Shown here: piece after piece, positions 1 to 38,015 of the stretch
How the letters are laid out: each line of letters starts with the position of its first letter
Position numbering within the stretch: position 1 is the stretch's first letter
IMG/VR virus record: IMGVR_UViG_3300024581_002691
Span: 1-38,015 of that record
Source of the DNA: a virus
Reading direction: 5' to 3' (one strand)
DNA: 38,015 bases
Notes under the pieces: model-generated
What the model saw: only the letters and a program-made list of their open reading frames with translations
What the model was told of the DNA's origin: nothing
Databases searched by the model: none
Translations under genes and position numbers: made by a program

Positions 1-48
1 TGACGTTGTCGATTTTATACGCGGCGCTAGAGACGCAAAAGAGGGTAT
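1..48. repeat. 48-bp terminal direct repeat, identical to 37968..38015 (circular-assembly overlap or terminal redundancy)
   Basis: Read directly: tgacgttgtcgattttatacgcggcgctagagacgcaaaagagggtat occurs at both ends. The ORF starting at 37933 continues in frame into 2..145. Confidence 0.9.
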
Positions 49-145
49 AGGGCATATTTGTGGGGGTGATAGCTACAATAGTGGGTATGGCTATCAATAC
101 GAAGTTGAGCAAATAGAAGAAAATGGGGGCCTATTATGCCGGTAA
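2..145 (+). CDS. 3' part of a 59-aa hypothetical protein that starts at 37933 and wraps across the window ends (G/Y-rich: ...GGDSYNSGYGYQYEVEQ...)
   Basis: In-frame continuation through the 48-bp overlap. Stop TAA at 143..145 overlaps the next gene start by 10 nt. Confidence 0.5.
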   Translation, partial: DVVDFIRGARDAKEGIGHICGGDSYNSGYGYQYEVEQIEENGGLLCR

Positions 146-741
146 AAATTCAAGGTAAAGATTATTCTAAAGTTGATGAACGCATAAATGATTTTAAAAC
201 TGACAATCCAGATTATTCATTAGAATCGGAAATACTAGAAAACGGCGAAACTATATTGATGAAAGCTACGGTTAAAGACAAGGATGGCAGAGTTATGTCG
301 ACTGGGCACGCTGAAGAAGTAAGAGGTTCATCGTACATCAATAAAACATCAGCGCTAGAGAATTGCGAGACCTCGGCATGGGGCAGAGCCCTAGCTGCGA
401 TGAATTATGGCGGTGATAGCGTGGCTAGTGCTGAAGAAGTAAGTAATGCAATTATAAATCAGCGAATAAACGAAGCTGTAGAGCGCATTAAGAAACACAA
501 TCAAGCTGTGCGTGACAACATACTATCAATTGCAGAAGTTAAGAAATGCTTTGAAGATGAAAACTTTGATTCAGCAGCCGAGGCATTCTATGAGATATCT
601 GAAGAAGACAGAATGTCGTTATCATTAGCAACGACCAAGGGCGGTATATTTTCGATAGATGATTCTAAAAAATTTATGGATGATCGATGGAAAGAAGCAG
701 CTAAAAATTATCATAATAACGAAAACATGAAGAAAAATTAA
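136..741 (+). CDS. conserved phage early protein, function unknown
   Basis: 201-aa ORF in the early operon. The motif INKTSALENCETSAWGRALAAMNYGG resembles a widespread phage family that I cannot name with confidence. Confidence 0.6.
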   Translation: MPVKIQGKDYSKVDERINDFKTDNPDYSLESEILENGETILMKATVKDKDGRVMSTGHAEEVRGSSYINKTSALENCETSAWGRALAAMNYGGDSVASAEEVSNAIINQRINEAVERIKKHNQAVRDNILSIAEVKKCFEDENFDSAAEAFYEISEEDRMSLSLATTKGGIFSIDDSKKFMDDRWKEAAKNYHNNENMKKN

Positions 742-1364
742 TGATTAACATTACAGAGTATGACGAAATAATAGCGGTATCTGGATTATCTAGAGAATGG
801 GCGCAAAGGTTTATTATTAATACAGAAGAGGAAGCACTAGCAGCAGTAAAACAAAACGCAGACGCGCTTAGATACGTCAGAGAACAAACAGAAGCGATAT
901 GTTTAGCAGCAGTAGAGAAAAACGGATACGCGCTTAGATACGTCAGAGAACAAACAGAGGCGATATGTCTAGCAGCAGTAAAACAAACCGGAGACGCGCT
1001 TAGATACGTCAGAGAACAAACGGAGGAGATATGCCTAACAGCAGTAAAACAAAACGTATACGCGATTCACTACGTCAGAGAACAAACGGAGGCGATATGC
1101 CTAGCAGCAGTGAAAAAATACGGAGACAAGCTTGAATACATCAGAAAACAAACGGAGGAGATATGCCTATCAGCAGTAAAACAAAACGGATTAGCGCTTA
1201 AATACGTCAGAAAACAAACCGAAGCGATATGCTTAGCAGCAGTGAAAGAAAACGGAGAAGCTCTTAGATTCGTCATAAAACAAACAGAGGCGATATGCCT
1301 AGAAGCAGTAAAAGAAAACGGAGAAGCGCTTAGATACGTAGACTTTACTTTAAATGAGGACTAA
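741..1364 (+). CDS. DUF4116-type repeat protein (8 x 22-aa repeats)
   Basis: Repeating unit T-E-x-I-C-L-x-A-V-K-x-N-G-x-A-L-R-Y-V matches the DUF4116 signature. ATGA-type coupling to the upstream gene. Paralogue at 37515..37928. Confidence 0.75.
   Translation: MINITEYDEIIAVSGLSREWAQRFIINTEEEALAAVKQNADALRYVREQTEAICLAAVEKNGYALRYVREQTEAICLAAVKQTGDALRYVREQTEEICLTAVKQNVYAIHYVREQTEAICLAAVKKYGDKLEYIRKQTEEICLSAVKQNGLALKYVRKQTEAICLAAVKENGEALRFVIKQTEAICLEAVKENGEALRYVDFTLNED
825..1352 (+). repeat. eight tandem 66-bp coding repeats inside the DUF4116 gene
   Basis: Near-identical 66-bp units (gaagcgatatg[tc]ctagcagcagtaaaa...cgcttagatacgtcagagaacaaaca) read directly. Confidence 0.85.
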
Positions 1365-1388
1365 ACAATGGAACAGTGAGGACTAATA

Positions 1389-1676
1389 ATGGCAATACTA
1401 AAGATAGAAGTTAATTCCGATCTACATTACTTTAAAAATGGGATAAAGATTTCAGGCCCAAATCCCGACATGTGGGGCGACCACTCTAAACTAAGTGGGG
1501 ACTGCTCAGGACTAAGCGGAGAATGCTCAGGACTAAGCGGACACTGCTCTTCAAGATTGTGGGGACATTGCACAGGACTAATAGGATTAGTCACAAGGTT
1601 AGCCGGTAACCTAAACCACATTACAGAAGAAATGCGAAGAGAAAATAAAAATATTAGACACTACATCGAGGACTAA
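1389..1676 (+). CDS. hypothetical protein with Cys/Gly/Ser heptad repeats (LSGDCSG LSGECSG LSGHCSS RLWGHCTG)
   Basis: 95-aa ORF. SD GAGGA lies 8 nt upstream. 21-bp DNA repeats at about 1473..1613. The C-terminus ...IED plus stop resembles the C-termini of the DUF4116 genes. Confidence 0.55.
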   Translation: MAILKIEVNSDLHYFKNGIKISGPNPDMWGDHSKLSGDCSGLSGECSGLSGHCSSRLWGHCTGLIGLVTRLAGNLNHITEEMRRENKNIRHYIED

Positions 1677-1679
1677 ACA

Positions 1680-1892
1680 ATGGGCAACATAATTTGTGGG
1701 ACAAAAAATACTTTTAATGTACGTGATGGCATGCCGCCGGTGACTCGTGAGAGCGGCGGTTTACTAAAACAAGCATCTAAGAAAGTAAGCTTTGCTACGG
1801 TTTGTAAGATTCGCGAAGTATCACGTCTAGATAAGTCAATGTGGTATTCAAGAGGGGAGCTAGATCGAATGAAAAATTATCGTGAAGATTGA
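1680..1892 (+). CDS. hypothetical protein, last gene of the rightward operon
   Basis: 70-aa ORF preceded by the GAGGACTAAACAATG stop-SD-start cassette. Confidence 0.5.
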   Translation: MGNIICGTKNTFNVRDGMPPVTRESGGLLKQASKKVSFATVCKIREVSRLDKSMWYSRGELDRMKNYRED

Positions 1893-2035
1893 ATACAACA
1901 TCACTAAAGTTGCTAACACTAATTACTTATCATTGAATAAGTTTGTTCATAGATTAGACAGAGTACAGCGGGAGTTTAATCGTATATCAGGTGTTGATGA
2001 TGACCCAGTTCATGTTGACGAGAACTATCGTTATA

Positions 2036-2398
2036 TTAGTTTTTGTCGGTTAGATGCTTGATAGTCTCGATAAACGTTTTCGTCGTCGTCTCGTGAGATT
2101 CACGCATTGCTATGATGTTGAGCTGAGATCGATTGTTTAGTTCTAACAGCTCACTGTTTAGCTTTGATGTCTTATCTAGTTCTTCTTTTAAAGCTTCTCT
2201 GTCTTTGTGGCATAAAGTTTGATCTTGCTCTACTTCTTTAAGTTTGTTTTTTACGTCTTCATTGCTTTTTGCGTTTGTCTTAATAATATAGCCGCATAGC
2301 CAAGCAATTCCAACGAATGAAGCAACTAGAAGAGCTTCGTTAAAGCCTACTTTTTCGATGAAGCTGCCGACTGCTTCTATGTTTTTTGCGACGATCAT
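2036..2398 (-). CDS. N-terminally anchored coiled-coil membrane protein (i-spanin-like architecture, unproven)
   Basis: One TM segment (LLVASFVGIAWLCGYII) followed by a charged coiled-coil region. Last gene of the lysis cassette. Confidence 0.45.
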   Translation of the reverse strand: MIVAKNIEAVGSFIEKVGFNEALLVASFVGIAWLCGYIIKTNAKSNEDVKNKLKEVEQDQTLCHKDREALKEELDKTSKLNSELLELNNRSQLNIIAMRESHETTTKTFIETIKHLTDKN

Positions 2399-2940
2399 TG
2401 GACACCAACATGACTCCTATAGCTAGAAGCCCAGTTTGTAATAACATCAATAATACTATTTCTGTCACTGCGCATTCCTCGATCGTATATAATGTACGCA
2501 GAAACAATATAGAACACGATAGCTAATGATTTGTATATAAATAACTCCCCAAATTTGTTAGCTAAAGAATAACTCGTAATATCAAAAATATAGTTGCTTA
2601 TGTGTACTGATGCATAAGTGTACCAGAGCGCCAAGCCGATGATGTTGAGACACACGTCACACAGTAATAATTTTTGAAGATTATAAATATATCTCTCTTG
2701 ACTTCCCAAAATTAATTCCTGGGAATTATATATACATATTTCTCTACGACCAAATTTTGTTACAGCAGCCAAAATTGCTACTGATACCGCAGAACAAAAC
2801 AAAAAATATGGTGCCCCGGAAACAGGTACCAGCTCCGGGATAATTGCTGACATGCAGAACAATAACGCACAGCCACCTCGGTTAATATCGGGATAAGTGA
2901 CAGCAAACAAAAAACACAAAAATACAGCTAATTCCCACAT
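2395..2940 (-). CDS. multi-pass membrane protein, function unknown
   Basis: The ORF is open from 3066. I prefer ATG 2940 (MWELAVFLCF...) because it has an AAGGA SD and avoids overlap with the holin gene. About 5 hydrophobic segments. Confidence 0.5.
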   Translation of the reverse strand: MWELAVFLCFLFAVTYPDINRGGCALLFCMSAIIPELVPVSGAPYFLFCSAVSVAILAAVTKFGRREICIYNSQELILGSQERYIYNLQKLLLCDVCLNIIGLALWYTYASVHISNYIFDITSYSLANKFGELFIYKSLAIVFYIVSAYIIYDRGMRSDRNSIIDVITNWASSYRSHVGVQ

Positions 2941-3013
2941 TACTACTTTGTCCTTATTTCTTGATTTTTGGTTTCTTTTTAGACTTTCTTGGTTGTTTCG
3001 GTGATTTTGACAT

Positions 3014-3331
3014 TTATCTACCTTTTCCTTTGACGAGGGTGTAAATACTGGCCGCACCAGAGACACCGGCCACCAATTCAGGCGTTAGTGCGTCGATCCC
3101 GTATCGGTCAATAGTGATGTAATAAAACAGCATCTGAGCATAAGCCAACGTTTGTCGACCCATTTTATGAATGGCATCAACAATTGGTATTGTTGGCGTT
3201 TGCAATTCCTGTAAATAAAATGCTGCTTTTAATTCTGCGGCTTTATCTTTATCCGTAATCAGTTGGTCGACAATATCCAAACCTTTATTGATAACGTTAC
3301 CTCGGGTAAATAGTGATGATAATAAGCCCAT
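3014..3331 (-). CDS. putative holin (GTA_holin_3TM-like)
   Basis: 105 aa. N-terminus MGLLSSLF...DKDKAAELKAAFYLQELQ followed by hydrophobic segments, as I recall for the PF11351-type family. Sits in the lysis cassette near the endolysin. Confidence 0.55.
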   Translation of the reverse strand: MGLLSSLFTRGNVINKGLDIVDQLITDKDKAAELKAAFYLQELQTPTIPIVDAIHKMGRQTLAYAQMLFYYITIDRYGIDALTPELVAGVSGAASIYTLVKGKGR

Positions 3332-3898
3332 TTATCTATCCAATTGTCCGCGACTCTTCAGCAACTCGATCGGTTCTTTTACTTGCTCTCTTATTAGCTG
3401 ATTTATTCTATTTGCCACCATTGCCATATCATCGCTCAAATATAGCATCTCTGACTCTTCTTCGGGTATATCAATAACTTTATTAAGCTCGTTTAGAAAA
3501 ACGACTTTTAACATCCGATTATTTTTAAGCTCATTAATCAAGAAACTACAACGCTCAGATTTCATTCTAAGCTCTGCCGGGTAAAAAAGATTATGCACTT
3601 CATTGGCTCGAAGTTCGAGCAAGTGTCTATCATTGCCTTGCTGTGTAGACGCCAAATTTCTGATGGTCGATACTAAATCATCACAGCTTATATTACGTAG
3701 TTGTGCGGAACGTATTAGCTGATTTGCAGTGACTCTGACCGCTTGCCTTGCAGCAACACCAATTTGGTCCTGTGTTACATTATTTATATCTAAATCCACA
3801 TGGCGTGCAGCAACGGGCTCATCAAACATTCTTTCGTTAATTTCATTAGTTATTGATGACATTGAGGAACTTCTTGATAAGCTTTGATTATCCATCAA
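3332..3898 (-). CDS. hypothetical protein between endolysin and holin
   Basis: 188-aa ORF, coupled to the endolysin gene (4-nt overlap). No TM segment or recognisable motif. Confidence 0.5.
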   Translation of the reverse strand: MMDNQSLSRSSSMSSITNEINERMFDEPVAARHVDLDINNVTQDQIGVAARQAVRVTANQLIRSAQLRNISCDDLVSTIRNLASTQQGNDRHLLELRANEVHNLFYPAELRMKSERCSFLINELKNNRMLKVVFLNELNKVIDIPEEESEMLYLSDDMAMVANRINQLIREQVKEPIELLKSRGQLDR

Positions 3899-4452
3899 TC
3901 AATCCTTTGCTTAATCCAACCATAGACAAATTTCTCATCTTTTTCTCTTCTTTCTGCTAATTCAATATAGAAATTACACTGTAACGAGTTTAGAGCTTTA
4001 AACAGTACTTCTTCGTCTCTCAACTCTAAGTATGTACATAAGGCTAAAATAGTTTTGGGCCCTATAATTTTATCGACTTCTATGTCGCCGTAGATCGACT
4101 CTGATCGATTGAACACATTTAAGCTACGCTGTAAAAATTCAGCTGCTCTACTAACGCCGAGATTCACTCCAATATCAAAAAACTTTCCCGCAATACTTTC
4201 TGATAGTGAGCAGATCTCATCGCACTTAAGCGGGGTCCAATATCTTGAATCATAAACAGACCTGGCGAATTCTATAGGCATATCTTTCATATTCCCTTTA
4301 TACCCGCATGCTTCGGCCACAGCTTTCGTTATTCCGTGGTTAGTCTCTCCACCTGAATCAGTTGGATCATCTACGTAACCACCTTCCACAGCGATTACTT
4401 TATCAATGATCCCATCTCTAATTTCTGCTATTGTTTTTGCCATAGTTGCCAC
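3895..4452 (-). CDS. endolysin, glycoside hydrolase family 108 N-terminal domain plus PG_binding_3-like C-terminal domain
   Basis: EGGYVDDPTDSGGETNHGIT is the GH108 catalytic signature. A later IIGPKTILAL resembles the peptidoglycan-binding repeat. Confidence 0.85.
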   Translation of the reverse strand: MATMAKTIAEIRDGIIDKVIAVEGGYVDDPTDSGGETNHGITKAVAEACGYKGNMKDMPIEFARSVYDSRYWTPLKCDEICSLSESIAGKFFDIGVNLGVSRAAEFLQRSLNVFNRSESIYGDIEVDKIIGPKTILALCTYLELRDEEVLFKALNSLQCNFYIELAERREKDEKFVYGWIKQRID

Positions 4453-4901
4453 TCTACTTGCACCCCGATAGCATCATACATAATATCGTCTTGCCCAAGA
4501 TAACAGCTATGATGTGTATATCGAGTATTTACACGTATATTCTCTTTTGATGATTCCCATATGTTGAACCAGACTCCAAGGTTAGATGTCCCACGATCAT
4601 CGAAAGAATCTTTAACACATTGCGGCGATTGATCTTTTGTATAGTCCAAACCTAGGTAAATTCCGGCATCATTGAAAAAATTACTAGCATTGGCATTATT
4701 AGGCAAAAAAGAAATTGCTAATCCCAGTATTGTTGTAACAAAAATAGCCAACAATGCTGACTTTATGGAGTCTTTGTTGTTATCAACATATTGTCTAATA
4801 CTAATTTTCTTAAAACGCAATGTTATAAATGCTGTGATAATGACAACAGAGAATATTATGGACAGAAAGACAATCAGATCGTTTAACAATTCAGTCCCCA
4901 A
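4428..4901 (-). CDS. membrane or secreted protein with a beta-rich C-terminal domain (weak PagL-like HxS motif)
   Basis: TTG start, so the N-terminus is uncertain. Two hydrophobic segments; the second ends in a signal-peptidase-like ANA/S. C-terminal YTHHSCYLGQDD...IGVQVEW. Confidence 0.45.
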   Translation of the reverse strand: MGTELLNDLIVFLSIIFSVVIITAFITLRFKKISIRQYVDNNKDSIKSALLAIFVTTILGLAISFLPNNANASNFFNDAGIYLGLDYTKDQSPQCVKDSFDDRGTSNLGVWFNIWESSKENIRVNTRYTHHSCYLGQDDIMYDAIGVQVEWQLWQKQ

Positions 4902-5418
4902 GGTTGCTGTATGATTCTTGTAGTGACTCTAATACACTGGTATTGTCTTTACCCTCCACTAGCTGCTCGATGTGCTCATCTCTTAGCCGTTCTATGTCAG
5001 CAAGCATATATCTATACTCTGTTGACTTATCCACCATTTTGTCCATTTTTTCGGCCAATACAGTGTCGTCAGTAGATCCAGTTAATCGCTCTATCATTCT
5101 ACGATTGATAAACGATAAGTTCTCAACACCGCCTGCCGAGTATTCTTTAATAGCTTCACACTTTGGCGTAAACGTCTTTACTTCTTGATTAGAACGCTCA
5201 CCTTGCAATTTCATCATCGCCTTATCATATAAGGATGTTATTTCCCTGTACCAATACTGTATACCTACTGTTAGCAGATAATCTACTATTTCCGCTTCGC
5301 CATTCTCTACTTCGGCCAAAGCTTGTCTATAACGTGCACATCTATCAACCGGAGGTATAGAAACGGCACCTATTTTTAATGTACCATCTCTTAATTTTAA
5401 GTATGTTTTTTCCATCAT
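4891..5418 (-). CDS. hypothetical protein downstream of the tail fibre (possible fibre assembly or accessory protein)
   Basis: 175-aa ORF abutting the tail fibre stop. The call is based on position only. Confidence 0.45.
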   Translation of the reverse strand: MMEKTYLKLRDGTLKIGAVSIPPVDRCARYRQALAEVENGEAEIVDYLLTVGIQYWYREITSLYDKAMMKLQGERSNQEVKTFTPKCEAIKEYSAGGVENLSFINRRMIERLTGSTDDTVLAEKMDKMVDKSTEYRYMLADIERLRDEHIEQLVEGKDNTSVLESLQESYSNLGD

Positions 5419-6978
5419 CTATGGGCCACCGTATAATTCTGCATCAGCAGTGTATTGAAAACTATAATTCTGTTGGTCAGTGTGTAACGTATCTTTATCA
5501 ACCACAAAACCAGTTTCCGATATGTCTAGAGCTGTCGCTGGCTCAGGAGAGGCTGTTGTTCTATTAATGAAATTAAGTGCAATTACGGGGATGTCTCTCA
5601 TCCTGTTCTCAAAATTAACAGAATGTTGCGACGTAGTAGTGCCTGATGCCGCATACCAATGCGACCCTTCTTGGTTGTCACTAGGCAACGCGGTTGCCGG
5701 CAGGAATTCTGAATCACTTTTCCTGAAAAACTGATCGCATAGAAACTCTTCTTCCGCTAATGGTCTAGCAACAAAATCTGTAGCCTCGTTTGCACATTCT
5801 AACTTAACCTGAGATAACTTAAAAATTCCAGACTGCTGTCCGAGTGAGTTTGTTCTAGCATTAAAGTCCGATCCAGCATCAAACCAAATAACAAATTCAA
5901 AATAATCATCGCGATTAGTTCCAACGGTCTTACCTGATATGCCAGGTAAACTAACAGTAACCACTTTTTTACTCCAGGAGCTACTTGTTGTTAGCGTAGT
6001 GACACCTATCCCCGTTTCGCTCGGCGATGGCGAACCACCTGTACCGTAATATCTCACGAATTCAACGGCTATATCCTGAGACGCATCTGTCTCCACCCAA
6101 AAACTAAGCGTCCACGTCGCTGCATAACTAGCAACATTTGGCAGCCTTTGCGATTTATAAACATAATTAGACGAACCTGCGACCGAGGTTACAGTGGTTT
6201 CCGAAAAAAAATCAGGATATCCTGGAACTTCCGTCTGCCCAATATCAAAATTATTAATAGTATGTGATTTTGTAGATCCAGAGTTGGCATTAAACCAACG
6301 GTCATCCGATCCATAGCCACTGGTAGTTTGTACATCGAGACGCTTATTTACCCTAAAATCCCCATTGATAACATAGTTTTGTCTTCCTCTATTTTGTAAT
6401 TGAATTATATCTGCTGCTTGAGAAGCAATAGTGAGCGTATTGTTAAATGTATTGGTTTGTGTCTCGTCAATAGCAGCTTGGACATTATCCGCGGCTAACC
6501 CCACGGGCGGAGGTCCTAAAATCGTATTGTCATATGATGAATTAGCGGCGCCATTGAACAACGACCAGCTGCCACTAATGTCAGTGCTGGGCTTAATACC
6601 AACATTTCCGTTAATACCAGAAACCCAGTATTGGTTATCATCTCTAACAACTTCACCCTGGGAGTAGACCTGTGTAGGTATCCAATCAGCACCGAATGTA
6701 GTGCCAGTGTCTCCGCCGACAGGATCACGCTCTAATATCTGCTCTCCACTTGCAGTTTTAAGTACCGCTCTATAAGTGCCTGTACCGAAGCAATTCGGAG
6801 CTCTACCGTCGCCTTTAAGTATCAAAGGGTTTGAATTTGGTATAGTCTCTCCTGGATCGGCATACGTCGTCTTATTGACTGTATTTGATCCGCTTTCGAA
6901 AAACTCTATACTACCAAGCGCTAACGGATCTCCGGAACCATCTAAGAACTGCTCGAAAGGGTCTATCAATCTACTCAT
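5419..6978 (-). CDS. tail fibre or tailspike protein
   Basis: N-terminus FEQFLDGSGDPLALGSIEFFESGSNTVNKTTYADPGETIPNSNPLILKGDGR matches the conserved podovirus fibre/spike N-terminal adaptor motif. The rest is Gly/Ser/Thr/Asn-rich. Confidence 0.7.
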   Translation of the reverse strand: MSRLIDPFEQFLDGSGDPLALGSIEFFESGSNTVNKTTYADPGETIPNSNPLILKGDGRAPNCFGTGTYRAVLKTASGEQILERDPVGGDTGTTFGADWIPTQVYSQGEVVRDDNQYWVSGINGNVGIKPSTDISGSWSLFNGAANSSYDNTILGPPPVGLAADNVQAAIDETQTNTFNNTLTIASQAADIIQLQNRGRQNYVINGDFRVNKRLDVQTTSGYGSDDRWFNANSGSTKSHTINNFDIGQTEVPGYPDFFSETTVTSVAGSSNYVYKSQRLPNVASYAATWTLSFWVETDASQDIAVEFVRYYGTGGSPSPSETGIGVTTLTTSSSWSKKVVTVSLPGISGKTVGTNRDDYFEFVIWFDAGSDFNARTNSLGQQSGIFKLSQVKLECANEATDFVARPLAEEEFLCDQFFRKSDSEFLPATALPSDNQEGSHWYAASGTTTSQHSVNFENRMRDIPVIALNFINRTTASPEPATALDISETGFVVDKDTLHTDQQNYSFQYTADAELYGGP

Positions 6979-8767
6979 TATTTTGCTCTCTTATAGCTCC
7001 GGTTAAAGCCCCAGCCTCAGCAGCACCGATTAACATAGCTCTGCGACCATTCGCTATTTCTGCGGCTTCTCTTATGCGCTTATCCGCCGATTCTGCCAGT
7101 TTTCTCAGGTCTATATCAGGGTCGACTAGCAACCTGCTTAACTGTTCAGTGCTTCTTTTAGCTTTCGGTACGTTAGTCAAATATGCTTCAACGATCTTTT
7201 CACCGTTTTTACCAGCTCTAGCAACGGCATCAAAAAATTTCCCTCGACCTCTTGTAAGATCTTTTGCTACTCCTCTCGCCGCTTGGCCAATAACTGGCAC
7301 AGCAAGAGCGCCAGCAGTGCCGCCGATATTGGCTCCAACGAAAACCCCACCAAGAGCACCGAGAACGTTATTAGCCCTACCTTCATTGAATGCGAATCTC
7401 CCCAAAAATTTAGCGAAGTTTTGTGAGAAATTACCGGCTTCTATATCTCTAATAGCCGCTATCTCGTCTTTTGATAAATATTTGCGCGTACTTTTGTTTT
7501 TAGCTAACTTGCCTAGTTCTATTCTTAGCCTGTTTTCAAAACCGGATTGCCCTGTTTTGGCATTCTCTATTGCTCCTTGAATCATTTCTGATTTTCTGGC
7601 TCTTCCCCAAAGATTCCTTGCGGCTTTATATCGCTTACCTATGTCACTGACTTTAACATCTCCTGCGGCCTCAAAGCTATCAGCACCCGCTTTATCCAAG
7701 AAGTCATCTATCTGATCTATGATAGTAGCACCAAGCGCTTTTTCAGTTTTATCGATATCACTAGCAACGCCTTGAGCAACTTTACGTAACTCGTCTACAG
7801 TCGACAATTCTATGTTTTTGCCAACCTCTTCTTTCATATCCTCTAGAGCACCAAAAGCCTTTTTAGTCACTCGCTTACTCAGTCCTTTTTGTTTTAGTGA
7901 CTTCTCCACTTTATTAACTAATGACGTATAAGCCTCCGCTTTCATTGTTATTTTAGCGTCATCAATCTCTTTGTATATCTTACGCCCAAGATCGAGAAGT
8001 TCGTCAGAGCTGGGGGCCGCCTCTTCAAGCGTCTTTTTGACTAATCTTTTCGACGGTCCAACTTTAGATGGTGACACTTTAGGCACAGCTTTAGCGGCTC
8101 TTTTGCCTGTCCCTGCACCTATCAATTCCATAACTGCCGTTGGTATAGTAGCCGCCGCCGCCGCGATTGCAGGGCTACCGGTTACTTCTAGAGCTGTCTC
8201 ACCTAAACCACTTTCTACTGTCTCTAGTGCTTCGCCAACTGGCTGCAAAACTTCGCCAACAGCACCTAACGCTTGCTGACCAACTTGAGTTCTAGGCTGA
8301 AATGTTAACCCTTCTCGTACTTTTTCAACAACGCCGCCAGCCCTTTCAGCACCAACGAACGGTGCCGCAGCTATTCCAGATAAGCCGGCGAGTGGTTCCG
8401 CAATAGCCGAGCTAGCAATTGTAGCAGCTGGCTCTAATAGCTCTGCCGCAGGGCCACCGGTTTGTTGCTCTATTTGCTTTAACTCATCAACAATGGGTTG
8501 AATAACGCCCATATTCCCCTGCGGTTGCGCAATAGCTAGCTGTCTTCTCAGCTCTTTACGTCGTTGCAACAAATCGGGCTGCGCTTGCGGTTCCTGAGCT
8601 GCTGGCTGTTTCTGAGTCACTTGTTCCTGAGCTGCTGGCTGTTGCTCAAAAAACTGTGGATTCTGATTAACAAAACGCATGACATCTTCCTGAGTTGCGC
8701 TTTCAGGCACTTCAAACTTCGCTATGCGGCCATCGGGTAGCTGTATTTTTGCTATTTTAGCCATCAT
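6971..8767 (-). CDS. internal virion / ejection-type protein (putative)
   Basis: 598 aa, Ala/Gly/Gln-rich. N-terminal IQLPDGRIAKFEVPESATQEDV motif. Lies in the position of the P22 ejection proteins and is coupled to its neighbours. Confidence 0.5.
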   Translation of the reverse strand: MMAKIAKIQLPDGRIAKFEVPESATQEDVMRFVNQNPQFFEQQPAAQEQVTQKQPAAQEPQAQPDLLQRRKELRRQLAIAQPQGNMGVIQPIVDELKQIEQQTGGPAAELLEPAATIASSAIAEPLAGLSGIAAAPFVGAERAGGVVEKVREGLTFQPRTQVGQQALGAVGEVLQPVGEALETVESGLGETALEVTGSPAIAAAAATIPTAVMELIGAGTGKRAAKAVPKVSPSKVGPSKRLVKKTLEEAAPSSDELLDLGRKIYKEIDDAKITMKAEAYTSLVNKVEKSLKQKGLSKRVTKKAFGALEDMKEEVGKNIELSTVDELRKVAQGVASDIDKTEKALGATIIDQIDDFLDKAGADSFEAAGDVKVSDIGKRYKAARNLWGRARKSEMIQGAIENAKTGQSGFENRLRIELGKLAKNKSTRKYLSKDEIAAIRDIEAGNFSQNFAKFLGRFAFNEGRANNVLGALGGVFVGANIGGTAGALAVPVIGQAARGVAKDLTRGRGKFFDAVARAGKNGEKIVEAYLTNVPKAKRSTEQLSRLLVDPDIDLRKLAESADKRIREAAEIANGRRAMLIGAAEAGALTGAIREQNNE

Positions 8768-9996
8768 TCAAAGCCTAAAAATTTAATCTCTTGAGTTTGA
8801 GCTGATACAGCAGGAGCACTAGGCTCCTCCGGCAAAAACTCTTCGATATCGAACTCAAGCGGATCCCCTTTGAATTTCCTTAACCGCTTTCCTCTTTCTA
8901 AATCGTTTTTAGCGACCCTTTCGAATCTTTCTAGAATGTTCAAGTTAGCTTCCACTGTATTCCCTAGTTGCGGCCCTACACCCTGCAATAACGCAATATC
9001 AGCATCTGAGAGTACACCTCCACCTAAAAGCTCGTCTTTTCTTCTTAACACAAACTCATTGATAGCAGAGTTTAGCGCTTCTGCATCTGCATCCCTAATC
9101 CCGGGAATCAAACCGCCTGCTTGCTGTCTAGCAGCAGCAAGCCTACCTGTTTTTATTGATTGCAGCGCCTTTCTAAGGGATGATACTTCTTTTAATGTCT
9201 TCTGACCTTGCCTTGCCGCACCAAAAACGGTTTTTCTTAATTCTTGTCGATCTTTAGCAATCTGCGCTTTTGCCGCTCTCGCACCTGCGCCCTCACCGCT
9301 TACCTCTACACCGAATTTCCTCGCTTGTGATATTGCCAATGCTCTATCCGATCCGGTCAGCTCTTCGCCAGCAGGTGATGTTACTCTAGTGCCGCCATCT
9401 TTCAGAACCTGAACTGTTGTACCGTCCGGAAGTATTTCGCTTGACTGTACTTGAGCTGGAGTGACAACATCGCCCTCGTCTTCAAATATAACTCTGCCGG
9501 TCACCGGATCAACGATCCTGCCGCCAACCACAACACCTTTGCTCTGATCAACGGAGCTAGTAAACGCAGCTAACAATTGCCTTGCTTGTTCTCCCTGCCC
9601 GCTTGCGACCAAATCTATAATTTCTTGTGAGTCTGAAGAATCCCGACCTTGTAGTTTAAGCGCGTTTACTCTTCCCTGGTAGAAGTTGAGAAAACCCTGT
9701 TCATTACCTGTTTGTAAGTAATTCAAGCCTACGCGAGCATCACGAATAAAGTCGTTAACACCCTGGGCATCTTTGGCTCTAATCTGCTCCTGAATAGTTG
9801 TGTATAGCTCCGGTGCAATACCGCTTAATTCTTCTAAAGCTTCGCCGCCTCCGGTCCTAAGCGCTTCGCCTGCCAGGGTTCTTGCTCGCTCCTGTCTTCC
9901 CGTTTCTTTGGCTACATCAAACGACCGCTGAAAACGGCCAAGAATATCTGCCGGTTTTTGATTTAATATAGCTTCTGCTAATACTGGTGATACCAT
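8764..9996 (-). CDS. internal virion / ejection-type protein (putative)
   Basis: 410 aa, low-complexity A/G/Q/E-rich, 4-nt overlaps on both sides. Contains LGGGVLSDADIALLQ, which is shared with ORF 19008..19217. Confidence 0.5.
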   Translation of the reverse strand: MVSPVLAEAILNQKPADILGRFQRSFDVAKETGRQERARTLAGEALRTGGGEALEELSGIAPELYTTIQEQIRAKDAQGVNDFIRDARVGLNYLQTGNEQGFLNFYQGRVNALKLQGRDSSDSQEIIDLVASGQGEQARQLLAAFTSSVDQSKGVVVGGRIVDPVTGRVIFEDEGDVVTPAQVQSSEILPDGTTVQVLKDGGTRVTSPAGEELTGSDRALAISQARKFGVEVSGEGAGARAAKAQIAKDRQELRKTVFGAARQGQKTLKEVSSLRKALQSIKTGRLAAARQQAGGLIPGIRDADAEALNSAINEFVLRRKDELLGGGVLSDADIALLQGVGPQLGNTVEANLNILERFERVAKNDLERGKRLRKFKGDPLEFDIEEFLPEEPSAPAVSAQTQEIKFLGFE

Positions 9997-11057
9997 TATC
10001 CTAATCCACCTAATAAGTTGCCAGCGAACCCTGCTATTTGGCTCAAGGTTTGGCCGCTTCTATTTGATGATGCAATACCCCGCAGACCAGCAAGTTCGGC
10101 TTCTTCTTGCCGCGCTTGAATTTGCGGAGCAACAGCCCCCAATCTAATGTTAGCAATCTGAGTGCCGAGACCTGATTGTATTTGTGACTCGCCAACCCTG
10201 CCTTGCTCTCTCAACTGAGATACTGACGAGCTAAGACCGCGTGATGCGGCTACTAACGGCTCTAACTGTTCAAGCCTACGCTGTATTAAATCGGCTTGTT
10301 GTGCCCCAGCTAATTGACTAGCCGCTAGTAACGATGCGCCGCTACCGAGGTCTCCTGCTGCATTGGCTTGTCTCAGAAACTGCTTTCTTTGACGTTCTTG
10401 TTGCTGTCTATCGAAATCAGAAACGGGTATTGAGCTAATCGCTTGCTGCTGCGCTTCTTGTCCACCCAATCCTAGAAGATTACTACGCTCCTCTAAAGCC
10501 CTTAGATCAATCAGCTCCTCGAGAGGCCCAACACCTTCTTGAGTTGCCAGTTGCGCTAGTCTAAGCTGCTCCTGTGATCCTCCCCTAAGTATATCGATTG
10601 CGGGGTCGGTGCGAGCTTCAATTAGCTCATCAATACTAGAAAAACTCGCTTCTGGCCCTACACCAGTCCCTTCAGTAAATAATTGTAGCGGAGCCGAACC
10701 GGAGAAATTTAAACCACCGCCTTGTTCTATCGCATTGAAAAGTCCTGAACTATCGCGAAGATTCCCGCCCTCTATTTGCGCTATAAAATCATCTATTTGT
10801 TGTATGCTAAGTGGACTTATTTTAGATATTTGCTCCTCTGGCACACCTTGTAATTCACTTTTTATTAGTCTTAGCTGGCTAGCTGTAGGGCGATTTCTTA
10901 GCGTAGTAAAAAGGCCCTGCAACCGCCGCTGATCAACTGGAGTCCTGACTACTTGATCTAAAGCAGATGGCTGCATAGATGAAAAAGCAACCTCACCTAG
11001 TGGTGTTCTCACAGCATTACGATTATTGCCGACTAACGGATTATAAGTTCTAGCCAT
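9996..11057 (-). CDS. internal virion / ejection-type protein (putative)
   Basis: 353 aa, Q/L/G/A-rich, 1-nt overlaps with both flanking genes. Confidence 0.5.
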   Translation of the reverse strand: MARTYNPLVGNNRNAVRTPLGEVAFSSMQPSALDQVVRTPVDQRRLQGLFTTLRNRPTASQLRLIKSELQGVPEEQISKISPLSIQQIDDFIAQIEGGNLRDSSGLFNAIEQGGGLNFSGSAPLQLFTEGTGVGPEASFSSIDELIEARTDPAIDILRGGSQEQLRLAQLATQEGVGPLEELIDLRALEERSNLLGLGGQEAQQQAISSIPVSDFDRQQQERQRKQFLRQANAAGDLGSGASLLAASQLAGAQQADLIQRRLEQLEPLVAASRGLSSSVSQLREQGRVGESQIQSGLGTQIANIRLGAVAPQIQARQEEAELAGLRGIASSNRSGQTLSQIAGFAGNLLGGLG

Positions 11058-11785
11058 TATGCGGGCTTCCTATTCATTAAAGTGCCAAAAGCTGTTCCGG
11101 CCAAACCTGCTAAATCTTCTAGCACACCAGTTTTGTATTGCTGTGATACAACATCACTCAACAGCCTGCCCTCTCTAGCGCCTGATGATAATTGCGCCAA
11201 TTGTGGGGCCTGCCCGATTAATACGCCAGCACGCTGGGCCGCTTGACTGCCGGCTAGATCACCTAGCCTCTGAAAACCTCTACGTCTTGCTTGTGCGACA
11301 TCAGCTACACCCGCTAAACCCTGTTGACCAGCGCCTAATCGTGCTTGGGTCATTGCCGGTGACATGCCCTGAGCAGTCAACCCAGCCTGATTTTCAAGTT
11401 CTTCACCTACGGGACCGGATAGATTAAACTCTGGCCTGCTTCTCACAAAATCAGTAGATGCTTGTCTGATCGATTGTGTGAACGCGTCATCAACGGGCAA
11501 GCCGGAAAGAATCTCTTCTTGAGCTTGCAAAAATGCGTTACTATCAGCAAATGGCGTTAACGCTTCCTCGGCTTCTACTGCTGCCATTCCGGCCGTTACC
11601 GCTGCATCTTGGTTTGCTCTTAAAATATCCGCTTCCGCTTCTCTCCCGGCTGCTGCCAGTTGTTCAGCCGACTGTATATTGGCTCGCGTCATGCGCTCTA
11701 TTGCTTTTTCCTTGGCCTTCTTTTCTTTTTCTTTGGTTTTTATTCCGGCCAACGTCCCAACGACTGCACCCACTAGTCCGAACAT
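11057..11785 (-). CDS. internal virion / ejection-type protein with hydrophobic N-terminus (putative)
   Basis: 242 aa. MFGLVGAVVGTLAGI is followed by a Lys/Glu coiled-coil region and an Ala/Gln-rich region. Confidence 0.45.
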   Translation of the reverse strand: MFGLVGAVVGTLAGIKTKEKEKKAKEKAIERMTRANIQSAEQLAAAGREAEADILRANQDAAVTAGMAAVEAEEALTPFADSNAFLQAQEEILSGLPVDDAFTQSIRQASTDFVRSRPEFNLSGPVGEELENQAGLTAQGMSPAMTQARLGAGQQGLAGVADVAQARRRGFQRLGDLAGSQAAQRAGVLIGQAPQLAQLSSGAREGRLLSDVVSQQYKTGVLEDLAGLAGTAFGTLMNRKPA

Positions 11786-11786
11786 T

Positions 11787-12041
11787 TTATGACCTCGCTA
11801 CCCAACCGGTATCACCCTCACCGGTTTCTTTGAAATATATACCTGACCCAGCGCCGGCGGAAGTATCTACATACCATCTGCCCGTAGTCGCCACGACCAC
11901 CCCCTCAGGACTTCCTGAACCGGTAAATGGAGGCTTAACCGCTTCCGTAACTTGATCGATCCAGTTATAAAAAATAGTGGTCGGAATACCATTCTCGACG
12001 ATTTCCTCGGTAATATTGGGTGCTTGTATTTCTTCAGCCAA
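11787..12041 (-). CDS. small virion-associated protein (hypothetical)
   Basis: 84 aa. GSPEGVVVATTGRWYVDTSAGAGSGIYFKETGEGDTGW resembles a motif common in phage fibre and knob proteins. Sits directly after the gp10-like gene. Confidence 0.4.
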   Translation of the reverse strand: MAEEIQAPNITEEIVENGIPTTIFYNWIDQVTEAVKPPFTGSGSPEGVVVATTGRWYVDTSAGAGSGIYFKETGEGDTGWVARS

Positions 12042-13545
12042 TGTCGGCCTCCGCTTTTATCAATACTGATTTTGTCGGGCTAGACACCTCAAATTTTAAC
12101 ACACGGTCACGGCTAAAATTCCCCAGTCTTGGCCAAACAACTCGCTTTTTATATTCGCCTATTTTACCCATTGACTTAGCCAAGAAACCTTTGAATATCC
12201 GGCCACCATCATCCGACCACGCAAACGTCATTTTAGGGTCCGATCCGCCTGTTCCAAAAACATCTTCACCAAGCTGGTTTTCTCCAGTTTTGATTTGTAT
12301 ATCATTAGCAAGGCCGACACCGTTTTCAACAACTGCTTCTATAGCTGCAACAGAAACCGGCTCACCCTGGTTATCAAATGGCCTTGTTGTCACAAATCTC
12401 GGCGTTAACGTTCCGTATTCTAAGTATTCATCCTCATCGAGGATGCCGATATTGCCTGATAATGTATCCCCTACCAAGTTCACACCGTACGCTTTCAGAA
12501 TATGTGAGACTCTATAACCGGCTAGTTCTTGATTTTGTATAGACTGTCGCTCATGCCACCTGCTATTAGTCGCGTCATAAACATACGTTGTGTTTGTCGT
12601 TGCTATGCCTAACATATAAGCACCGTTAACAGAGTATACCCACGAGTACACATTCTGCTCTGCTAGCTCTAGGTCTATTTTCGCAATCTCGTTATCTATC
12701 GCTGTTGTTGATAACTTCTGCTTTCTGCCACCGGACACTAACCAAACAGCCGGGGACTCATTCTCACCCGACCCTACAAAAGCCAGGTTAGACCCGAACT
12801 TAACAATCGTTTGCGGTGCATCAATCCCAACATCCAACACGCCACCACTACGTGCAACAAACGGGGAAGGTACGCGGGCGCGATCTCGGTATATCTGAGT
12901 AGTCTGTTGACCGAAAACATATAACTCGTCATTTAATACACCTAAGCCACGAATCTGGTCTGGGTCGGCATTAGCAACGTTAAAATCTAGTGCATCATAA
13001 CCAGTTAACCCGTTATTCAACGGTGAATTAAAGAACTTCTTGCCGTCTGACTTATGAAATACAAAATAACCTGACGCATAGACAACAGACGATGCTGGAC
13101 CATCGAAATTAGGGTCGGTTATTTCCGTGAGTGTGTCAGGGTCGGCGGTAAATATATAACTTTTACCGGTCGTTTCTATATCGGGCACTGCCACAATGCA
13201 CATCTGCGTACCGTTGTCTGCAATATATACCCGTCTTATTCCTGGTATAGTACCCAGATTAGTTAAACTGTATTGATATTCACCATCAATTAGCGTTCGG
13301 TTTAATCTGTATAATGTTTGACTAATGACATAATACGGCACGTCTTGGAACAAGTGCACACCACGGCATCTATCTAATACAGACCCTGTGACTATTTCAC
13401 GAATGCCCTCGACAGGGAACAAATTAGCATCAGTAATAGTATTAGTTTGCGGGACATTTGGCCGCCAATTAACACACCGCTGGTTGCTGATCGGCAAAGA
13501 ATCGGATACGTAAAACCCCTGACCAATCGGTAAAGTGGTCCTCAC
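12034..13545 (-). CDS. P22 gp10-like tail hub / packaged-DNA stabilisation protein
   Basis: 503 aa, close to P22 gp10 in size. Position after the gp4-like genes. The C-terminal ...RVVWPRLGNFSRDRVLKFEVSS... resembles the gp10 family C-terminus as I recall it. Confidence 0.55.
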   Translation of the reverse strand: MRTTLPIGQGFYVSDSLPISNQRCVNWRPNVPQTNTITDANLFPVEGIREIVTGSVLDRCRGVHLFQDVPYYVISQTLYRLNRTLIDGEYQYSLTNLGTIPGIRRVYIADNGTQMCIVAVPDIETTGKSYIFTADPDTLTEITDPNFDGPASSVVYASGYFVFHKSDGKKFFNSPLNNGLTGYDALDFNVANADPDQIRGLGVLNDELYVFGQQTTQIYRDRARVPSPFVARSGGVLDVGIDAPQTIVKFGSNLAFVGSGENESPAVWLVSGGRKQKLSTTAIDNEIAKIDLELAEQNVYSWVYSVNGAYMLGIATTNTTYVYDATNSRWHERQSIQNQELAGYRVSHILKAYGVNLVGDTLSGNIGILDEDEYLEYGTLTPRFVTTRPFDNQGEPVSVAAIEAVVENGVGLANDIQIKTGENQLGEDVFGTGGSDPKMTFAWSDDGGRIFKGFLAKSMGKIGEYKKRVVWPRLGNFSRDRVLKFEVSSPTKSVLIKAEADIG

Positions 13546-15137
13546 AGCTTGACCCTAAACTTAGCATCGGTGACTAATATATTGTCCGCTGTATCATCGT
13601 TTTGAATCCATATTTCTAAAAAATCATTAAAAACTAGTGGCAACTCCCACATAGTTGTCATTGTCCGCGGATCATTTGCTGCTAGCTCCTGCACTTGACC
13701 ACTATCTAATATAACAGTCGGCACAGGCTGTGTATCGACATTTCCCTTCGCAAGGAATACTGTGCAGTCATCGACGGCGTTAAAAATACCTGCAGCTATT
13801 ACAATATCAACAGACACACAAATCATAGACTCACCAACATATACGATACGTCCCGTGGCATCTGTCGTAAAGAAACTAGACAGCTGCTCAATGAATGTGC
13901 CCGTTACTTTTACTGGGGTTCCTGATCCAGATATAATAGTATCAGTGCCGTTACCATTCATGGTAACAAATGACACTTTAATGGTGTCGTCTATGCCTGA
14001 GTTTTGCGTGAAAAAATACCTGATATCATCAGACGTTATATTTTGAAGTGCAACAACGCCACCCACAAACTCACAAGACGTTACTCTAGCAACAGTTCCA
14101 GTGACCATGTTGCCATTATTAGCAAGCCCTGAAATACCAAAACCGCCTGGGGCGTTACAGATAACATTCTGTATCTCTAGCGTGCTAAATACGTTAGTGC
14201 CAAGATCAACACCGACAAAAGCAGGGTCTGCACTAATAAGATTTTGTCTAACTAGCGACATGATAGGCATTATTGTTCCCGTTGCCTCATAACCTGCACT
14301 AAGCCCCTGGAAAGCACAAAAGTCAGCTGTTAACGCTAATACGTTGCTAACTTCGGCAACTTTAGAAACCAACCCCTGTACAGCTTCAATATTTATAAGG
14401 GACGCTGGCGCTGTATTGGTGAAGCTCAACATAGTAGCATTAGGAGCCACAACCAGTGTGTTGCGTATTGCAAAGTTACCTGTGTCTGTGCCCTCAAATA
14501 GATTCCCGCCACCCAGATAAGTAAGTGATGCGGCATACTGAATACTGTTTATCACAGTTGGACCGGAAACAGAAAACGGATTAGTAACAATAACATTGGC
14601 CCCGATGAAATACTCCTTACCAGGAGTTAAAGGAATCCTGCCACTAACAGCATCTGGGAAATCAGCCTCTGAGTTAATAACCACCCTGTTCTCTGGTGCA
14701 ACAACAAGCGCACCTGTATTACTAACTGTTATTGTGCCGTTAGCACTAGCAACATTAATTCCTGCACCGGCTGATATACTCCGCCACGCCAGCTGACTAG
14801 CAAAAACATCATCAACTAGCGTCTCGCCGGTGTTGTCGAAAGTGAAGTTAGTCGATAGCTCAATGCTGTTTTGTACATCTATATTAGCGTTTATTCCCTG
14901 CCCTGGAACTAAGTTGCGAATAGCATTGACTGTGCCCTGAATATCAAGCACTGGCACGCCAGCAGGGTTACCCTCTTGAACAATAGAGCCAGTTGCACCG
15001 ATAGCATTGAGGAAATCAGCGTATGTAATCTTAAGGTTTTGACCATTAACGACAAAATCTAAAGTAGCAGACCCGTCAATCGTTGTCGTCGCATTAAAGC
15101 TACTCTTTTTTACGCCGGTGACTACGTTATTAGTCAT
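13542..15137 (-). CDS. tail-associated beta-helix-like protein (putative tailspike or fibre)
   Basis: 531 aa, Thr/Asn/Gly/Val-rich with short beta-strand periodicity. Encoded between the adaptor and hub genes. Confidence 0.4.
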   Translation of the reverse strand: MTNNVVTGVKKSSFNATTTIDGSATLDFVVNGQNLKITYADFLNAIGATGSIVQEGNPAGVPVLDIQGTVNAIRNLVPGQGINANIDVQNSIELSTNFTFDNTGETLVDDVFASQLAWRSISAGAGINVASANGTITVSNTGALVVAPENRVVINSEADFPDAVSGRIPLTPGKEYFIGANVIVTNPFSVSGPTVINSIQYAASLTYLGGGNLFEGTDTGNFAIRNTLVVAPNATMLSFTNTAPASLINIEAVQGLVSKVAEVSNVLALTADFCAFQGLSAGYEATGTIMPIMSLVRQNLISADPAFVGVDLGTNVFSTLEIQNVICNAPGGFGISGLANNGNMVTGTVARVTSCEFVGGVVALQNITSDDIRYFFTQNSGIDDTIKVSFVTMNGNGTDTIISGSGTPVKVTGTFIEQLSSFFTTDATGRIVYVGESMICVSVDIVIAAGIFNAVDDCTVFLAKGNVDTQPVPTVILDSGQVQELAANDPRTMTTMWELPLVFNDFLEIWIQNDDTADNILVTDAKFRVKL

Positions 15138-15591
15138 TGTTATCCTCTTGAGCTATGTAATAACTTTGGCCGCGCTGATTAGTATAAAAGTTGTTTTGTA
15201 TATAGCCAGTATCTTGATAGTTTCCCGAACCAATCGGCAAAGTAGACGGAAATAGTGCAACACTGAGGCCGTCGATCGCTTGGCTGCGCATTGTCTCTAA
15301 GCTCTTGTCTGCCCAAAACTTAATCGCAGGGTTAAGCGGCTTCGTGTTGTATTGTGGCCATAGCGATACTGCTAAGTTTTTAACCATTCCCATATTGACA
15401 GTCATAGGAGTAGTTAATTGATCATCAACACTAGATAGCTCTGTGTAATTAACATCTACACCCTGGGCCTCTAACCTCGACATCATGCGATTTAGATAAC
15501 GCAGGCCATCACTAAGCTCGCCGTCTGATATTTCGTACTTTGATTGTACGACTTCCGCATGCGCTCTGGTTATTATCTCTCTAGCTATCAT
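15130..15591 (-). CDS. P22 gp4-like head-to-tail adaptor, paralogue B
   Basis: 153 aa. Shares YLN.MM, VKNLAV and PSTLP[IV]GSGNY with the upstream paralogue. Occupies the gp4 position after the capsid gene. Confidence 0.55.
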   Translation of the reverse strand: MIAREIITRAHAEVVQSKYEISDGELSDGLRYLNRMMSRLEAQGVDVNYTELSSVDDQLTTPMTVNMGMVKNLAVSLWPQYNTKPLNPAIKFWADKSLETMRSQAIDGLSVALFPSTLPIGSGNYQDTGYIQNNFYTNQRGQSYYIAQEDNND

Positions 15592-16166
15592 GGGCTTTCT
15601 GGAGCGATGTTGCCACCGATCTCGGTTAAAATAGCATCTCTAGGCTTATCATAAAAATGGCCAGGATAATTAGGATAATAATTGCCAGAACCAACTGGCA
15701 GCGTAGACGGGTAAGCAGCAAAGCCAACATCAGTGATTGAGATATCAAGTAGAGATTGGTACGTTTCTTGTGCTTGTTCGAACAATGACTGACTAGCCAA
15801 TGTGTTTTGATAAACTGGACTGATAGCAACGGCGAGGTTTTTTACTACCCCATCATAAGCTGATGACGGAATAGTAACCTCATCACCGAGGCTATCAATG
15901 TACGTATATCCTAAATTAATGCCGACGACTGAAAAATCAGCCATCATTGCATTAAGATAGAATATACCAACAGAGGCATCGTAAGATTCAATCGGAGTCT
16001 CCGCAGGAGAAACGATTATCTCACGTAGAGCATCATTTATTATCGTGCTCGCTGTCTCTGTCACTAGATGCCTCTTTAATTTTACGAGTGCGCTTTTTCT
16101 TCCAGCCTCTGGATAAAGCAAACTTATCCATTCTGTCAGTAGATGGGAGCTTAATCTCCCTTCCAC
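15588..16166 (-). CDS. P22 gp4-like head-to-tail adaptor, paralogue A
   Basis: The ORF opens at GTG 16166. GTG 16064 has a better SD (AGAGG, 6-nt spacer) and would give about 158 aa, matching paralogue B. Motif YPSTLPVGSGNYY. Confidence 0.55.
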   Translation of the reverse strand: MEGRLSSHLLTEWISLLYPEAGRKSALVKLKRHLVTETASTIINDALREIIVSPAETPIESYDASVGIFYLNAMMADFSVVGINLGYTYIDSLGDEVTIPSSAYDGVVKNLAVAISPVYQNTLASQSLFEQAQETYQSLLDISITDVGFAAYPSTLPVGSGNYYPNYPGHFYDKPRDAILTEIGGNIAPESP

Positions 16167-16189
16167 TTCCTCTTATCCAAGTAGTCATA

Positions 16190-16217
16190 AAATCAACCAA
16201 AAGGGGCATAAGCCCCT
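16190..16217 (-). terminator. rho-independent terminator or attenuator immediately after the major capsid gene
   Basis: On the minus strand, AGGGGC-ttat-GCCCCT followed by TTTTGGTTGATTTT, starting 5 nt after the capsid stop codon. Confidence 0.65.
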
Positions 16218-16221
16218 ACAA

Positions 16222-17499
16222 TTAAGTGCCGAATAATTGACCTGCAAAGAACGGATTCATCACGCCGTAAGCTGGGCGGAAATCAAAACGAATCTTTTGC
16301 TCGTTTTCTAAGAATCCAACACCCTTAGAAACTCTGAACTGCAAACCGTCTTCAGTGGTTGCAATAGTGTCTGTAGAATGCAATTTCTTGATTGGCACTG
16401 AGCCAATTGAAAACGCTTCTTTATGCCAGAACAGATTAGGCTGTATCAACTTATCCGCTGCGCCACCTAACGTAATAACATCACCTGAAAGAGGGGCTTG
16501 CGAAACAGTATTGTATTGACCGTTGGCTTCAAAAATCGCAGGACCTGTGACGATTAAAGTACCTTCTCCAGCACCACCCAAAGTTACCTCTTCAGTTACT
16601 GTGCCAGACCAAACAACAACATCCCCATTCTCATCGACAATCGGCTTTCTAGTAGAAAGATTAAGACGATTCACACCACCAGCAGCGGCTGTGATAGTGA
16701 CGGTTTCACCAGCTGCAACCACTAAGTTAGCTTCAAAGCCGGTAACCGCCATTTGCTGGGTCATAGTATCCTTAGCTGCTAAATAAGTAACAACTGGATT
16801 AGCGCTCAACGTACCATCTCTGTCGGCACCAGTTCCGGTCGTGTGACTAGATAACGTAGTCGCCGTCATTACTTTCATACCAGCGAAATTTTCTGTGATA
16901 GTAGCTTTCTGATTCGCTGTCATAGCTCCAGTCTCACCACCTAGAGAGCGCTGGTCAGATGCTAATTTACGCTGCGTGAATGGATTAACGACACAACACC
17001 AGACATTATCCATTGGAACCCCAGATGCTTGCATAACTGCACCAGCTTCAGCAACCTCATCCCAATTTGTGACACCAGTCCCCACGGTCCCAGCCAATAG
17101 AGCGGTATTCCTCTTCACAAAATCGGCAAAGTCTAGCTCTAGATCGGTTTTTATTCGAGTCGCCATGGGGGCTAATAACTCGTCTATCTGATCCATCTTG
17201 ATGGCTTCATCGGCTTCATCATAATCAACAAATGCCGTGAAATAATTCTGAACTACCCCTGATGCTTTACCTGTGATGATATCAGAAGGAGTATCCCCTG
17301 AAACATCACCTTTGGGCGTCCTAACCGTTACATAGTCTGTGGGTCTCTTAAAATCAACAGTATCTCCAGTTGACGGGTTAAACTTACCGGACAATAGTTG
17401 AGTGTTAACGTTCTTACTAATCACCCTATCATTGTCAAACTTCTCTAAAAAAACTCGCGCTAGAGGGCGCGTAATATTACTCTCGAAATCATTAGCCAT
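16222..17499 (-). CDS. major capsid protein (P22 coat-like)
   Basis: 425 aa, directly downstream of the scaffold-like gene and upstream of the adaptors. Followed by a terminator hairpin. N- and C-terminal regions resemble the P22-type coat family. Confidence 0.8.
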   Translation of the reverse strand: MANDFESNITRPLARVFLEKFDNDRVISKNVNTQLLSGKFNPSTGDTVDFKRPTDYVTVRTPKGDVSGDTPSDIITGKASGVVQNYFTAFVDYDEADEAIKMDQIDELLAPMATRIKTDLELDFADFVKRNTALLAGTVGTGVTNWDEVAEAGAVMQASGVPMDNVWCCVVNPFTQRKLASDQRSLGGETGAMTANQKATITENFAGMKVMTATTLSSHTTGTGADRDGTLSANPVVTYLAAKDTMTQQMAVTGFEANLVVAAGETVTITAAAGGVNRLNLSTRKPIVDENGDVVVWSGTVTEEVTLGGAGEGTLIVTGPAIFEANGQYNTVSQAPLSGDVITLGGAADKLIQPNLFWHKEAFSIGSVPIKKLHSTDTIATTEDGLQFRVSKGVGFLENEQKIRFDFRPAYGVMNPFFAGQLFGT

Positions 17500-17510
17500 C
17501 TGACTAACTC

Positions 17511-18308
17511 CTATTCAAATGTGGCACCTTTTGGCCCCCGCTGCTTCACGGGTGCTCCCATGCCTTCGACACGGGTAGCAGGCTTCGGCGCGTTGCTGGT
17601 TTTTGGTTTGAGAGAAGCGGCTTTTTGCTTAATTCCAGCAAGCATAACTCCAGCTTTAATTGGGTCAGCATTGACAATATCGTATAAATCTACCGGATTA
17701 GCGGCTAGATATTGCGTCATTAGCGGGCCGTCCGAGTCTTCAAGCAAATGCGTTGCGAGCTGCGGACTTACGCCGTAATCGACAATCGCATTTTGCGCTT
17801 TATCTAAAGCTTCTTGTGACACGCCTAGTTTTTTGCTGTTCTCTAAAAACTGAGACTGCAATGCTTGCGAACGCTCAAGCTCTTTTCTCTCTCTATCTCT
17901 TTGTGCTAAGGCATCGGCTTCTCTGCGTTGTGCAGCGTGTGCTGATGCTTGAGCTTTACGTTCGATAGCTTCTTCACGCTTACGCAATTTCTCCTCGTAA
18001 TCATCATCCCAAGAATCAGGACGAGGCGGGATTGTTACGTCATCGACAACAGTATTTTTGCTTTCTAGCTCTTTTAGACGCTGCTCTAGCTCTTCAGCTT
18101 TACGCTTCGCTTTTCGTGCTTCGAAAGCCTTTTCCGCTGTTCGTTTGCGCTCTTCTGCTATACGATCCTCTTCCGTAGGCTGCGGTTGAGCCGCTTCACC
18201 CGCTTGTTCCTGTTCGACTTGTTCGCTTTCAGCTTGTTGTTCTACTACTTCAGCATCTTGCGCAACATCGTTTTCTAGCTCTGTCATAGCTGTATTCTCC
18301 AGCATCAC
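17511..18308 (-). CDS. scaffolding protein
   Basis: 265 aa, highly charged Glu/Gln/Ala/Lys/Arg coiled-coil composition. Immediately upstream of the capsid gene. The start is GTG 18308 or ATG 18305. Confidence 0.7.
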   Translation of the reverse strand: MMLENTAMTELENDVAQDAEVVEQQAESEQVEQEQAGEAAQPQPTEEDRIAEERKRTAEKAFEARKAKRKAEELEQRLKELESKNTVVDDVTIPPRPDSWDDDYEEKLRKREEAIERKAQASAHAAQRREADALAQRDRERKELERSQALQSQFLENSKKLGVSQEALDKAQNAIVDYGVSPQLATHLLEDSDGPLMTQYLAANPVDLYDIVNADPIKAGVMLAGIKQKAASLKPKTSNAPKPATRVEGMGAPVKQRGPKGATFE

Positions 18309-18358
18309 TTAATTAGTCAGTGTGGGACATCGAGATATTGGTCTCGTACCGTGGTTAA

Positions 18359-18367
18359 AATATATCA
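18359..18367 (-). promoter_or_regulatory. candidate extended -10 promoter (TGaTATATT) for scaffold and capsid genes
   Basis: The minus strand reads ATATGATATATT about 50 nt upstream of the scaffold start. A near-identical ATATGATATAAT lies upstream of the first late gene (28868..28876). Confidence 0.3.
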
Positions 18368-18476
18368 TATATGAATACTATTGTGACGGTTTAACCGTTA
18401 GGGAATATCTATGCGATGAATTAGTACTATTGTGGTAGTATTTTATGTGGATTAGTCCTAAGCTTGGGGAAAGAAA

Positions 18477-18857
18477 ATGGTCAAACAAGAAAGTAACATG
18501 AAAGATAGTGATGATAATGAAGTGCTATTCGAGAGCCACGAGCTTTGCTACAAAATGTATGTGAATTCATCGGATTCCATATTTTGGTTTATTAATCTAT
18601 TAGCTACGTCAAAGCTGAACGGTAGCACAAGTATTTGTCGCATTCCAACTTTCTGCCCAGGGTTCTACCACTGGGATCCAATAGTAGAACCCTACGTTAT
18701 TGAACGATATAAATTCTTCCTGAGCGGGCGCGGAGAAAAACCATCACCAGTTTGGCTTACCGAATCCGGCGGTGAACATGCGATGGATATATTTAATATA
18801 ATTAAAGACTATTGCGATGAGCAACAAGATAAAGGAGAAGATGAAAGTGGAAAGTGA
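18477..18857 (+). CDS. hypothetical protein, first gene of an opposite-strand operon embedded in the late block
   Basis: 126-aa ORF. The GGGGAAAGAAAATG initiation region resembles those of early genes (GAGGAAACGAAAATG). Confidence 0.5.
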   Translation: MVKQESNMKDSDDNEVLFESHELCYKMYVNSSDSIFWFINLLATSKLNGSTSICRIPTFCPGFYHWDPIVEPYVIERYKFFLSGRGEKPSPVWLTESGGEHAMDIFNIIKDYCDEQQDKGEDESGK

Positions 18858-19011
18858 TGATTATAAATTAGCGTTATTAAAGAAAAAAGAGAGGGAAATA
18901 GAGAATCTTAAAGAAGCAAACCGATTGTTAAAAAAAAGACTGATATTAAAGCTCAAGGAATACAACATTGATGTTAGCAATCTTGAGAATAATGGAGAAG
19001 ACAACAAATGA
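18841..19011 (+). CDS. small coiled-coil protein (hypothetical)
   Basis: ATG 18841 is preceded by AAGGAG. Sequence MKVESDDYKLALLKKKEREIENLKEANRLLKKRL. Open from 18817. Confidence 0.45.
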   Translation: MKVESDDYKLALLKKKEREIENLKEANRLLKKRLILKLKEYNIDVSNLENNGEDNK

Positions 19012-19217
19012 ACAACACTATATTTTACGCATTGGGAAAGCGCCCACAACCGTTAAACAAAAAAGGAATAGAGCGAGAATTTGCCGATTTTGTAAAGAGA
19101 AATATGGAGGAGAACGTGGATAGACGAAAATTAGGCGGTGGTGTACTTTCAGATGCAGATATTGCTTTGTTGCAAAAAAAGGCGTTATCTAGACAAGCAG
19201 GTCATCTTAACTTCTAG
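19008..19217 (+). CDS. 69-aa protein carrying peptide segments identical to capsid (FADFVKRN) and ejection-type protein (LGGGVLSDADIALLQ) segments
   Basis: ATGA coupling to the upstream ORF. Differences from the two donor genes are almost all synonymous third-position changes. Confidence 0.55.
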   Translation: MNNTIFYALGKRPQPLNKKGIEREFADFVKRNMEENVDRRKLGGGVLSDADIALLQKKALSRQAGHLNF

Positions 19218-19331
19218 ATCAATAGAGCGATCTGAACGCTTAAACTGCAAGATACACTCACCATCTTTCGCGAGAGTGTCTTTTATTTCTAGTCGCTTGT
19301 CGTTCAAGTCTTTAGATGTGTATGTTTTCAT
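19185..19331 (-). CDS. 48-aa hypothetical protein (weak Phd/YefM-like N-terminal pattern)
   Basis: ATG 19331 overlaps the stop of the upstream gene (ATGA). Sequence MKTYTSKDLNDKRLEIKDTLAKDGECILQFKR. The 3' end overlaps the convergent ORF 19008..19217 by 33 nt. Confidence 0.4.
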   Translation of the reverse strand: MKTYTSKDLNDKRLEIKDTLAKDGECILQFKRSDRSIDLEVKMTCLSR

Positions 19332-19651
19332 GCTGATCTCTTTTGGACGCCAAGATAATCCCTTATAGACTCCCAGATTTGACACTCTTCATCGCCTGCC
19401 TCATCATCTACGATCACCCAGACATCATTCATTTCAACCCCAGCTTGGGTGTGTATCTGTTTGTATTTATCGATCAATTCTTTATCGTCAAATTGACCGC
19501 TTTGAAGAAATACGCTGCTGTACCGTTTTTCACCTAGGAACTTTCCGTCTATTCTTATAGAAGATCTTTCACTTGTCTTTGATATTCTGTAGCTTGCTTT
19601 GTCGTTACCGAATATTAAGTCGGTCTTTAACAATCTTAGAAGATGTTTCAT
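19328..19651 (-). CDS. 107-aa hypothetical protein translationally coupled to portal
   Basis: ATGA overlap with the portal stop at 19648..19651. No recognisable motif. Confidence 0.5.
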   Translation of the reverse strand: MKHLLRLLKTDLIFGNDKASYRISKTSERSSIRIDGKFLGEKRYSSVFLQSGQFDDKELIDKYKQIHTQAGVEMNDVWVIVDDEAGDEECQIWESIRDYLGVQKRSA

Positions 19652-21834
19652 GTGCTTATCTTTTCCTGCTGCTCAACAACCATATCGGCCTGCTGCTTAT
19701 AAGCTTCGGTATTCGATGGCCCAACGATAGCATCAACACCCATCGCATCACGTAGCTTGTTTAATGTATCAGCTTGCATGTTAAGCACTTCGTAAACCTG
19801 AGCTTGTCCCTGCAATGTAGCTTCAAGCGCTTTCTGCTGCTGCTCTGATTGCTGTGCTTGCTGCTTCATGAATAGCATAAGCTCTTCCATTTGCAGCTTC
19901 TCTGCCTGGTTCTGTGCTGCTAATAAGTCTTTCTGTTCCTTTATGCGCAACTCTTCTTGCTTGAGAACTGCTCTAGCTTGTACGTCTGCTGTCTCTGCTT
20001 GTACGCGCGAAAGCTCAGCTTCTGCAATCTTATCCTCAGGCGTCGGCTCTGGCGGTTGTTGTTGAGCAAGCGCTTGTGCTTCTTGAATCTCTTCTCTCTC
20101 TTCATCGGTTAACTGATTCTCTGGAATCATGCCATTTTTAAGCATTTGTCTACGTATACGCTCGGCAACAACATCTACACCAGGCGCTGAAATATTCTTG
20201 AGCACGATATCAGCAGACATTTCACCAACACCTGGAACATTCTGCGCCAACGCTTGTATAGCTTGTACTGATTCGTCTTGTCGATTCTTGAAAGCTTCAC
20301 CCGCTTTACACGTTACATCATATATACCTTGAGACAAGTCGTTCAACACCACTTCTTGCTTGGTATCGAAATCATACACAGTCTTATTAATGTCTATCAT
20401 TTCATAAGAACCATCCTCATTGATAATACGCTTTTGTGCTGTGTAATCCAACAAATTTGGCATTGACTGTACTAGTAGTTTTCCAGTTGCGTTGATAGCT
20501 ATTTCAAGCGGGGTGAAATACTTAATCGTTCCTGTGTCTGCCCGTGCGTTAAGCGCATTGATAGCGACACCTGATAATTGTTGATCAATATCACCATTTT
20601 GCAGTGGAGCACGTACCGAAGTAGCTTGTATATCTTCGATGCAGTTTTGTACTAATTGCTGTATGCCAGGGCTGACCGTAGGCCCTCCAGTCCGGACTGG
20701 AGGGCCAGGAACAGCGGGATCATTATCATATAGATAGAGTCTTTGCGCACTAACAGACATTCTTAACGCTGCGTCAAGCTTTGCTCCTTTTAGCTGCTCG
20801 TTAGTAGCCCAAAAGATATCAGGCGGTGATAGAGCTACGTCTCCAGTTTCCCTAGACCTACCATAGTTATAAACTCTCTGAGGGTCCATTAACTTCTCTA
20901 TAGCGCCGTGATAAATAATCTTACCTTCACGGACTTTAAAGTTAGCGTAAACCGGGATGACCGGCAGCCCTCTAAATACCGTCTCTTCTTCTGAGTCTCC
21001 TAGAAATCCGCCGCCGTCGAACATACGACTATATACTTTAAAGCTTTCCTTCTTTCGCTCTTGTTTAACCGTAATCCCTTGTTCAGCTAGCTCATCGACT
21101 ACTTGTTCAAACTTCTCATCACGCTCATATACTGAGCCATCAGTCATTTGTACTAACTGCTTAATATACGGTTTCTTATAGATAAAACGGCCAACAGTTA
21201 CATATTCGGGTTTATGCTCGTAATAATCCCAACTTCGATCATCATCAACAGATTGCCTAGAGCCATTGGGGAATCTAGACTCATACTCATCCGTCGTTAT
21301 CTTATCGAGTATGAACACAAATCGAGCGTCACTCATGTCCTGCTGCAATGCGCCCTGATCAAACCACACTCTATTTTCGTAATCAGTAATCCACTTGATG
21401 ATGAAGTCTTGTTCAAACGAATCACCATCAACATAATCTACGACAACCTCCCAGCCAGCTAAACCTGCTGCTACGCACTCCCTTCCCGCTGAGGCGTATA
21501 CATATTCAGCGTTACTTATATTCTCGATATTGCGTATCAATCCTTCATAAGTTCGTGCTATTTCTTTCGTCGCATCCCCACCAGCGGGCTTAACTTGTAT
21601 GCCGAAATCCGCACCATCAATTTCACCGGCTATGCCGTCCACAACTGGCGTGCATTTATCAAATGTATAACGCGGCCTTCCCTCCATCCTTCTGATGATT
21701 TCTGGCTCCCACTGCCCATCTTTCTGATCGATAAACGCATGAGCCTCGCGCACTTTCTGACGCTGATCGCTCTCATTATCTTGAGCTTTTTGTAGCTGAT
21801 CTTTAACTTGAAATATATCGCTATAATCAATCAT
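19648..21834 (-). CDS. portal protein (P22-like, with long C-terminal helical barrel region)
   Basis: 728 aa immediately after the large terminase. N-terminal DGQWEPEIIRRMEGRPRYTFDKC matches portal family motifs. The C-terminal ~150 aa are Gln/Glu/Ala-rich coiled coil. Confidence 0.85.
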   Translation of the reverse strand: MIDYSDIFQVKDQLQKAQDNESDQRQKVREAHAFIDQKDGQWEPEIIRRMEGRPRYTFDKCTPVVDGIAGEIDGADFGIQVKPAGGDATKEIARTYEGLIRNIENISNAEYVYASAGRECVAAGLAGWEVVVDYVDGDSFEQDFIIKWITDYENRVWFDQGALQQDMSDARFVFILDKITTDEYESRFPNGSRQSVDDDRSWDYYEHKPEYVTVGRFIYKKPYIKQLVQMTDGSVYERDEKFEQVVDELAEQGITVKQERKKESFKVYSRMFDGGGFLGDSEEETVFRGLPVIPVYANFKVREGKIIYHGAIEKLMDPQRVYNYGRSRETGDVALSPPDIFWATNEQLKGAKLDAALRMSVSAQRLYLYDNDPAVPGPPVRTGGPTVSPGIQQLVQNCIEDIQATSVRAPLQNGDIDQQLSGVAINALNARADTGTIKYFTPLEIAINATGKLLVQSMPNLLDYTAQKRIINEDGSYEMIDINKTVYDFDTKQEVVLNDLSQGIYDVTCKAGEAFKNRQDESVQAIQALAQNVPGVGEMSADIVLKNISAPGVDVVAERIRRQMLKNGMIPENQLTDEEREEIQEAQALAQQQPPEPTPEDKIAEAELSRVQAETADVQARAVLKQEELRIKEQKDLLAAQNQAEKLQMEELMLFMKQQAQQSEQQQKALEATLQGQAQVYEVLNMQADTLNKLRDAMGVDAIVGPSNTEAYKQQADMVVEQQEKIST

Positions 21835-21838
21835 GTTG

Positions 21839-23365
21839 TTACCACAATGACTTGTAGTTTAATTCGTAATCGTCTTTATCTAAGCTGACCGGCTCAGCAT
21901 GCGTAATTGCTAAAGCATCACCCTCATCTGGCGAGAAACCGTACAGCTCTTTTATCTTCTCTTTTCTGTGCAAACAAATTCTATCGTGACTGTCTCTACT
22001 ATACGGAGAAGCGGATAAATCAGCGTGCAGCGTGTCGGAGTCTGGTATTTCGACATCCAAGTTTTCATCAGATAACCAAGCATTAAGCTCTCCCCACATT
22101 TCTGCGCGTTTATTCTTATATTTTTCATCATTAAGCGGACTTGAACCGAACGCTATAGCCTTTACTCTGTCTTCATATCCTAGCTCATGCAGTCTATCTA
22201 CTATCTCAGAGCCACCGCCAGCATCGATGAACATCATATCCGGCTTTTTCTTAGCGACCGGACATACTTCATCTAATACAGCTTTACATTTAGAAACCGC
22301 TTTACCCAACTTATCAACATCTGCACCAACCCAACTTCTAAGATCATACGCTTTTCGCCCACATCGCTTAATCATACTGAATCTATCACCGCCTCGCGAT
22401 GGATCGACTCCGACTATCAACGGGCCTGACGTGCTGACTTTCTTATGCCTAGCTTTAAGTATAACCTCAGGCTTTATGAGTCCATCCTCACCAGTAACTT
22501 GGAAAGCTTCAACAGGATTACACGGGTATTCTTGCTTAAACGCTTTTTCCCCATCCATCCCACCCGAAGCCAACTCGACAATCTTCTTCCTGCGCCAATA
22601 TATTTGCTGATATGTTAAGTTGTATTGGCTTCTTAGTTCTTCTTCGTCTTTGCTTATAACAAAATCGTCAGGTATCTTTCTAGCGTATTCGTCTTGCCAA
22701 AACCATGGAACGAAAATAGGTATGAAATCACTCTCTCCATGCTCTGCTGCTTTCCACTGCTCGTGAAAGAAGTTACCTATTCCATTAGCTGTTGATTCGT
22801 AGATTATCTCCGTGCCTGGGGAATTTGGGACAGTTTGCAGTATTCCTTTTGCATGCTCTGCCGCGTTGGGCCAAAACGCTACCTCTGAACCATGGAAAAA
22901 TTGGTTCGTCTGTGATCGACCGACCGACTTGTTGCCCGCTGTACCTATTTTATAACCGCTGTCTAGCTGATCAAATACAAGCTCTTTTGAGTTACTAGCA
23001 GAGATTGATGGCTTAACAGGCTCTGGCAAATTATCATAATAACGCTTTGCCATTTCGAACAGATTTTGAGACGCTGTATCTTCGTGCGTTAATATAAAAG
23101 CTCTAACACCGACGTTGTGCGACACTTTCCAGATGAAGCGAGCTTCGACATAAGTCGAGCATCCCTGTTGACGTCCCTTCAGTATTATCGCTCTAACATA
23201 ACCTTGGCTTTTATATTGCTCTTCTAACCTGTCGTGTATGTATTTTTGCGCTTGATTAAACTGTAGGTTTTGCTGCTTTTCTTTGCCGCGAATGACTAAG
23301 CATTTCTTAGCATAGAACTCCATGTCATTTTTTAATTTAAGTCTTAGTGCTGACTCATTCATCAT
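21839..23365 (-). CDS. terL: terminase large subunit
   Basis: Walker A-like LKGRQQGCST. Nuclease-domain motifs VGVDPSRGGDRFS and MFIDAGGGSEIVDRL. Size and position upstream of portal fit. Confidence 0.85.
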   Translation of the reverse strand: MMNESALRLKLKNDMEFYAKKCLVIRGKEKQQNLQFNQAQKYIHDRLEEQYKSQGYVRAIILKGRQQGCSTYVEARFIWKVSHNVGVRAFILTHEDTASQNLFEMAKRYYDNLPEPVKPSISASNSKELVFDQLDSGYKIGTAGNKSVGRSQTNQFFHGSEVAFWPNAAEHAKGILQTVPNSPGTEIIYESTANGIGNFFHEQWKAAEHGESDFIPIFVPWFWQDEYARKIPDDFVISKDEEELRSQYNLTYQQIYWRRKKIVELASGGMDGEKAFKQEYPCNPVEAFQVTGEDGLIKPEVILKARHKKVSTSGPLIVGVDPSRGGDRFSMIKRCGRKAYDLRSWVGADVDKLGKAVSKCKAVLDEVCPVAKKKPDMMFIDAGGGSEIVDRLHELGYEDRVKAIAFGSSPLNDEKYKNKRAEMWGELNAWLSDENLDVEIPDSDTLHADLSASPYSRDSHDRICLHRKEKIKELYGFSPDEGDALAITHAEPVSLDKDDYELNYKSLW

Positions 23366-23645
23366 CTGATGCTAAAATCTTTAACCAATCTTCGTGTGGC
23401 TTGTGCAATATATCCGCTTGCATCTCAACCGCTTTAAGGTCAGGTAAGTACTTAGCTAGCAGCTTTAGCTTTGTATCTATTACAATTTTATACCTATTGA
23501 CCATTTCCTGTTCTATCTTTAAATCTTCGTCGCCGATTTTTCCAACAATATCATTAATATGTTGCAAATGACCCTGGCTACTTAGCAACTCCCTCAGTGT
23601 CTCTTGTCTTGCTGCTCTTATTTTAGTGTTTCTTGTACCTGGCAT
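23355..23645 (-). CDS. terS: terminase small subunit (putative)
   Basis: 96 aa, overlaps terL by 11 nt. ARQETLRELLSSQGHLQHINDIV...KLKLLAKYLPDLKAVE resembles small terminases I recall from related podoviruses. Confidence 0.55.
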   Translation of the reverse strand: MPGTRNTKIRAARQETLRELLSSQGHLQHINDIVGKIGDEDLKIEQEMVNRYKIVIDTKLKLLAKYLPDLKAVEMQADILHKPHEDWLKILASDDE

Positions 23646-23698
23646 TACTTGCCTCTACCTTTTTTCTTCTTCTTTTTATATCCAGTACTGCACGGCAT
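23645..23698 (-). CDS. 17-aa poly-lysine micro-ORF (MPCSTGYKKKKKKGRGK) coupled to terS
   Basis: AGGAG SD 8 nt upstream of the ATG. The stop overlaps the terS start (TAATG). Confidence 0.35.
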   Translation of the reverse strand: MPCSTGYKKKKKKGRGK

Positions 23699-23709
23699 GA
23701 TAGTTTCTC

Positions 23710-23988
23710 CTATCTGTTAATACCAATGGTTACGTTAACGTCTGTTGCGCCAACGGCTGTGATCACAACATCCACATTTGCTTCGATGTCACGTGAGTAT
23801 GGTAAAGATGTCACTGACCCCTCTTCGAATGTTCTTGTTGTTCCTTCGTCGTCGACGTAACCCACATCTAATGATGTTCCAACACTGGCCCCATCGATCA
23901 AGATGTTTCTTAGTCTTGCATTGGCTCTTAGATCTCCCCAATTTGGGGTATCTTTATTATACTCCCCTGGTGTATTAATGCTTGGCAT
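23710..23988 (-). CDS. hypothetical beta-rich protein
   Basis: 92-aa ORF between the large LamG protein and terS. Confidence 0.5.
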   Translation of the reverse strand: MPSINTPGEYNKDTPNWGDLRANARLRNILIDGASVGTSLDVGYVDDEGTTRTFEEGSVTSLPYSRDIEANVDVVITAVGATDVNVTIGINR

Positions 23989-23992
23989 ATTT

Positions 23993-26890
23993 TTAACCCC
24001 TAACTGTCTTTCTGATTGTTGTTCTCATTGTCATTCTTATTGTTTTACGTGTCGAATCGTCTGGCGGTGCTGAAGCATTTTTAATAACGGCAAATGTAGT
24101 GTCACCATCTTCGTCAACATTTGCAGATACCTCTATAGATCTTAACAAGACCCCGACTAGGTCATCACCTTCCTCATTGACATTGGCAGACAACTGAGAA
24201 GGCGAGCTTATTATTGCTGATTGCACATCTCCGGCTTCATTAACGAGCGCATTCAGAAAGGATATGTTACCGATAGCAGCTAGAGTGGCATCCCCTTCCT
24301 CCATAATATTAGCATCTAATACTACAGTAGTTTCTAGAGACGCGGACAACAAATCCCCTTCTTCTGTTTGATTTGCTGACAAAATAGAGGCGTTACCAAT
24401 GACGGCAAACGTGGTGTCGCCTTCCTCGTTGACATTTGCTGCTATCTTGACTGGAGTAATGATTGTAGCAAGTACTGCATCACCCTCCTCGTTGATACTA
24501 GCAGAGACCGAAGCAGGAACGGATATAGTTGAATTAGTTAGATCACCCTCTTCAATGATGTTAGCGGTAAGCACAGATGGCACTTGTATGCTTGCGACTA
24601 GGCCATCACCTTCTTCCACCAAGTTTGCGGATATAACAGCACCAGAGTCTACGACGGGAGGTTCTGTACTGTATGGGTGAGTTGCCGGTAACTTACCTTG
24701 AGCTCCCCATTTCCACGCTAGATACCCAGTGAGTTGATCTAACAAATCCTGAGAAACGAGGGAGTTTATTAATATAATTTCCCCTAGAGATCCGTTGTGT
24801 AAAACACCGGCCGTACTTGTTGCGCACAGGTCAGTGTAGGAAAGAGTAGGGGCTGCCGCTGCGACATTAGACCCTGTGGCACCGTCGATATCAACTCTTA
24901 TATTTGATGCGTCTCTAACAGTAGCAGCGACAATATCTCCTGTTAACGTATTCGAGCCGTGCGACTCGAACCCTGACTCCGTTTTGGTATAAATAACATT
25001 ATCCGTTTCCCACCATAATGAGTACCTAGCATCACCGACTGCTTCGTTACCCATCATTATCGATCTAATGCCCGTCGTTGCACGGTTAAATATGCTTATG
25101 ACGGTCATATCATTAGTAAGAGTAATACTTGAAGTAAGATTAAAATAATCATTACTACCGTCAAAATCTAACGCGTTCCTAGACTGTATCGTCACTGAGT
25201 TGGTGAGTGGCTGACTAGATCCTGTCGTTTGAGTTGCATCGTTATTATTACCTGACTTATCATCCCACTGACTGACAAGACCTCCGGATTCTGTGATGGT
25301 TGCTGCATCATCTGCGTCAAACCACAAATCGGTGGTAGCTTCAGATGGGGTCCACGCATTATTAATAGGGGGGTATGCTTTATATCGATGATCTGCTGAC
25401 AATGATGACTGAGTGCCCCATTTCCATGCTAGATAACCCTCTACCATTTGCCTATCTGCATCCGACAGAACACTGTCGAATATCATGATCTCTGACATGT
25501 TACCGATAAACGGTAGCGTCCCACCACTGTTGAACCCGATATGTAACTCTAACGTTGAATTCGCAGTTGAAACAGAAAAAGCATAATTACCGTTGACACT
25601 ATCTGTGCCATTCGTATATCCAGCGTAATCGGGATTACGGGCGGTAGAGTTTTCAAAAGACAATATGATAGGTGATTGTGCGGGGAAAAGCCCATTAGCA
25701 GTTTCGTCGACGACTGGGGACTGTCCTGAGACACCTTTGGTTATGATTACTACGTATGCATCATTATCAGATTGCGACGCCCTATCATCGTAGCCTATTA
25801 GGAAACCTACATTAACACTAGAGCCATTATTATTATGTACCAAGTATGAAAAATTATTTAGATTAGCTACCGTAACTTCACATACCGCAAATATTGTTCC
25901 TCCGGTGCCATCATGAAGGTATTTAAATGCTGACTTAGACCCACTATCAAGCTTCAAGAGATCCGAATTAAACGCAATGGTGTTGAGTCCGTTCATCGTG
26001 TTTGATCCGGTTCCTGGCTGCAAAGATCCTACGGACTGAGAAACGTGGTTATTATTGCCGCTTTTATCATCCCATTGGCTGACAGCACCAGCAGACTCAG
26101 TAATAGTTGCTTCATCATCAGCATCCAGCCACAGGTCAGTTGATATTTGCGATGGCGTCCACAGGTCTATAGTAGGAGCTGATGCTTTGTATGGATGACC
26201 GCCAGGGAGATTAGCCTCTAGGCCCCATTTGTGAGCAAGATACCCCTCTACCTTTTGTCTAGAAGACTGTAGCATAACCCCATCAACGATTAGGGTTTCC
26301 CCAACATCTACACTAGAAGCAACCCCAAAAGATAGCATCCTTCCAATTGAAAAAGATGTGTTAATTGTTGCTATACCAGCTGTTGCATTGTTGACAACTT
26401 GGGTGCCATTTCTCCACACATTAAAGACACTGCCAGACCTTTCTATGGCTAATAGATCCTCATCAGCAACCGAAATATTAGCTATATTTGTGTAAGATCC
26501 GCCATATATCCTAACTATTGAGCTGTCTATTTGTAGATAAAACCTTGGCGCGGCGGTTGCGTTATCAGTTGTTATAATGGATGCATTAGTGACAGCAACT
26601 GAATTATATCTTACTAAAACGAAAACAGTTGAGTCTGTTGCAGGAACCACAGGAGAAAGTCTGATTAGGTTGTCGTTAACTCCATCAAAACTTAATGCAT
26701 TAACCCCGCCTATTGTCACCGAATCAGTTATCGGTTGATTTGCGGATGTTCCTTGGGATAAATCATTACCATTGCCGGACTTATCTTCCCATAAGCTGAC
26801 CGATCCCGAGACCTCAGTGATCGTGCTACTATCATCAGCATCAAGCCACAAATCAGTAGTTATATACTTAGGAGACCAGACGGCCATCAA
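23993..26890 (-). CDS. 965-aa protein with three LamG / concanavalin-like (Laminin_G_3-type) domains, nine 21-aa EEGD repeats and a basic RKTIRKTV tail
   Basis: W(S/T)P..I.TDLWLDADD...W.DKSGN.N...Q....QP recurs three times. Each copy ends in VEGYLA(H/W)KWG....LP..H.YK. Confidence 0.7.
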   Translation of the reverse strand: MMAVWSPKYITTDLWLDADDSSTITEVSGSVSLWEDKSGNGNDLSQGTSANQPITDSVTIGGVNALSFDGVNDNLIRLSPVVPATDSTVFVLVRYNSVAVTNASIITTDNATAAPRFYLQIDSSIVRIYGGSYTNIANISVADEDLLAIERSGSVFNVWRNGTQVVNNATAGIATINTSFSIGRMLSFGVASSVDVGETLIVDGVMLQSSRQKVEGYLAHKWGLEANLPGGHPYKASAPTIDLWTPSQISTDLWLDADDEATITESAGAVSQWDDKSGNNNHVSQSVGSLQPGTGSNTMNGLNTIAFNSDLLKLDSGSKSAFKYLHDGTGGTIFAVCEVTVANLNNFSYLVHNNNGSSVNVGFLIGYDDRASQSDNDAYVVIITKGVSGQSPVVDETANGLFPAQSPIILSFENSTARNPDYAGYTNGTDSVNGNYAFSVSTANSTLELHIGFNSGGTLPFIGNMSEIMIFDSVLSDADRQMVEGYLAWKWGTQSSLSADHRYKAYPPINNAWTPSEATTDLWFDADDAATITESGGLVSQWDDKSGNNNDATQTTGSSQPLTNSVTIQSRNALDFDGSNDYFNLTSSITLTNDMTVISIFNRATTGIRSIMMGNEAVGDARYSLWWETDNVIYTKTESGFESHGSNTLTGDIVAATVRDASNIRVDIDGATGSNVAAAAPTLSYTDLCATSTAGVLHNGSLGEIILINSLVSQDLLDQLTGYLAWKWGAQGKLPATHPYSTEPPVVDSGAVISANLVEEGDGLVASIQVPSVLTANIIEEGDLTNSTISVPASVSASINEEGDAVLATIITPVKIAANVNEEGDTTFAVIGNASILSANQTEEGDLLSASLETTVVLDANIMEEGDATLAAIGNISFLNALVNEAGDVQSAIISSPSQLSANVNEEGDDLVGVLLRSIEVSANVDEDGDTTFAVIKNASAPPDDSTRKTIRMTMRTTIRKTVRG
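24056..24622 (-). repeat. nine tandem 63-bp (21-aa) coding repeats, consensus (V/I)NEEGD....A.I......SAN
   Basis: Read from the translated protein, aa 757..945 of the 965-aa ORF. Confidence 0.8.
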
Positions 26891-27270
26891 TTACTCTCTA
26901 AATCTACGTCAGGGACCCAGGCATCACTATACTCAGCCGTTTTGCAGCTTACGCCTTTTTTCCAATCTTCAACGTCAGGTATTTCGGCAAAATACATCGC
27001 TGGATCATCGACACATTGCTTCGCCACGTCCCATCGTCGAGTATATCCGCCTAGGCGATTTATCTTGCCTCTCTTGTAACCAAGCAAAGGGATATCTTTG
27101 AGCTCATCATCGGTAGCCGAGTCTGCGACAATCTCTTCATCGCTGTCTTTAGGTCGGATAAAGAGCTTGCCGCCGTAGATCTTTGCTCGCTCTCGTAGCA
27201 TATTAGCGAATATTTTCTTGCAAGCTCTCTTAACTTTATTTTCGCTGTCGTGATAACAAAGCCTAGCCAT
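26887..27270 (-). CDS. hypothetical protein
   Basis: 127-aa ORF with a 4-nt overlap with the downstream gene. Confidence 0.5.
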   Translation of the reverse strand: MARLCYHDSENKVKRACKKIFANMLRERAKIYGGKLFIRPKDSDEEIVADSATDDELKDIPLLGYKRGKINRLGGYTRRWDVAKQCVDDPAMYFAEIPDVEDWKKGVSCKTAEYSDAWVPDVDLESN

Positions 27271-27665
27271 TACACACCATCATCATAGGCAGCTGTATTA
27301 ACCCAGCTGGTCACTTGCACTGTTTGGCCAGCAGTAATAGATGCATTGTCGATAGTCACACCGTCACCACCATTGATCAACCCAGACTCTAAAAACACTG
27401 AGCCAGACGTGTTAAGCTGATAATGCCCTGCTGTACCTGTAGCATCAGCCGAACTATCTTCTGTAATTGCGTTAGCAGTTAGGACACCATTACTTGCAAC
27501 TCCCCACGCAGATGCATTACCTGTTGCCTCTGCTAGCAGAGTTCCCTGACCTCCAGTACCAGCATTAACTCCCGACCTAACTTGGACTTCTGCCGATGTA
27601 CCACGCTCTGTATTAAGAGAAGTCATAAGCGCATTTCTTAATGCGTCCGTACGTCTAATAGTCAT
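27270..27665 (-). CDS. hypothetical Gly/Thr/Ala-rich protein with internal duplication
   Basis: 131 aa. Resembles an uncharacterised phage family (..ALRNAL...L......V.V.SG...G......LLAE......W......GV..AN.I). Confidence 0.5.
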   Translation of the reverse strand: MTIRRTDALRNALMTSLNTERGTSAEVQVRSGVNAGTGGQGTLLAEATGNASAWGVASNGVLTANAITEDSSADATGTAGHYQLNTSGSVFLESGLINGGDGVTIDNASITAGQTVQVTSWVNTAAYDDGV

Positions 27666-27666
27666 A

Positions 27667-28032
27667 TTATGCTCCCATTTTCGCTAGTTTTTCGTTTAGC
27701 TCTGATTTCAAGCGGTCAATTTCTCGAATTTTAGCTACTTGCGGCTTCCGCTCCTCTATATCTTCTAGAGAATACTTATCTCTAACGGTGTACATCCACT
27801 CATAGCACTTTTTTACTTTTTCAGTGTCAAATTGATCGCCACTCTCTGATTTAATGCCCGTATCGTAAGATTCCAACGGTTGCGCAAGATTCTTGCCGTC
27901 ATAATCTGGATTTTCTTTTGAATAAACTTTCACTACCCATGTTCCAGATGTGCGATCAATAAATGGAACGGCTTTAGACAGCCTGTAATCCCAGACTTCT
28001 TTTATGTCGATACCTTCGAATTTTTTAGTCAC
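27667..28032 (-). CDS. hypothetical protein
   Basis: 121-aa ORF with no recognisable motif. Confidence 0.5.
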   Translation of the reverse strand: MTKKFEGIDIKEVWDYRLSKAVPFIDRTSGTWVVKVYSKENPDYDGKNLAQPLESYDTGIKSESGDQFDTEKVKKCYEWMYTVRDKYSLEDIEERKPQVAKIREIDRLKSELNEKLAKMGA

Positions 28033-28041
28033 TATGACCCC

Positions 28042-28824
28042 CTAAATAACAGTTTTTGTAACAGTTTTACGTATTGTCTTGCGTAGTGTGCCTATTATAT
28101 CTCCTGCAGCAGACTCCGGCGGAGAGTCTTTATACGGGTGGCCTGGGGGTAATCTTGATTCTAGACCCCATTTCCAAGCCATATAACCTACAACTATATC
28201 TATATCATCCTGTACGATAGCACCGTTTATTATAAGTGCTTCGCCTATTGCTCCCTGATGATAAAACAACGATGTTAACGTCCTACCAATCACACTAAAA
28301 GTGGAGCTGGGGGTTTCACCTGTATTTATAGTAATTCCATTTGAACCAAAGAAATCAACCCTTGCAGATGTACCCCTGATCACTGTAGCGGTCAAAAAAC
28401 TACCGAATTCTATGTTAAAATCATGAAAATCTATAGCACTGTCTGTTTTAGTGTAATAGTTGTCGTCTGAATCCCATAACAGTGACGTCCTATAATCGCC
28501 AAAAATCTCACCGAATATTTGTGACACTATAAGATCGCTAGGCCTGCTGAAGACATTAACAATAGTCATATCATTAACTAGACTGTAAACACTGCTTAGT
28601 GTCAAATAGTCATTTACGCCGTCGAATTCTATTGTATTTAAGCCGCCTATAGTTACAGTATTTGTGGCGGGCTTGTTTGCCTCCGTTGTTTGATTAGCAT
28701 GCTTATTGTTTCCGCTCTTGTCGAGCCAGCTGCTAACGGCACCCGAGCTTTGAATTATCGTACCGGAATCAGCTGCGTCGTACCAAATTTCTGTATTTAT
28801 CTCCTCCGGTGTCCAAAGCGCCAC
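28042..28824 (-). CDS. single-domain LamG / concanavalin-like protein, paralogue of the 965-aa protein, first gene of the leftward block
   Basis: GTG start. ALWTPEEINTEIWYDAADSGTI...WLDKSGNNKHANQ...VVGYMAWKWGLESRLPPGHPYK. C-terminal LRKTIRKTVTKTVI. Confidence 0.65.
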   Translation of the reverse strand: MALWTPEEINTEIWYDAADSGTIIQSSGAVSSWLDKSGNNKHANQTTEANKPATNTVTIGGLNTIEFDGVNDYLTLSSVYSLVNDMTIVNVFSRPSDLIVSQIFGEIFGDYRTSLLWDSDDNYYTKTDSAIDFHDFNIEFGSFLTATVIRGTSARVDFFGSNGITINTGETPSSTFSVIGRTLTSLFYHQGAIGEALIINGAIVQDDIDIVVGYMAWKWGLESRLPPGHPYKDSPPESAAGDIIGTLRKTIRKTVTKTVI

Positions 28825-28867
28825 TGCTCTACCTTAAGTCATTCTTCGCATGATCTGATTATATCAT

Positions 28868-28876
28868 ATTCAGAAA
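28868..28876 (-). promoter_or_regulatory. candidate extended -10 promoter (TGaTATAAT) for the leftward morphogenesis block
   Basis: The minus strand reads ATATGATATAAT about 45 nt upstream of GTG 28824. No good -35 element. Confidence 0.35.
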
Positions 28877-28972
28877 TAGGTGTCTTATAGTAAAGTCAAA
28901 CTGTATTTCTCTATATTAACTTACTGGTATGACAACTAAATACTATCATTTAACTTAAATACTAATTTAGTA

Positions 28973-29000
28973 TTGACATACTATTAGCATAAGCTATAAT
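28973..29000 (+). promoter_or_regulatory. sigma70-type early promoter (TTGACA, 16-nt spacer, TATAAT)
   Basis: Consensus hexamers read directly. Upstream TTTAGTA is shared with two other promoters. Lies 35 nt upstream of the first rightward gene. Confidence 0.75.
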
Positions 29001-29034
29001 ACACTTACTAACTTAAACAACTGGAGAAAAGAAA

Positions 29035-29313
29035 ATGGCTATAATTTTACTATCTATAATTATGATTATATTTGGCGCTATTATTGCTGTACACCACAAA
29101 TTTAATGATCATATACAAGTTTTAGGTGGCTTTCTTAGTATAGCCGCAACTATTTCTCTTATTTTTACATGCATTTTTTTTATAGGCTCAGTAAACCACG
29201 CAGGACTTGTCAATAAGAAATGCGGAACAAGTTACACGGGTTCAGATTTTTTTTACTCATCTGGATTAATCGATGAATTCTTGAAAAAAGAATGCACTAA
29301 CTTAAACAAATGA
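29035..29313 (+). CDS. small membrane protein (2 TM), first early gene
   Basis: 92 aa with two hydrophobic segments. SD GGAGAAAAGAAAATG. Confidence 0.55.
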   Translation: MAIILLSIIMIIFGAIIAVHHKFNDHIQVLGGFLSIAATISLIFTCIFFIGSVNHAGLVNKKCGTSYTGSDFFYSSGLIDEFLKKECTNLNK

Positions 29314-29323
29314 GGAAACGAAA

Positions 29324-29431
29324 ATGGCGATAAAAGATAATCTATTTAAAACCTACATCGGTAAAAAAGTTGTGATCCGGTTAACAGTACTCGAAGATGC
29401 TATCCAGGCTTTCAACGACATGGAGATATGA
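29324..29431 (+). CDS. 35-aa hypothetical protein
   Basis: Not in the ORF track because it is under 60 aa. Its initiation region GAGGAAACGAAAATG is identical to that of gene 32912. ATGA coupling to the next gene. Confidence 0.4.
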   Translation: MAIKDNLFKTYIGKKVVIRLTVLEDAIQAFNDMEI

Positions 29432-29664
29432 GCATGAACAAAATAGAAAACTGGACATGGCAACTACCCTCCTCCGAGGGAAAATACTTAATGTGCTACG
29501 GCGATGTAGAAACATTCGATAACTTAAGCTTTATCGAAGTAGAAGAAATAGCAGGTGCTATGTGCATTAGACACAAAAACGGGTTTTTACTTAGCGACAA
29601 AGATCCAGTTCCAATTTCAATGTATGATCGCAAACCGTACAAGTTTGCTAAGCTTAATTTTTGA
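29428..29664 (+). CDS. hypothetical protein
   Basis: 78-aa ORF coupled to the upstream micro-gene. Confidence 0.5.
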   Translation: MSMNKIENWTWQLPSSEGKYLMCYGDVETFDNLSFIEVEEIAGAMCIRHKNGFLLSDKDPVPISMYDRKPYKFAKLNF

Positions 29665-29723
29665 GGTGATCAAACAATGGGTAGTTATATCAACATCAGT
29701 CTAGAAATAAATAAAAATGAGAT

Positions 29724-30062
29724 ATGGGGCGAGAAAAAATGGAAATAAACAAAACCAAAGCAAAGCTGCCGACAGTAAAATCTAATGATCAATTACAAAG
29801 CTTAGACACTTTCGCAGCAGCGGCAGGAGAAATATCAAAGCATCAAGATGTAACGCCAAAACGCGACAATCGCAGCGATGATGTGAAAAACAAGATTAAA
29901 AAAGTATCTATTGTAAGTATGCAATCAATATCTAGTATATCGATGCCGAGCGGGATTGACGACAGCGACGAAAGCAACGGTAACGAGATTAGAACAGATG
30001 GACGTTTTAATATTGATCAGAAGAATACAGAGAAGAATCCACCGAAAATCCCGAGGAGATGA
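29724..30062 (+). CDS. hypothetical Ser/Asp/Lys-rich protein
   Basis: 112-aa ORF. The start is uncertain (alternative ATG at 29739). Confidence 0.45.
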   Translation: MGREKMEINKTKAKLPTVKSNDQLQSLDTFAAAAGEISKHQDVTPKRDNRSDDVKNKIKKVSIVSMQSISSISMPSGIDDSDESNGNEIRTDGRFNIDQKNTEKNPPKIPRR

Positions 30063-30122
30063 TGGATTGGTAAATTTATCATAGTTCATTAAGTACATCA
30101 AACATACTGAGGAGAAACGGCA

Positions 30123-30275
30123 ATGACTACAGATAAGATTATATTTGAGCTTCGATGCTATAAAAAAACCATGGGCTTAGATCGTGCTGTTGCGCGCGTT
30201 AAACGCATACATCACTACAGCATGAATAACGAAGTTGATAAGGCTTCACTGATTATCATTAAGCGAGGATTTTAG
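30123..30275 (+). CDS. 50-aa hypothetical protein
   Basis: Not in the ORF track. SD GAGGAGAAACGGCAATG. Sequence MTTDKIIFELRCYKKTMGLDRAVARVKRIHHY... Confidence 0.4.
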   Translation: MTTDKIIFELRCYKKTMGLDRAVARVKRIHHYSMNNEVDKASLIIIKRGF

Positions 30276-30399
30276 CTAAAAAAATAGCCCGTACTACTGA
30301 GGAATAGCCGGGCTACTAAGGCAAGCTGAAATCAAGGCGGAAACGGTCACCTGATTCAACAAAGCAATTATACACGATTACACACGATATGGGTAATTC

Positions 30400-30582
30400 A
30401 TGAAAGAAGTTAACAAGCACATAAAAATCGACAAGAGCACATATCTACACATTGACGATATTCGATGCATTCAAAAATCCTACGGAACAATAAGAATAGA
30501 AACCGGCAAAGATTTATATATTGTAGATGAAGAACAAGAAGAAGCATTTATTAACCAGCTGGGCTTAAAATTCGAGGATTGA
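30400..30582 (+). CDS. hypothetical protein
   Basis: 60-aa ORF. Its C-terminal ...FED plus stop supplies the GAGGA SD for the next gene. Confidence 0.45.
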   Translation: MKEVNKHIKIDKSTYLHIDDIRCIQKSYGTIRIETGKDLYIVDEEQEEAFINQLGLKFED

Positions 30583-30587
30583 CAGCA

Positions 30588-30842
30588 ATGAAATTATTTT
30601 TATTAACACAAACTGTTAACGATGAATACGATACTTTTGACGCTATCGTAGTATCAGCAGAATCTGAAGAAGATGCTAAAACGATACCTCCAGGATTCAA
30701 TACTGGGTACGGGAGGACAAGTCATTGGGATAAAAGCATGTGGGTACCTTATGAATCACGAGATGAAGACATTACAGCAGAATATATAGGTGAGACACAT
30801 AAGCCACGTGGAGTCATACTTAATTCTTTTAACGCAGGGTAG
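30588..30842 (+). CDS. hypothetical protein (MKLFLLTQ...YDTFDAIVVSAESEEDAK family)
   Basis: ATG 30588 lies 9 nt after GAGGA (the track opens at TTG 30579). Resembles a small, widespread phage protein family of unknown function. Confidence 0.5.
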   Translation: MKLFLLTQTVNDEYDTFDAIVVSAESEEDAKTIPPGFNTGYGRTSHWDKSMWVPYESRDEDITAEYIGETHKPRGVILNSFNAG

Positions 30843-30848
30843 TGAACA

Positions 30849-31043
30849 ATGAATAACGCAGATATAGACGAAATTATCAACAACGCAGGCTATGGAATAA
30901 AAAAAGCTCAAGACAAAAAAGAGCTATTTTTGCAACGGAATCTCGTAGAATATGCTTATAAGATTGGTTTCAACAGCGGAGTAAAAGCTACTAAAAAGTT
31001 CCAAGGATTCGTAGACGGGTGGGCAAATGATAAAAGTATCTAA
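30849..31043 (+). CDS. hypothetical protein
   Basis: 64-aa ORF. Confidence 0.45.
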   Translation: MNNADIDEIINNAGYGIKKAQDKKELFLQRNLVEYAYKIGFNSGVKATKKFQGFVDGWANDKSI

Positions 31044-31404
31044 AGAAATGATGCTAGCTTTCAAAGAAGCGGCAAGAGAAGTAAATGCTTTATCAGAAAA
31101 AATTGATGACGAAGATATAACTTATTTGTTCACAAGCATGTACGAAGCGGCAGACATGGACATCAAGCCCGAAGTTCTTAAAAAACAACTTGAAAGTTAT
31201 TTAGAACTAGCTGACAAAAATACAAAACGTAAGGATCAACTAATCTCTGATTTGATGGATTGCATTATGTTAAGAAATTATTCAGATAATAGAACAATAG
31301 ACGAAAGAGTTAGTGACTTTAGAGATATCTGTTACGACAATGATTGGTGCATAAGATGCTCATGCTATCACGCGGACGGATTTTGTGATTATGAAGAATA
31401 TTGA
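31027..31404 (+). CDS. hypothetical protein with Cys-rich C-terminus (CIRCSCYHADGFC)
   Basis: 125-aa ORF. Confidence 0.5.
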   Translation: MIKVSKEMMLAFKEAAREVNALSEKIDDEDITYLFTSMYEAADMDIKPEVLKKQLESYLELADKNTKRKDQLISDLMDCIMLRNYSDNRTIDERVSDFRDICYDNDWCIRCSCYHADGFCDYEEY

Positions 31405-31416
31405 TTATATTGTATC

Positions 31417-31445
31417 TACAAAACATCTAAATAATTAGCTATAAT
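31417..31445 (+). promoter_or_regulatory. candidate promoter for the replication operon (TACAAA, 17-nt spacer, TATAAT)
   Basis: Perfect -10 and weak -35, inside a 200-bp intergenic gap. Confidence 0.35.
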
Positions 31446-31502
31446 TGTAATACGCTTAGCGTCGGTGACTGATCTCATCGCAAACAATAGAAAACGGTAT
31501 GA

Positions 31503-31603
31503 ATAGTATCCTTTGCTGTGATTCTGTCTGTGCCGTCCTTGACCGTCTAGGTTTCCGTTTTCCGGCTTGATCAGACGGGCAGAATCACAACAAAGGGTAT
31601 TAT
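31503..31603 (+). promoter_or_regulatory. about 100-nt imperfect hairpin or palindrome ending at the start codon of the DUF1376 gene
   Basis: 31510..31526 pairs with 31580..31596 (16 of 17 bp). 31533..31537 pairs with 31574..31578. The stem extends outward with G-U pairs to 31603. The right arm contains the SD AAGGG. Confidence 0.55.
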
Positions 31604-32455
31604 ATGCACTATTATTCTTTTAATATTTCTGATTTTTCTCTATCAACGAATCATCTAACGCTAGAAGAAGAAGCCGTATATAGACGACTTCTTGATTATT
31701 ATTATTCCAAAGAAAAGCCCATTCCAGCAGAAACCCAGCCGGTTATTCGTCGGTTAAGGCTAGGTTCACATTCGGATACCGTAGCTTCTATTTTGAACGA
31801 ATTTTTCGAACTTGACGATGATGGTTGGCACAATTCCCGAGCAGATATTGAGATTGCTGCATACCATGACAAAGCAGAAGTAGCGCGCAAAAATGGCAAG
31901 CTCGGCGGTAGACCCCCCAAGAATAAAGGGCTAAAAACCCAGTCGGTTATTTTAGCTAACCCAGCAGAAACCGGATCGAAAGCTAACCAAGAACTAATAA
32001 CTAATAACCAAGAACTAATAACTAATAAACATATACCCACTGCTCCGCACTGGATGAACGCATACGTTGAAACCTTCTGGTCATCTTACCCTAAAAAAAC
32101 GGACAAAAAGAAATCAATTGATCGACTTAAGAAGATGATCAAAAATAAACCTGACGAAGAATTCTTCTACAGCATACTTCACAAAGTTAACGCCAAAGCT
32201 TTAGTCACTGATAAACAATTTTGGCCAAGCCCTGATCGCTATCTGCGAGACGAGCTCTGGAATGATGAAATAATCGAGTACTCAGACAATGAAAAAAATA
32301 GATCTCAGCAACATCGAAAAGAATCTGCTCTCGAAAGAGCCGACAGGCTGCAACGAGAAATGGACACCGGAACCGGAGCGTTTGCAAACCATGGTCGAGT
32401 TCTGGAAGTGGATGACACAATTGTATCAACACAAGTTCCTGAAAGTTTTTGGTAA
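31604..32455 (+). CDS. DUF1376 (YdaU-like) replication-associated protein
   Basis: MHYYSFNISDFSLSTNHLTLEEEAVYRRLLDYYY matches the DUF1376 N-terminal signature. GKLGGRPPKNKG linker. C-terminal FWSSYPKKTDKKKS motif. Confidence 0.75.
   Translation: MHYYSFNISDFSLSTNHLTLEEEAVYRRLLDYYYSKEKPIPAETQPVIRRLRLGSHSDTVASILNEFFELDDDGWHNSRADIEIAAYHDKAEVARKNGKLGGRPPKNKGLKTQSVILANPAETGSKANQELITNNQELITNKHIPTAPHWMNAYVETFWSSYPKKTDKKKSIDRLKKMIKNKPDEEFFYSILHKVNAKALVTDKQFWPSPDRYLRDELWNDEIIEYSDNEKNRSQQHRKESALERADRLQREMDTGTGAFANHGRVLEVDDTIVSTQVPESFW
31985..32026 (+). repeat. two perfect tandem 21-bp repeats (AACCAAGAACTAATAACTAAT), candidate iterons
   Basis: Read directly. Encodes NQELITN twice in the inter-domain linker of the DUF1376 gene. 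Confidence 0.85.
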
Positions 32456-32831
32456 TCACATCGACGAGAATGGCTACACTAAAACGTTTCTTGAGCGTTG
32501 CTATCAGCTACGTGACATAGACCAAGCTGGCTGGTCAAGAGTACGCGAACGTATTCAATCAGACATTAGACAAAACGCTCTAAAACACAAAGAGTCATGG
32601 CCACCAAACTATTTAGAGATTCTTGCTTATGCTGAAGAGCCAGAGACAGATGAATGGGTGAATGAGCGGATGTATAAAATATTCGATAACGCAACGGCTA
32701 TCGAAGACAAGACAGCACGTGAAAAACGCATGCAACTTGGCAGAGAGCAAACAGCTAAGCTATTCACGATTCTCGGTGAGCCTGAATCGCTTGCAGAACG
32801 ATTGACAGATACTAGTTGGGCTGAATATTAA
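32391..32831 (+). CDS. putative replication protein (lambda P-like helicase-loader candidate)
   Basis: The frame is open from 32289. I prefer ATG 32391 (MVEFWKWMTQLYQHKF...); 32412 is also possible. Overlaps the DUF1376 gene. The call rests on position and loose similarity. Confidence 0.4.
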   Translation: MVEFWKWMTQLYQHKFLKVFGNHIDENGYTKTFLERCYQLRDIDQAGWSRVRERIQSDIRQNALKHKESWPPNYLEILAYAEEPETDEWVNERMYKIFDNATAIEDKTAREKRMQLGREQTAKLFTILGEPESLAERLTDTSWAEY

Positions 32832-32849
32832 ATTAATTACAGTTTAGTA

Positions 32850-32878
32850 TTGACTATAATAGATTAGTTAGATACTAT
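32850..32878 (+). promoter_or_regulatory. sigma70-type promoter (TTGACT, 17-nt spacer, TACTAT) with TTTAGTA upstream element
   Basis: TTTAGTATTGACT is identical to the other early promoters. Lies 34 nt upstream of gene 32912. Confidence 0.6.
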
Positions 32879-32911
32879 ACTGATACTACATAAATAACCG
32901 AGGAAACGAAA

Positions 32912-33265
32912 ATGAACGATGAAAAATATTCTAGTCGAGTTGAAATAGAGAAAAAAGAAAAATGGCTTGATTGGGTAGACGAAATACCTTACTTGAATTT
33001 TGATCCTAATTGGGATGTATCAATTATTCCACCATTTATGTATGCGATGGTTAGATTTAAGGTTAAGTCTGGCGAGGGATTTGTTAGTGTTTATTTGGAT
33101 TGCCACAACAGCTTAGGATATTTCGATGGGCCGTATTGGGAAATTTACCCTTTTCATGATGACGTTTACAGAGTCCAGATAAACGATACAGAAAAATTAA
33201 TGGCTGTTATATCAGAATCTCTTAACTATCAAAACAACTCGAAAGAAACCGAGAAAACATTATGA
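32912..33265 (+). CDS. hypothetical protein (module 1, globular partner)
   Basis: 117-aa ORF with initiation region GAGGAAACGAAAATG. Confidence 0.55.
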   Translation: MNDEKYSSRVEIEKKEKWLDWVDEIPYLNFDPNWDVSIIPPFMYAMVRFKVKSGEGFVSVYLDCHNSLGYFDGPYWEIYPFHDDVYRVQINDTEKLMAVISESLNYQNNSKETEKTL

Positions 33266-33435
33266 ACATAGCAATCATGGCGGCTGCAAAGCCTGGCACT
33301 CAATATCATTCTAGTTCAGGGCCTAGGTACGGTTCTCGGTACGGGTCTCGTTCTGGGCGCTCGCTTGGGTCTCACTCTAAGTCTTATTCTAAGTCTTGGT
33401 ATTGTTCAGCGTCTGGACCTAAAGCAGGCAATTAA
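33262..33435 (+). CDS. 57-aa basic Ser-X repeat mini-protein (MNIAIMAAAKPG...SGPKAGN)
   Basis: Not in the ORF track. ATGA overlap with the upstream stop. N- and C-termini are conserved with 34686..34874. Ser is almost always TCT. Confidence 0.5.
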   Translation: MNIAIMAAAKPGTQYHSSSGPRYGSRYGSRSGRSLGSHSKSYSKSWYCSASGPKAGN

Positions 33436-33464
33436 AAGTTAACTTAACTAAAGAGGAAAAAACT
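33430..33464 (+). promoter_or_regulatory. conserved 35-nt spacer with T7-epsilon-like TTAACTTAA plus SD GAGGA (copy 1)
   Basis: AATTAAAAGTTAACTTAACTAAAGAGGAAAAAACT; two further near-identical copies exist. Confidence 0.6.
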
Positions 33465-33848
33465 ATGGACATAGATGATTTAACATACGGTCAAATCAAA
33501 CAATTAAGCAATCTTTTCAGCAATAATAACATTAGCAATAATCATGGCTTAAACTTCCATGTAGGTAAGAAAGTTATCATTAGGACTTTATCCGCTGGAG
33601 TTTGGTTCGGTAAGATCGAACAAAAATGTGGAGAAGAGGTTATTGTAAAAAACGCGCGTAGAATGTACTCATGGAAAGCTAAAAAATCAATCTCACTAAG
33701 CGGTGTAGCAAAATACGGAATTGATCAAAAAAATAGCCGCATAGCTCCTGCTGTCGATAACGAATGGCTTGTTGCTATTGAATTGATCGGATTAACTGAT
33801 GCAGCAATAGAGTCAATAGAAACAGCGGCTGAAGCTGAGGCCTCGTAA
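33465..33848 (+). CDS. conserved phage protein of unknown function (module 2, globular partner)
   Basis: VGKKVIIRTLSAGVWFGKIE...VKNARRMYSWKAKKSISLSGVAKYG resembles a widespread uncharacterised phage family often found beside ssb. Confidence 0.6.
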   Translation: MDIDDLTYGQIKQLSNLFSNNNISNNHGLNFHVGKKVIIRTLSAGVWFGKIEQKCGEEVIVKNARRMYSWKAKKSISLSGVAKYGIDQKNSRIAPAVDNEWLVAIELIGLTDAAIESIETAAEAEAS

Positions 33849-34063
33849 TGTCTTATTTAGATAAACCAGAAGAAAATGGCGATGGCGATGGCTCTGGCTC
33901 TGGCTATGGCTCTGGCTCTGGCTATGGCTCTGGCTCTGGCTATGGCGATGGCTATGGCTCTGGCTCTGGCTATGGCTCTGGCTCTGGCTATGGCTCTGGC
34001 GATGGCGATGGCTATGGCTCTGGCTCTGGCTCTGGCTATGGCTCTGGCTCTGGCTATGGCTAA
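33848..34063 (+). CDS. 71-aa (Gly-X)30 low-complexity protein with nine GYG motifs
   Basis: TAATG overlap with the upstream stop. The frame choice is uncertain because all forward frames are open. Confidence 0.45.
   Translation: MSYLDKPEENGDGDGSGSGYGSGSGYGSGSGYGDGYGSGSGYGSGSGYGSGDGDGYGSGSGSGYGSGSGYG
33878..34060 (+). repeat. 183-bp hexanucleotide array (GGC-TCT / GGC-TAT / GGC-GAT)
   Basis: Read directly: 30.5 units with no deviation from GGC at every second codon. Confidence 0.9.
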
Positions 34064-34076
34064 TCAATAATCCGGC

Positions 34077-34111
34077 AATTAAAATTTAACTTAAACAAAG
34101 AGGAAAAAACT
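34077..34111 (+). promoter_or_regulatory. conserved spacer with epsilon-like TTAACTTAA plus SD (copy 2)
   Basis: AATTAAAATTTAACTTAAACAAAGAGGAAAAAACT. Confidence 0.6.
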
Positions 34112-34423
34112 ATGAGTACATTTGAATCACCCTACCGCGTTGGTAAAAAATACGTATTTCGCACAGTAACGCAATGTGTAATTGGAGAAATCACAGCGAT
34201 TGTAGGCACCTTTGCTGTGTTGAAACATGCTTCTTGGATTGCTGACACTGGCAGATATCACAACTTCTTTAAAAGCGGTGCTACTGCTCAAGACCTTACT
34301 GAGATAGAGCCGTATCCAGATTGTGAAGATGAAGAGTTTGGCGTTTATAGTTGCACAGTTAATCTTGCGTCTCTTACAGATGCTGGACCTTGGCAACATG
34401 ATTTGCCGCGAAATCAGAAATGA
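34112..34423 (+). CDS. hypothetical protein, shorter paralogue of 33465..33848 (module 3, globular partner)
   Basis: RVGKKYVFRTVTQCVIGEITAIVG aligns with HVGKKVIIRTLSAGVWFGKIEQKCG. Confidence 0.55.
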   Translation: MSTFESPYRVGKKYVFRTVTQCVIGEITAIVGTFAVLKHASWIADTGRYHNFFKSGATAQDLTEIEPYPDCEDEEFGVYSCTVNLASLTDAGPWQHDLPRNQK

Positions 34424-34695
34424 ACGTGGTGATGATGGGGGCTGCAAAGCCTGGGGGTAGGTCTTTGTCTAGGTGCAGGTCAGGGTCTAGGTGGTATTCT
34501 TGGGCTAGGTCTATTTCTCGGGCTAGGCATGAGTCTAGATTTTGGGCTAAATCTAGTTCGTGGGCTAGGTCCTTGTCTAGGTCTTGTTCTAGATCTAGGT
34601 CTTGGTCTAGGTATAAGTATTCTGTTAGATATTGGTCTGTTTACTTTTCTTGCCATAGGCCTGGTTATAGGTCTAGGAGTACATCATGCACGTAG
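34420..34695 (+). CDS. 91-aa basic Ser/Arg/Trp repeat protein (MNVVMMGAAKPGG...)
   Basis: ATGA overlap with the upstream stop. N-terminus conserved with the two paralogues. TCT-AGG hexamer periodicity. Confidence 0.5.
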   Translation: MNVVMMGAAKPGGRSLSRCRSGSRWYSWARSISRARHESRFWAKSSSWARSLSRSCSRSRSWSRYKYSVRYWSVYFSCHRPGYRSRSTSCT

Positions 34696-34874
34696 CAATG
34701 ATGGCAGTTAAAAAGCCTGGCTCTAAATATGGCTCTATTTATATATCTATGTCTAGGTATAGTTATATTTGGTCTTATGTCGGGTCTAGATATAAGTCTA
34801 GGTCTAAGTTTAAATGTTTTTTTAGATATGGCTCTTGGTTTTGGTCTAAGTCTGGACCTAAAGCCGCAAATTAA
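34686..34874 (+). CDS. 62-aa basic Ser/Lys/Tyr/Trp/Phe repeat protein (MHVAMMAVKKPG...SGPKAAN)
   Basis: Both termini are conserved with 33262..33435. 10-nt overlap with the upstream paralogue. Confidence 0.5.
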   Translation: MHVAMMAVKKPGSKYGSIYISMSRYSYIWSYVGSRYKSRSKFKCFFRYGSWFWSKSGPKAAN

Positions 34875-34898
34875 AATTTAACTTAAAAGAGGAAAAAC
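34869..34898 (+). promoter_or_regulatory. conserved spacer with epsilon-like TTAACTTAA plus SD (copy 3), in front of ssb
   Basis: AATTAAAATTTAACTTAAAAGAGGAAAAAC. Confidence 0.6.
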
Positions 34899-35333
34899 AT
34901 GAGAGGCATTAACAAAGCAATTTTGGTTGGATCACTCGGAGCTGATCCAGAGTGTCGAGCAACAAGCACAGGTGAAACAGTCGCTACAATCAGTCTAGCA
35001 ACTAACGAAGAATGGAAAGACAAGCAAGGACTCAAGCAATCTAAAACGGAATGGCATCGCGTTGTTTTTTTCGGGAAGCTTGCGGAGATCGTTCGTGACT
35101 ACTTGAAAAAAGGTTCTTCATGTTATGTCGAGGGCAAGATACAAACACGAAAGTGGCAAGCTGACGACGGCACGGACAGATACACGACAGAAATCGTTGG
35201 TCGTGAAATGCAGATGCTAGGCGGATCTAGCAAAGATGATAATAGTAAAAGTCATGACTCATCAACTCATAATCGTGATGTTAGCAAGCAAACGACAGAC
35301 GAGTGGTTAGCTGACTATAACGCGCCGTTTTAG
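34899..35333 (+). CDS. ssb: single-stranded DNA-binding protein
   Basis: [15 protein letters not shown]...[46 protein letters not shown] is a canonical bacterial-type OB-fold SSB. The acidic tip ends in ...PF. Confidence 0.95.
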
Positions 35334-35363
35334 ATGCGTTCACGGCGAGGAAAGGTAAACATT

Positions 35364-35558
35364 ATGAAAATGGCAGAATCTTTTATACTAGCGTCTTTTA
35401 TATCGATACTAGTAATCTTAGTTGACAATCATTTCGACATGAAAGAATGCGAAAGAACCGGAGGCGAAATGGTTAACGCAATATGCATCGTTAAAGTGAC
35501 ATCAAACAAATCAACTTACAGTACTGCGCGATATGAAAATAATTATACAAAAAACTGA
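35364..35558 (+). CDS. small membrane-anchored protein (hypothetical)
   Basis: ATG 35364 after GAGGAAAGG (the track opens at 35334). TM segment FILASFISILVILV. Confidence 0.45.
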   Translation: MKMAESFILASFISILVILVDNHFDMKECERTGGEMVNAICIVKVTSNKSTYSTARYENNYTKN

Positions 35559-35940
35559 AAATAACAATTTTACTACGCTTGATACAGAAGCTTACGAAAA
35601 GCTGCCAAGTCCTTTTTTGGTTGATGTTGAACTCGATAAGCGCACGAATGAAGAGAACGCGCGATTACATATTTGGCTGCGTCAGTGTGCAAAAGCGCTT
35701 AACGAGCAGAATAAATTTTATAGATACATACATCCGATTACTGGACTTGAAGTTGAAAAAGACTGGGACGAGCGAATATTTAAAGAAATTGTATATCGTC
35801 CTACAATGAACAACATGTGCGGTACACACACGACGACTAAAATGAAAAAATTCGAGCCTGCTGAAATAGCAGAATGTATCGGTCGCGCTTTTTCTATGAA
35901 GAACGTTGCCATTTTACCAATGTGGCCAACTTTGCTATGA
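35533..35940 (+). CDS. ninB: NinB/Orf-family recombination protein
   Basis: LDKRTNEENARLHIWLRQCAKAL and TTKMKKFEPAEIAECIGRAF parallel lambda NinB RSLDQNRKLWACLGDVS and STSRMRVGEFAELLELIQAF. Confidence 0.6.
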   Translation: MKIIIQKTENNNFTTLDTEAYEKLPSPFLVDVELDKRTNEENARLHIWLRQCAKALNEQNKFYRYIHPITGLEVEKDWDERIFKEIVYRPTMNNMCGTHTTTKMKKFEPAEIAECIGRAFSMKNVAILPMWPTLL

Positions 35941-36383
35941 AGGGCCGTACACCCACACAAGAAGAAAGGGAATTCATGGACAAAATAGCTAGAATAGGCT
36001 GTATCGCATGCCGAAAAATGGGTTTCATAAATCACCACATATCACTACATCACTTTGAAGGACGAACAAAAGAAGGAGCGCACTTCAAGGTGCTACCGCT
36101 TTGTGAAAGACATCATCAAATAAAAGACAACATAAAGCCGCCGCGCTGGGAAACTATTCACGACAATAAAAGCAGGTTTGAAAAAGTTTACGGTACAGAA
36201 AGAGAACTATATACAAAATGCTTGGAGATAATAAAGAGTGACACATACTGCTACTATAACGAACTAGATTCACTTGAACTTAGCAGAGACGAACTAAATT
36301 ACGCATCAGAAACGATATCACAATCTGACTTAGAACTTTTCAACGAAGTATATCGACCGTGGCTAACAACGAAGAACACTTAA
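35937..36383 (+). CDS. Ref-like HNH / DUF968 recombination-enhancement nuclease (putative)
   Basis: ATGA coupling to the ninB stop. FMDKIARIGCIACRK....HHISLHH.EGR...G.....VLPLCERHHQ is a Cys/His HNH-type pattern. The track opens at 35874. Confidence 0.6.
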   Translation: MKGRTPTQEEREFMDKIARIGCIACRKMGFINHHISLHHFEGRTKEGAHFKVLPLCERHHQIKDNIKPPRWETIHDNKSRFEKVYGTERELYTKCLEIIKSDTYCYYNELDSLELSRDELNYASETISQSDLELFNEVYRPWLTTKNT

Positions 36384-36700
36384 TCCAAGTTGCTTTGCTA
36401 AATTGGCTTAAGCACTATAACAGTGAAGCATATGGTTTAATTTATGCAAATTGTAACGCGGGTGTAAGAACACCACGTCATGGCAAATATTTCAAAGATG
36501 AGGGCCTTAAACGCTTAACCCTAGCCATGCCTAGAAAAGGCTTCCACGGGCTTTATATGGAGATTAAAACGCTAAAAGGAAGGCCAACAAAAGAGCAACT
36601 AGAATGGTTAGACAAACTTTCTAATCAGGGTTATTTTGCTGTGCTATGCAAAGGGCTAGACGCTGCGATAGATACTATCACAGCTTATCTATCTGACTAG
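36359..36700 (+). CDS. VRR-NUC domain nuclease (putative)
   Basis: GTG start. GFHGLYMEIKTLKGRPTKEQLEWLDKLSNQGYFAVLCKGLD matches the E-x-K core plus the Q..W...L..G tail of VRR-NUC. Confidence 0.55.
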   Translation: MANNEEHLIQVALLNWLKHYNSEAYGLIYANCNAGVRTPRHGKYFKDEGLKRLTLAMPRKGFHGLYMEIKTLKGRPTKEQLEWLDKLSNQGYFAVLCKGLDAAIDTITAYLSD

Positions 36701-36876
36701 TAGGGAAGCCTTGGAGTCTCATCTAATAATCTTTGTTTATGCTTTTTCATATCTTCTCTAATTAAATATCTCATATAAGCGTTTCGGCTTTCATATCTTT
36801 CTTTACTACGAGCAGTAATGTGCTCTAAATGTTCTCTCGGTGCCGGGAACCCGGGTATTAACGCGTCATTTTTCAT
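36697..36876 (-). CDS. ribbon-helix-helix (Arc/CopG-like) regulator candidate
   Basis: Only leftward gene in this region, convergent with VRR-NUC. ATG 36876 follows GAGGA by 8 nt (open from 36891). Helix pattern SRNAYMRYLIREDM. Confidence 0.45.
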   Translation of the reverse strand: MKNDALIPGFPAPREHLEHITARSKERYESRNAYMRYLIREDMKKHKQRLLDETPRLPY

Positions 36877-36905
36877 TTTGTTTGTCCTCATGTTAGATAC
36901 GAATC

Positions 36906-36933
36906 ATTATAACGATTAATACGATTAAGTCAA
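36906..36933 (-). promoter_or_regulatory. leftward sigma70 promoter (TTGACT, 16-nt spacer, TATAAT) for the RHH gene
   Basis: The minus strand reads TTTAGTATTGACTtaatcgtattaatcgtTATAAT. Confidence 0.7.
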
Positions 36934-36946
36934 TACTAAATTAATG

Positions 36947-36974
36947 TTGACTTGTTATCGCTTTGTGCTAATAT
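36947..36974 (+). promoter_or_regulatory. rightward sigma70 promoter (TTGACT, 16-nt spacer, TAATAT)
   Basis: Its -35 lies 13 bp from the -35 of the leftward promoter, back to back. 33 nt upstream of gene 37007. Confidence 0.7.
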
Positions 36975-37006
36975 GAATTTATCAACTTAACAACTGAGGA
37001 CTCAAC

Positions 37007-37339
37007 ATGAACGACGACAGCGTCATATTGTACTTAAACGAATACATTAAACAGCAAGAAGACAACAATACTTATGATGAAGACGTAGCGCATGAAGCGT
37101 ATTTAGACGAGCTTAGCTATGCAATGAATGACTCAGATCATATTATTGATGCATTAACGCTTAACGCTATTGATTATCCCGATTGCTGTAGCAATGCAGC
37201 ATCAAAAGAGCAGTTCGAAAGCTTCTTGATCAAGAGAATAAGTCACGCGCTAATGTCAGAAGATTACATGCTAGCTGGTATGCTAATAGCGCCGCATTTT
37301 AAAAAATACATGAAACGTGCAGCGCGGAGCCAATTATGA
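37007..37339 (+). CDS. acidic early protein (hypothetical)
   Basis: 110 aa. 18 Asp/Glu against 2 Lys/Arg in the first 70 residues, with a basic C-terminal tail. First gene after the promoter. Confidence 0.55.
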   Translation: MNDDSVILYLNEYIKQQEDNNTYDEDVAHEAYLDELSYAMNDSDHIIDALTLNAIDYPDCCSNAASKEQFESFLIKRISHALMSEDYMLAGMLIAPHFKKYMKRAARSQL

Positions 37340-37512
37340 TGAAGCTTAGAAAATTAATGGCAACGAGAAATCGTTATAGAAAAACTTGTGACATGATAAC
37401 AGAGGCGGAACCTGCCATGATCATAGAAAATGAGCGTAAATGCATTGTAGATAATTTGGTCGCTACAAGGTGGGATTATTATAAAAGCGATAAACTGAAA
37501 ACTGAGGAATAA
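37336..37512 (+). CDS. 58-aa hypothetical protein
   Basis: Not in the ORF track. ATGA coupling to the upstream stop. Its stop sits in GAGGAATAAACATG, feeding the next gene. Confidence 0.45.
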   Translation: MMKLRKLMATRNRYRKTCDMITEAEPAMIIENERKCIVDNLVATRWDYYKSDKLKTEE

Positions 37513-37514
37513 AC

Positions 37515-37928
37515 ATGAACATAGACAAAATAATAGCGGCATCTGGATTATCTAAAGAATGGGCGCAAAGTTGTATTATTCATACAGAAGAGGAAGCACT
37601 AGCAGCTGTAAAAGGAGACGGATTCGCGCTTGAATACGTTAGAAAACAAACAGAAGCGATATGTCTAGCAGCTGTAAAACAAAACGGATTAGCGCTTCAA
37701 CACGTCAGAGAACAAACAGAGGAGATATGTCTAGCAGCAGTAAAACGAAACGGATACGCGCTTAAATTCGTCAGAAAACAAACAGAGGCGATATGTCTAG
37801 CAGCTGTAAAACGAAACGGAGAAGCGCTTGCATACGTCATAAAACAAACGGAGGCGATATGCCTAGAAGCAGTAAAAGAATACAGATACGCGCTTAAATA
37901 CGTAGACTTTACTTTAACTGAGGACTAA
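37515..37928 (+). CDS. DUF4116-type repeat protein (5 x 22-aa repeats), paralogue of 741..1364
   Basis: Same N-terminus (IIAASGLSKEWAQ..II.TEEEALAAVK), same repeats and same C-terminus (KYVDFTLTED). Confidence 0.75.
   Translation: MNIDKIIAASGLSKEWAQSCIIHTEEEALAAVKGDGFALEYVRKQTEAICLAAVKQNGLALQHVREQTEEICLAAVKRNGYALKFVRKQTEAICLAAVKRNGEALAYVIKQTEAICLEAVKEYRYALKYVDFTLTED
37587..37916 (+). repeat. five tandem 66-bp coding repeats inside the second DUF4116 gene
   Basis: Read directly. The units are near-identical to those at 825..1352. Confidence 0.85.
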
Positions 37929-37932
37929 ACAA

Positions 37933-38015
37933 ATGAACGAAATAATAATAAACGGGGAGAAGATCGATGACGTTGTCGATTTTATACGCGGCGCTAGAGA
38001 CGCAAAAGAGGGTAT
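37933..38015 (+). CDS. 5' part of the 59-aa hypothetical protein that continues at 2..145 (truncated by the window end)
   Basis: ATG follows the GAGGACTAAACAA cassette. The frame is open to the window end and through the 48-bp overlap. Confidence 0.5.
   Translation, partial: MNEIIINGEKIDDVVDFIRGARDAKEG
37968..38015. repeat. second copy of the 48-bp terminal repeat (identical to 1..48)
   Basis: Exact identity read directly. Confidence 0.9.

Follow-up and report, generated by a model that had tools for sequence, protein, structure and literature searches.

Late-operon insertion cassettes and mosaics formed by illegitimate recombination are already well known in phages. The late operons of phages of the lambdoid and P22-like groups reportedly carry morons, which are independent insertion cassettes, and novel or mosaic genes are said to arise by illegitimate recombination at the boundaries of phage modules. 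In the sieB/esc system of P22 and lambda, a truncated in-frame product reportedly antagonises the full-length protein, and the CpmB protein of SaPIs is said to carry the C-terminal capsid-binding motif of the helper scaffolding protein.

Ejection proteins of the gp20 type assemble into a periplasmic tube that is homo-oligomeric, its subunits probably being extended and held by lateral self-contacts, and intragenic mosaicism of P22-type ejection proteins has been documented (PMC10461980; PMC8954989). Escape from the exclusion exerted by the phage-encoded SieA maps to the C-terminal region of P22 gp20 (PMC10461980; PMC8954989), the genetic target of SieA exclusion being the C-terminal region of the ejection proteins gp20 and gp16 (PMC10461980). 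No class of small ORFs put together from in-frame pieces of two distinct virion genes is known to have been described. Here, we analyse such an ORF, ORF69, which comes from a single metagenomic genome.

Results

Genome of a marine P22-like podophage

The window, that is, the whole 38,015-nt stretch of DNA analysed, is a complete phage genome, of which bases 1-48 recur at 37968-38015. Its virion genes are of the P22 type and lie on the minus strand (Table 1), and its plus-strand early region carries replication and recombination functions. No integrase or repressor was found among the ORFs scanned. The nearest isolate is Pseudoalteromonas phage H6/1, with a coat identity of 66%, and the nearest metagenomic coat protein is 83% identical, no closer relative by this measure being present in any collection searched. 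The phage is a marine P22-like podophage.

On synteny only, the 410-aa product is assigned as the ejection protein in the gp20 (middle) position, and its counterpart in H6/1 is annotated as such. Members of this gp20-position family were defined as full-length proteins of ~390-440 aa whose genes lie between the gp7-like and gp16-like genes. The 410-aa protein matched no curated family or solved structure, and no relatives of the family were found in 185,000 reference genomes or in GenBank phages. A PDB profile search with the family and a Foldseek search with its model returned only uncharacterised phage proteins and nothing informative.

Table 1 Features of the phage genome that bear on ORF69, with positions in the window
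Feature	Position	Strand	Remarks
Large terminase gene	21839-23365	-	P22-type virion gene
Portal gene	19648-21834	-	P22-type virion gene
o107, small late-strand ORF	19328-19651	-	Between portal gene and cassette; convergent with ORF69
Hairpin (19249-19282) plus U-rich run	19249-19291	+	Candidate cassette terminator; centroid structure
ORF69	19008-19217	+	69 codons plus stop
Ejection core in ORF69 (LGGGVLSDADIALLQ)	19131-19175	+	38/45 nt to 9027-8983; 0/15 amino-acid changes
Decayed left flank in ORF69 (EENVDRRK vs NEFVLRRK)	19107-19130	+	15/24 nt in register, then 9-nt deletion
Coat-derived tract in ORF69 (codons I21-M33, EREFADFVKRN)	19069-19104	+	32/36 nt to 17141-17106
GGAG Shine-Dalgarno-like site	18994-18997	+	10 nt upstream of ORF69 start; read from sequence
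o64, second cassette ORF	18817-19011	+	Real start may be 18841 or 18847; stop overlaps ORF69 start
o126, first cassette ORF	18477-18857	+	Orphan; C-terminus weakly similar to that of o107
Scaffold gene	17511-18308	-	P22-type virion gene
Coat gene	16222-17499	-	P22-type virion gene
Coat-gene segment matching ORF69	17106-17141	-	Residues about 120-132; includes V128-K129-R130
Head-completion genes		-	P22-type virion set
Three ejection-type genes, in order 353 aa, 410 aa, 598 aa	8764-9996 (410 aa)	-
Source segment in 410-aa gene, N313-Q338	8983-9060	-	Core 8983-9027; DEL codons 9028-9036; flank 9037-9060
Tail fibre or spike gene		-	P22-type virion set

ORF69 closes a plus-strand cassette in a hypervariable gap

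ORF69, the quoted translation of which proved exact, is the last gene of a plus-strand cassette of three ORFs, o126, o64 and ORF69. GC skew and AT skew both change sign across 18350-19250, as expected of plus-strand genes, and the GC content is 0.33-0.41 across 18200-19250 vs 0.44-0.49 in the scaffold, coat and portal genes, a drop that, like the skews, fits genes with a separate origin. ORF69 carries gene-like signals. The ATG and the stop codon of o64 overlap (ATGA), as is evident from the sequence itself, and codon-usage log-odds are positive solely in the annotated frame for the three cassette ORFs, as well as for o107 on the other strand. The captured tracts described below supply 18 of the 23 bits of the ORF69 coding score, and the N- and C-terminal parts are without a coding signal of their own. 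ORF69 contains neither a signal peptide nor a membrane segment.

The candidate terminator lies 32 nt past the ORF69 stop; its z-score is unremarkable, and its loop of 12 nt made a simple scan miss it. Shuffled sequences contain promoter-like hexamers as often as does 18773-18802, and neither the promoter-like nor the terminator-like matches of the cassette rise above background. The neighbouring o107 shows sub-threshold similarity to T4 gp19-type tube proteins.

The gap between the portal and scaffold genes is a hypervariable site in this phage group. In loci L101 (1244 to 1314) and L104 (302 to 365) it is empty, the scaffold gene coming straight after the portal gene; in L082, L084 and L085 it is filled by 2-8 small, unrelated ORFs, and in phage H6/1 by four opposite-strand ORFs. 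Among ~90 related P22-like loci, no small ORF between portal and scaffold shares at least 8 consecutive residues with a structural gene, the sole long-range shared peptides there tracing to a repeat at a contig end (L033) and to a local duplication (L069). As no comparable shared peptides occur in these loci, a general habit of the phage group was rejected.

The sequence-only reading had proposed a blastn/tblastn comparison with the genome and with relatives. Within the genome both matches were recovered, and no homologue of ORF69 was found elsewhere: the query was the sole match in 5.8 billion protein clusters as well as in 1.84 billion HMMER representatives, and IMG/VR, JGI metagenome contigs and GenBank phages yielded none. 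Likewise, o126, o64 and o107 had no homologues in the collections searched. Back-translated FADFVKRN met only unrelated FADFVKSN matches in IMG/VR, and VLSDADIALLQ and GGG[VI]LSDADI were absent from IMG/VR and gave chance matches only in metagenome contigs. ORF69 matched nothing in Pfam, PHROGs, PADLOC or NCBIfam, anti-defence and defence families included, and Rfam and tRNA scans were empty. The usual proof of function, conservation among relatives, is thus unavailable for the cassette, an orphan everywhere searched.

ORF69 is a chimera of two virion-gene fragments

The central 36 codons of ORF69 are chimeric: the first 13 derive from the coat gene and, two bases further on, 8 + 15 from an ejection gene. 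The two captured tracts thus adjoin, 2 nt apart, and both are in the sense orientation and in the reading frames of their sources. Neither match is due to chance, and two such matches adjoining, in sense and in frame within a 210-nt ORF, are far beyond chance. The two parts also differ in age, as follows.

The coat-derived part was correctly recognised from the octapeptide FADFVKRN, which is identical to coat residues 124-131. Paired with its source segment, it forms the inverted repeat that ranks first in the window in both length and quality (E = 4e-5 in blastn-short against the 38-kb genome). The nucleotide identity, put at about 35/42, comes to 33/42 by hand count, 32/36 being the strongest aligned stretch. 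Of the changes reported for this tract, the synonymous GTA/GTG and AGA/AGG are real, and four amino-acid differences over the 13 aligned codons (ORF69/coat: I/L, R/L, E/D and M/T) had gone unmentioned. The D to E change hits a position invariant in 119 coat homologues. With four amino-acid vs two synonymous changes, the tract bears no sign of peptide constraint.

Four relatives have coat genes from which the coat tract is far more distant than from the resident one: ORF69 and the resident gene share GCC-GAT-TTT-GTx-AAG-AGx-AAT, and the four relatives read GCT-xxx-TTT-ATG-ATG-AAR-AAY. Among the 119 homologues, position 128 is M in 118, position 129 is M or L in 116 and position 130 is K in 110. 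The V128-K129-R130 of the resident coat is unique to its lineage and forms the most atypical patch of the protein, which the ORF69 tract spans; V128 itself belongs to the only three coat residues that no homologue has, and to the four that are unusual at well-conserved positions. As judged from these alignments, the coat tract is young and resident-specific, stemming from a recent exchange with the phage's own coat gene. The chance that a random 12-codon copy of the coat gene spans V128-K129-R130 is about 2-3%, as estimated from the lengths of tract and coat, which suggests a link between the tract and the patch. One possibility is gene conversion from the ORF69 copy to the coat gene, bringing three changes at once; another is that repeated conversion keeps the coat gene and the ORF69 copy alike.

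For the ejection-derived part, the 15-residue match LGGGVLSDADIALLQ was confirmed and corresponds to residues 324-338 of the 410-aa protein. Recomputation gave the same 38/45 identical nucleotides, with all seven differences (C/T, T/A, T/C, A/T, T/G, G/A, A/G) falling at third positions without changing the amino acid; the blastn-short match to the genome spans 44 nt (E = 4e-5). Moreover, the homology reaches 24 nt further upstream (E.V.RRK), beyond a 9-nt deletion of the D-E-L codons, and a match as good as the 15/24 of this left flank is reached by only 13 of ~76,000 genome positions. A gapped tblastn alignment to the ejection protein covers ORF69 residues 20-56. The right edge of the core is sharp, with nothing recognisable in ORF69 after Q338. 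The C-terminal LSRQAGHLNF of ORF69 can be set beside LTRVASGLNI of one related ejection protein (L053), a likeness too weak to use (E about 0.06-0.08).

The captured block is the most conserved stretch of the ejection family. In nine homologues with 36-64% overall identity, NEFVLRRKDELLGGG[VI]LSDADIALLQGVGPQLGNT is near-invariant, and the longer stretch SAINEFVLRRKDELLGGG[VI]LSDADIALLQGVGPQLGNT is almost invariant. The core DNA was compared with the genes of five of these homologues, from other phages, to which 39, 38, 35, 32 and 30 of 45 nt are identical; the core therefore differs by 7 nt from the resident gene and by 6, 7, 10, 13 and 15 nt from the other five. Genuine ejection genes differ among themselves by 7-14/45 nt in the core, and the synonymous divergence of the ORF69 core is at the level found between phages whose ejection proteins are 58-64% identical. 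The V329 type of the ORF69 copy recurs in the resident gene and in three of the four homologues nearest to it; the ejection protein of L101 has V329, but valine in place of alanine at 335. On these comparisons, the ejection tract is not a recent copy of the resident gene; it is merely one more member of a set saturated at synonymous sites, and is either a paralogous fragment of old date or was captured from a relative that has not been sampled.

ORF69 is a fragment-derived relative, not a member, of the gp20-position ejection family. It matches residues 313-338 (possibly 299-338) only, at another locus and on the opposite strand. Compared with the family signature [RK]KDELLGGG[VI]LSDADIALLQGVGPQLG, it has kept LGGGVLSDADIALLQ intact and lost DEL; of the invariant residues, F315 and L317 have given way to others and P342-Q343-L344-G345 is missing.

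Selection on the peptide and predicted fold

The synonymous-only pattern had been read as selection on the peptide in both copies. As stated, this argument fails, because the block is near-invariant throughout the family: the divergence from the resident gene (7/45) is like that from other phages (6-15/45), so the pattern, one to be expected of any family member, is by itself no proof of selection on ORF69. Since the core is as diverged as it is between genuine genes, the synonymous changes can predate the capture and have accumulated in bona fide ejection genes.

Usable evidence is confined to a comparison within ORF69. No residue of the core is changed (0/15) vs three of eight in the left flank (Fisher p about 0.03 over 23 codons). 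In this flank ORF69 has replaced N313, F315 and L317 and lost D321-E322-L323, positions at which close family members are identical. The F to N and L to D replacements turn hydrophobic residues into polar ones and take three nucleotide changes each, which fits a buried helix that has become solvent-exposed. The intact core next to a decayed flank thus favours constraint on the ORF69 peptide, in a manner that is suggestive but not decisive: the flank changes could stem from the joining event itself, and the intact core could reflect recent capture from an unsampled family member.

The AF2 single-sequence model of ORF69, of low confidence (pLDDT 66), has a disordered segment (1-17), a helix (18-41), a loop (42-48, LGGGVLS) and a second helix (49-65). 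The parent 410-aa protein is modelled by AF2 with a helix at 305-323, a loop at 324-330 and a helix at 331-339, so that the same helix, LGGGVLS loop and helix are predicted in both proteins.

Discussion

A possible mimic of the ejection-protein block

For ORF69, we infer translation, selection, a binding partner and a biological role along the following lines. The reading that we favour, tentatively and at a probability short of even, is that ORF69 is a translated helix-loop-helix mimic of the ejection-protein block. The cassette o126-o64-ORF69 would be expressed and ORF69 translated as a small soluble helix-loop-helix protein, in which purifying selection would keep the 15-residue ejection block. 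Because ORF69 is a free copy of the most conserved helix-loop-helix of the ejection family, and as such a natural competitor, a capping or poisoning mimic is favoured, which would compete as a free-standing unit for whatever the ejection block binds. The simplest targets would be the lateral self-contacts of gp20-type tube subunits or the docking site of the block in procapsid assembly. Lacking a signal peptide and a membrane segment, ORF69 cannot meet incoming ejection proteins in the periplasm; its action would be in the cytoplasm, on newly made subunits of the phage itself or of a co-infecting relative. As a result, the phage's own ejection protein may be held back, or that of a co-infecting relative poisoned.

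It is nearly as likely that ORF69 is a young, functionless chimera, produced by illegitimate or microhomology-mediated recombination in an insertion hotspot and bound to be lost, its frame being open solely because both pieces are coding sequence in the sense frame. That the whole island is unique to this genome and sits in a gap that is hypervariable across the group is in keeping with such an origin, and the phage encodes recombination proteins of its own (an SSB, a protein of the NinB/Orf-like kind and an HNH nuclease resembling Ref). Family-wide invariance of the block accounts for the synonymous-only pattern, the coat tract has taken radical changes (L to R, and D to E at the invariant position), and the ORF69 termini show no coding signal. 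However, a core left untouched beside a partly decayed flank implies time under constraint, and the start is translationally coupled to o64 and provided with a Shine-Dalgarno site. Two fragments of different age have, moreover, landed in one frame of one ORF, and the position of the coat tract on the most atypical coat patch hints at continuing exchange rather than a dead scar.

A selected dual mimic, in which ORF69 would show both the self-association block of the ejection protein and the coat spine-helix segment and act as a poison subunit directed at relatives in the same cell, or as bait for host sensing of virion proteins, is unlikely. Gene conversion with the phage's own coat gene would then keep the coat part current, which would explain V128-K129-R130.

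An RNA function, whereby minus-strand late read-through would pair with the coat and ejection mRNAs and tune late expression, is very unlikely. Its targets would be the coat segment 1.9 kb downstream and the ejection segment 10 kb downstream, with RNase III sites or long-range structures as the outcome. The antisense idea of the sequence-only reading holds in so far as the copies are opposite-strand inverted repeats with strong predicted duplexes, of -47 kcal/mol (36 nt) and -70 kcal/mol (69/78 nt) vs -11 and -27 in shuffles; the two synonymous differences in the coat tract are U:G wobbles, so that 34/36 positions can pair, which makes this tract the better fit to pairing. A plus-strand cassette transcript is sense to both mRNAs and cannot pair with them, and minus-strand read-through is needed. 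Such read-through is plausible, as the late genes on both sides lie on the minus strand with no evident minus-strand terminator, but a promoter-like site at 18359-18387 (minus strand), upstream of the scaffold gene, could make it needless. Third positions are not preferentially conserved: the ejection core differs at 7 of 15 of them, and only two of the seven mismatches are wobble-compatible. Selection for pairing predicts excess identity to the resident gene, whereas the core is no closer to it (38/45) than to other phages (30-39/45), the opposite of the expectation. In addition, cleavage within the coding parts of the coat and ejection genes would come at a cost, and there is no Rfam match.

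Conserved virion proteins can trigger bacterial immunity, as in the recognition of the T4 Gol peptide by Lit, of the major capsid protein by CapRel, and of portal and terminase by Avs. An anti-defence decoy, which headed the roles proposed in the sequence-only reading and in which ORF69 peptides would bait a host factor (sensor, protease or chaperone) specific for the coat spine-helix segment or the ejection block, is nevertheless very unlikely: the copied coat residues do include V128, the only near-invariant position uniquely changed, beside the rare K129 and R130, clustered as expected of escape mutations, but ORF69 matches no known anti-defence or defence family, and presenting the same epitope as the trigger would activate an abortive-infection-type sensor, not quench it. 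Three further identities were rejected, namely a CRISPR mini-array or repeat-spacer unit (the tracts are 2 nt apart with no flanking direct repeat), a diversity-generating retroelement (the differences are not adenine-specific, and no reverse transcriptase occurs among the ORFs scanned) and an assembly artefact (assembly errors yield exact repeats, not diverged in-frame ones).

Implications

If ORF69 is functional, captured fragments of virion genes can be recycled as stand-alone mimics, a simple route to new accessory genes. Such mimics would interfere with the assembly of the ejection tube or capsid or with host sensing of these proteins, and would offer a way to find the interaction surfaces of the poorly understood ejection proteins. 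A dual mimic, if true, would be a first case of a phage interference or decoy protein made from the phage's own structural-gene fragments. If ORF69 is functionless, it still records cleanly how a gene is born in a phage insertion hotspot. The locus also warns that, where a block shared by an ORF and a resident gene is invariant in its family, purely synonymous differences between the two do not prove selection on the ORF.

Comparison with known systems

The cassette resembles a moron in that it separates two genes, portal and scaffold, that are neighbours in the relatives L101 and L104, has a GC content below that of its flanks, its own orientation and a terminator-like hairpin, and varies in content among relatives. 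Its promoter and terminator are candidates only, and expression from a prophage is doubtful, as the ORFs examined include no lysogeny module. Unlike that of a moron, its content is no foreign accessory gene; it is chimeric, made of the kinds of virion gene that the phage itself has.

As in mosaic genes, short unrelated tracts have been joined in ORF69 without long homology and with a sharp boundary, and ejection genes are known to swap sub-gene modules. ORF69 differs from them in that its pieces, of 36-69 nt, derive from two different virion genes and lie on the opposite strand in a new small ORF, not exchanged between orthologues.

With SieA, ORF69 shares the status of a phage accessory gene and a connection with the gp20-position protein, its block coming from residues 313-338 of 410; unlike SieA, it has no membrane segment and resembles its own putative target. 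As in sieB/esc, a protein fragment would modulate the full-length protein, but esc arises from an internal start in the same gene, whereas ORF69 is a separate, diverged copy at another locus.

Finally, ORF69 differs from the SaPI protein CpmB in being encoded by a phage, not a satellite, and in taking its motif from ejection and coat proteins, not from a scaffold. Like CpmB, it is a small (predicted) helical protein with a virion-assembly motif that would compete for the same partner as the protein from which the motif came.

Circular completeness and repeated elements of the phage genome

The first 48 bases of the window are repeated exactly at its end (37968-38015), and this terminal overlap indicates that the assembly is circularly complete. 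The contig itself had no match in scans of IMG/VR and JGI metagenome contigs; its proteins are present in the protein database. The circular junction is flanked on each side by an array of tandem repeats, whose 66-bp units are ~62-86% identical to the reference copy and are translated into 22-residue protein repeats. The sole matches of the two encoded proteins were PHROGs of unknown function.

Repetition also marks other parts of the genome. A conserved leader, ACTTAAACAA..GAGGAAA..AAAATG, precedes several plus-strand early ORFs and looks like a common translation-initiation or regulatory motif. Upstream of the terminase genes, two ORFs lying 1.2 kb apart both match PHROG 10356 ('virion structural protein'), and the longer of them carries internal repeats ~710-810 nt apart.

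Features of the phage genome, with positions in the window
Feature	Position	Strand	Remark
Tandem-repeat array, 66-bp units	696-1391		Within ORF 741-1364
Coat codons 128-130	17115-17123		Atypical patch of coat protein
Near-palindrome, 35 nt	18659-18693		Within o126
C-terminal half of o126	18696-18827	+	Weakly similar to o107 half (pairwise comparison)
o107	19328-19651	-	Small ORF after portal gene
C-terminal half of o107	19340-19477	-	Weakly similar to o126 half (pairwise comparison)
965-aa ORF	23993-26890	-	PHROG 10356 match
260-aa ORF	28042-28824	-	PHROG 10356 match
Leader motif sites	29011-29041, 29300-29330, 32888-32918, 33422-33488, 34069-34135, 34833-34886		Before plus-strand early ORFs
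Low-complexity coding repeats	33847-34098		GDG/GSG/GYG repeat ORF 33848-34063
Low-complexity coding repeats	34454-34860		12-18-nt GGTCT(A/T)-type units, several small early ORFs
Tandem-repeat array, 66-bp units	37458-37955		Within ORF 37515-37928

Small ORFs of the portal-scaffold gap and the coat patch

Two small ORFs of the portal-scaffold gap, o126 and o107, show weak similarity between their C-terminal halves (pairwise E = 0.002; 26% over 46 residues). These halves are opposed to each other, with o64 and the 69-codon ORF69 in between, and may be the trace of an old inverted duplication inside this island. The near-palindrome of o126 reads AGGGTTCTACCACTGG GAT CCAATAGTAGAACCCT, so that similar peptides are encoded by both strands.

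o107 may be a second ORF of the gap derived from a virion-gene fragment; its similarity to T4 gp19-type tail-tube proteins is sub-threshold (Pfam PF06841, E = 0.004, 17 bits; TIGR02241, E = 7e-5, 23 bits). A tail-tube-like similarity is odd in a podophage.

The atypical patch of the coat protein consists of three adjacent residue changes, each due to a single nucleotide, which fall within the tract common to the coat gene and ORF69. Gene conversion from ORF69 is a possible origin of the patch, as is an adaptive cluster. Residues 128-130 are V-K-R here versus M-M/L-K in the homologues (n = 119), none of which has V128 and 118 of which carry M at this position.

Follow-up and report, generated by a model that had tools for sequence, protein, structure and literature searches.

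The window analysed here, a stretch of viral DNA of 38,015 nucleotides, contains three short open reading frames (ORF1, ORF2 and ORF3) in which serine alternates with basic, aromatic and other residues. This arrangement raises the question of whether such simple repeats are genuine genes and, if they are, what kind of proteins they encode. The three ORFs are very probably real phage genes. With a probability of roughly 0.5, they are best explained as genuine Ser-X genes that form a diverged, triplicated version of a module consisting of a gene for an Sm-like protein and a dipeptide-repeat mini-gene, and whose products would act as multivalent assembly tails. The features of the region are listed in Table 1.

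Table 1. Features of the region of the window that carries the Ser-X reading frames
Feature	Position	Strand	Remarks
Sigma-70-like promoter, TTGACT-17-TACTAT	32850..32878	+	Consensus scan, 9/12 matches; consensus match only
Orphan gene, 117 aa	32912..33265	+	TGA overlaps ORF1 ATG (ATGA)
ORF1	33262-33435	+	57-aa Ser-X mini-protein; pI 10.3; net charge +8
3' unit, copy 1, AATTAAAAKTTAACTTAA..AAGAGGAAAAA	33430..33464	+	Direct repeats D5, D6
DUF6948 (PF22253) gene	33465..33848	+	Predicted Sm/LSm-like fold; Pfam E 2e-26
Gly-X array ORF, 71 aa	33848..34063	+	MSYLDKPEEN-(G-[S/Y/D])30; 3' of DUF6948 gene
3' unit, copy 2	34077..34111	+	With SD
DUF6948-like gene (family A2), 103 aa	34112..34423	+	Predicted Sm/LSm-like fold; TGA overlaps ORF2 ATG
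ORF2	34420-34695	+	91-aa Ser-X mini-protein; pI 11.6; net charge +19
ORF3	34686-34874	+	62-aa Ser-X mini-protein; pI 10.3; net charge +12; tandem paralogue
3' unit, copy 3	34869..34898	+	With SD; feeds the SSB gene
Single-strand DNA-binding protein (SSB) gene	34899..35333	+	Pfam SSB E 1.8e-36; PHROG 44

Structure of the three Ser-X reading frames

A sequence-only reading of this DNA had described a trio of paralogous ORFs, and all three are present at the positions in Table 1. As it had noted, they open with the common box M-[NH]-[IV]-[AV]-[IM]-M-[AG]-[AV]-[AK]-K-P-G. A degenerate DNA pattern of this 5' box has exactly three matches, the starts of ORF1-3, with 0 expected (100 shuffles). The Ser-X core that it described is also found: serine recurs with a period of 2, the even/odd counts of Ser being 12/2 in ORF1, 22/2 in ORF2 and 4/8 in ORF3, where the register shifts. 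The X residues include Y, K, F, C, H, L, I, A, V and M. In composition, the products are 14-22% basic, 11-23% aromatic and 0-1% acidic, with a pI of 10.3-11.6.

The 3' ends require a different interpretation. ORF1 and ORF3 do share the C-terminus SGPKA[GA]N, which had been offered as support for the coding frame. This terminus belongs to a stretch of duplicated DNA, which reaches across the spacer and the Shine–Dalgarno (SD) sequence of the next gene; copy 1, for example, runs from the 3' end of ORF1 through the spacer to the SD of the following gene. Beyond the stop codon, where the DNA is non-coding, the likeness goes on undiminished (83% identity over 54 nt), so the 3' box reflects a DNA duplication and does not demonstrate constraint at the protein level. 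Mismatch-free AAGAGGAAAAA occurs only at 33451, 34098 and 34887. Start/stop overlaps of the ATGA type, which had been proposed for these genes, hold for ORF1 and ORF2; ORF3 instead overlaps ORF2 by 10 nt, and AGGAG lies 6 nt upstream of its ATG.

Searches by HMM and by word returned ORF1 itself as the only match, and thus no sequence-level homologues of the trio; ORF1 is the sole member present in the protein collection searched (P0001). A Pfam scan found no domain in any of the three. The family had been considered unplaceable, which agrees with the empty Pfam, PHROGs and HMM searches; synteny, however, places the ORFs in a class of modules linked to DUF6948-like genes.

Codon use and reading frame

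TCT accounts for 10/14 Ser codons in ORF1, 18/24 in ORF2 and 11/12 in ORF3 (78% overall), and for 22% of those in the long ORFs of the genome. Arginine was thought to be encoded often by the usually rare AGG and AGA. AGG indeed makes up 13 of the 17 Arg codons of ORF2, but neither codon is rare genome-wide (AGA 39%, AGG 16%). The three cores contain 0 in-frame stops; with permuted third codon positions, about 10 would be expected (joint p about 1e-5 or lower). The openness of the +1 Leu-X frame is uninformative because TCTNNN opens this frame by construction, and both other frames of the 5' box contain stops. A synonymous gca/gcc difference, also put forward in favour of the Ser-X frame, is a single change and too little to argue selection; between the 5' boxes of ORF1 and ORF3 there are about 1 synonymous and 6 non-synonymous changes.

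Gene neighbourhood and Sm-like partner genes

The predicted promoter precedes a gene string with all the low-complexity ORFs. The region is a replication/recombination module, with genes for a DUF1376 initiator, SSB, a Ref-like nuclease and a VRR-NUC protein. RecT, Erf or SSB genes are likewise found near the related loci of other phages, and Tad2-like, YopX and HTH genes are also among the neighbours there. The orphan gene that overlaps ORF1 has no match in Pfam or PHROGs; it was considered as a DUF6948 relative and ruled out (hhalign probability 0.2%).

Two genes of the window encode predicted Sm-like proteins, one belonging to DUF6948 and one to family A2, for which 122 homologue clusters were found. 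The A2 protein matches the window DUF6948 protein with an hhalign probability of 97.3%, and by this profile comparison the two families are homologous. Independent AlphaFold models of the two proteins are both confident, with a pLDDT of 90.5 for the DUF6948 protein and 88.4 for the A2 protein. In the Sm fold, an N-terminal helix leads into a five-stranded, strongly bent sheet. Among the top 50 PDB matches of the DUF6948 model, nearly all are Sm/LSm or snRNP/spliceosome chains, with weak E values of 0.017-0.1, and the top matches of the A2 model are Sm/LSm proteins, also with weak E values (0.009-0.2). The Foldseek TM score on the target reaches 0.74 for the Sm/LSm matches, at E values that are weak (0.009-0.2). 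Only ORF2 follows the A2 gene; ORF1 and ORF3 have no Sm-like gene directly upstream.

Dipeptide-repeat arrays in other phages

An S-X array is found in 32 of 40 other phage loci anchored on an A2 gene, when at least 8 clean units are required. No array was present in the control set of 101 unrelated metagenome loci (524 kb in total). The array ORF usually starts within a few nucleotides of the A2 stop, as ATGA or TAATG, and ORF2, with its ATG over the A2 TGA, occupies the site of these (S-[R/W/G])n ORFs. Tandem second copies, like ORF3, also occur in loci L208, L229, L219, L220 and L231. The constant neighbour of the relatives' array ORFs is the upstream Sm-like gene, and in many cases no further ORF separates the array from a terminator.

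The Ser codon is uniform inside each array and different between phages, roughly 8 arrays using TCT, 10 AGC, 13 TCG and 2 AGT. Because of these differences, the +1 frame shifts among LG, RG, AG and VG. The antisense frame reads PR, PA or PT, and S-[R/W/G] stays constant. In other words, the unit may be TCTNGG, TCGNGG, AGCNGG or AGTNGG, and the encoded Ser-X alone is conserved. This bears out the earlier preference for the Ser-X over the Leu-Gly frame, since frame conservation in related genomes had been proposed as a check: through four Ser codons the relatives keep S-[R/W/G], and Leu-Gly is not conserved. R, W and G are all retained in nearly every relative's array. X is always encoded by NGG, and the entropy of the hexamer reaches 1.53 bits at position 4 but does not exceed 0.25 bits at any other position. 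An X limited to NGG and variation limited to position 4 are not fully explained by protein-level selection alone.

ORF1-3 share the Ser alternation and the single dominant codon with these arrays, but are less regular. They keep the same compositional grammar, being strongly basic and aromatic with almost no acidic residues (medians in relatives are 16% basic, 13.5% aromatic and pI 12; the family range of aromatic residues is 8-21%). In relatives X is limited to Arg, Trp and Gly coded by NGG, which is not the case in ORF1-3, and no clean run of 8 Ser-X units occurs in the trio. Because of this broad X set and the missing 8-unit run, ORF1-3 could be decaying copies. The relatives' N-terminal box reads M-N-A-A-x-[LM]-R-x-G-[FLY]-D, of which ORF1-3 share only M1, N2, [ILVM]5, M6 and A8. 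When the 972 ORF starts of the window were ranked with a PSSM of this box built from 24 relatives, ORF1 came 4th, ORF2 175th and ORF3 306th; boxes of the window type are absent from all other fetched phage loci. By these comparisons the trio is a diverged subfamily, with a broader X and an N-terminal box that is not significantly similar to that of its relatives.

The arrays evolve quickly. Loci L221 and L222 are identical across 1,252 nt upstream and 71 nt downstream, and their arrays show a net difference of 6 nt and about 9 changed positions. Between L253 and L257, indels are found, mostly in multiples of 6 nt.

A second type of array is linked to DUF6948 proper. A G-[Y/S/D/N] array with a conserved N-terminus of the MSKLNKP type is present in 71 of 84 DUF6948-anchored loci, those of cultured Pectobacterium and Iodobacter phages among them. 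In the window, a TAATG overlap joins the Gly-X array to the DUF6948 gene identified by Pfam, and this array has PF22253 upstream, an MS[KY]L[ND]KP start, alternating Gly and an X within Y/S/D/N, as the family does. Its MSYLDKP N-terminus is also found in L296, L297, L305, L306, L309 and L312. Codons in these arrays are TCY and AGY for Ser, TAT/TAC for Tyr and GAT/GAC for Asp. The Gly-Tyr array had been regarded as the natural partner of the Ser-X proteins, a view at odds with the co-occurrence of the two within +-2.5 kb in just 3 of 40 loci.

Proposed module and its mechanism

The comparisons point to a widespread two-gene module: a small gene for an Sm-like protein and, after it, a dipeptide-repeat mini-gene that evolves fast. 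It appears to have two flavours, A2 with (S-[R/W/G])n and DUF6948 proper with (G-[Y/S/D/N])n, and the window carries both. No description of such a module was found in the literature searched, Pfam or PHROGs. The overlap of start and stop codons between partner and array genes suggests that their translation is coupled.

In the proposed mechanism, slippage by 6 nt would build the arrays and keep reshuffling them, while selection appears to act on composition (a Ser/Gly spacer with Arg/Lys and Trp/Tyr/Phe 'stickers') and not on exact sequence. The products of ORF1-3 are probably disordered, and it is a reasonable inference from their composition that they condense through cation-pi contacts or with nucleic acid. 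Early in infection, the mini-proteins would serve as multivalent cationic and aromatic tails that bind nucleic acid and/or the Sm-like partner. Once bound, they would build higher-order assemblies in the replication-recombination module. The module would then correspond to the eukaryotic Sm/LSm proteins that carry Arg-Gly tails, but split over two genes.

A broader version of this idea is speculative and, in our estimate, rather unlikely. Many tailed phages would have a system of two components that resembles eukaryotic ones, an Sm ring and a low-complexity tail, in which an Sm-fold hub would recruit dipeptide-repeat proteins via their N-terminal boxes and thereby form a phage-specific nucleoprotein condensate or coat. 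The recruited proteins, translated separately, may be of the Arg/Trp or the Tyr/Asp type. The condensate or coat may surround replicating or recombining DNA or early RNA, driven by the sticker-spacer arrays, and slippage by 6 nt may continuously tune array length and unit order.

Alternative explanations

The translated ORFs may instead be host-directed weapons or decoys and not assembly factors, a possibility that we consider unlikely. Arg/Trp-rich peptides, which are known to be membrane-active, could attack membranes, or they could cover the nucleic acids or ribosomes of the host. As decoys, Trp/Gly/Ser repeats could mimic a host ligand, like the GW 'Ago-hook' suppressors of eukaryotic viruses, whose GW motifs bind Argonaute. 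The Sm-like partner would then be a chaperone or antidote, and the hypervariability would reflect an arms race. Arrays that differ between phages with otherwise identical flanks are consistent with this, as are the net charge of ORF1-3 (+8 to +19), their aromatic content (11-23%) and their position within an early region rich in accessory genes (in relatives Tad2-like, YopX and HTH). However, no signal peptide or transmembrane segment is apparent in the Ser-X proteins, the module's neighbours are replication/recombination genes and not lysis genes, and slippage by itself also predicts hypervariability.

Slippage is likewise central to a quite improbable reading, in which the arrays are nearly neutral filler made by this process and incidentally translated, with a role limited to spacing or coupling. 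Such arrays would be tolerated because of their place between two coupled genes and the SD that they provide for the next one. Their extremely uniform codons and the observed polymorphism in unit number would be expected of filler. In the window, moreover, each array ends in a copy of the same duplicated spacer and SD unit, which serves the next gene, and the differences in the N-terminal box between paralogues are mostly non-synonymous. Filler would not explain why modules persist in more than 100 loci despite anchor proteins that are only 31-65% identical, why R, W and G are all kept, or why Ser is preserved across switches between the TCN and AGY codon families. The N-terminal boxes are conserved and stops are avoided in the window cores. 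Many of the relatives' arrays serve no downstream gene, because they are the last ORF before a terminator.

That the functional entity is the nucleic acid, with sense-strand (GGNNNN)n arrays as DNA or RNA elements and the ORFs as by-products, is very improbable. Such elements could be protein-binding iterons, recombination or priming hot spots, two-tetrad G-quadruplexes or SD-like ribosome pause sites. Both array families do have GG every 6 nt, AGC-type arrays hold AGGAG every 6 nt, and the arrays adjoin SSB, RecT and initiator genes; X codons are only NGG, though Arg and Gly have others, and only hexamer position 4 varies. Nevertheless, the spacer triplet always encodes Ser, drawn from two unrelated codon families (TCT/TCG and AGC/AGT), and G-Y arrays keep Ser through TCY and AGY alike. 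This use of two families fits protein-level selection and not a DNA motif. A conserved ATG and N-terminal peptide precede the arrays, and the arrays have neither an Rfam hit nor an inverted repeat. Iterons or other sequence-specific DNA repeats were rejected because the unit, which takes four forms across phages, is not conserved as DNA.

It is extremely improbable that the ORFs are precursors of post-translationally modified ribosomal peptides, with the N-terminal box as leader and a Ser/Trp/Lys core as substrate. A conserved box followed by a variable core would suit this, and WFWSKSG in ORF3 resembles the darobactin core, WNWSKSF; yet a scan of the neighbours from 31.6 to 36.7 kb gave only DUF1376, DUF6948, SSB, Ref-like nuclease and VRR-NUC matches, with no modifying enzyme of the radical-SAM, lanthipeptide or any other type, the constant partner is a beta-barrel protein of roughly 100 aa, and the cores are long, repetitive and variable in length. 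Finally, Leu/Gly-rich hydrophobic peptides of the +1 frame (34529-34711 and 34729-34881) as small membrane proteins are effectively refuted by the comparison of relatives, in which this frame changes with the Ser codon: the frames are open and transmembrane-like in appearance, and gene callers picked the Leu-Gly frame for the array in L204, but their start codons vary in position and have no SD, and the 5' box has stops in both non-Ser-X frames.

Comparison with known systems and significance

SmB, SmD1, SmD3, LSm4 and LSm14/Scd6 are Sm/LSm proteins with low-complexity Arg-Gly tails. Like these eukaryotic and archaeal systems, the phage module combines a predicted Sm-like beta-barrel with an Arg-containing, Gly/Ser-spaced low-complexity repeat in a nucleic-acid context. 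Unlike them, the phage module encodes the tail as an independent polypeptide that has its own ATG and N-terminal box and starts over the partner's stop, and the repeats of this tail are S-[R/W/G] or G-[Y/S/D/N] and not RG or RGG, with no sequence homology. In the FUS family, [G/S]Y[G/S] prion-like and RGG domains provide a Tyr-Arg grammar that drives phase separation (the sticker-spacer model). The window similarly encodes a Tyr-rich Gly/Ser-spaced array (33848-34063) beside Arg/aromatic Ser-spaced arrays, although the phage proteins are separate and only 57-91 aa long, and the G-Y and S-X modules usually occur apart. CotG, a structural protein of the Bacillus spore coat that is phosphorylated by CotH, contains H/Y-K-K-S-Y-R-S repeats. 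The window peptides SHSKSYSKSWY and SRYKSRSKFK recall it in their Ser/Lys/Arg/Tyr composition, tandem-repeat encoding and probable disorder, but there is no homology, no kinase is present here, and the phage genes lie in an early region.

Ser-Arg segments of SR/RS splicing factors and of SR-rich viral regions such as that of the coronavirus N protein (PMC7471607) are linked to nucleic-acid binding and condensation. The alternating Ser-Arg of the basic, presumably disordered phage segments resembles them in composition only. In contrast to SR/RS proteins, ORF1-3 have no RRM or folded domain (Pfam), are 57-91 aa long and almost wholly repeat, and Trp, Tyr, Phe, Gly or Lys alternate with Arg in the phage arrays. 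To our knowledge, no Ser/Arg kinase partner is known in bacteria. A survey of prokaryotic and phage low-complexity regions found that those binding nucleic acids are enriched in Gly, Arg and Lys, and that in prokaryotic and phage low-complexity regions as such aromatics and Arg are strongly under-represented (PMC6821194). ORF1-3 agree with it as conserved low-complexity segments in phage proteins, and depart from it in being 11-23% aromatic and in that the repeat is essentially the whole protein.

If the module is real, a large class of phage genes has so far been overlooked. These genes escape homology searches, in which low-complexity filtering discards their matches, and gene callers often annotate array ORFs in the wrong frame or skip them. 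The switch between TCN and AGY codons would show with unusual clarity that a pure dipeptide repeat is under selection as protein, and the arrays would offer a natural example of composition-constrained, slippage-driven protein evolution in which one nucleotide in six varies. The pairing with Sm-like proteins suggests that bacterial viruses have their own counterpart of the Sm-plus-RG-tail and FUS-like RNA-protein granule systems of eukaryotes. The module can be tested at the bench, because its G-Y type occurs in cultured Pectobacterium, Dickeya, Vibrio, Ralstonia and Iodobacter phages. In Iodobacter phage PhiPLPE, the G-Y array is present as an unannotated ORF.

Genomic setting of the Ser-X mini-genes

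The three basic, aromatic-rich Ser-X ORFs (ORF1, ORF2 and ORF3) sit in an early, replication- and recombination-type gene string on the plus strand of the window, which is a complete metagenomic phage contig of 38,015 bp. The sequence-only reading had described their coordinates, a common 12-residue N-terminus, the SGPKA[GA]N ending of two of them and an alternating Ser-X core between the termini. All of these are correct, the shared ending being that of ORF1 and ORF3.

Features of the gene string carrying the Ser-X ORFs
Feature	Coordinates	Strand	Remark
DUF1376/primosomal initiator	31604-32455	+	
Sigma-70-like promoter match	32850-32878		
117-aa orphan gene	32912-33265	+	
ORF1, Ser-X (57 aa)	33262-33435	+	
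DUF6948 gene	33465-33848	+	Pfam
Gly-Ser-Tyr-Asp array ORF	33848-34063	+	
103-aa gene, A2 family	34112-34423	+	
ORF2, Ser-X (91 aa)	34420-34695	+	
ORF3, Ser-X (62 aa)	34686-34874	+	
SSB gene	34899-35333	+	
Ref-like RecA-dependent nuclease	35874-36383		Downstream of SSB; PF16786, E 2e-21
VRR-NUC nuclease	36359-36700		Downstream of SSB; weak match

The only matches in a genome-contig scan were five metagenome-assembled-genome contigs, and a near-identity DNA search of GenBank phages gave no match to 31.5-36.5 kb. Rfam and tRNA scans gave no matches. A perfect sigma-70 consensus (TTGACA-16-TATAAT, 28973-29000) lies at the divergent early/late junction. Inside the initiator gene, a perfect 21-nt tandem repeat, TAACCAAGAACTAATAACTAA (31984-32028, 2.1 copies), encodes NQELITN twice and may represent origin iterons in a lambda O-like arrangement. 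At opposite contig ends lie two DUF4116-repeat proteins (741-1364 and 37515-37928; Pfam E 1e-34 and 2e-31), a domain uncommon for a phage. Their genes are made of 66-nt tandem repeats (837-1339, 7.6 copies; 37599-37903, 4.6 copies), and the C-terminus of the first has a RING-like zinc-finger match.

Array families linked to two related genes

Direct searches with the mini-proteins were unproductive. The trio and six relatives matched nothing in PHROGs or Pfam, and the only protein retrieved by a word-indexed search with ORF1 was ORF1 itself. A full HMM search did not reveal a family either: a three-ORF profile run against 1.84 billion representatives gave no homologue, only ORF1 and one chance match, an FN3-repeat protein. 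A strict DNA pattern for the 5' box had no matches in IMG/VR, and a relaxed version gave at least 120 chance matches in metagenomes, with a Ser-X core after none of the matches listed. Frames of the types ...MTIAMMAGKKPG-stop and MSLTIMAAAKPG... recurred among these (L081-L200), on contigs from many gut and soil samples; most likely they stem from some conserved gene read in an alternative or antisense frame, matched an over-relaxed pattern by chance and have no relation to the trio.

Neighbouring genes were more informative. Although locus searches with the 103-aa or 117-aa protein as a single query found nothing, about 120 homologue clusters exist for the 103-aa protein, which is encoded upstream of ORF2. 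A scan of loci collected beforehand for 2-residue-periodic ORFs placed hexanucleotide arrays next to these homologues, and a further 36 IMG/VR loci were then collected with an alignment of the family, A2. A Ser-X run of at least 8 units was present in 32 of 40 A2-anchored loci, and in most loci the array ORF starts on the stop codon of the A2 gene (ATGA or TAATG). The products carry M-N-A-A-x-[LM]-R-x-G-[FLY]-D followed by (S-[R/W/G])n, are 37-114 aa long and have a median pI of 12. GenBank MW202573 holds one example, annotated as a hypothetical protein.

Two S-X ORFs, flanking the putative Sm-like gene or in tandem, occur in L204 (3714-3980 and 4330-4674), L208, L229, L219, L220 and L231. The multiplication of these mini-genes is thus recurrent and not peculiar to the window.

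The A2 family and the window's DUF6948 protein are homologous (hhalign 97.3%), and DUF6948 genes have an array of their own. Directly downstream of them, 71 of 84 anchored loci encode a Gly-X array with an MS[KY]L[ND]KP N-terminus and X = Y/S/D/N. Its codons are TCY and AGY for Ser, TAT or TAC for Tyr, and GAT or GAC for Asp. The array after the window DUF6948 gene (MSYLDKPEEN...) is a clear member of this G-Y family. Cultured carriers include the Pectobacterium phages Sabo, Ymer, Abuela and others, Dickeya phage Setonix, Vibrio phage IKEMa6-1, Ralstonia phage NK-7 and Iodobacter phage PhiPLPE. As controls, 101 unrelated metagenome loci (524 kb) held no arrays, and 80 SSB-anchored loci held only a few.

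The G-Y array had been proposed as the natural partner of the Ser-X proteins. Such pairing is possible in the window genome, but it is no general rule, since S-X and G-Y arrays co-occur within ±2.5 kb in only 3 of 40 loci. The two array types alternate in L232 (~95-1500) and L234. Neither array family is present in Pfam or PHROGs, and no description of either was found in the literature by motif string, DUF6948/PF22253 or topic.

The Ser-X reading frame

The +1 frame of a TCTNNN repeat (CTN NNT) cannot hold a stop, so its openness is uninformative. Stops are possible in the Ser-X frame, and the cores contain none against about 10 expected when third positions are permuted with the observed T-A/T-G dinucleotides (joint p ~1e-5 or lower). 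Ser-X is also the sole frame open in all three copies of the 5' box, and the only one with the conserved ATG on the upstream stop codon. Taken alone, this evidence from the window modestly favours the Ser-X frame.

Relatives provide the stronger argument. Each array uses a uniform Ser codon that differs among phages (roughly 8 TCT, 13 TCG, 10 AGC and 2 AGT arrays). Across them, the +1 frame is variously (LG)n, (RG)n, (AG)n or (VG)n and the antisense frame (PR)n, (PA)n or (PT)n, but S-[R/W/G] is constant in the sense frame. No single substitution converts a TCN codon into an AGY codon. Selection for serine itself is the only explanation for this codon pattern. The preference of the sequence-only reading for Ser-X over Leu-Gly is thereby borne out, and the Ser-X frame is very probably coding. 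Translation of the Leu-Gly frame, which relatives do not conserve, is refuted, as is a sequence-specific DNA repeat or iteron, because the repeat unit differs among phages. Fusion of the array to the Sm-like gene product by a -1 frameshift was also rejected: the array ORFs have a conserved ATG or GTG and an N-terminal box, and the overlaps are not consistently slippery.

Public annotations omit or misframe array genes. In PhiPLPE (L325, NC_011142) the G-Y ORF, at about 1171-1420 of the locus, is unannotated between gp84 and gp83, and that of Sabo, CDS0035, is annotated as hypothetical. Gene callers placed the S-X arrays of L204 in the Leu-Gly frame (3751-4014 and 4367-4681), which helps explain the under-representation of the family in protein databases.

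The trio as a probable diverged subfamily

ORF2 occupies the family position, its start overlapping the A2 stop codon as ATGA; ORF3, a second copy in tandem, has parallels in L208, L229 and other loci; and ORF1 is a dispersed paralogue after the unrelated 117-aa gene. Conservation is at the level of composition, in which the trio agrees with the family, with 14-22% basic and 11-23% aromatic residues and acidic residues almost absent. The X set is far broader than in relatives (Tyr and Phe beside Trp, Lys beside Arg, and C, H, L and I as well), the N-terminal box is not significantly similar to theirs (ranks 4, 175 and 306 of 972), and window-type boxes were found nowhere else, either with the strict IMG/VR pattern or in the collected loci. 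The trio is therefore filed as a diverged, possibly decaying subfamily, on the basis of synteny, architecture and composition rather than sequence homology. It probably derives from the Sm-linked module.

A degenerate 5'-box pattern matches the three trio sites only, with 0 expected. Serine is mostly TCT, as had been noticed (10/14, 18/24 and 11/12 in ORF1-3, versus 22% genome-wide). AGG does dominate among the Arg codons of ORF2, but neither AGA nor AGG is unusual for this genome, and the label "rare" was wrong.

The shared C-terminus had been taken as support for the Ser-X frame. However, the 3' box belongs to a DNA repeat that extends beyond the stop codon, so its conservation reflects duplication and is no evidence of protein constraint. 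The unit of ~35 nt, AATTAAAAKTTAACTTAA..AAGAGGAAAAA, comprising a spacer and a Shine–Dalgarno sequence, has exactly three copies (33430-33464, 34077-34111 and 34869-34898). Low-complexity ORFs precede all three (ORF1, the Gly-Tyr ORF and ORF3), and each copy gives the next gene its Shine–Dalgarno sequence, which suggests that cassettes spread via recombination at this unit. Avoidance or enrichment of CTAG was considered and rejected, as the genome is not depleted of CTAG (167 observed versus 140 expected). The ORF3 residues WFWSKSG (34825-34860) resemble the darobactin core WNWSKSF, probably by coincidence of composition.

Predicted fold of the partner proteins

AlphaFold models of the A2 and DUF6948 families are confident (pLDDT 88.4 and 90.5). 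Sm/LSm proteins predominate among the best PDB matches of both; the target-based TM reaches 0.74, about 86 columns superpose with an rmsd of 2.5-3.3 Å, and E values are only 0.009-0.2. BFVD matches at similar scores were DUF6948 proteins and one 'RNA binding protein'. These models point to a probable Sm-like fold. The 117-aa upstream gene, considered as a further Sm-like candidate, was rejected on comparison.

Evolution of the arrays

The arrays are hypervariable. L221 and L222 have 0 mismatches over 1,252 nt upstream and 71 nt downstream, and their arrays differ by a net 6 nt and at ~9 positions; the arrays of L253 and L257 differ by indels, mostly multiples of 6 nt. In 26 relatives (e.g. L210 from 2761, L237 from 2755 and L240 from 2785), position 4 of the hexamer is the sole variable site (1.53 bits versus at most 0.25 elsewhere). 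X codons are always NGG in relatives, and in most arrays Arg is almost exclusively AGG or CGG. This pattern is consistent with concerted evolution by slippage from three unit types, while selection maintains R, W and G together. The frozen synonymous sites (NGG and a single Arg codon) are not fully explained by protein-level selection alone, and a constraint acting on the nucleic acid may contribute, since the sense strand of both array types reads (GGNNNN)n. DGR-type adenine mutagenesis was rejected as the source of position-4 variation: each unit of an AGC array has a second A that is invariant, and no reverse transcriptase was seen. In arrays of the AGC type, AGGAG recurs at 6-nt intervals.

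Possible functions

The mini-proteins may act as disordered, multivalent cationic and aromatic tails. They would attach to nucleic acid, the Sm-like partner or both, forming higher-order assemblies, with the N-terminal box as a putative docking element. The closest analogues are Sm/LSm proteins with RG tails and FUS-type systems with Tyr/Arg sticker-spacer architecture. This assembly or nucleic-acid mechanism is a tentative reading (probability roughly 0.35-0.4).

Among the alternatives, a host-directed toxin or decoy, with the hypervariable arrays as products of an arms race, ranks highest. Next comes near-neutral filler generated by slippage. Less probable still is a function of the arrays at the nucleic-acid level, in favour of which is the (GGNNNN)n pattern of both array types. 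RiPP precursors rank lower, and no radical-SAM enzyme was found among the scanned neighbours of the trio. Leu-Gly products come last, that frame having changed from phage to phage.

A survey of low-complexity regions in prokaryotes and phages found strong under-representation of aromatic residues and Arg (PMC6821194), which makes the present arrays atypical.

Follow-up and report, generated by a model that had tools for sequence, protein, structure and literature searches.

Gene arrangement upstream of ssb

Does the block of small genes that precedes ssb in a phage genome from the IMG/VR collection form one functional system, and what could its proteins do? The 38,015 nucleotides of record IMGVR_UViG_3300024581_002691 were analysed as a whole and are called the window. 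A first reading of the letters alone, the sequence-only reading, had recognized a module iterated three times, consisting of a small globular protein, a coupled low-complexity protein and a conserved spacer. The open reading frames and the ATGA and TAATG overlaps that it had listed for positions 32912 to 35333 were all present in the sequence. The features are, from 5' to 3':

32850..32878, + strand: sigma-70-like promoter candidate TTGACT-17-TACTAT in the gap 5' of module 1 (9/12 matches; weak evidence)
32912..33265, + strand: 117-aa globular protein of module 1, unrelated to the 127-aa and 103-aa proteins
33262..33435, + strand: 57-aa basic Ser/Gly/Tyr/Arg/Lys-rich protein of degenerate Ser-X type, ATGA overlap with the 117-aa gene
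33430..33464, + strand: junction element copy 1, AATTAAAAGTTAACTTAA + AAAGAGGAAAAA, containing stop codons and the ribosome-binding site of the next gene
33465..33848, + strand: 127-aa DUF6948 protein of module 2, N-terminal helix and predicted Sm/LSm-like beta-barrel
33848..34063, + strand: 71-aa acidic (G-[S/Y/D])n repeat protein with N-terminus MSYLDKP, TAATG overlap with the DUF6948 gene
34077..34111, + strand: junction element copy 2, retaining GGCAATTAA, the C-terminal Gly-Asn-stop of Ser-X genes
34112..34423, + strand: 103-aa protein, predicted LSm-like, of the 'SWIADTGR' family (no Pfam entry)
34420..34695, + strand: 91-aa basic (S-[R/W/...])n repeat protein, ATGA overlap with the 103-aa gene
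34686..34874, + strand: 62-aa second basic Ser-X protein with C-terminus SGPKAAN, AGGAG 6 nt 5' of the ATG
34869..34898, + strand: junction element copy 3, just before ssb
34899..35333, + strand: ssb, single-strand DNA-binding protein (Pfam SSB E=1.8e-36; phrog_44)

The 62-aa ORF starts inside the 91-aa ORF, sharing its last 10 nt. In a promoter scan of the region, sites like the listed candidate were not more frequent than in shuffled sequence. Close relatives of this phage at the DNA level were not present among 50,697 GenBank phage records.

The block upstream of ssb is an operon unit that was block-duplicated threefold. The motif AATTAAAA[GT]TTAACTTAA occurs at 33430, 34077 and 34869, with a single further match of three mismatches in 38 kb (0.17 expected by chance), and a search of the whole genome located AAAGAGGAAAAA exclusively at the three junctions. 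The near-identity attributed to the three spacers was confirmed for elements of 30-35 nt that are absent elsewhere in the genome. Their reported lengths of 35, 35 and 30 nt hold if counted from AATTAA; as stop-to-start gaps the values are 29, 48 and 24 nt. Junction copy 2 indeed carries the end of a Ser-X gene, and the suggested duplication of the unit as a block agrees with the three junction copies and has a parallel in the phage L115, where a unit of this kind is duplicated exactly and in tandem, with diverged Ser-X genes.

Globular proteins of the three modules

The 127-aa protein matched the Pfam family DUF6948 (PF22253) over the full model with an E-value of 2e-26 and 92.3 bits, at a gathering cut-off of 27. 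The 103-aa protein scored below the DUF6948 threshold; its family profile matched the DUF6948 profile in hhalign (97.4%, E=1.4e-11), and the two proteins were similar in BLASTP (2e-5), so that their proposed paralogy was substantiated. AlphaFold2 models reached a pLDDT of 88.5 for the 127-aa and 90.1 for the 103-aa protein. In the predicted structures, five strands form a strongly bent beta-barrel that comes after an N-terminal helix; the 103-aa copy lacks the N-terminal helix present in the rest of its family. In Foldseek searches of the PDB, nearly all of the top 40-50 matches of both models were Sm/LSm chains with a probability of about 1.0, at weak scores (E 6e-3 to 1e-1, about 1e-2; TM 0.4-0.5 normalised to the query and up to 0.75 normalised to the target). 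The best match of the 103-aa model was 6f9w, the LSm domain of LSm14 with a short 4E-T peptide. Both globular proteins are thus predicted to have an Sm/LSm-like fold. Neither protein matched an Sm or Hfq family of Pfam, and a fold search in BFVD yielded exclusively uncharacterised phage proteins. The name given by JGI to the homologue P0012, 'ferredoxin-fold anticodon binding domain', was not supported by the present analyses.

The 117-aa protein of module 1 had no family match in Pfam, PHROGs or NCBIfam and no sequence match in the PDB, and two homologues only were obtained among 5.8 billion proteins. Membership in the LSm-like families was rejected (hhalign probability <=0.2% against the DUF6948 and SWIADTGR alignments). 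No repeat gene directly followed the homologues in L089 and L090 or the further copies in L113, L114 and L069. The 57-aa protein starts with MNIAIM.A, resembling the motif MNAAIMRAGFD of the Ser-X family.

Conservation of the gene pairs

In relatives, the partners of DUF6948 proteins are acidic (G-[Y/S/D/N])n proteins starting with MSKLNKP. The window presents this arrangement, a repeat protein with the N-terminus MS.L.KP that starts at or overlaps the DUF6948 stop, as MSYLDKPEEN followed by (GX)30 and joined by a TAATG. Of 88 loci, 76 had a (G-X)n ORF beginning at the stop of the DUF6948 gene; ten of the other 12 end at a contig edge, and the last two possess a short (L014) or a degenerate (L051) repeat ORF. 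When the search was started at the repeats, with (GGCKMT)6 as the DNA pattern, an LSm-like gene was located within 900 nt upstream in 60 of the 64 evaluable true Gly-X loci and in none of 22 loci with pure (GS)n repeats. Three loci (L005, L006, L007) code for identical DUF6948 proteins with different adjoining Gly-X proteins, and about 11 Gly-X genes stand in tandem in L049. DUF6948 was not mentioned in the literature that we searched.

The SWIADTGR family of the 103-aa protein was aligned with more than 120 members. Its partners in relatives are basic (S-[W/R/G])n proteins that start with MNAAIMRAGFD, and in 36 of 44 loci the gene directly behind SWIADTGR was a Ser-X gene, the exceptions being mostly truncated or masked. 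Behind an identical protein, P0193, one to three different Ser-X genes were observed. The family pattern, a start with MNAA[IL][ML]RAGFD overlapping the SWIADTGR gene by ATGA, is represented in the window by the overlap, MN[IV][AV][IM]M and the alternating Ser of the 91-aa and 62-aa ORFs. Both are degenerate: X is occupied also by K, Y and other residues, and AAKPG replaces RAGFD. The three Ser-X ORFs of the window have the N-terminus M[NH][IV][AV][IM]M[AG][AV][AK]KPG in common, two of them also the C-terminus SGPKA[GA]N. A degenerate N-terminal pattern run against IMG/VR and a profile run against 1.84 billion representatives returned only the window's own sequence; Ser-X relatives were reached solely via the globular partner.

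Globular subfamily and repeat type were specifically matched across loci. The coupling of globular and low-complexity proteins claimed by the sequence-only reading is therefore conserved for modules 2 and 3, while the pairing in module 1 is not. Independent occurrence of the partners in relatives had been named beforehand as an argument against a joint system; looked for from both sides in module 2 and, in module 3, starting with the globular gene, it gave no refutation of the pairing. The idea of one three-part system fared worse: in flanks of 1.5-4 kb on each side, no other DUF6948 or SWIADTGR locus had both cassette types, apparent double cassettes being cross-family matches at a single gene. 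A conserved placement beside ssb was likewise not observed, with ssb in the fetched flanks of 13 of 136 related loci only, a lower bound from a BLAST screen with few seed sequences. Nothing found marks ssb as part of the cassette; it is a neighbour.

The carriers are hundreds of uncultured phages and, among cultured ones, the Pectobacterium phages Sabo and Ymer with relatives and the Iodobacter phage PhiPLPE. PADLOC and NCBIfam provided no meaningful match to known defence or annotated families, the sole NCBIfam match having 10.4 bits at a cut-off of 650, and PHROGs gave for the cassette proteins weak matches to families of unknown function. Modifying enzymes of RiPP pathways (radical SAM, cyclodehydratase, protease, exporter) were absent from the loci, where the neighbours are replication, recombination and small unknown genes. 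In the literature on phage dipeptide repeats, Sm-like proteins and condensates, no description of an LSm-like/dipeptide-repeat cassette was found, and beyond a DUF it has no named family.

Reading frame and turnover of the repeat genes

The Gly-X or Ser-X frame was constant across about 230 related phage loci; the codons and the other two frames varied by phage. Each phage uses one Ser codon, the choice being TCT, TCG, AGC or AGT, and consequently the alternative frames read GL, GR/GV, GA/EL or GV with S-[WRG] constant. The Gly codon of Gly-X genes varies likewise between phages (GGC, GGA, GGG or GGT). Start codons, overlaps and N-terminal peptide motifs were conserved in relatives. From these comparisons, we regard the repeat ORFs as real genes whose translated frame is Gly-X or Ser-X. 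They are often overlooked by gene callers or called in a wrong frame; none is annotated in PhiPLPE, and in L004 an Ala-Leu-Ala-Met (ALAM) frame was called.

Two other views of the repeats were weighed at this point. The +1 frame of the Ser-X ORFs in the window would code for hydrophobic (G-L)n glycine-zipper membrane peptides; it is open through all three ORFs, and the most variable nucleotide of the hexamer is the silent third position of Leu CTN. It has no start codon in module 1, relatives read GA, GR, GV or EL according to their Ser codon with S-[WRG] alone conserved, and a comparison of the copies at their N- and C-terminal ends gives changes that are synonymous in the Ser-X frame only. 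The cross-phage comparison led us to reject this frame, which is hardly credible. Alternatively, the repeats may act as nucleic acid of the type (GGNNNN)n, whether by folding as RNA, by forming a G-rich structure, by promoting recombination as a hotspot or by binding the neighbour protein, the ORFs being incidental. Both repeat classes have GG every 6 nt, and five of six positions can be invariant, as in the 29 hexamers NGGTCT of L091; the X codons of Ser-X repeats are 91% NGG whatever the G+C content of the genome, and for the Gly-X RNA of the window the predicted folding is much stronger than that of shuffled sequences (z = -7.0). However, the nucleotide unit varies between phages at a constant dipeptide pattern, the conserved features of the genes are those of coding sequences (starts, overlaps, N-terminal peptides), and in L049, where the array is older, wobble positions have diverged and alternate residues are still Gly. 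RNA folding of this strength requires GGC as the Gly codon and would vanish with GGA or GGT, and Rfam had no match. A function as nucleic acid is in our opinion very improbable.

In the Ser-X repeats 93% of the Gly codons are GGG and 98% of the Arg codons CGG or AGG. The X residues lie a single mutational step from a Trp or Tyr codon, and synonymous sites differ between phages but not inside a gene. Signs of a diversity-generating retroelement were not obtained: the precomputed Pfam matches of neighbouring genes included no reverse-transcriptase domain, and the tandem Ser-X genes included no all-AGG template copy. Taken as one joint description together with the threefold duplication, it is very likely that units 2 and 3 represent a two-gene cassette that is widespread in phages and exists in two homologous versions, that unit 1 is a local hybrid of the unrelated 117-aa gene and a degenerate Ser-X gene, and that the repeat genes gain, lose and change repeat units very fast.

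Possible functions of the cassettes

From the conserved pairing and matching of the genes, the constant reading frame, the modelled fold and the fast turnover of the repeats we propose, tentatively and with a probability of roughly 35 %, that an LSm-like oligomer docks the N-terminal motif of its repeat partner, yielding a multivalent nucleic-acid-binding assembly. The LSm-like protein would oligomerise, its barrel would dock a short, conserved stretch at the N-terminus of its own repeat partner, and the product would be a particle with many flexible tails, in which aromatic and charged residues are spaced by Gly or Ser, approximately an Sm or Hfq ring whose low-complexity tails are supplied as a second piece. 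During early infection the assembly may bind RNA or ssDNA, or self-associate into a condensate or a fibrillar, silk-like scaffold; the composition and dose of the tails would matter, their exact sequence would not. A condensate concentrating SSB, ssDNA and recombination enzymes, the role that had been suggested before as a hypothesis, would fit this spacing of aromatic and charged residues. Against the LSm assembly, strictly alternating residues may be more prone to form beta-sheet or amyloid than a liquid condensate, and fast-evolving early genes are equally typical of anti-defence functions. The codon restriction of the repeats exceeds what amino-acid selection needs, which hints at a constraint or a mutational process outside the assembly model.

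An anti-defence or host-takeover sponge is a rather unlikely alternative. The repeat proteins would be bulk decoys and the LSm-like partner a chaperone, solubiliser or targeting subunit; the acidic, aromatic Gly-X proteins would mimic ssDNA or another nucleic acid, and the basic Trp/Arg Ser-X proteins would coat RNA, DNA or a host factor. The cassettes of relatives are located in early regions amid recombination and nin-type genes and are nearly absent from bacterial genomes (five metagenome-assembled genomes among 185,579 species), both in line with such a role, as are the rapid change of repeat genes beside unchanged partners, the amplification to about 11 copies and the opposite charge of the two cassette types. 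No match of known function in PADLOC, Pfam, NCBIfam or PHROGs supports it, however, and slippage-prone DNA under composition-only selection explains the fast change without an arms race.

The tight translational coupling and the strict one-to-one matching of families are also reminiscent of a toxin-antitoxin-like pair, in which a toxic, aggregation-prone or membrane-active peptide and a neutralising partner would serve superinfection exclusion or the timing of host shut-off or lysis. (RW)-rich peptides are membrane-active and alternating sequences amyloid-prone. Yet the repeat proteins have neither a signal peptide nor a transmembrane segment, lysis genes are not regular neighbours, though L005 has a lysozyme gene at a distance of about 3 kb, and a toxin amplified in tandem without antidote, as in L049, would be odd. 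We give this alternative little credence.

The LSm assembly has partial counterparts in known systems. Eukaryotic SmD1, SmD3, SmB and LSm4 carry tails of RG/GR dipeptide repeats. The phage cassette likewise combines a predicted Sm-like beta-barrel and N-terminal helix with a low-complexity dipeptide repeat, but its repeat is a separate, translationally coupled polypeptide with an own N-terminal motif, composed of S-[W/R/G] or G-[Y/S/D], and sequence similarity to Sm proteins was lacking in Pfam and NCBIfam scans, which matched DUF6948 only. The divergent LSm domains of LSm14/Rap55 and Edc3 bind short linear motifs of disordered partners and build multivalent condensates. These P-body proteins (PDB 6f9w, 6am0, 2vxf) were among the best structural matches, and the phage proteins might behave in the same way; the eukaryotic proteins are multidomain, and the likeness is one of predicted fold only (E about 6e-3, 14% identity). 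Aromatic or charged residues spaced by Gly or Ser are also characteristic of prion-like [G/S]Y[G/S] domains, RS/RGG domains and (GX)n of silk fibroin. The phage repeats resemble these in composition and in the strict two-residue alternation, not by homology, and are small stand-alone proteins of 50-150 aa. Among bacterial proteins, Hfq of Acinetobacter baumannii has Gly-rich C-terminal GGFGGQ repeats (PMC11617691), also a combination of an Sm-fold protein with Gly- and aromatic-rich repeats, which in Hfq modulate function. Those repeats are fused hexapeptides, DUF6948 has no Hfq match in Pfam, and Hfq chains were not among the top Foldseek matches. T4-type phages have small early proteins, GoF, MotB.1 and Frd.2, for which an LSm-like fold is predicted and a role with RNA is possible (PMC12152347). 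Their sequence families differ from those of the cassette, and the abstract of that paper mentions no coupled repeat gene.

In its widest form, which we consider unlikely, the proposal would be that an Sm-like particle made of two pieces is common among tailed phages. Its LSm-like core would form a ring and capture, non-covalently, the N-terminal motif of repeat tails that are encoded separately and change rapidly, either acidic (G-Y/S/D) or basic (S-W/R/G), and on RNA or ssDNA the particle would nucleate a condensate or a silk-like scaffold at an early stage of infection. As the tails are separate genes on slippage-prone DNA, their valency, charge and dose would be tunable within few generations, and the window, having both charge types, could form a mixed coacervate.

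The cassettes represent a new, testable class of early phage proteins and may be a bacterial-virus counterpart of Sm/LSm proteins with low-complexity tails. The repeat genes bear on phage annotation, their ORFs being missed or mis-framed by gene callers, and their codon signatures point to an unusual mode of protein evolution that is worth study in its own right. The repeat proteins, paired with a folded partner of their own, provide a genetically tractable example of selection on composition and not on sequence.

Organization of the gene block

The opening 49 nt, approximately, of the window (nt 1-49) are found again at its very end (37967-38015). Such a terminal repeat usually marks a circular assembly, which makes the window a probably complete phage genome of about 37.97 kb. 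Its early region, on the plus strand from about 29 kb onward, carries genes for replication and recombination and includes the following features:

31604-32455, plus strand: DUF1376 primosomal-like replication protein
after the DUF1376 gene, plus strand: overlapping 180-aa ORF
block, module 1: 117-aa and 57-aa genes, ATGA overlap
block, module 2: 127-aa and 71-aa genes, TAATG overlap
block, module 3: 103-aa and 91-aa genes (ATGA overlap), 62-aa gene
34899-35333, plus strand: ssb, directly after the block
after ssb, plus strand: NinB-like gene (weak match)
after ssb, plus strand: RecA-dependent nuclease
after ssb, plus strand: VRR-NUC-like gene (weak match)

Every element that the sequence-only reading had listed for the block was found in the window. 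The 62-aa ORF starts within the end of the 91-aa ORF and is preceded by AGGAG. The spacers described earlier as nearly identical are indeed three near-identical junction elements, 30-35 nt long when counted from AATTAA, absent elsewhere in the genome except for one match with 3 mismatches (chance expectation for the 18-mer, 0.17). The second junction copy retains GGCAATTAA, which encodes the Gly-Asn-stop of the Ser-X genes, and because of this remnant the proposed duplication of the unit as a block holds; the block is triplicated in this genome.

Further repeats were observed in the window. Inside the DUF1376 gene, at 31984-32028, lies an exact 21-nt repeat of 2.1 copies (TAACCAAGAACTAATAACTAA, 7-nt sub-period) encoding NQELITN twice; by analogy to lambdoid O genes, it may be an iteron or origin. 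Two paralogous proteins resembling DUF4116 consist of 22-aa repeats (LAAVKQNGDALRYVREQTEAIC); their genes, at 741-1364 and 37515-37928, contain 7.6 and 4.6 tandem copies of a 66-nt unit. A DUF4116 gene is also located just upstream of the DUF6948 gene in L008, one of the fetched related phage loci (L-numbers; coordinates beside them are locus-internal).

Globular proteins

The 127-aa protein belongs to Pfam DUF6948. The 103-aa protein represents a family of more than 120 members without a Pfam entry, here called the SWIADTGR family, with the core YLFRTVTH...ASWIADTGRYHD...EVEPYP...LP.EQK. An N-terminal helix, MNIDDLTIGQAKEL, is common to both families and was lost from the 103-aa copy of the window. 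The two proteins had been taken for paralogues, in agreement with the match of the family profiles (hhalign, 97.4%). AlphaFold2 models were confident (pLDDT 88.5 for the 127-aa and 90.1 for the 103-aa protein), and their PDB neighbours were almost exclusively Sm/LSm proteins, with the LSm domain of LSm14 bound to a 4E-T peptide as best match of the 103-aa model. The models thus place both globular partners in an LSm-like fold; since the E-values of the structure matches were modest (about 1e-2), this is a fold assignment only and does not imply RNA binding. All viral structure neighbours of the models were uncharacterised proteins. The 117-aa protein showed no relation to the LSm-like families.

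Pairing of globular and repeat genes

The sequence-only reading had coupled each globular protein to a low-complexity partner, an ORF of two-residue repeats with Gly or Ser at alternate positions (Gly-X, Ser-X). Of 88 DUF6948 loci, 76 have a Gly-X ORF that starts at the stop of the globular gene; ten of the other twelve end at a contig edge, L014 has a short and L051 a degenerate Gly-X ORF. Directly after the SWIADTGR-family gene, a Ser-X gene was present in 36/44 loci. Most of the remaining loci were truncated or masked, L105 carries a degenerate Ser-X gene, and in L093, L094 and L126 the Ser-X gene is truly missing. From the repeat side, IMG/VR was searched with the DNA pattern (GGCKMT)6, which is blind to the globular gene. 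True G-[Y/D/N...] repeats were present in 64 loci that could be evaluated, and 60 of these had an LSm-like gene at most 900 nt upstream; for pure (GS)n repeats, the count within 900 nt upstream was 0/22. Another LSm-like subfamily, the third and a divergent one, emerged from the same search (L002, L175, L183, L233, L255). These counts, from both sides for module 2 and from the globular side for module 3, speak against independent occurrence of the two genes, which the sequence-only reading had named as a refutation, and the pairs are conserved, family-matched and translationally coupled.

The coupling did not extend to module 1. Among 5.8 billion proteins the 117-aa protein had only two homologues, with three more copies in the fetched loci, and none of these is followed by a repeat gene. 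Homologues lie 1-1.5 kb upstream of an LSm-like gene (1216-1560 in L113 and L114, 1241-1579 in L069). The 117-aa protein is a recurrent neighbour of the cassettes, uncoupled to a repeat gene.

Reading frames of the repeat genes

The main uncertainty concerned whether the low-complexity ORFs are genes, and in which frame. In the window, the +1 frame of the Ser-X repeats is likewise open and would encode a hydrophobic (G-L)n sequence. A Gly-Leu product finds some encouragement in L091, where 29 consecutive hexamers NGGTCT vary in N alone, a silent position in that frame. The Ser-X genes were compared across 46 loci reached through the 103-aa family, in phages whose G+C content spans 31-66%. The gene that follows the globular one is always a (S-[W/R/G])n gene. 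Within a phage a single Ser codon is used, and the choice differs among phages (TCT 478, TCG 469, AGC 406 and AGT 93 codons), and therefore the alternative frames read GL, GR/GV, GA/EL or GV depending on the phage. The Ser-X frame is the sole conserved one, and translation as Gly-Leu is hardly credible. The genes share an N-terminal peptide, MNAA[IL][ML]RAGFD, with whose beginning the Ser-X start of the window, MN[IV][AV][IM]M, agrees. On the evidence of sequence conservation, the cross-phage comparison settles the question for the Ser-X genes.

The Gly-X repeat of the window is open in each of its three frames. Inside one gene the Gly codon does not vary; among phages it does (GGC, GGA, GGG or GGT), and so do the alternative frames, e.g., ALAM in the window versus ATAT in L002. 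In the older array of L049, with about 11 genes, wobble positions have diverged and Gly is kept at every second residue. The N-terminus is conserved as MSKLNKP, in the window MSYLDKP. Glycine at alternate positions is the coding frame of these genes.

In most DUF6948 relatives the end of DUF6948 and the start of Gly-X overlap by 17 nt (at about 4362-4381 in L003 and L005-L008, 2883-2899 in L137), so that a single stretch of DNA, read in two frames, encodes both the conserved C-terminus ...KDVEAE-stop and the conserved N-terminus MSKLNK. In the window this overlap is gone (TAATG instead), and MS.L.KP is kept. Public gene calls mishandle Gly-X ORFs: the repeat of L004 (4393-4854) was put in the Ala-Leu-Ala-Met frame and fused to the following gene, and the Gly-X gene of Iodobacter phage PhiPLPE (L138), at about 1170-1420, is missing from the annotation.

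The Gly-X mRNA of the window (33848-34063) is predicted to fold with far higher stability, at -102.8 versus -74.7 kcal/mol for shuffled sequences (z = -7.0), an effect of GGCU, which can pair with itself by means of G-U wobbles. Such a fold could affect translation or stability of the transcript, and it would suit a function of the repeats at the DNA or RNA level. That explanation is very improbable; the fold is tied to the GGC codon and would vanish with GGA or GGT as Gly codon.

Turnover and codon use of the repeats

The repeats turn over fast. Identical globular proteins stand beside different repeat proteins (L005, L006 and L007; also L096-L099), and in L115 (2405-3727) the LSm-like gene is duplicated exactly and in tandem, the Ser-X genes after the two copies being different. 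The copy number of repeat genes ranges from 1 to about 11, the maximum being the tandem Gly-X genes of L049 (1712-4708), each starting MS[YRH]L..., after a single DUF6948 gene.

In the Ser-X genes of L091-L136, 1333 of 1469 X codons (91%) were NGG (TGG 438, GGG 365, CGG 282, AGG 248). Gly at X was encoded by GGG in 93% and Arg by CGG or AGG in 98%, whatever the genome G+C (31 to 66%), a restriction that exceeds the need of the amino-acid pattern. The X residues of Gly-X genes were S (32%), Y (29%), D (25%) and N (5.5%), and about 92% of their codons are at most one substitution from TAY, a figure partly circular owing to the filter used on these genes. In Ser-X and Gly-X genes alike, the X residues are thus a single mutational step away from an aromatic codon (TGG or TAY). 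We read this as evolution in which units are gained and lost very rapidly and point changes pass a filter on composition. A targeted mutational process is a conceivable other source of the changes; the neighbourhood of the loci showed neither a reverse transcriptase nor a template repeat.

Phages carrying the cassettes

The cassettes belong to early regions and frequently have RecT, Erf, SSB, RusA, NinG, DnaB or methylase genes nearby; ssb itself was detected inside the fetched flanks of only 13/136 loci (BLAST with a few seed sequences). Both cassette types never occurred together inside the fetched flanks of other loci. Genes for RNA regulators were observed in the same early regions, Hfq in L003 (2249-2458) and CsrA in L093 and L094 (1017-1202). 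The SWIADTGR family is nearly absent from 185,579 species genomes, with hits in 5 metagenome-assembled genomes. DUF6948 with Gly-X is present in the cultured Pectobacterium phage Sabo (CDS0034/0035), both genes annotated 'hypothetical', and in the cultured phage PhiPLPE. By tblastn, DUF6948 was also detected in seven further phage records named after Pectobacterium or Dickeya, in Vibrio phage IKEMa6-1 and in Ralstonia phage NK-7.

Possible function and related systems

The N-terminal motif is the sole non-repetitive part of the repeat proteins and differs between the classes in step with the partner family, which makes it a likely docking site on the LSm-like barrel. Sm-fold proteins usually oligomerise. 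If the LSm-like partner does so, the complex would display many docked tails rich in aromatic and charged residues, a particle that may bind RNA or ssDNA, or self-assemble. We infer this arrangement with a probability of roughly 0.35. A role of the cassette as anti-defence or host-takeover sponge is possible, if doubtful, and a toxic peptide with its neutralising partner is unlikely.

A full-text literature search returned no mention of DUF6948 and no description of phage genes for dipeptide-repeat proteins that have an Sm-like gene as partner. The nearest known counterparts include Sm/LSm proteins to which RG tails are fused, and LSm14 and Edc3, scaffolds binding short motifs. Equally close are the Acinetobacter Hfq, which carries GGFGGQ repeats (PMC11617691), and early proteins of T4-type phages that are LSm-like (PMC12152347). 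The phage cassettes differ from these systems in having two separate genes, another repeat chemistry and another mode of evolution. They can be likened to an Sm-fold protein with a low-complexity tail, and there is a real chance that they are something new altogether.
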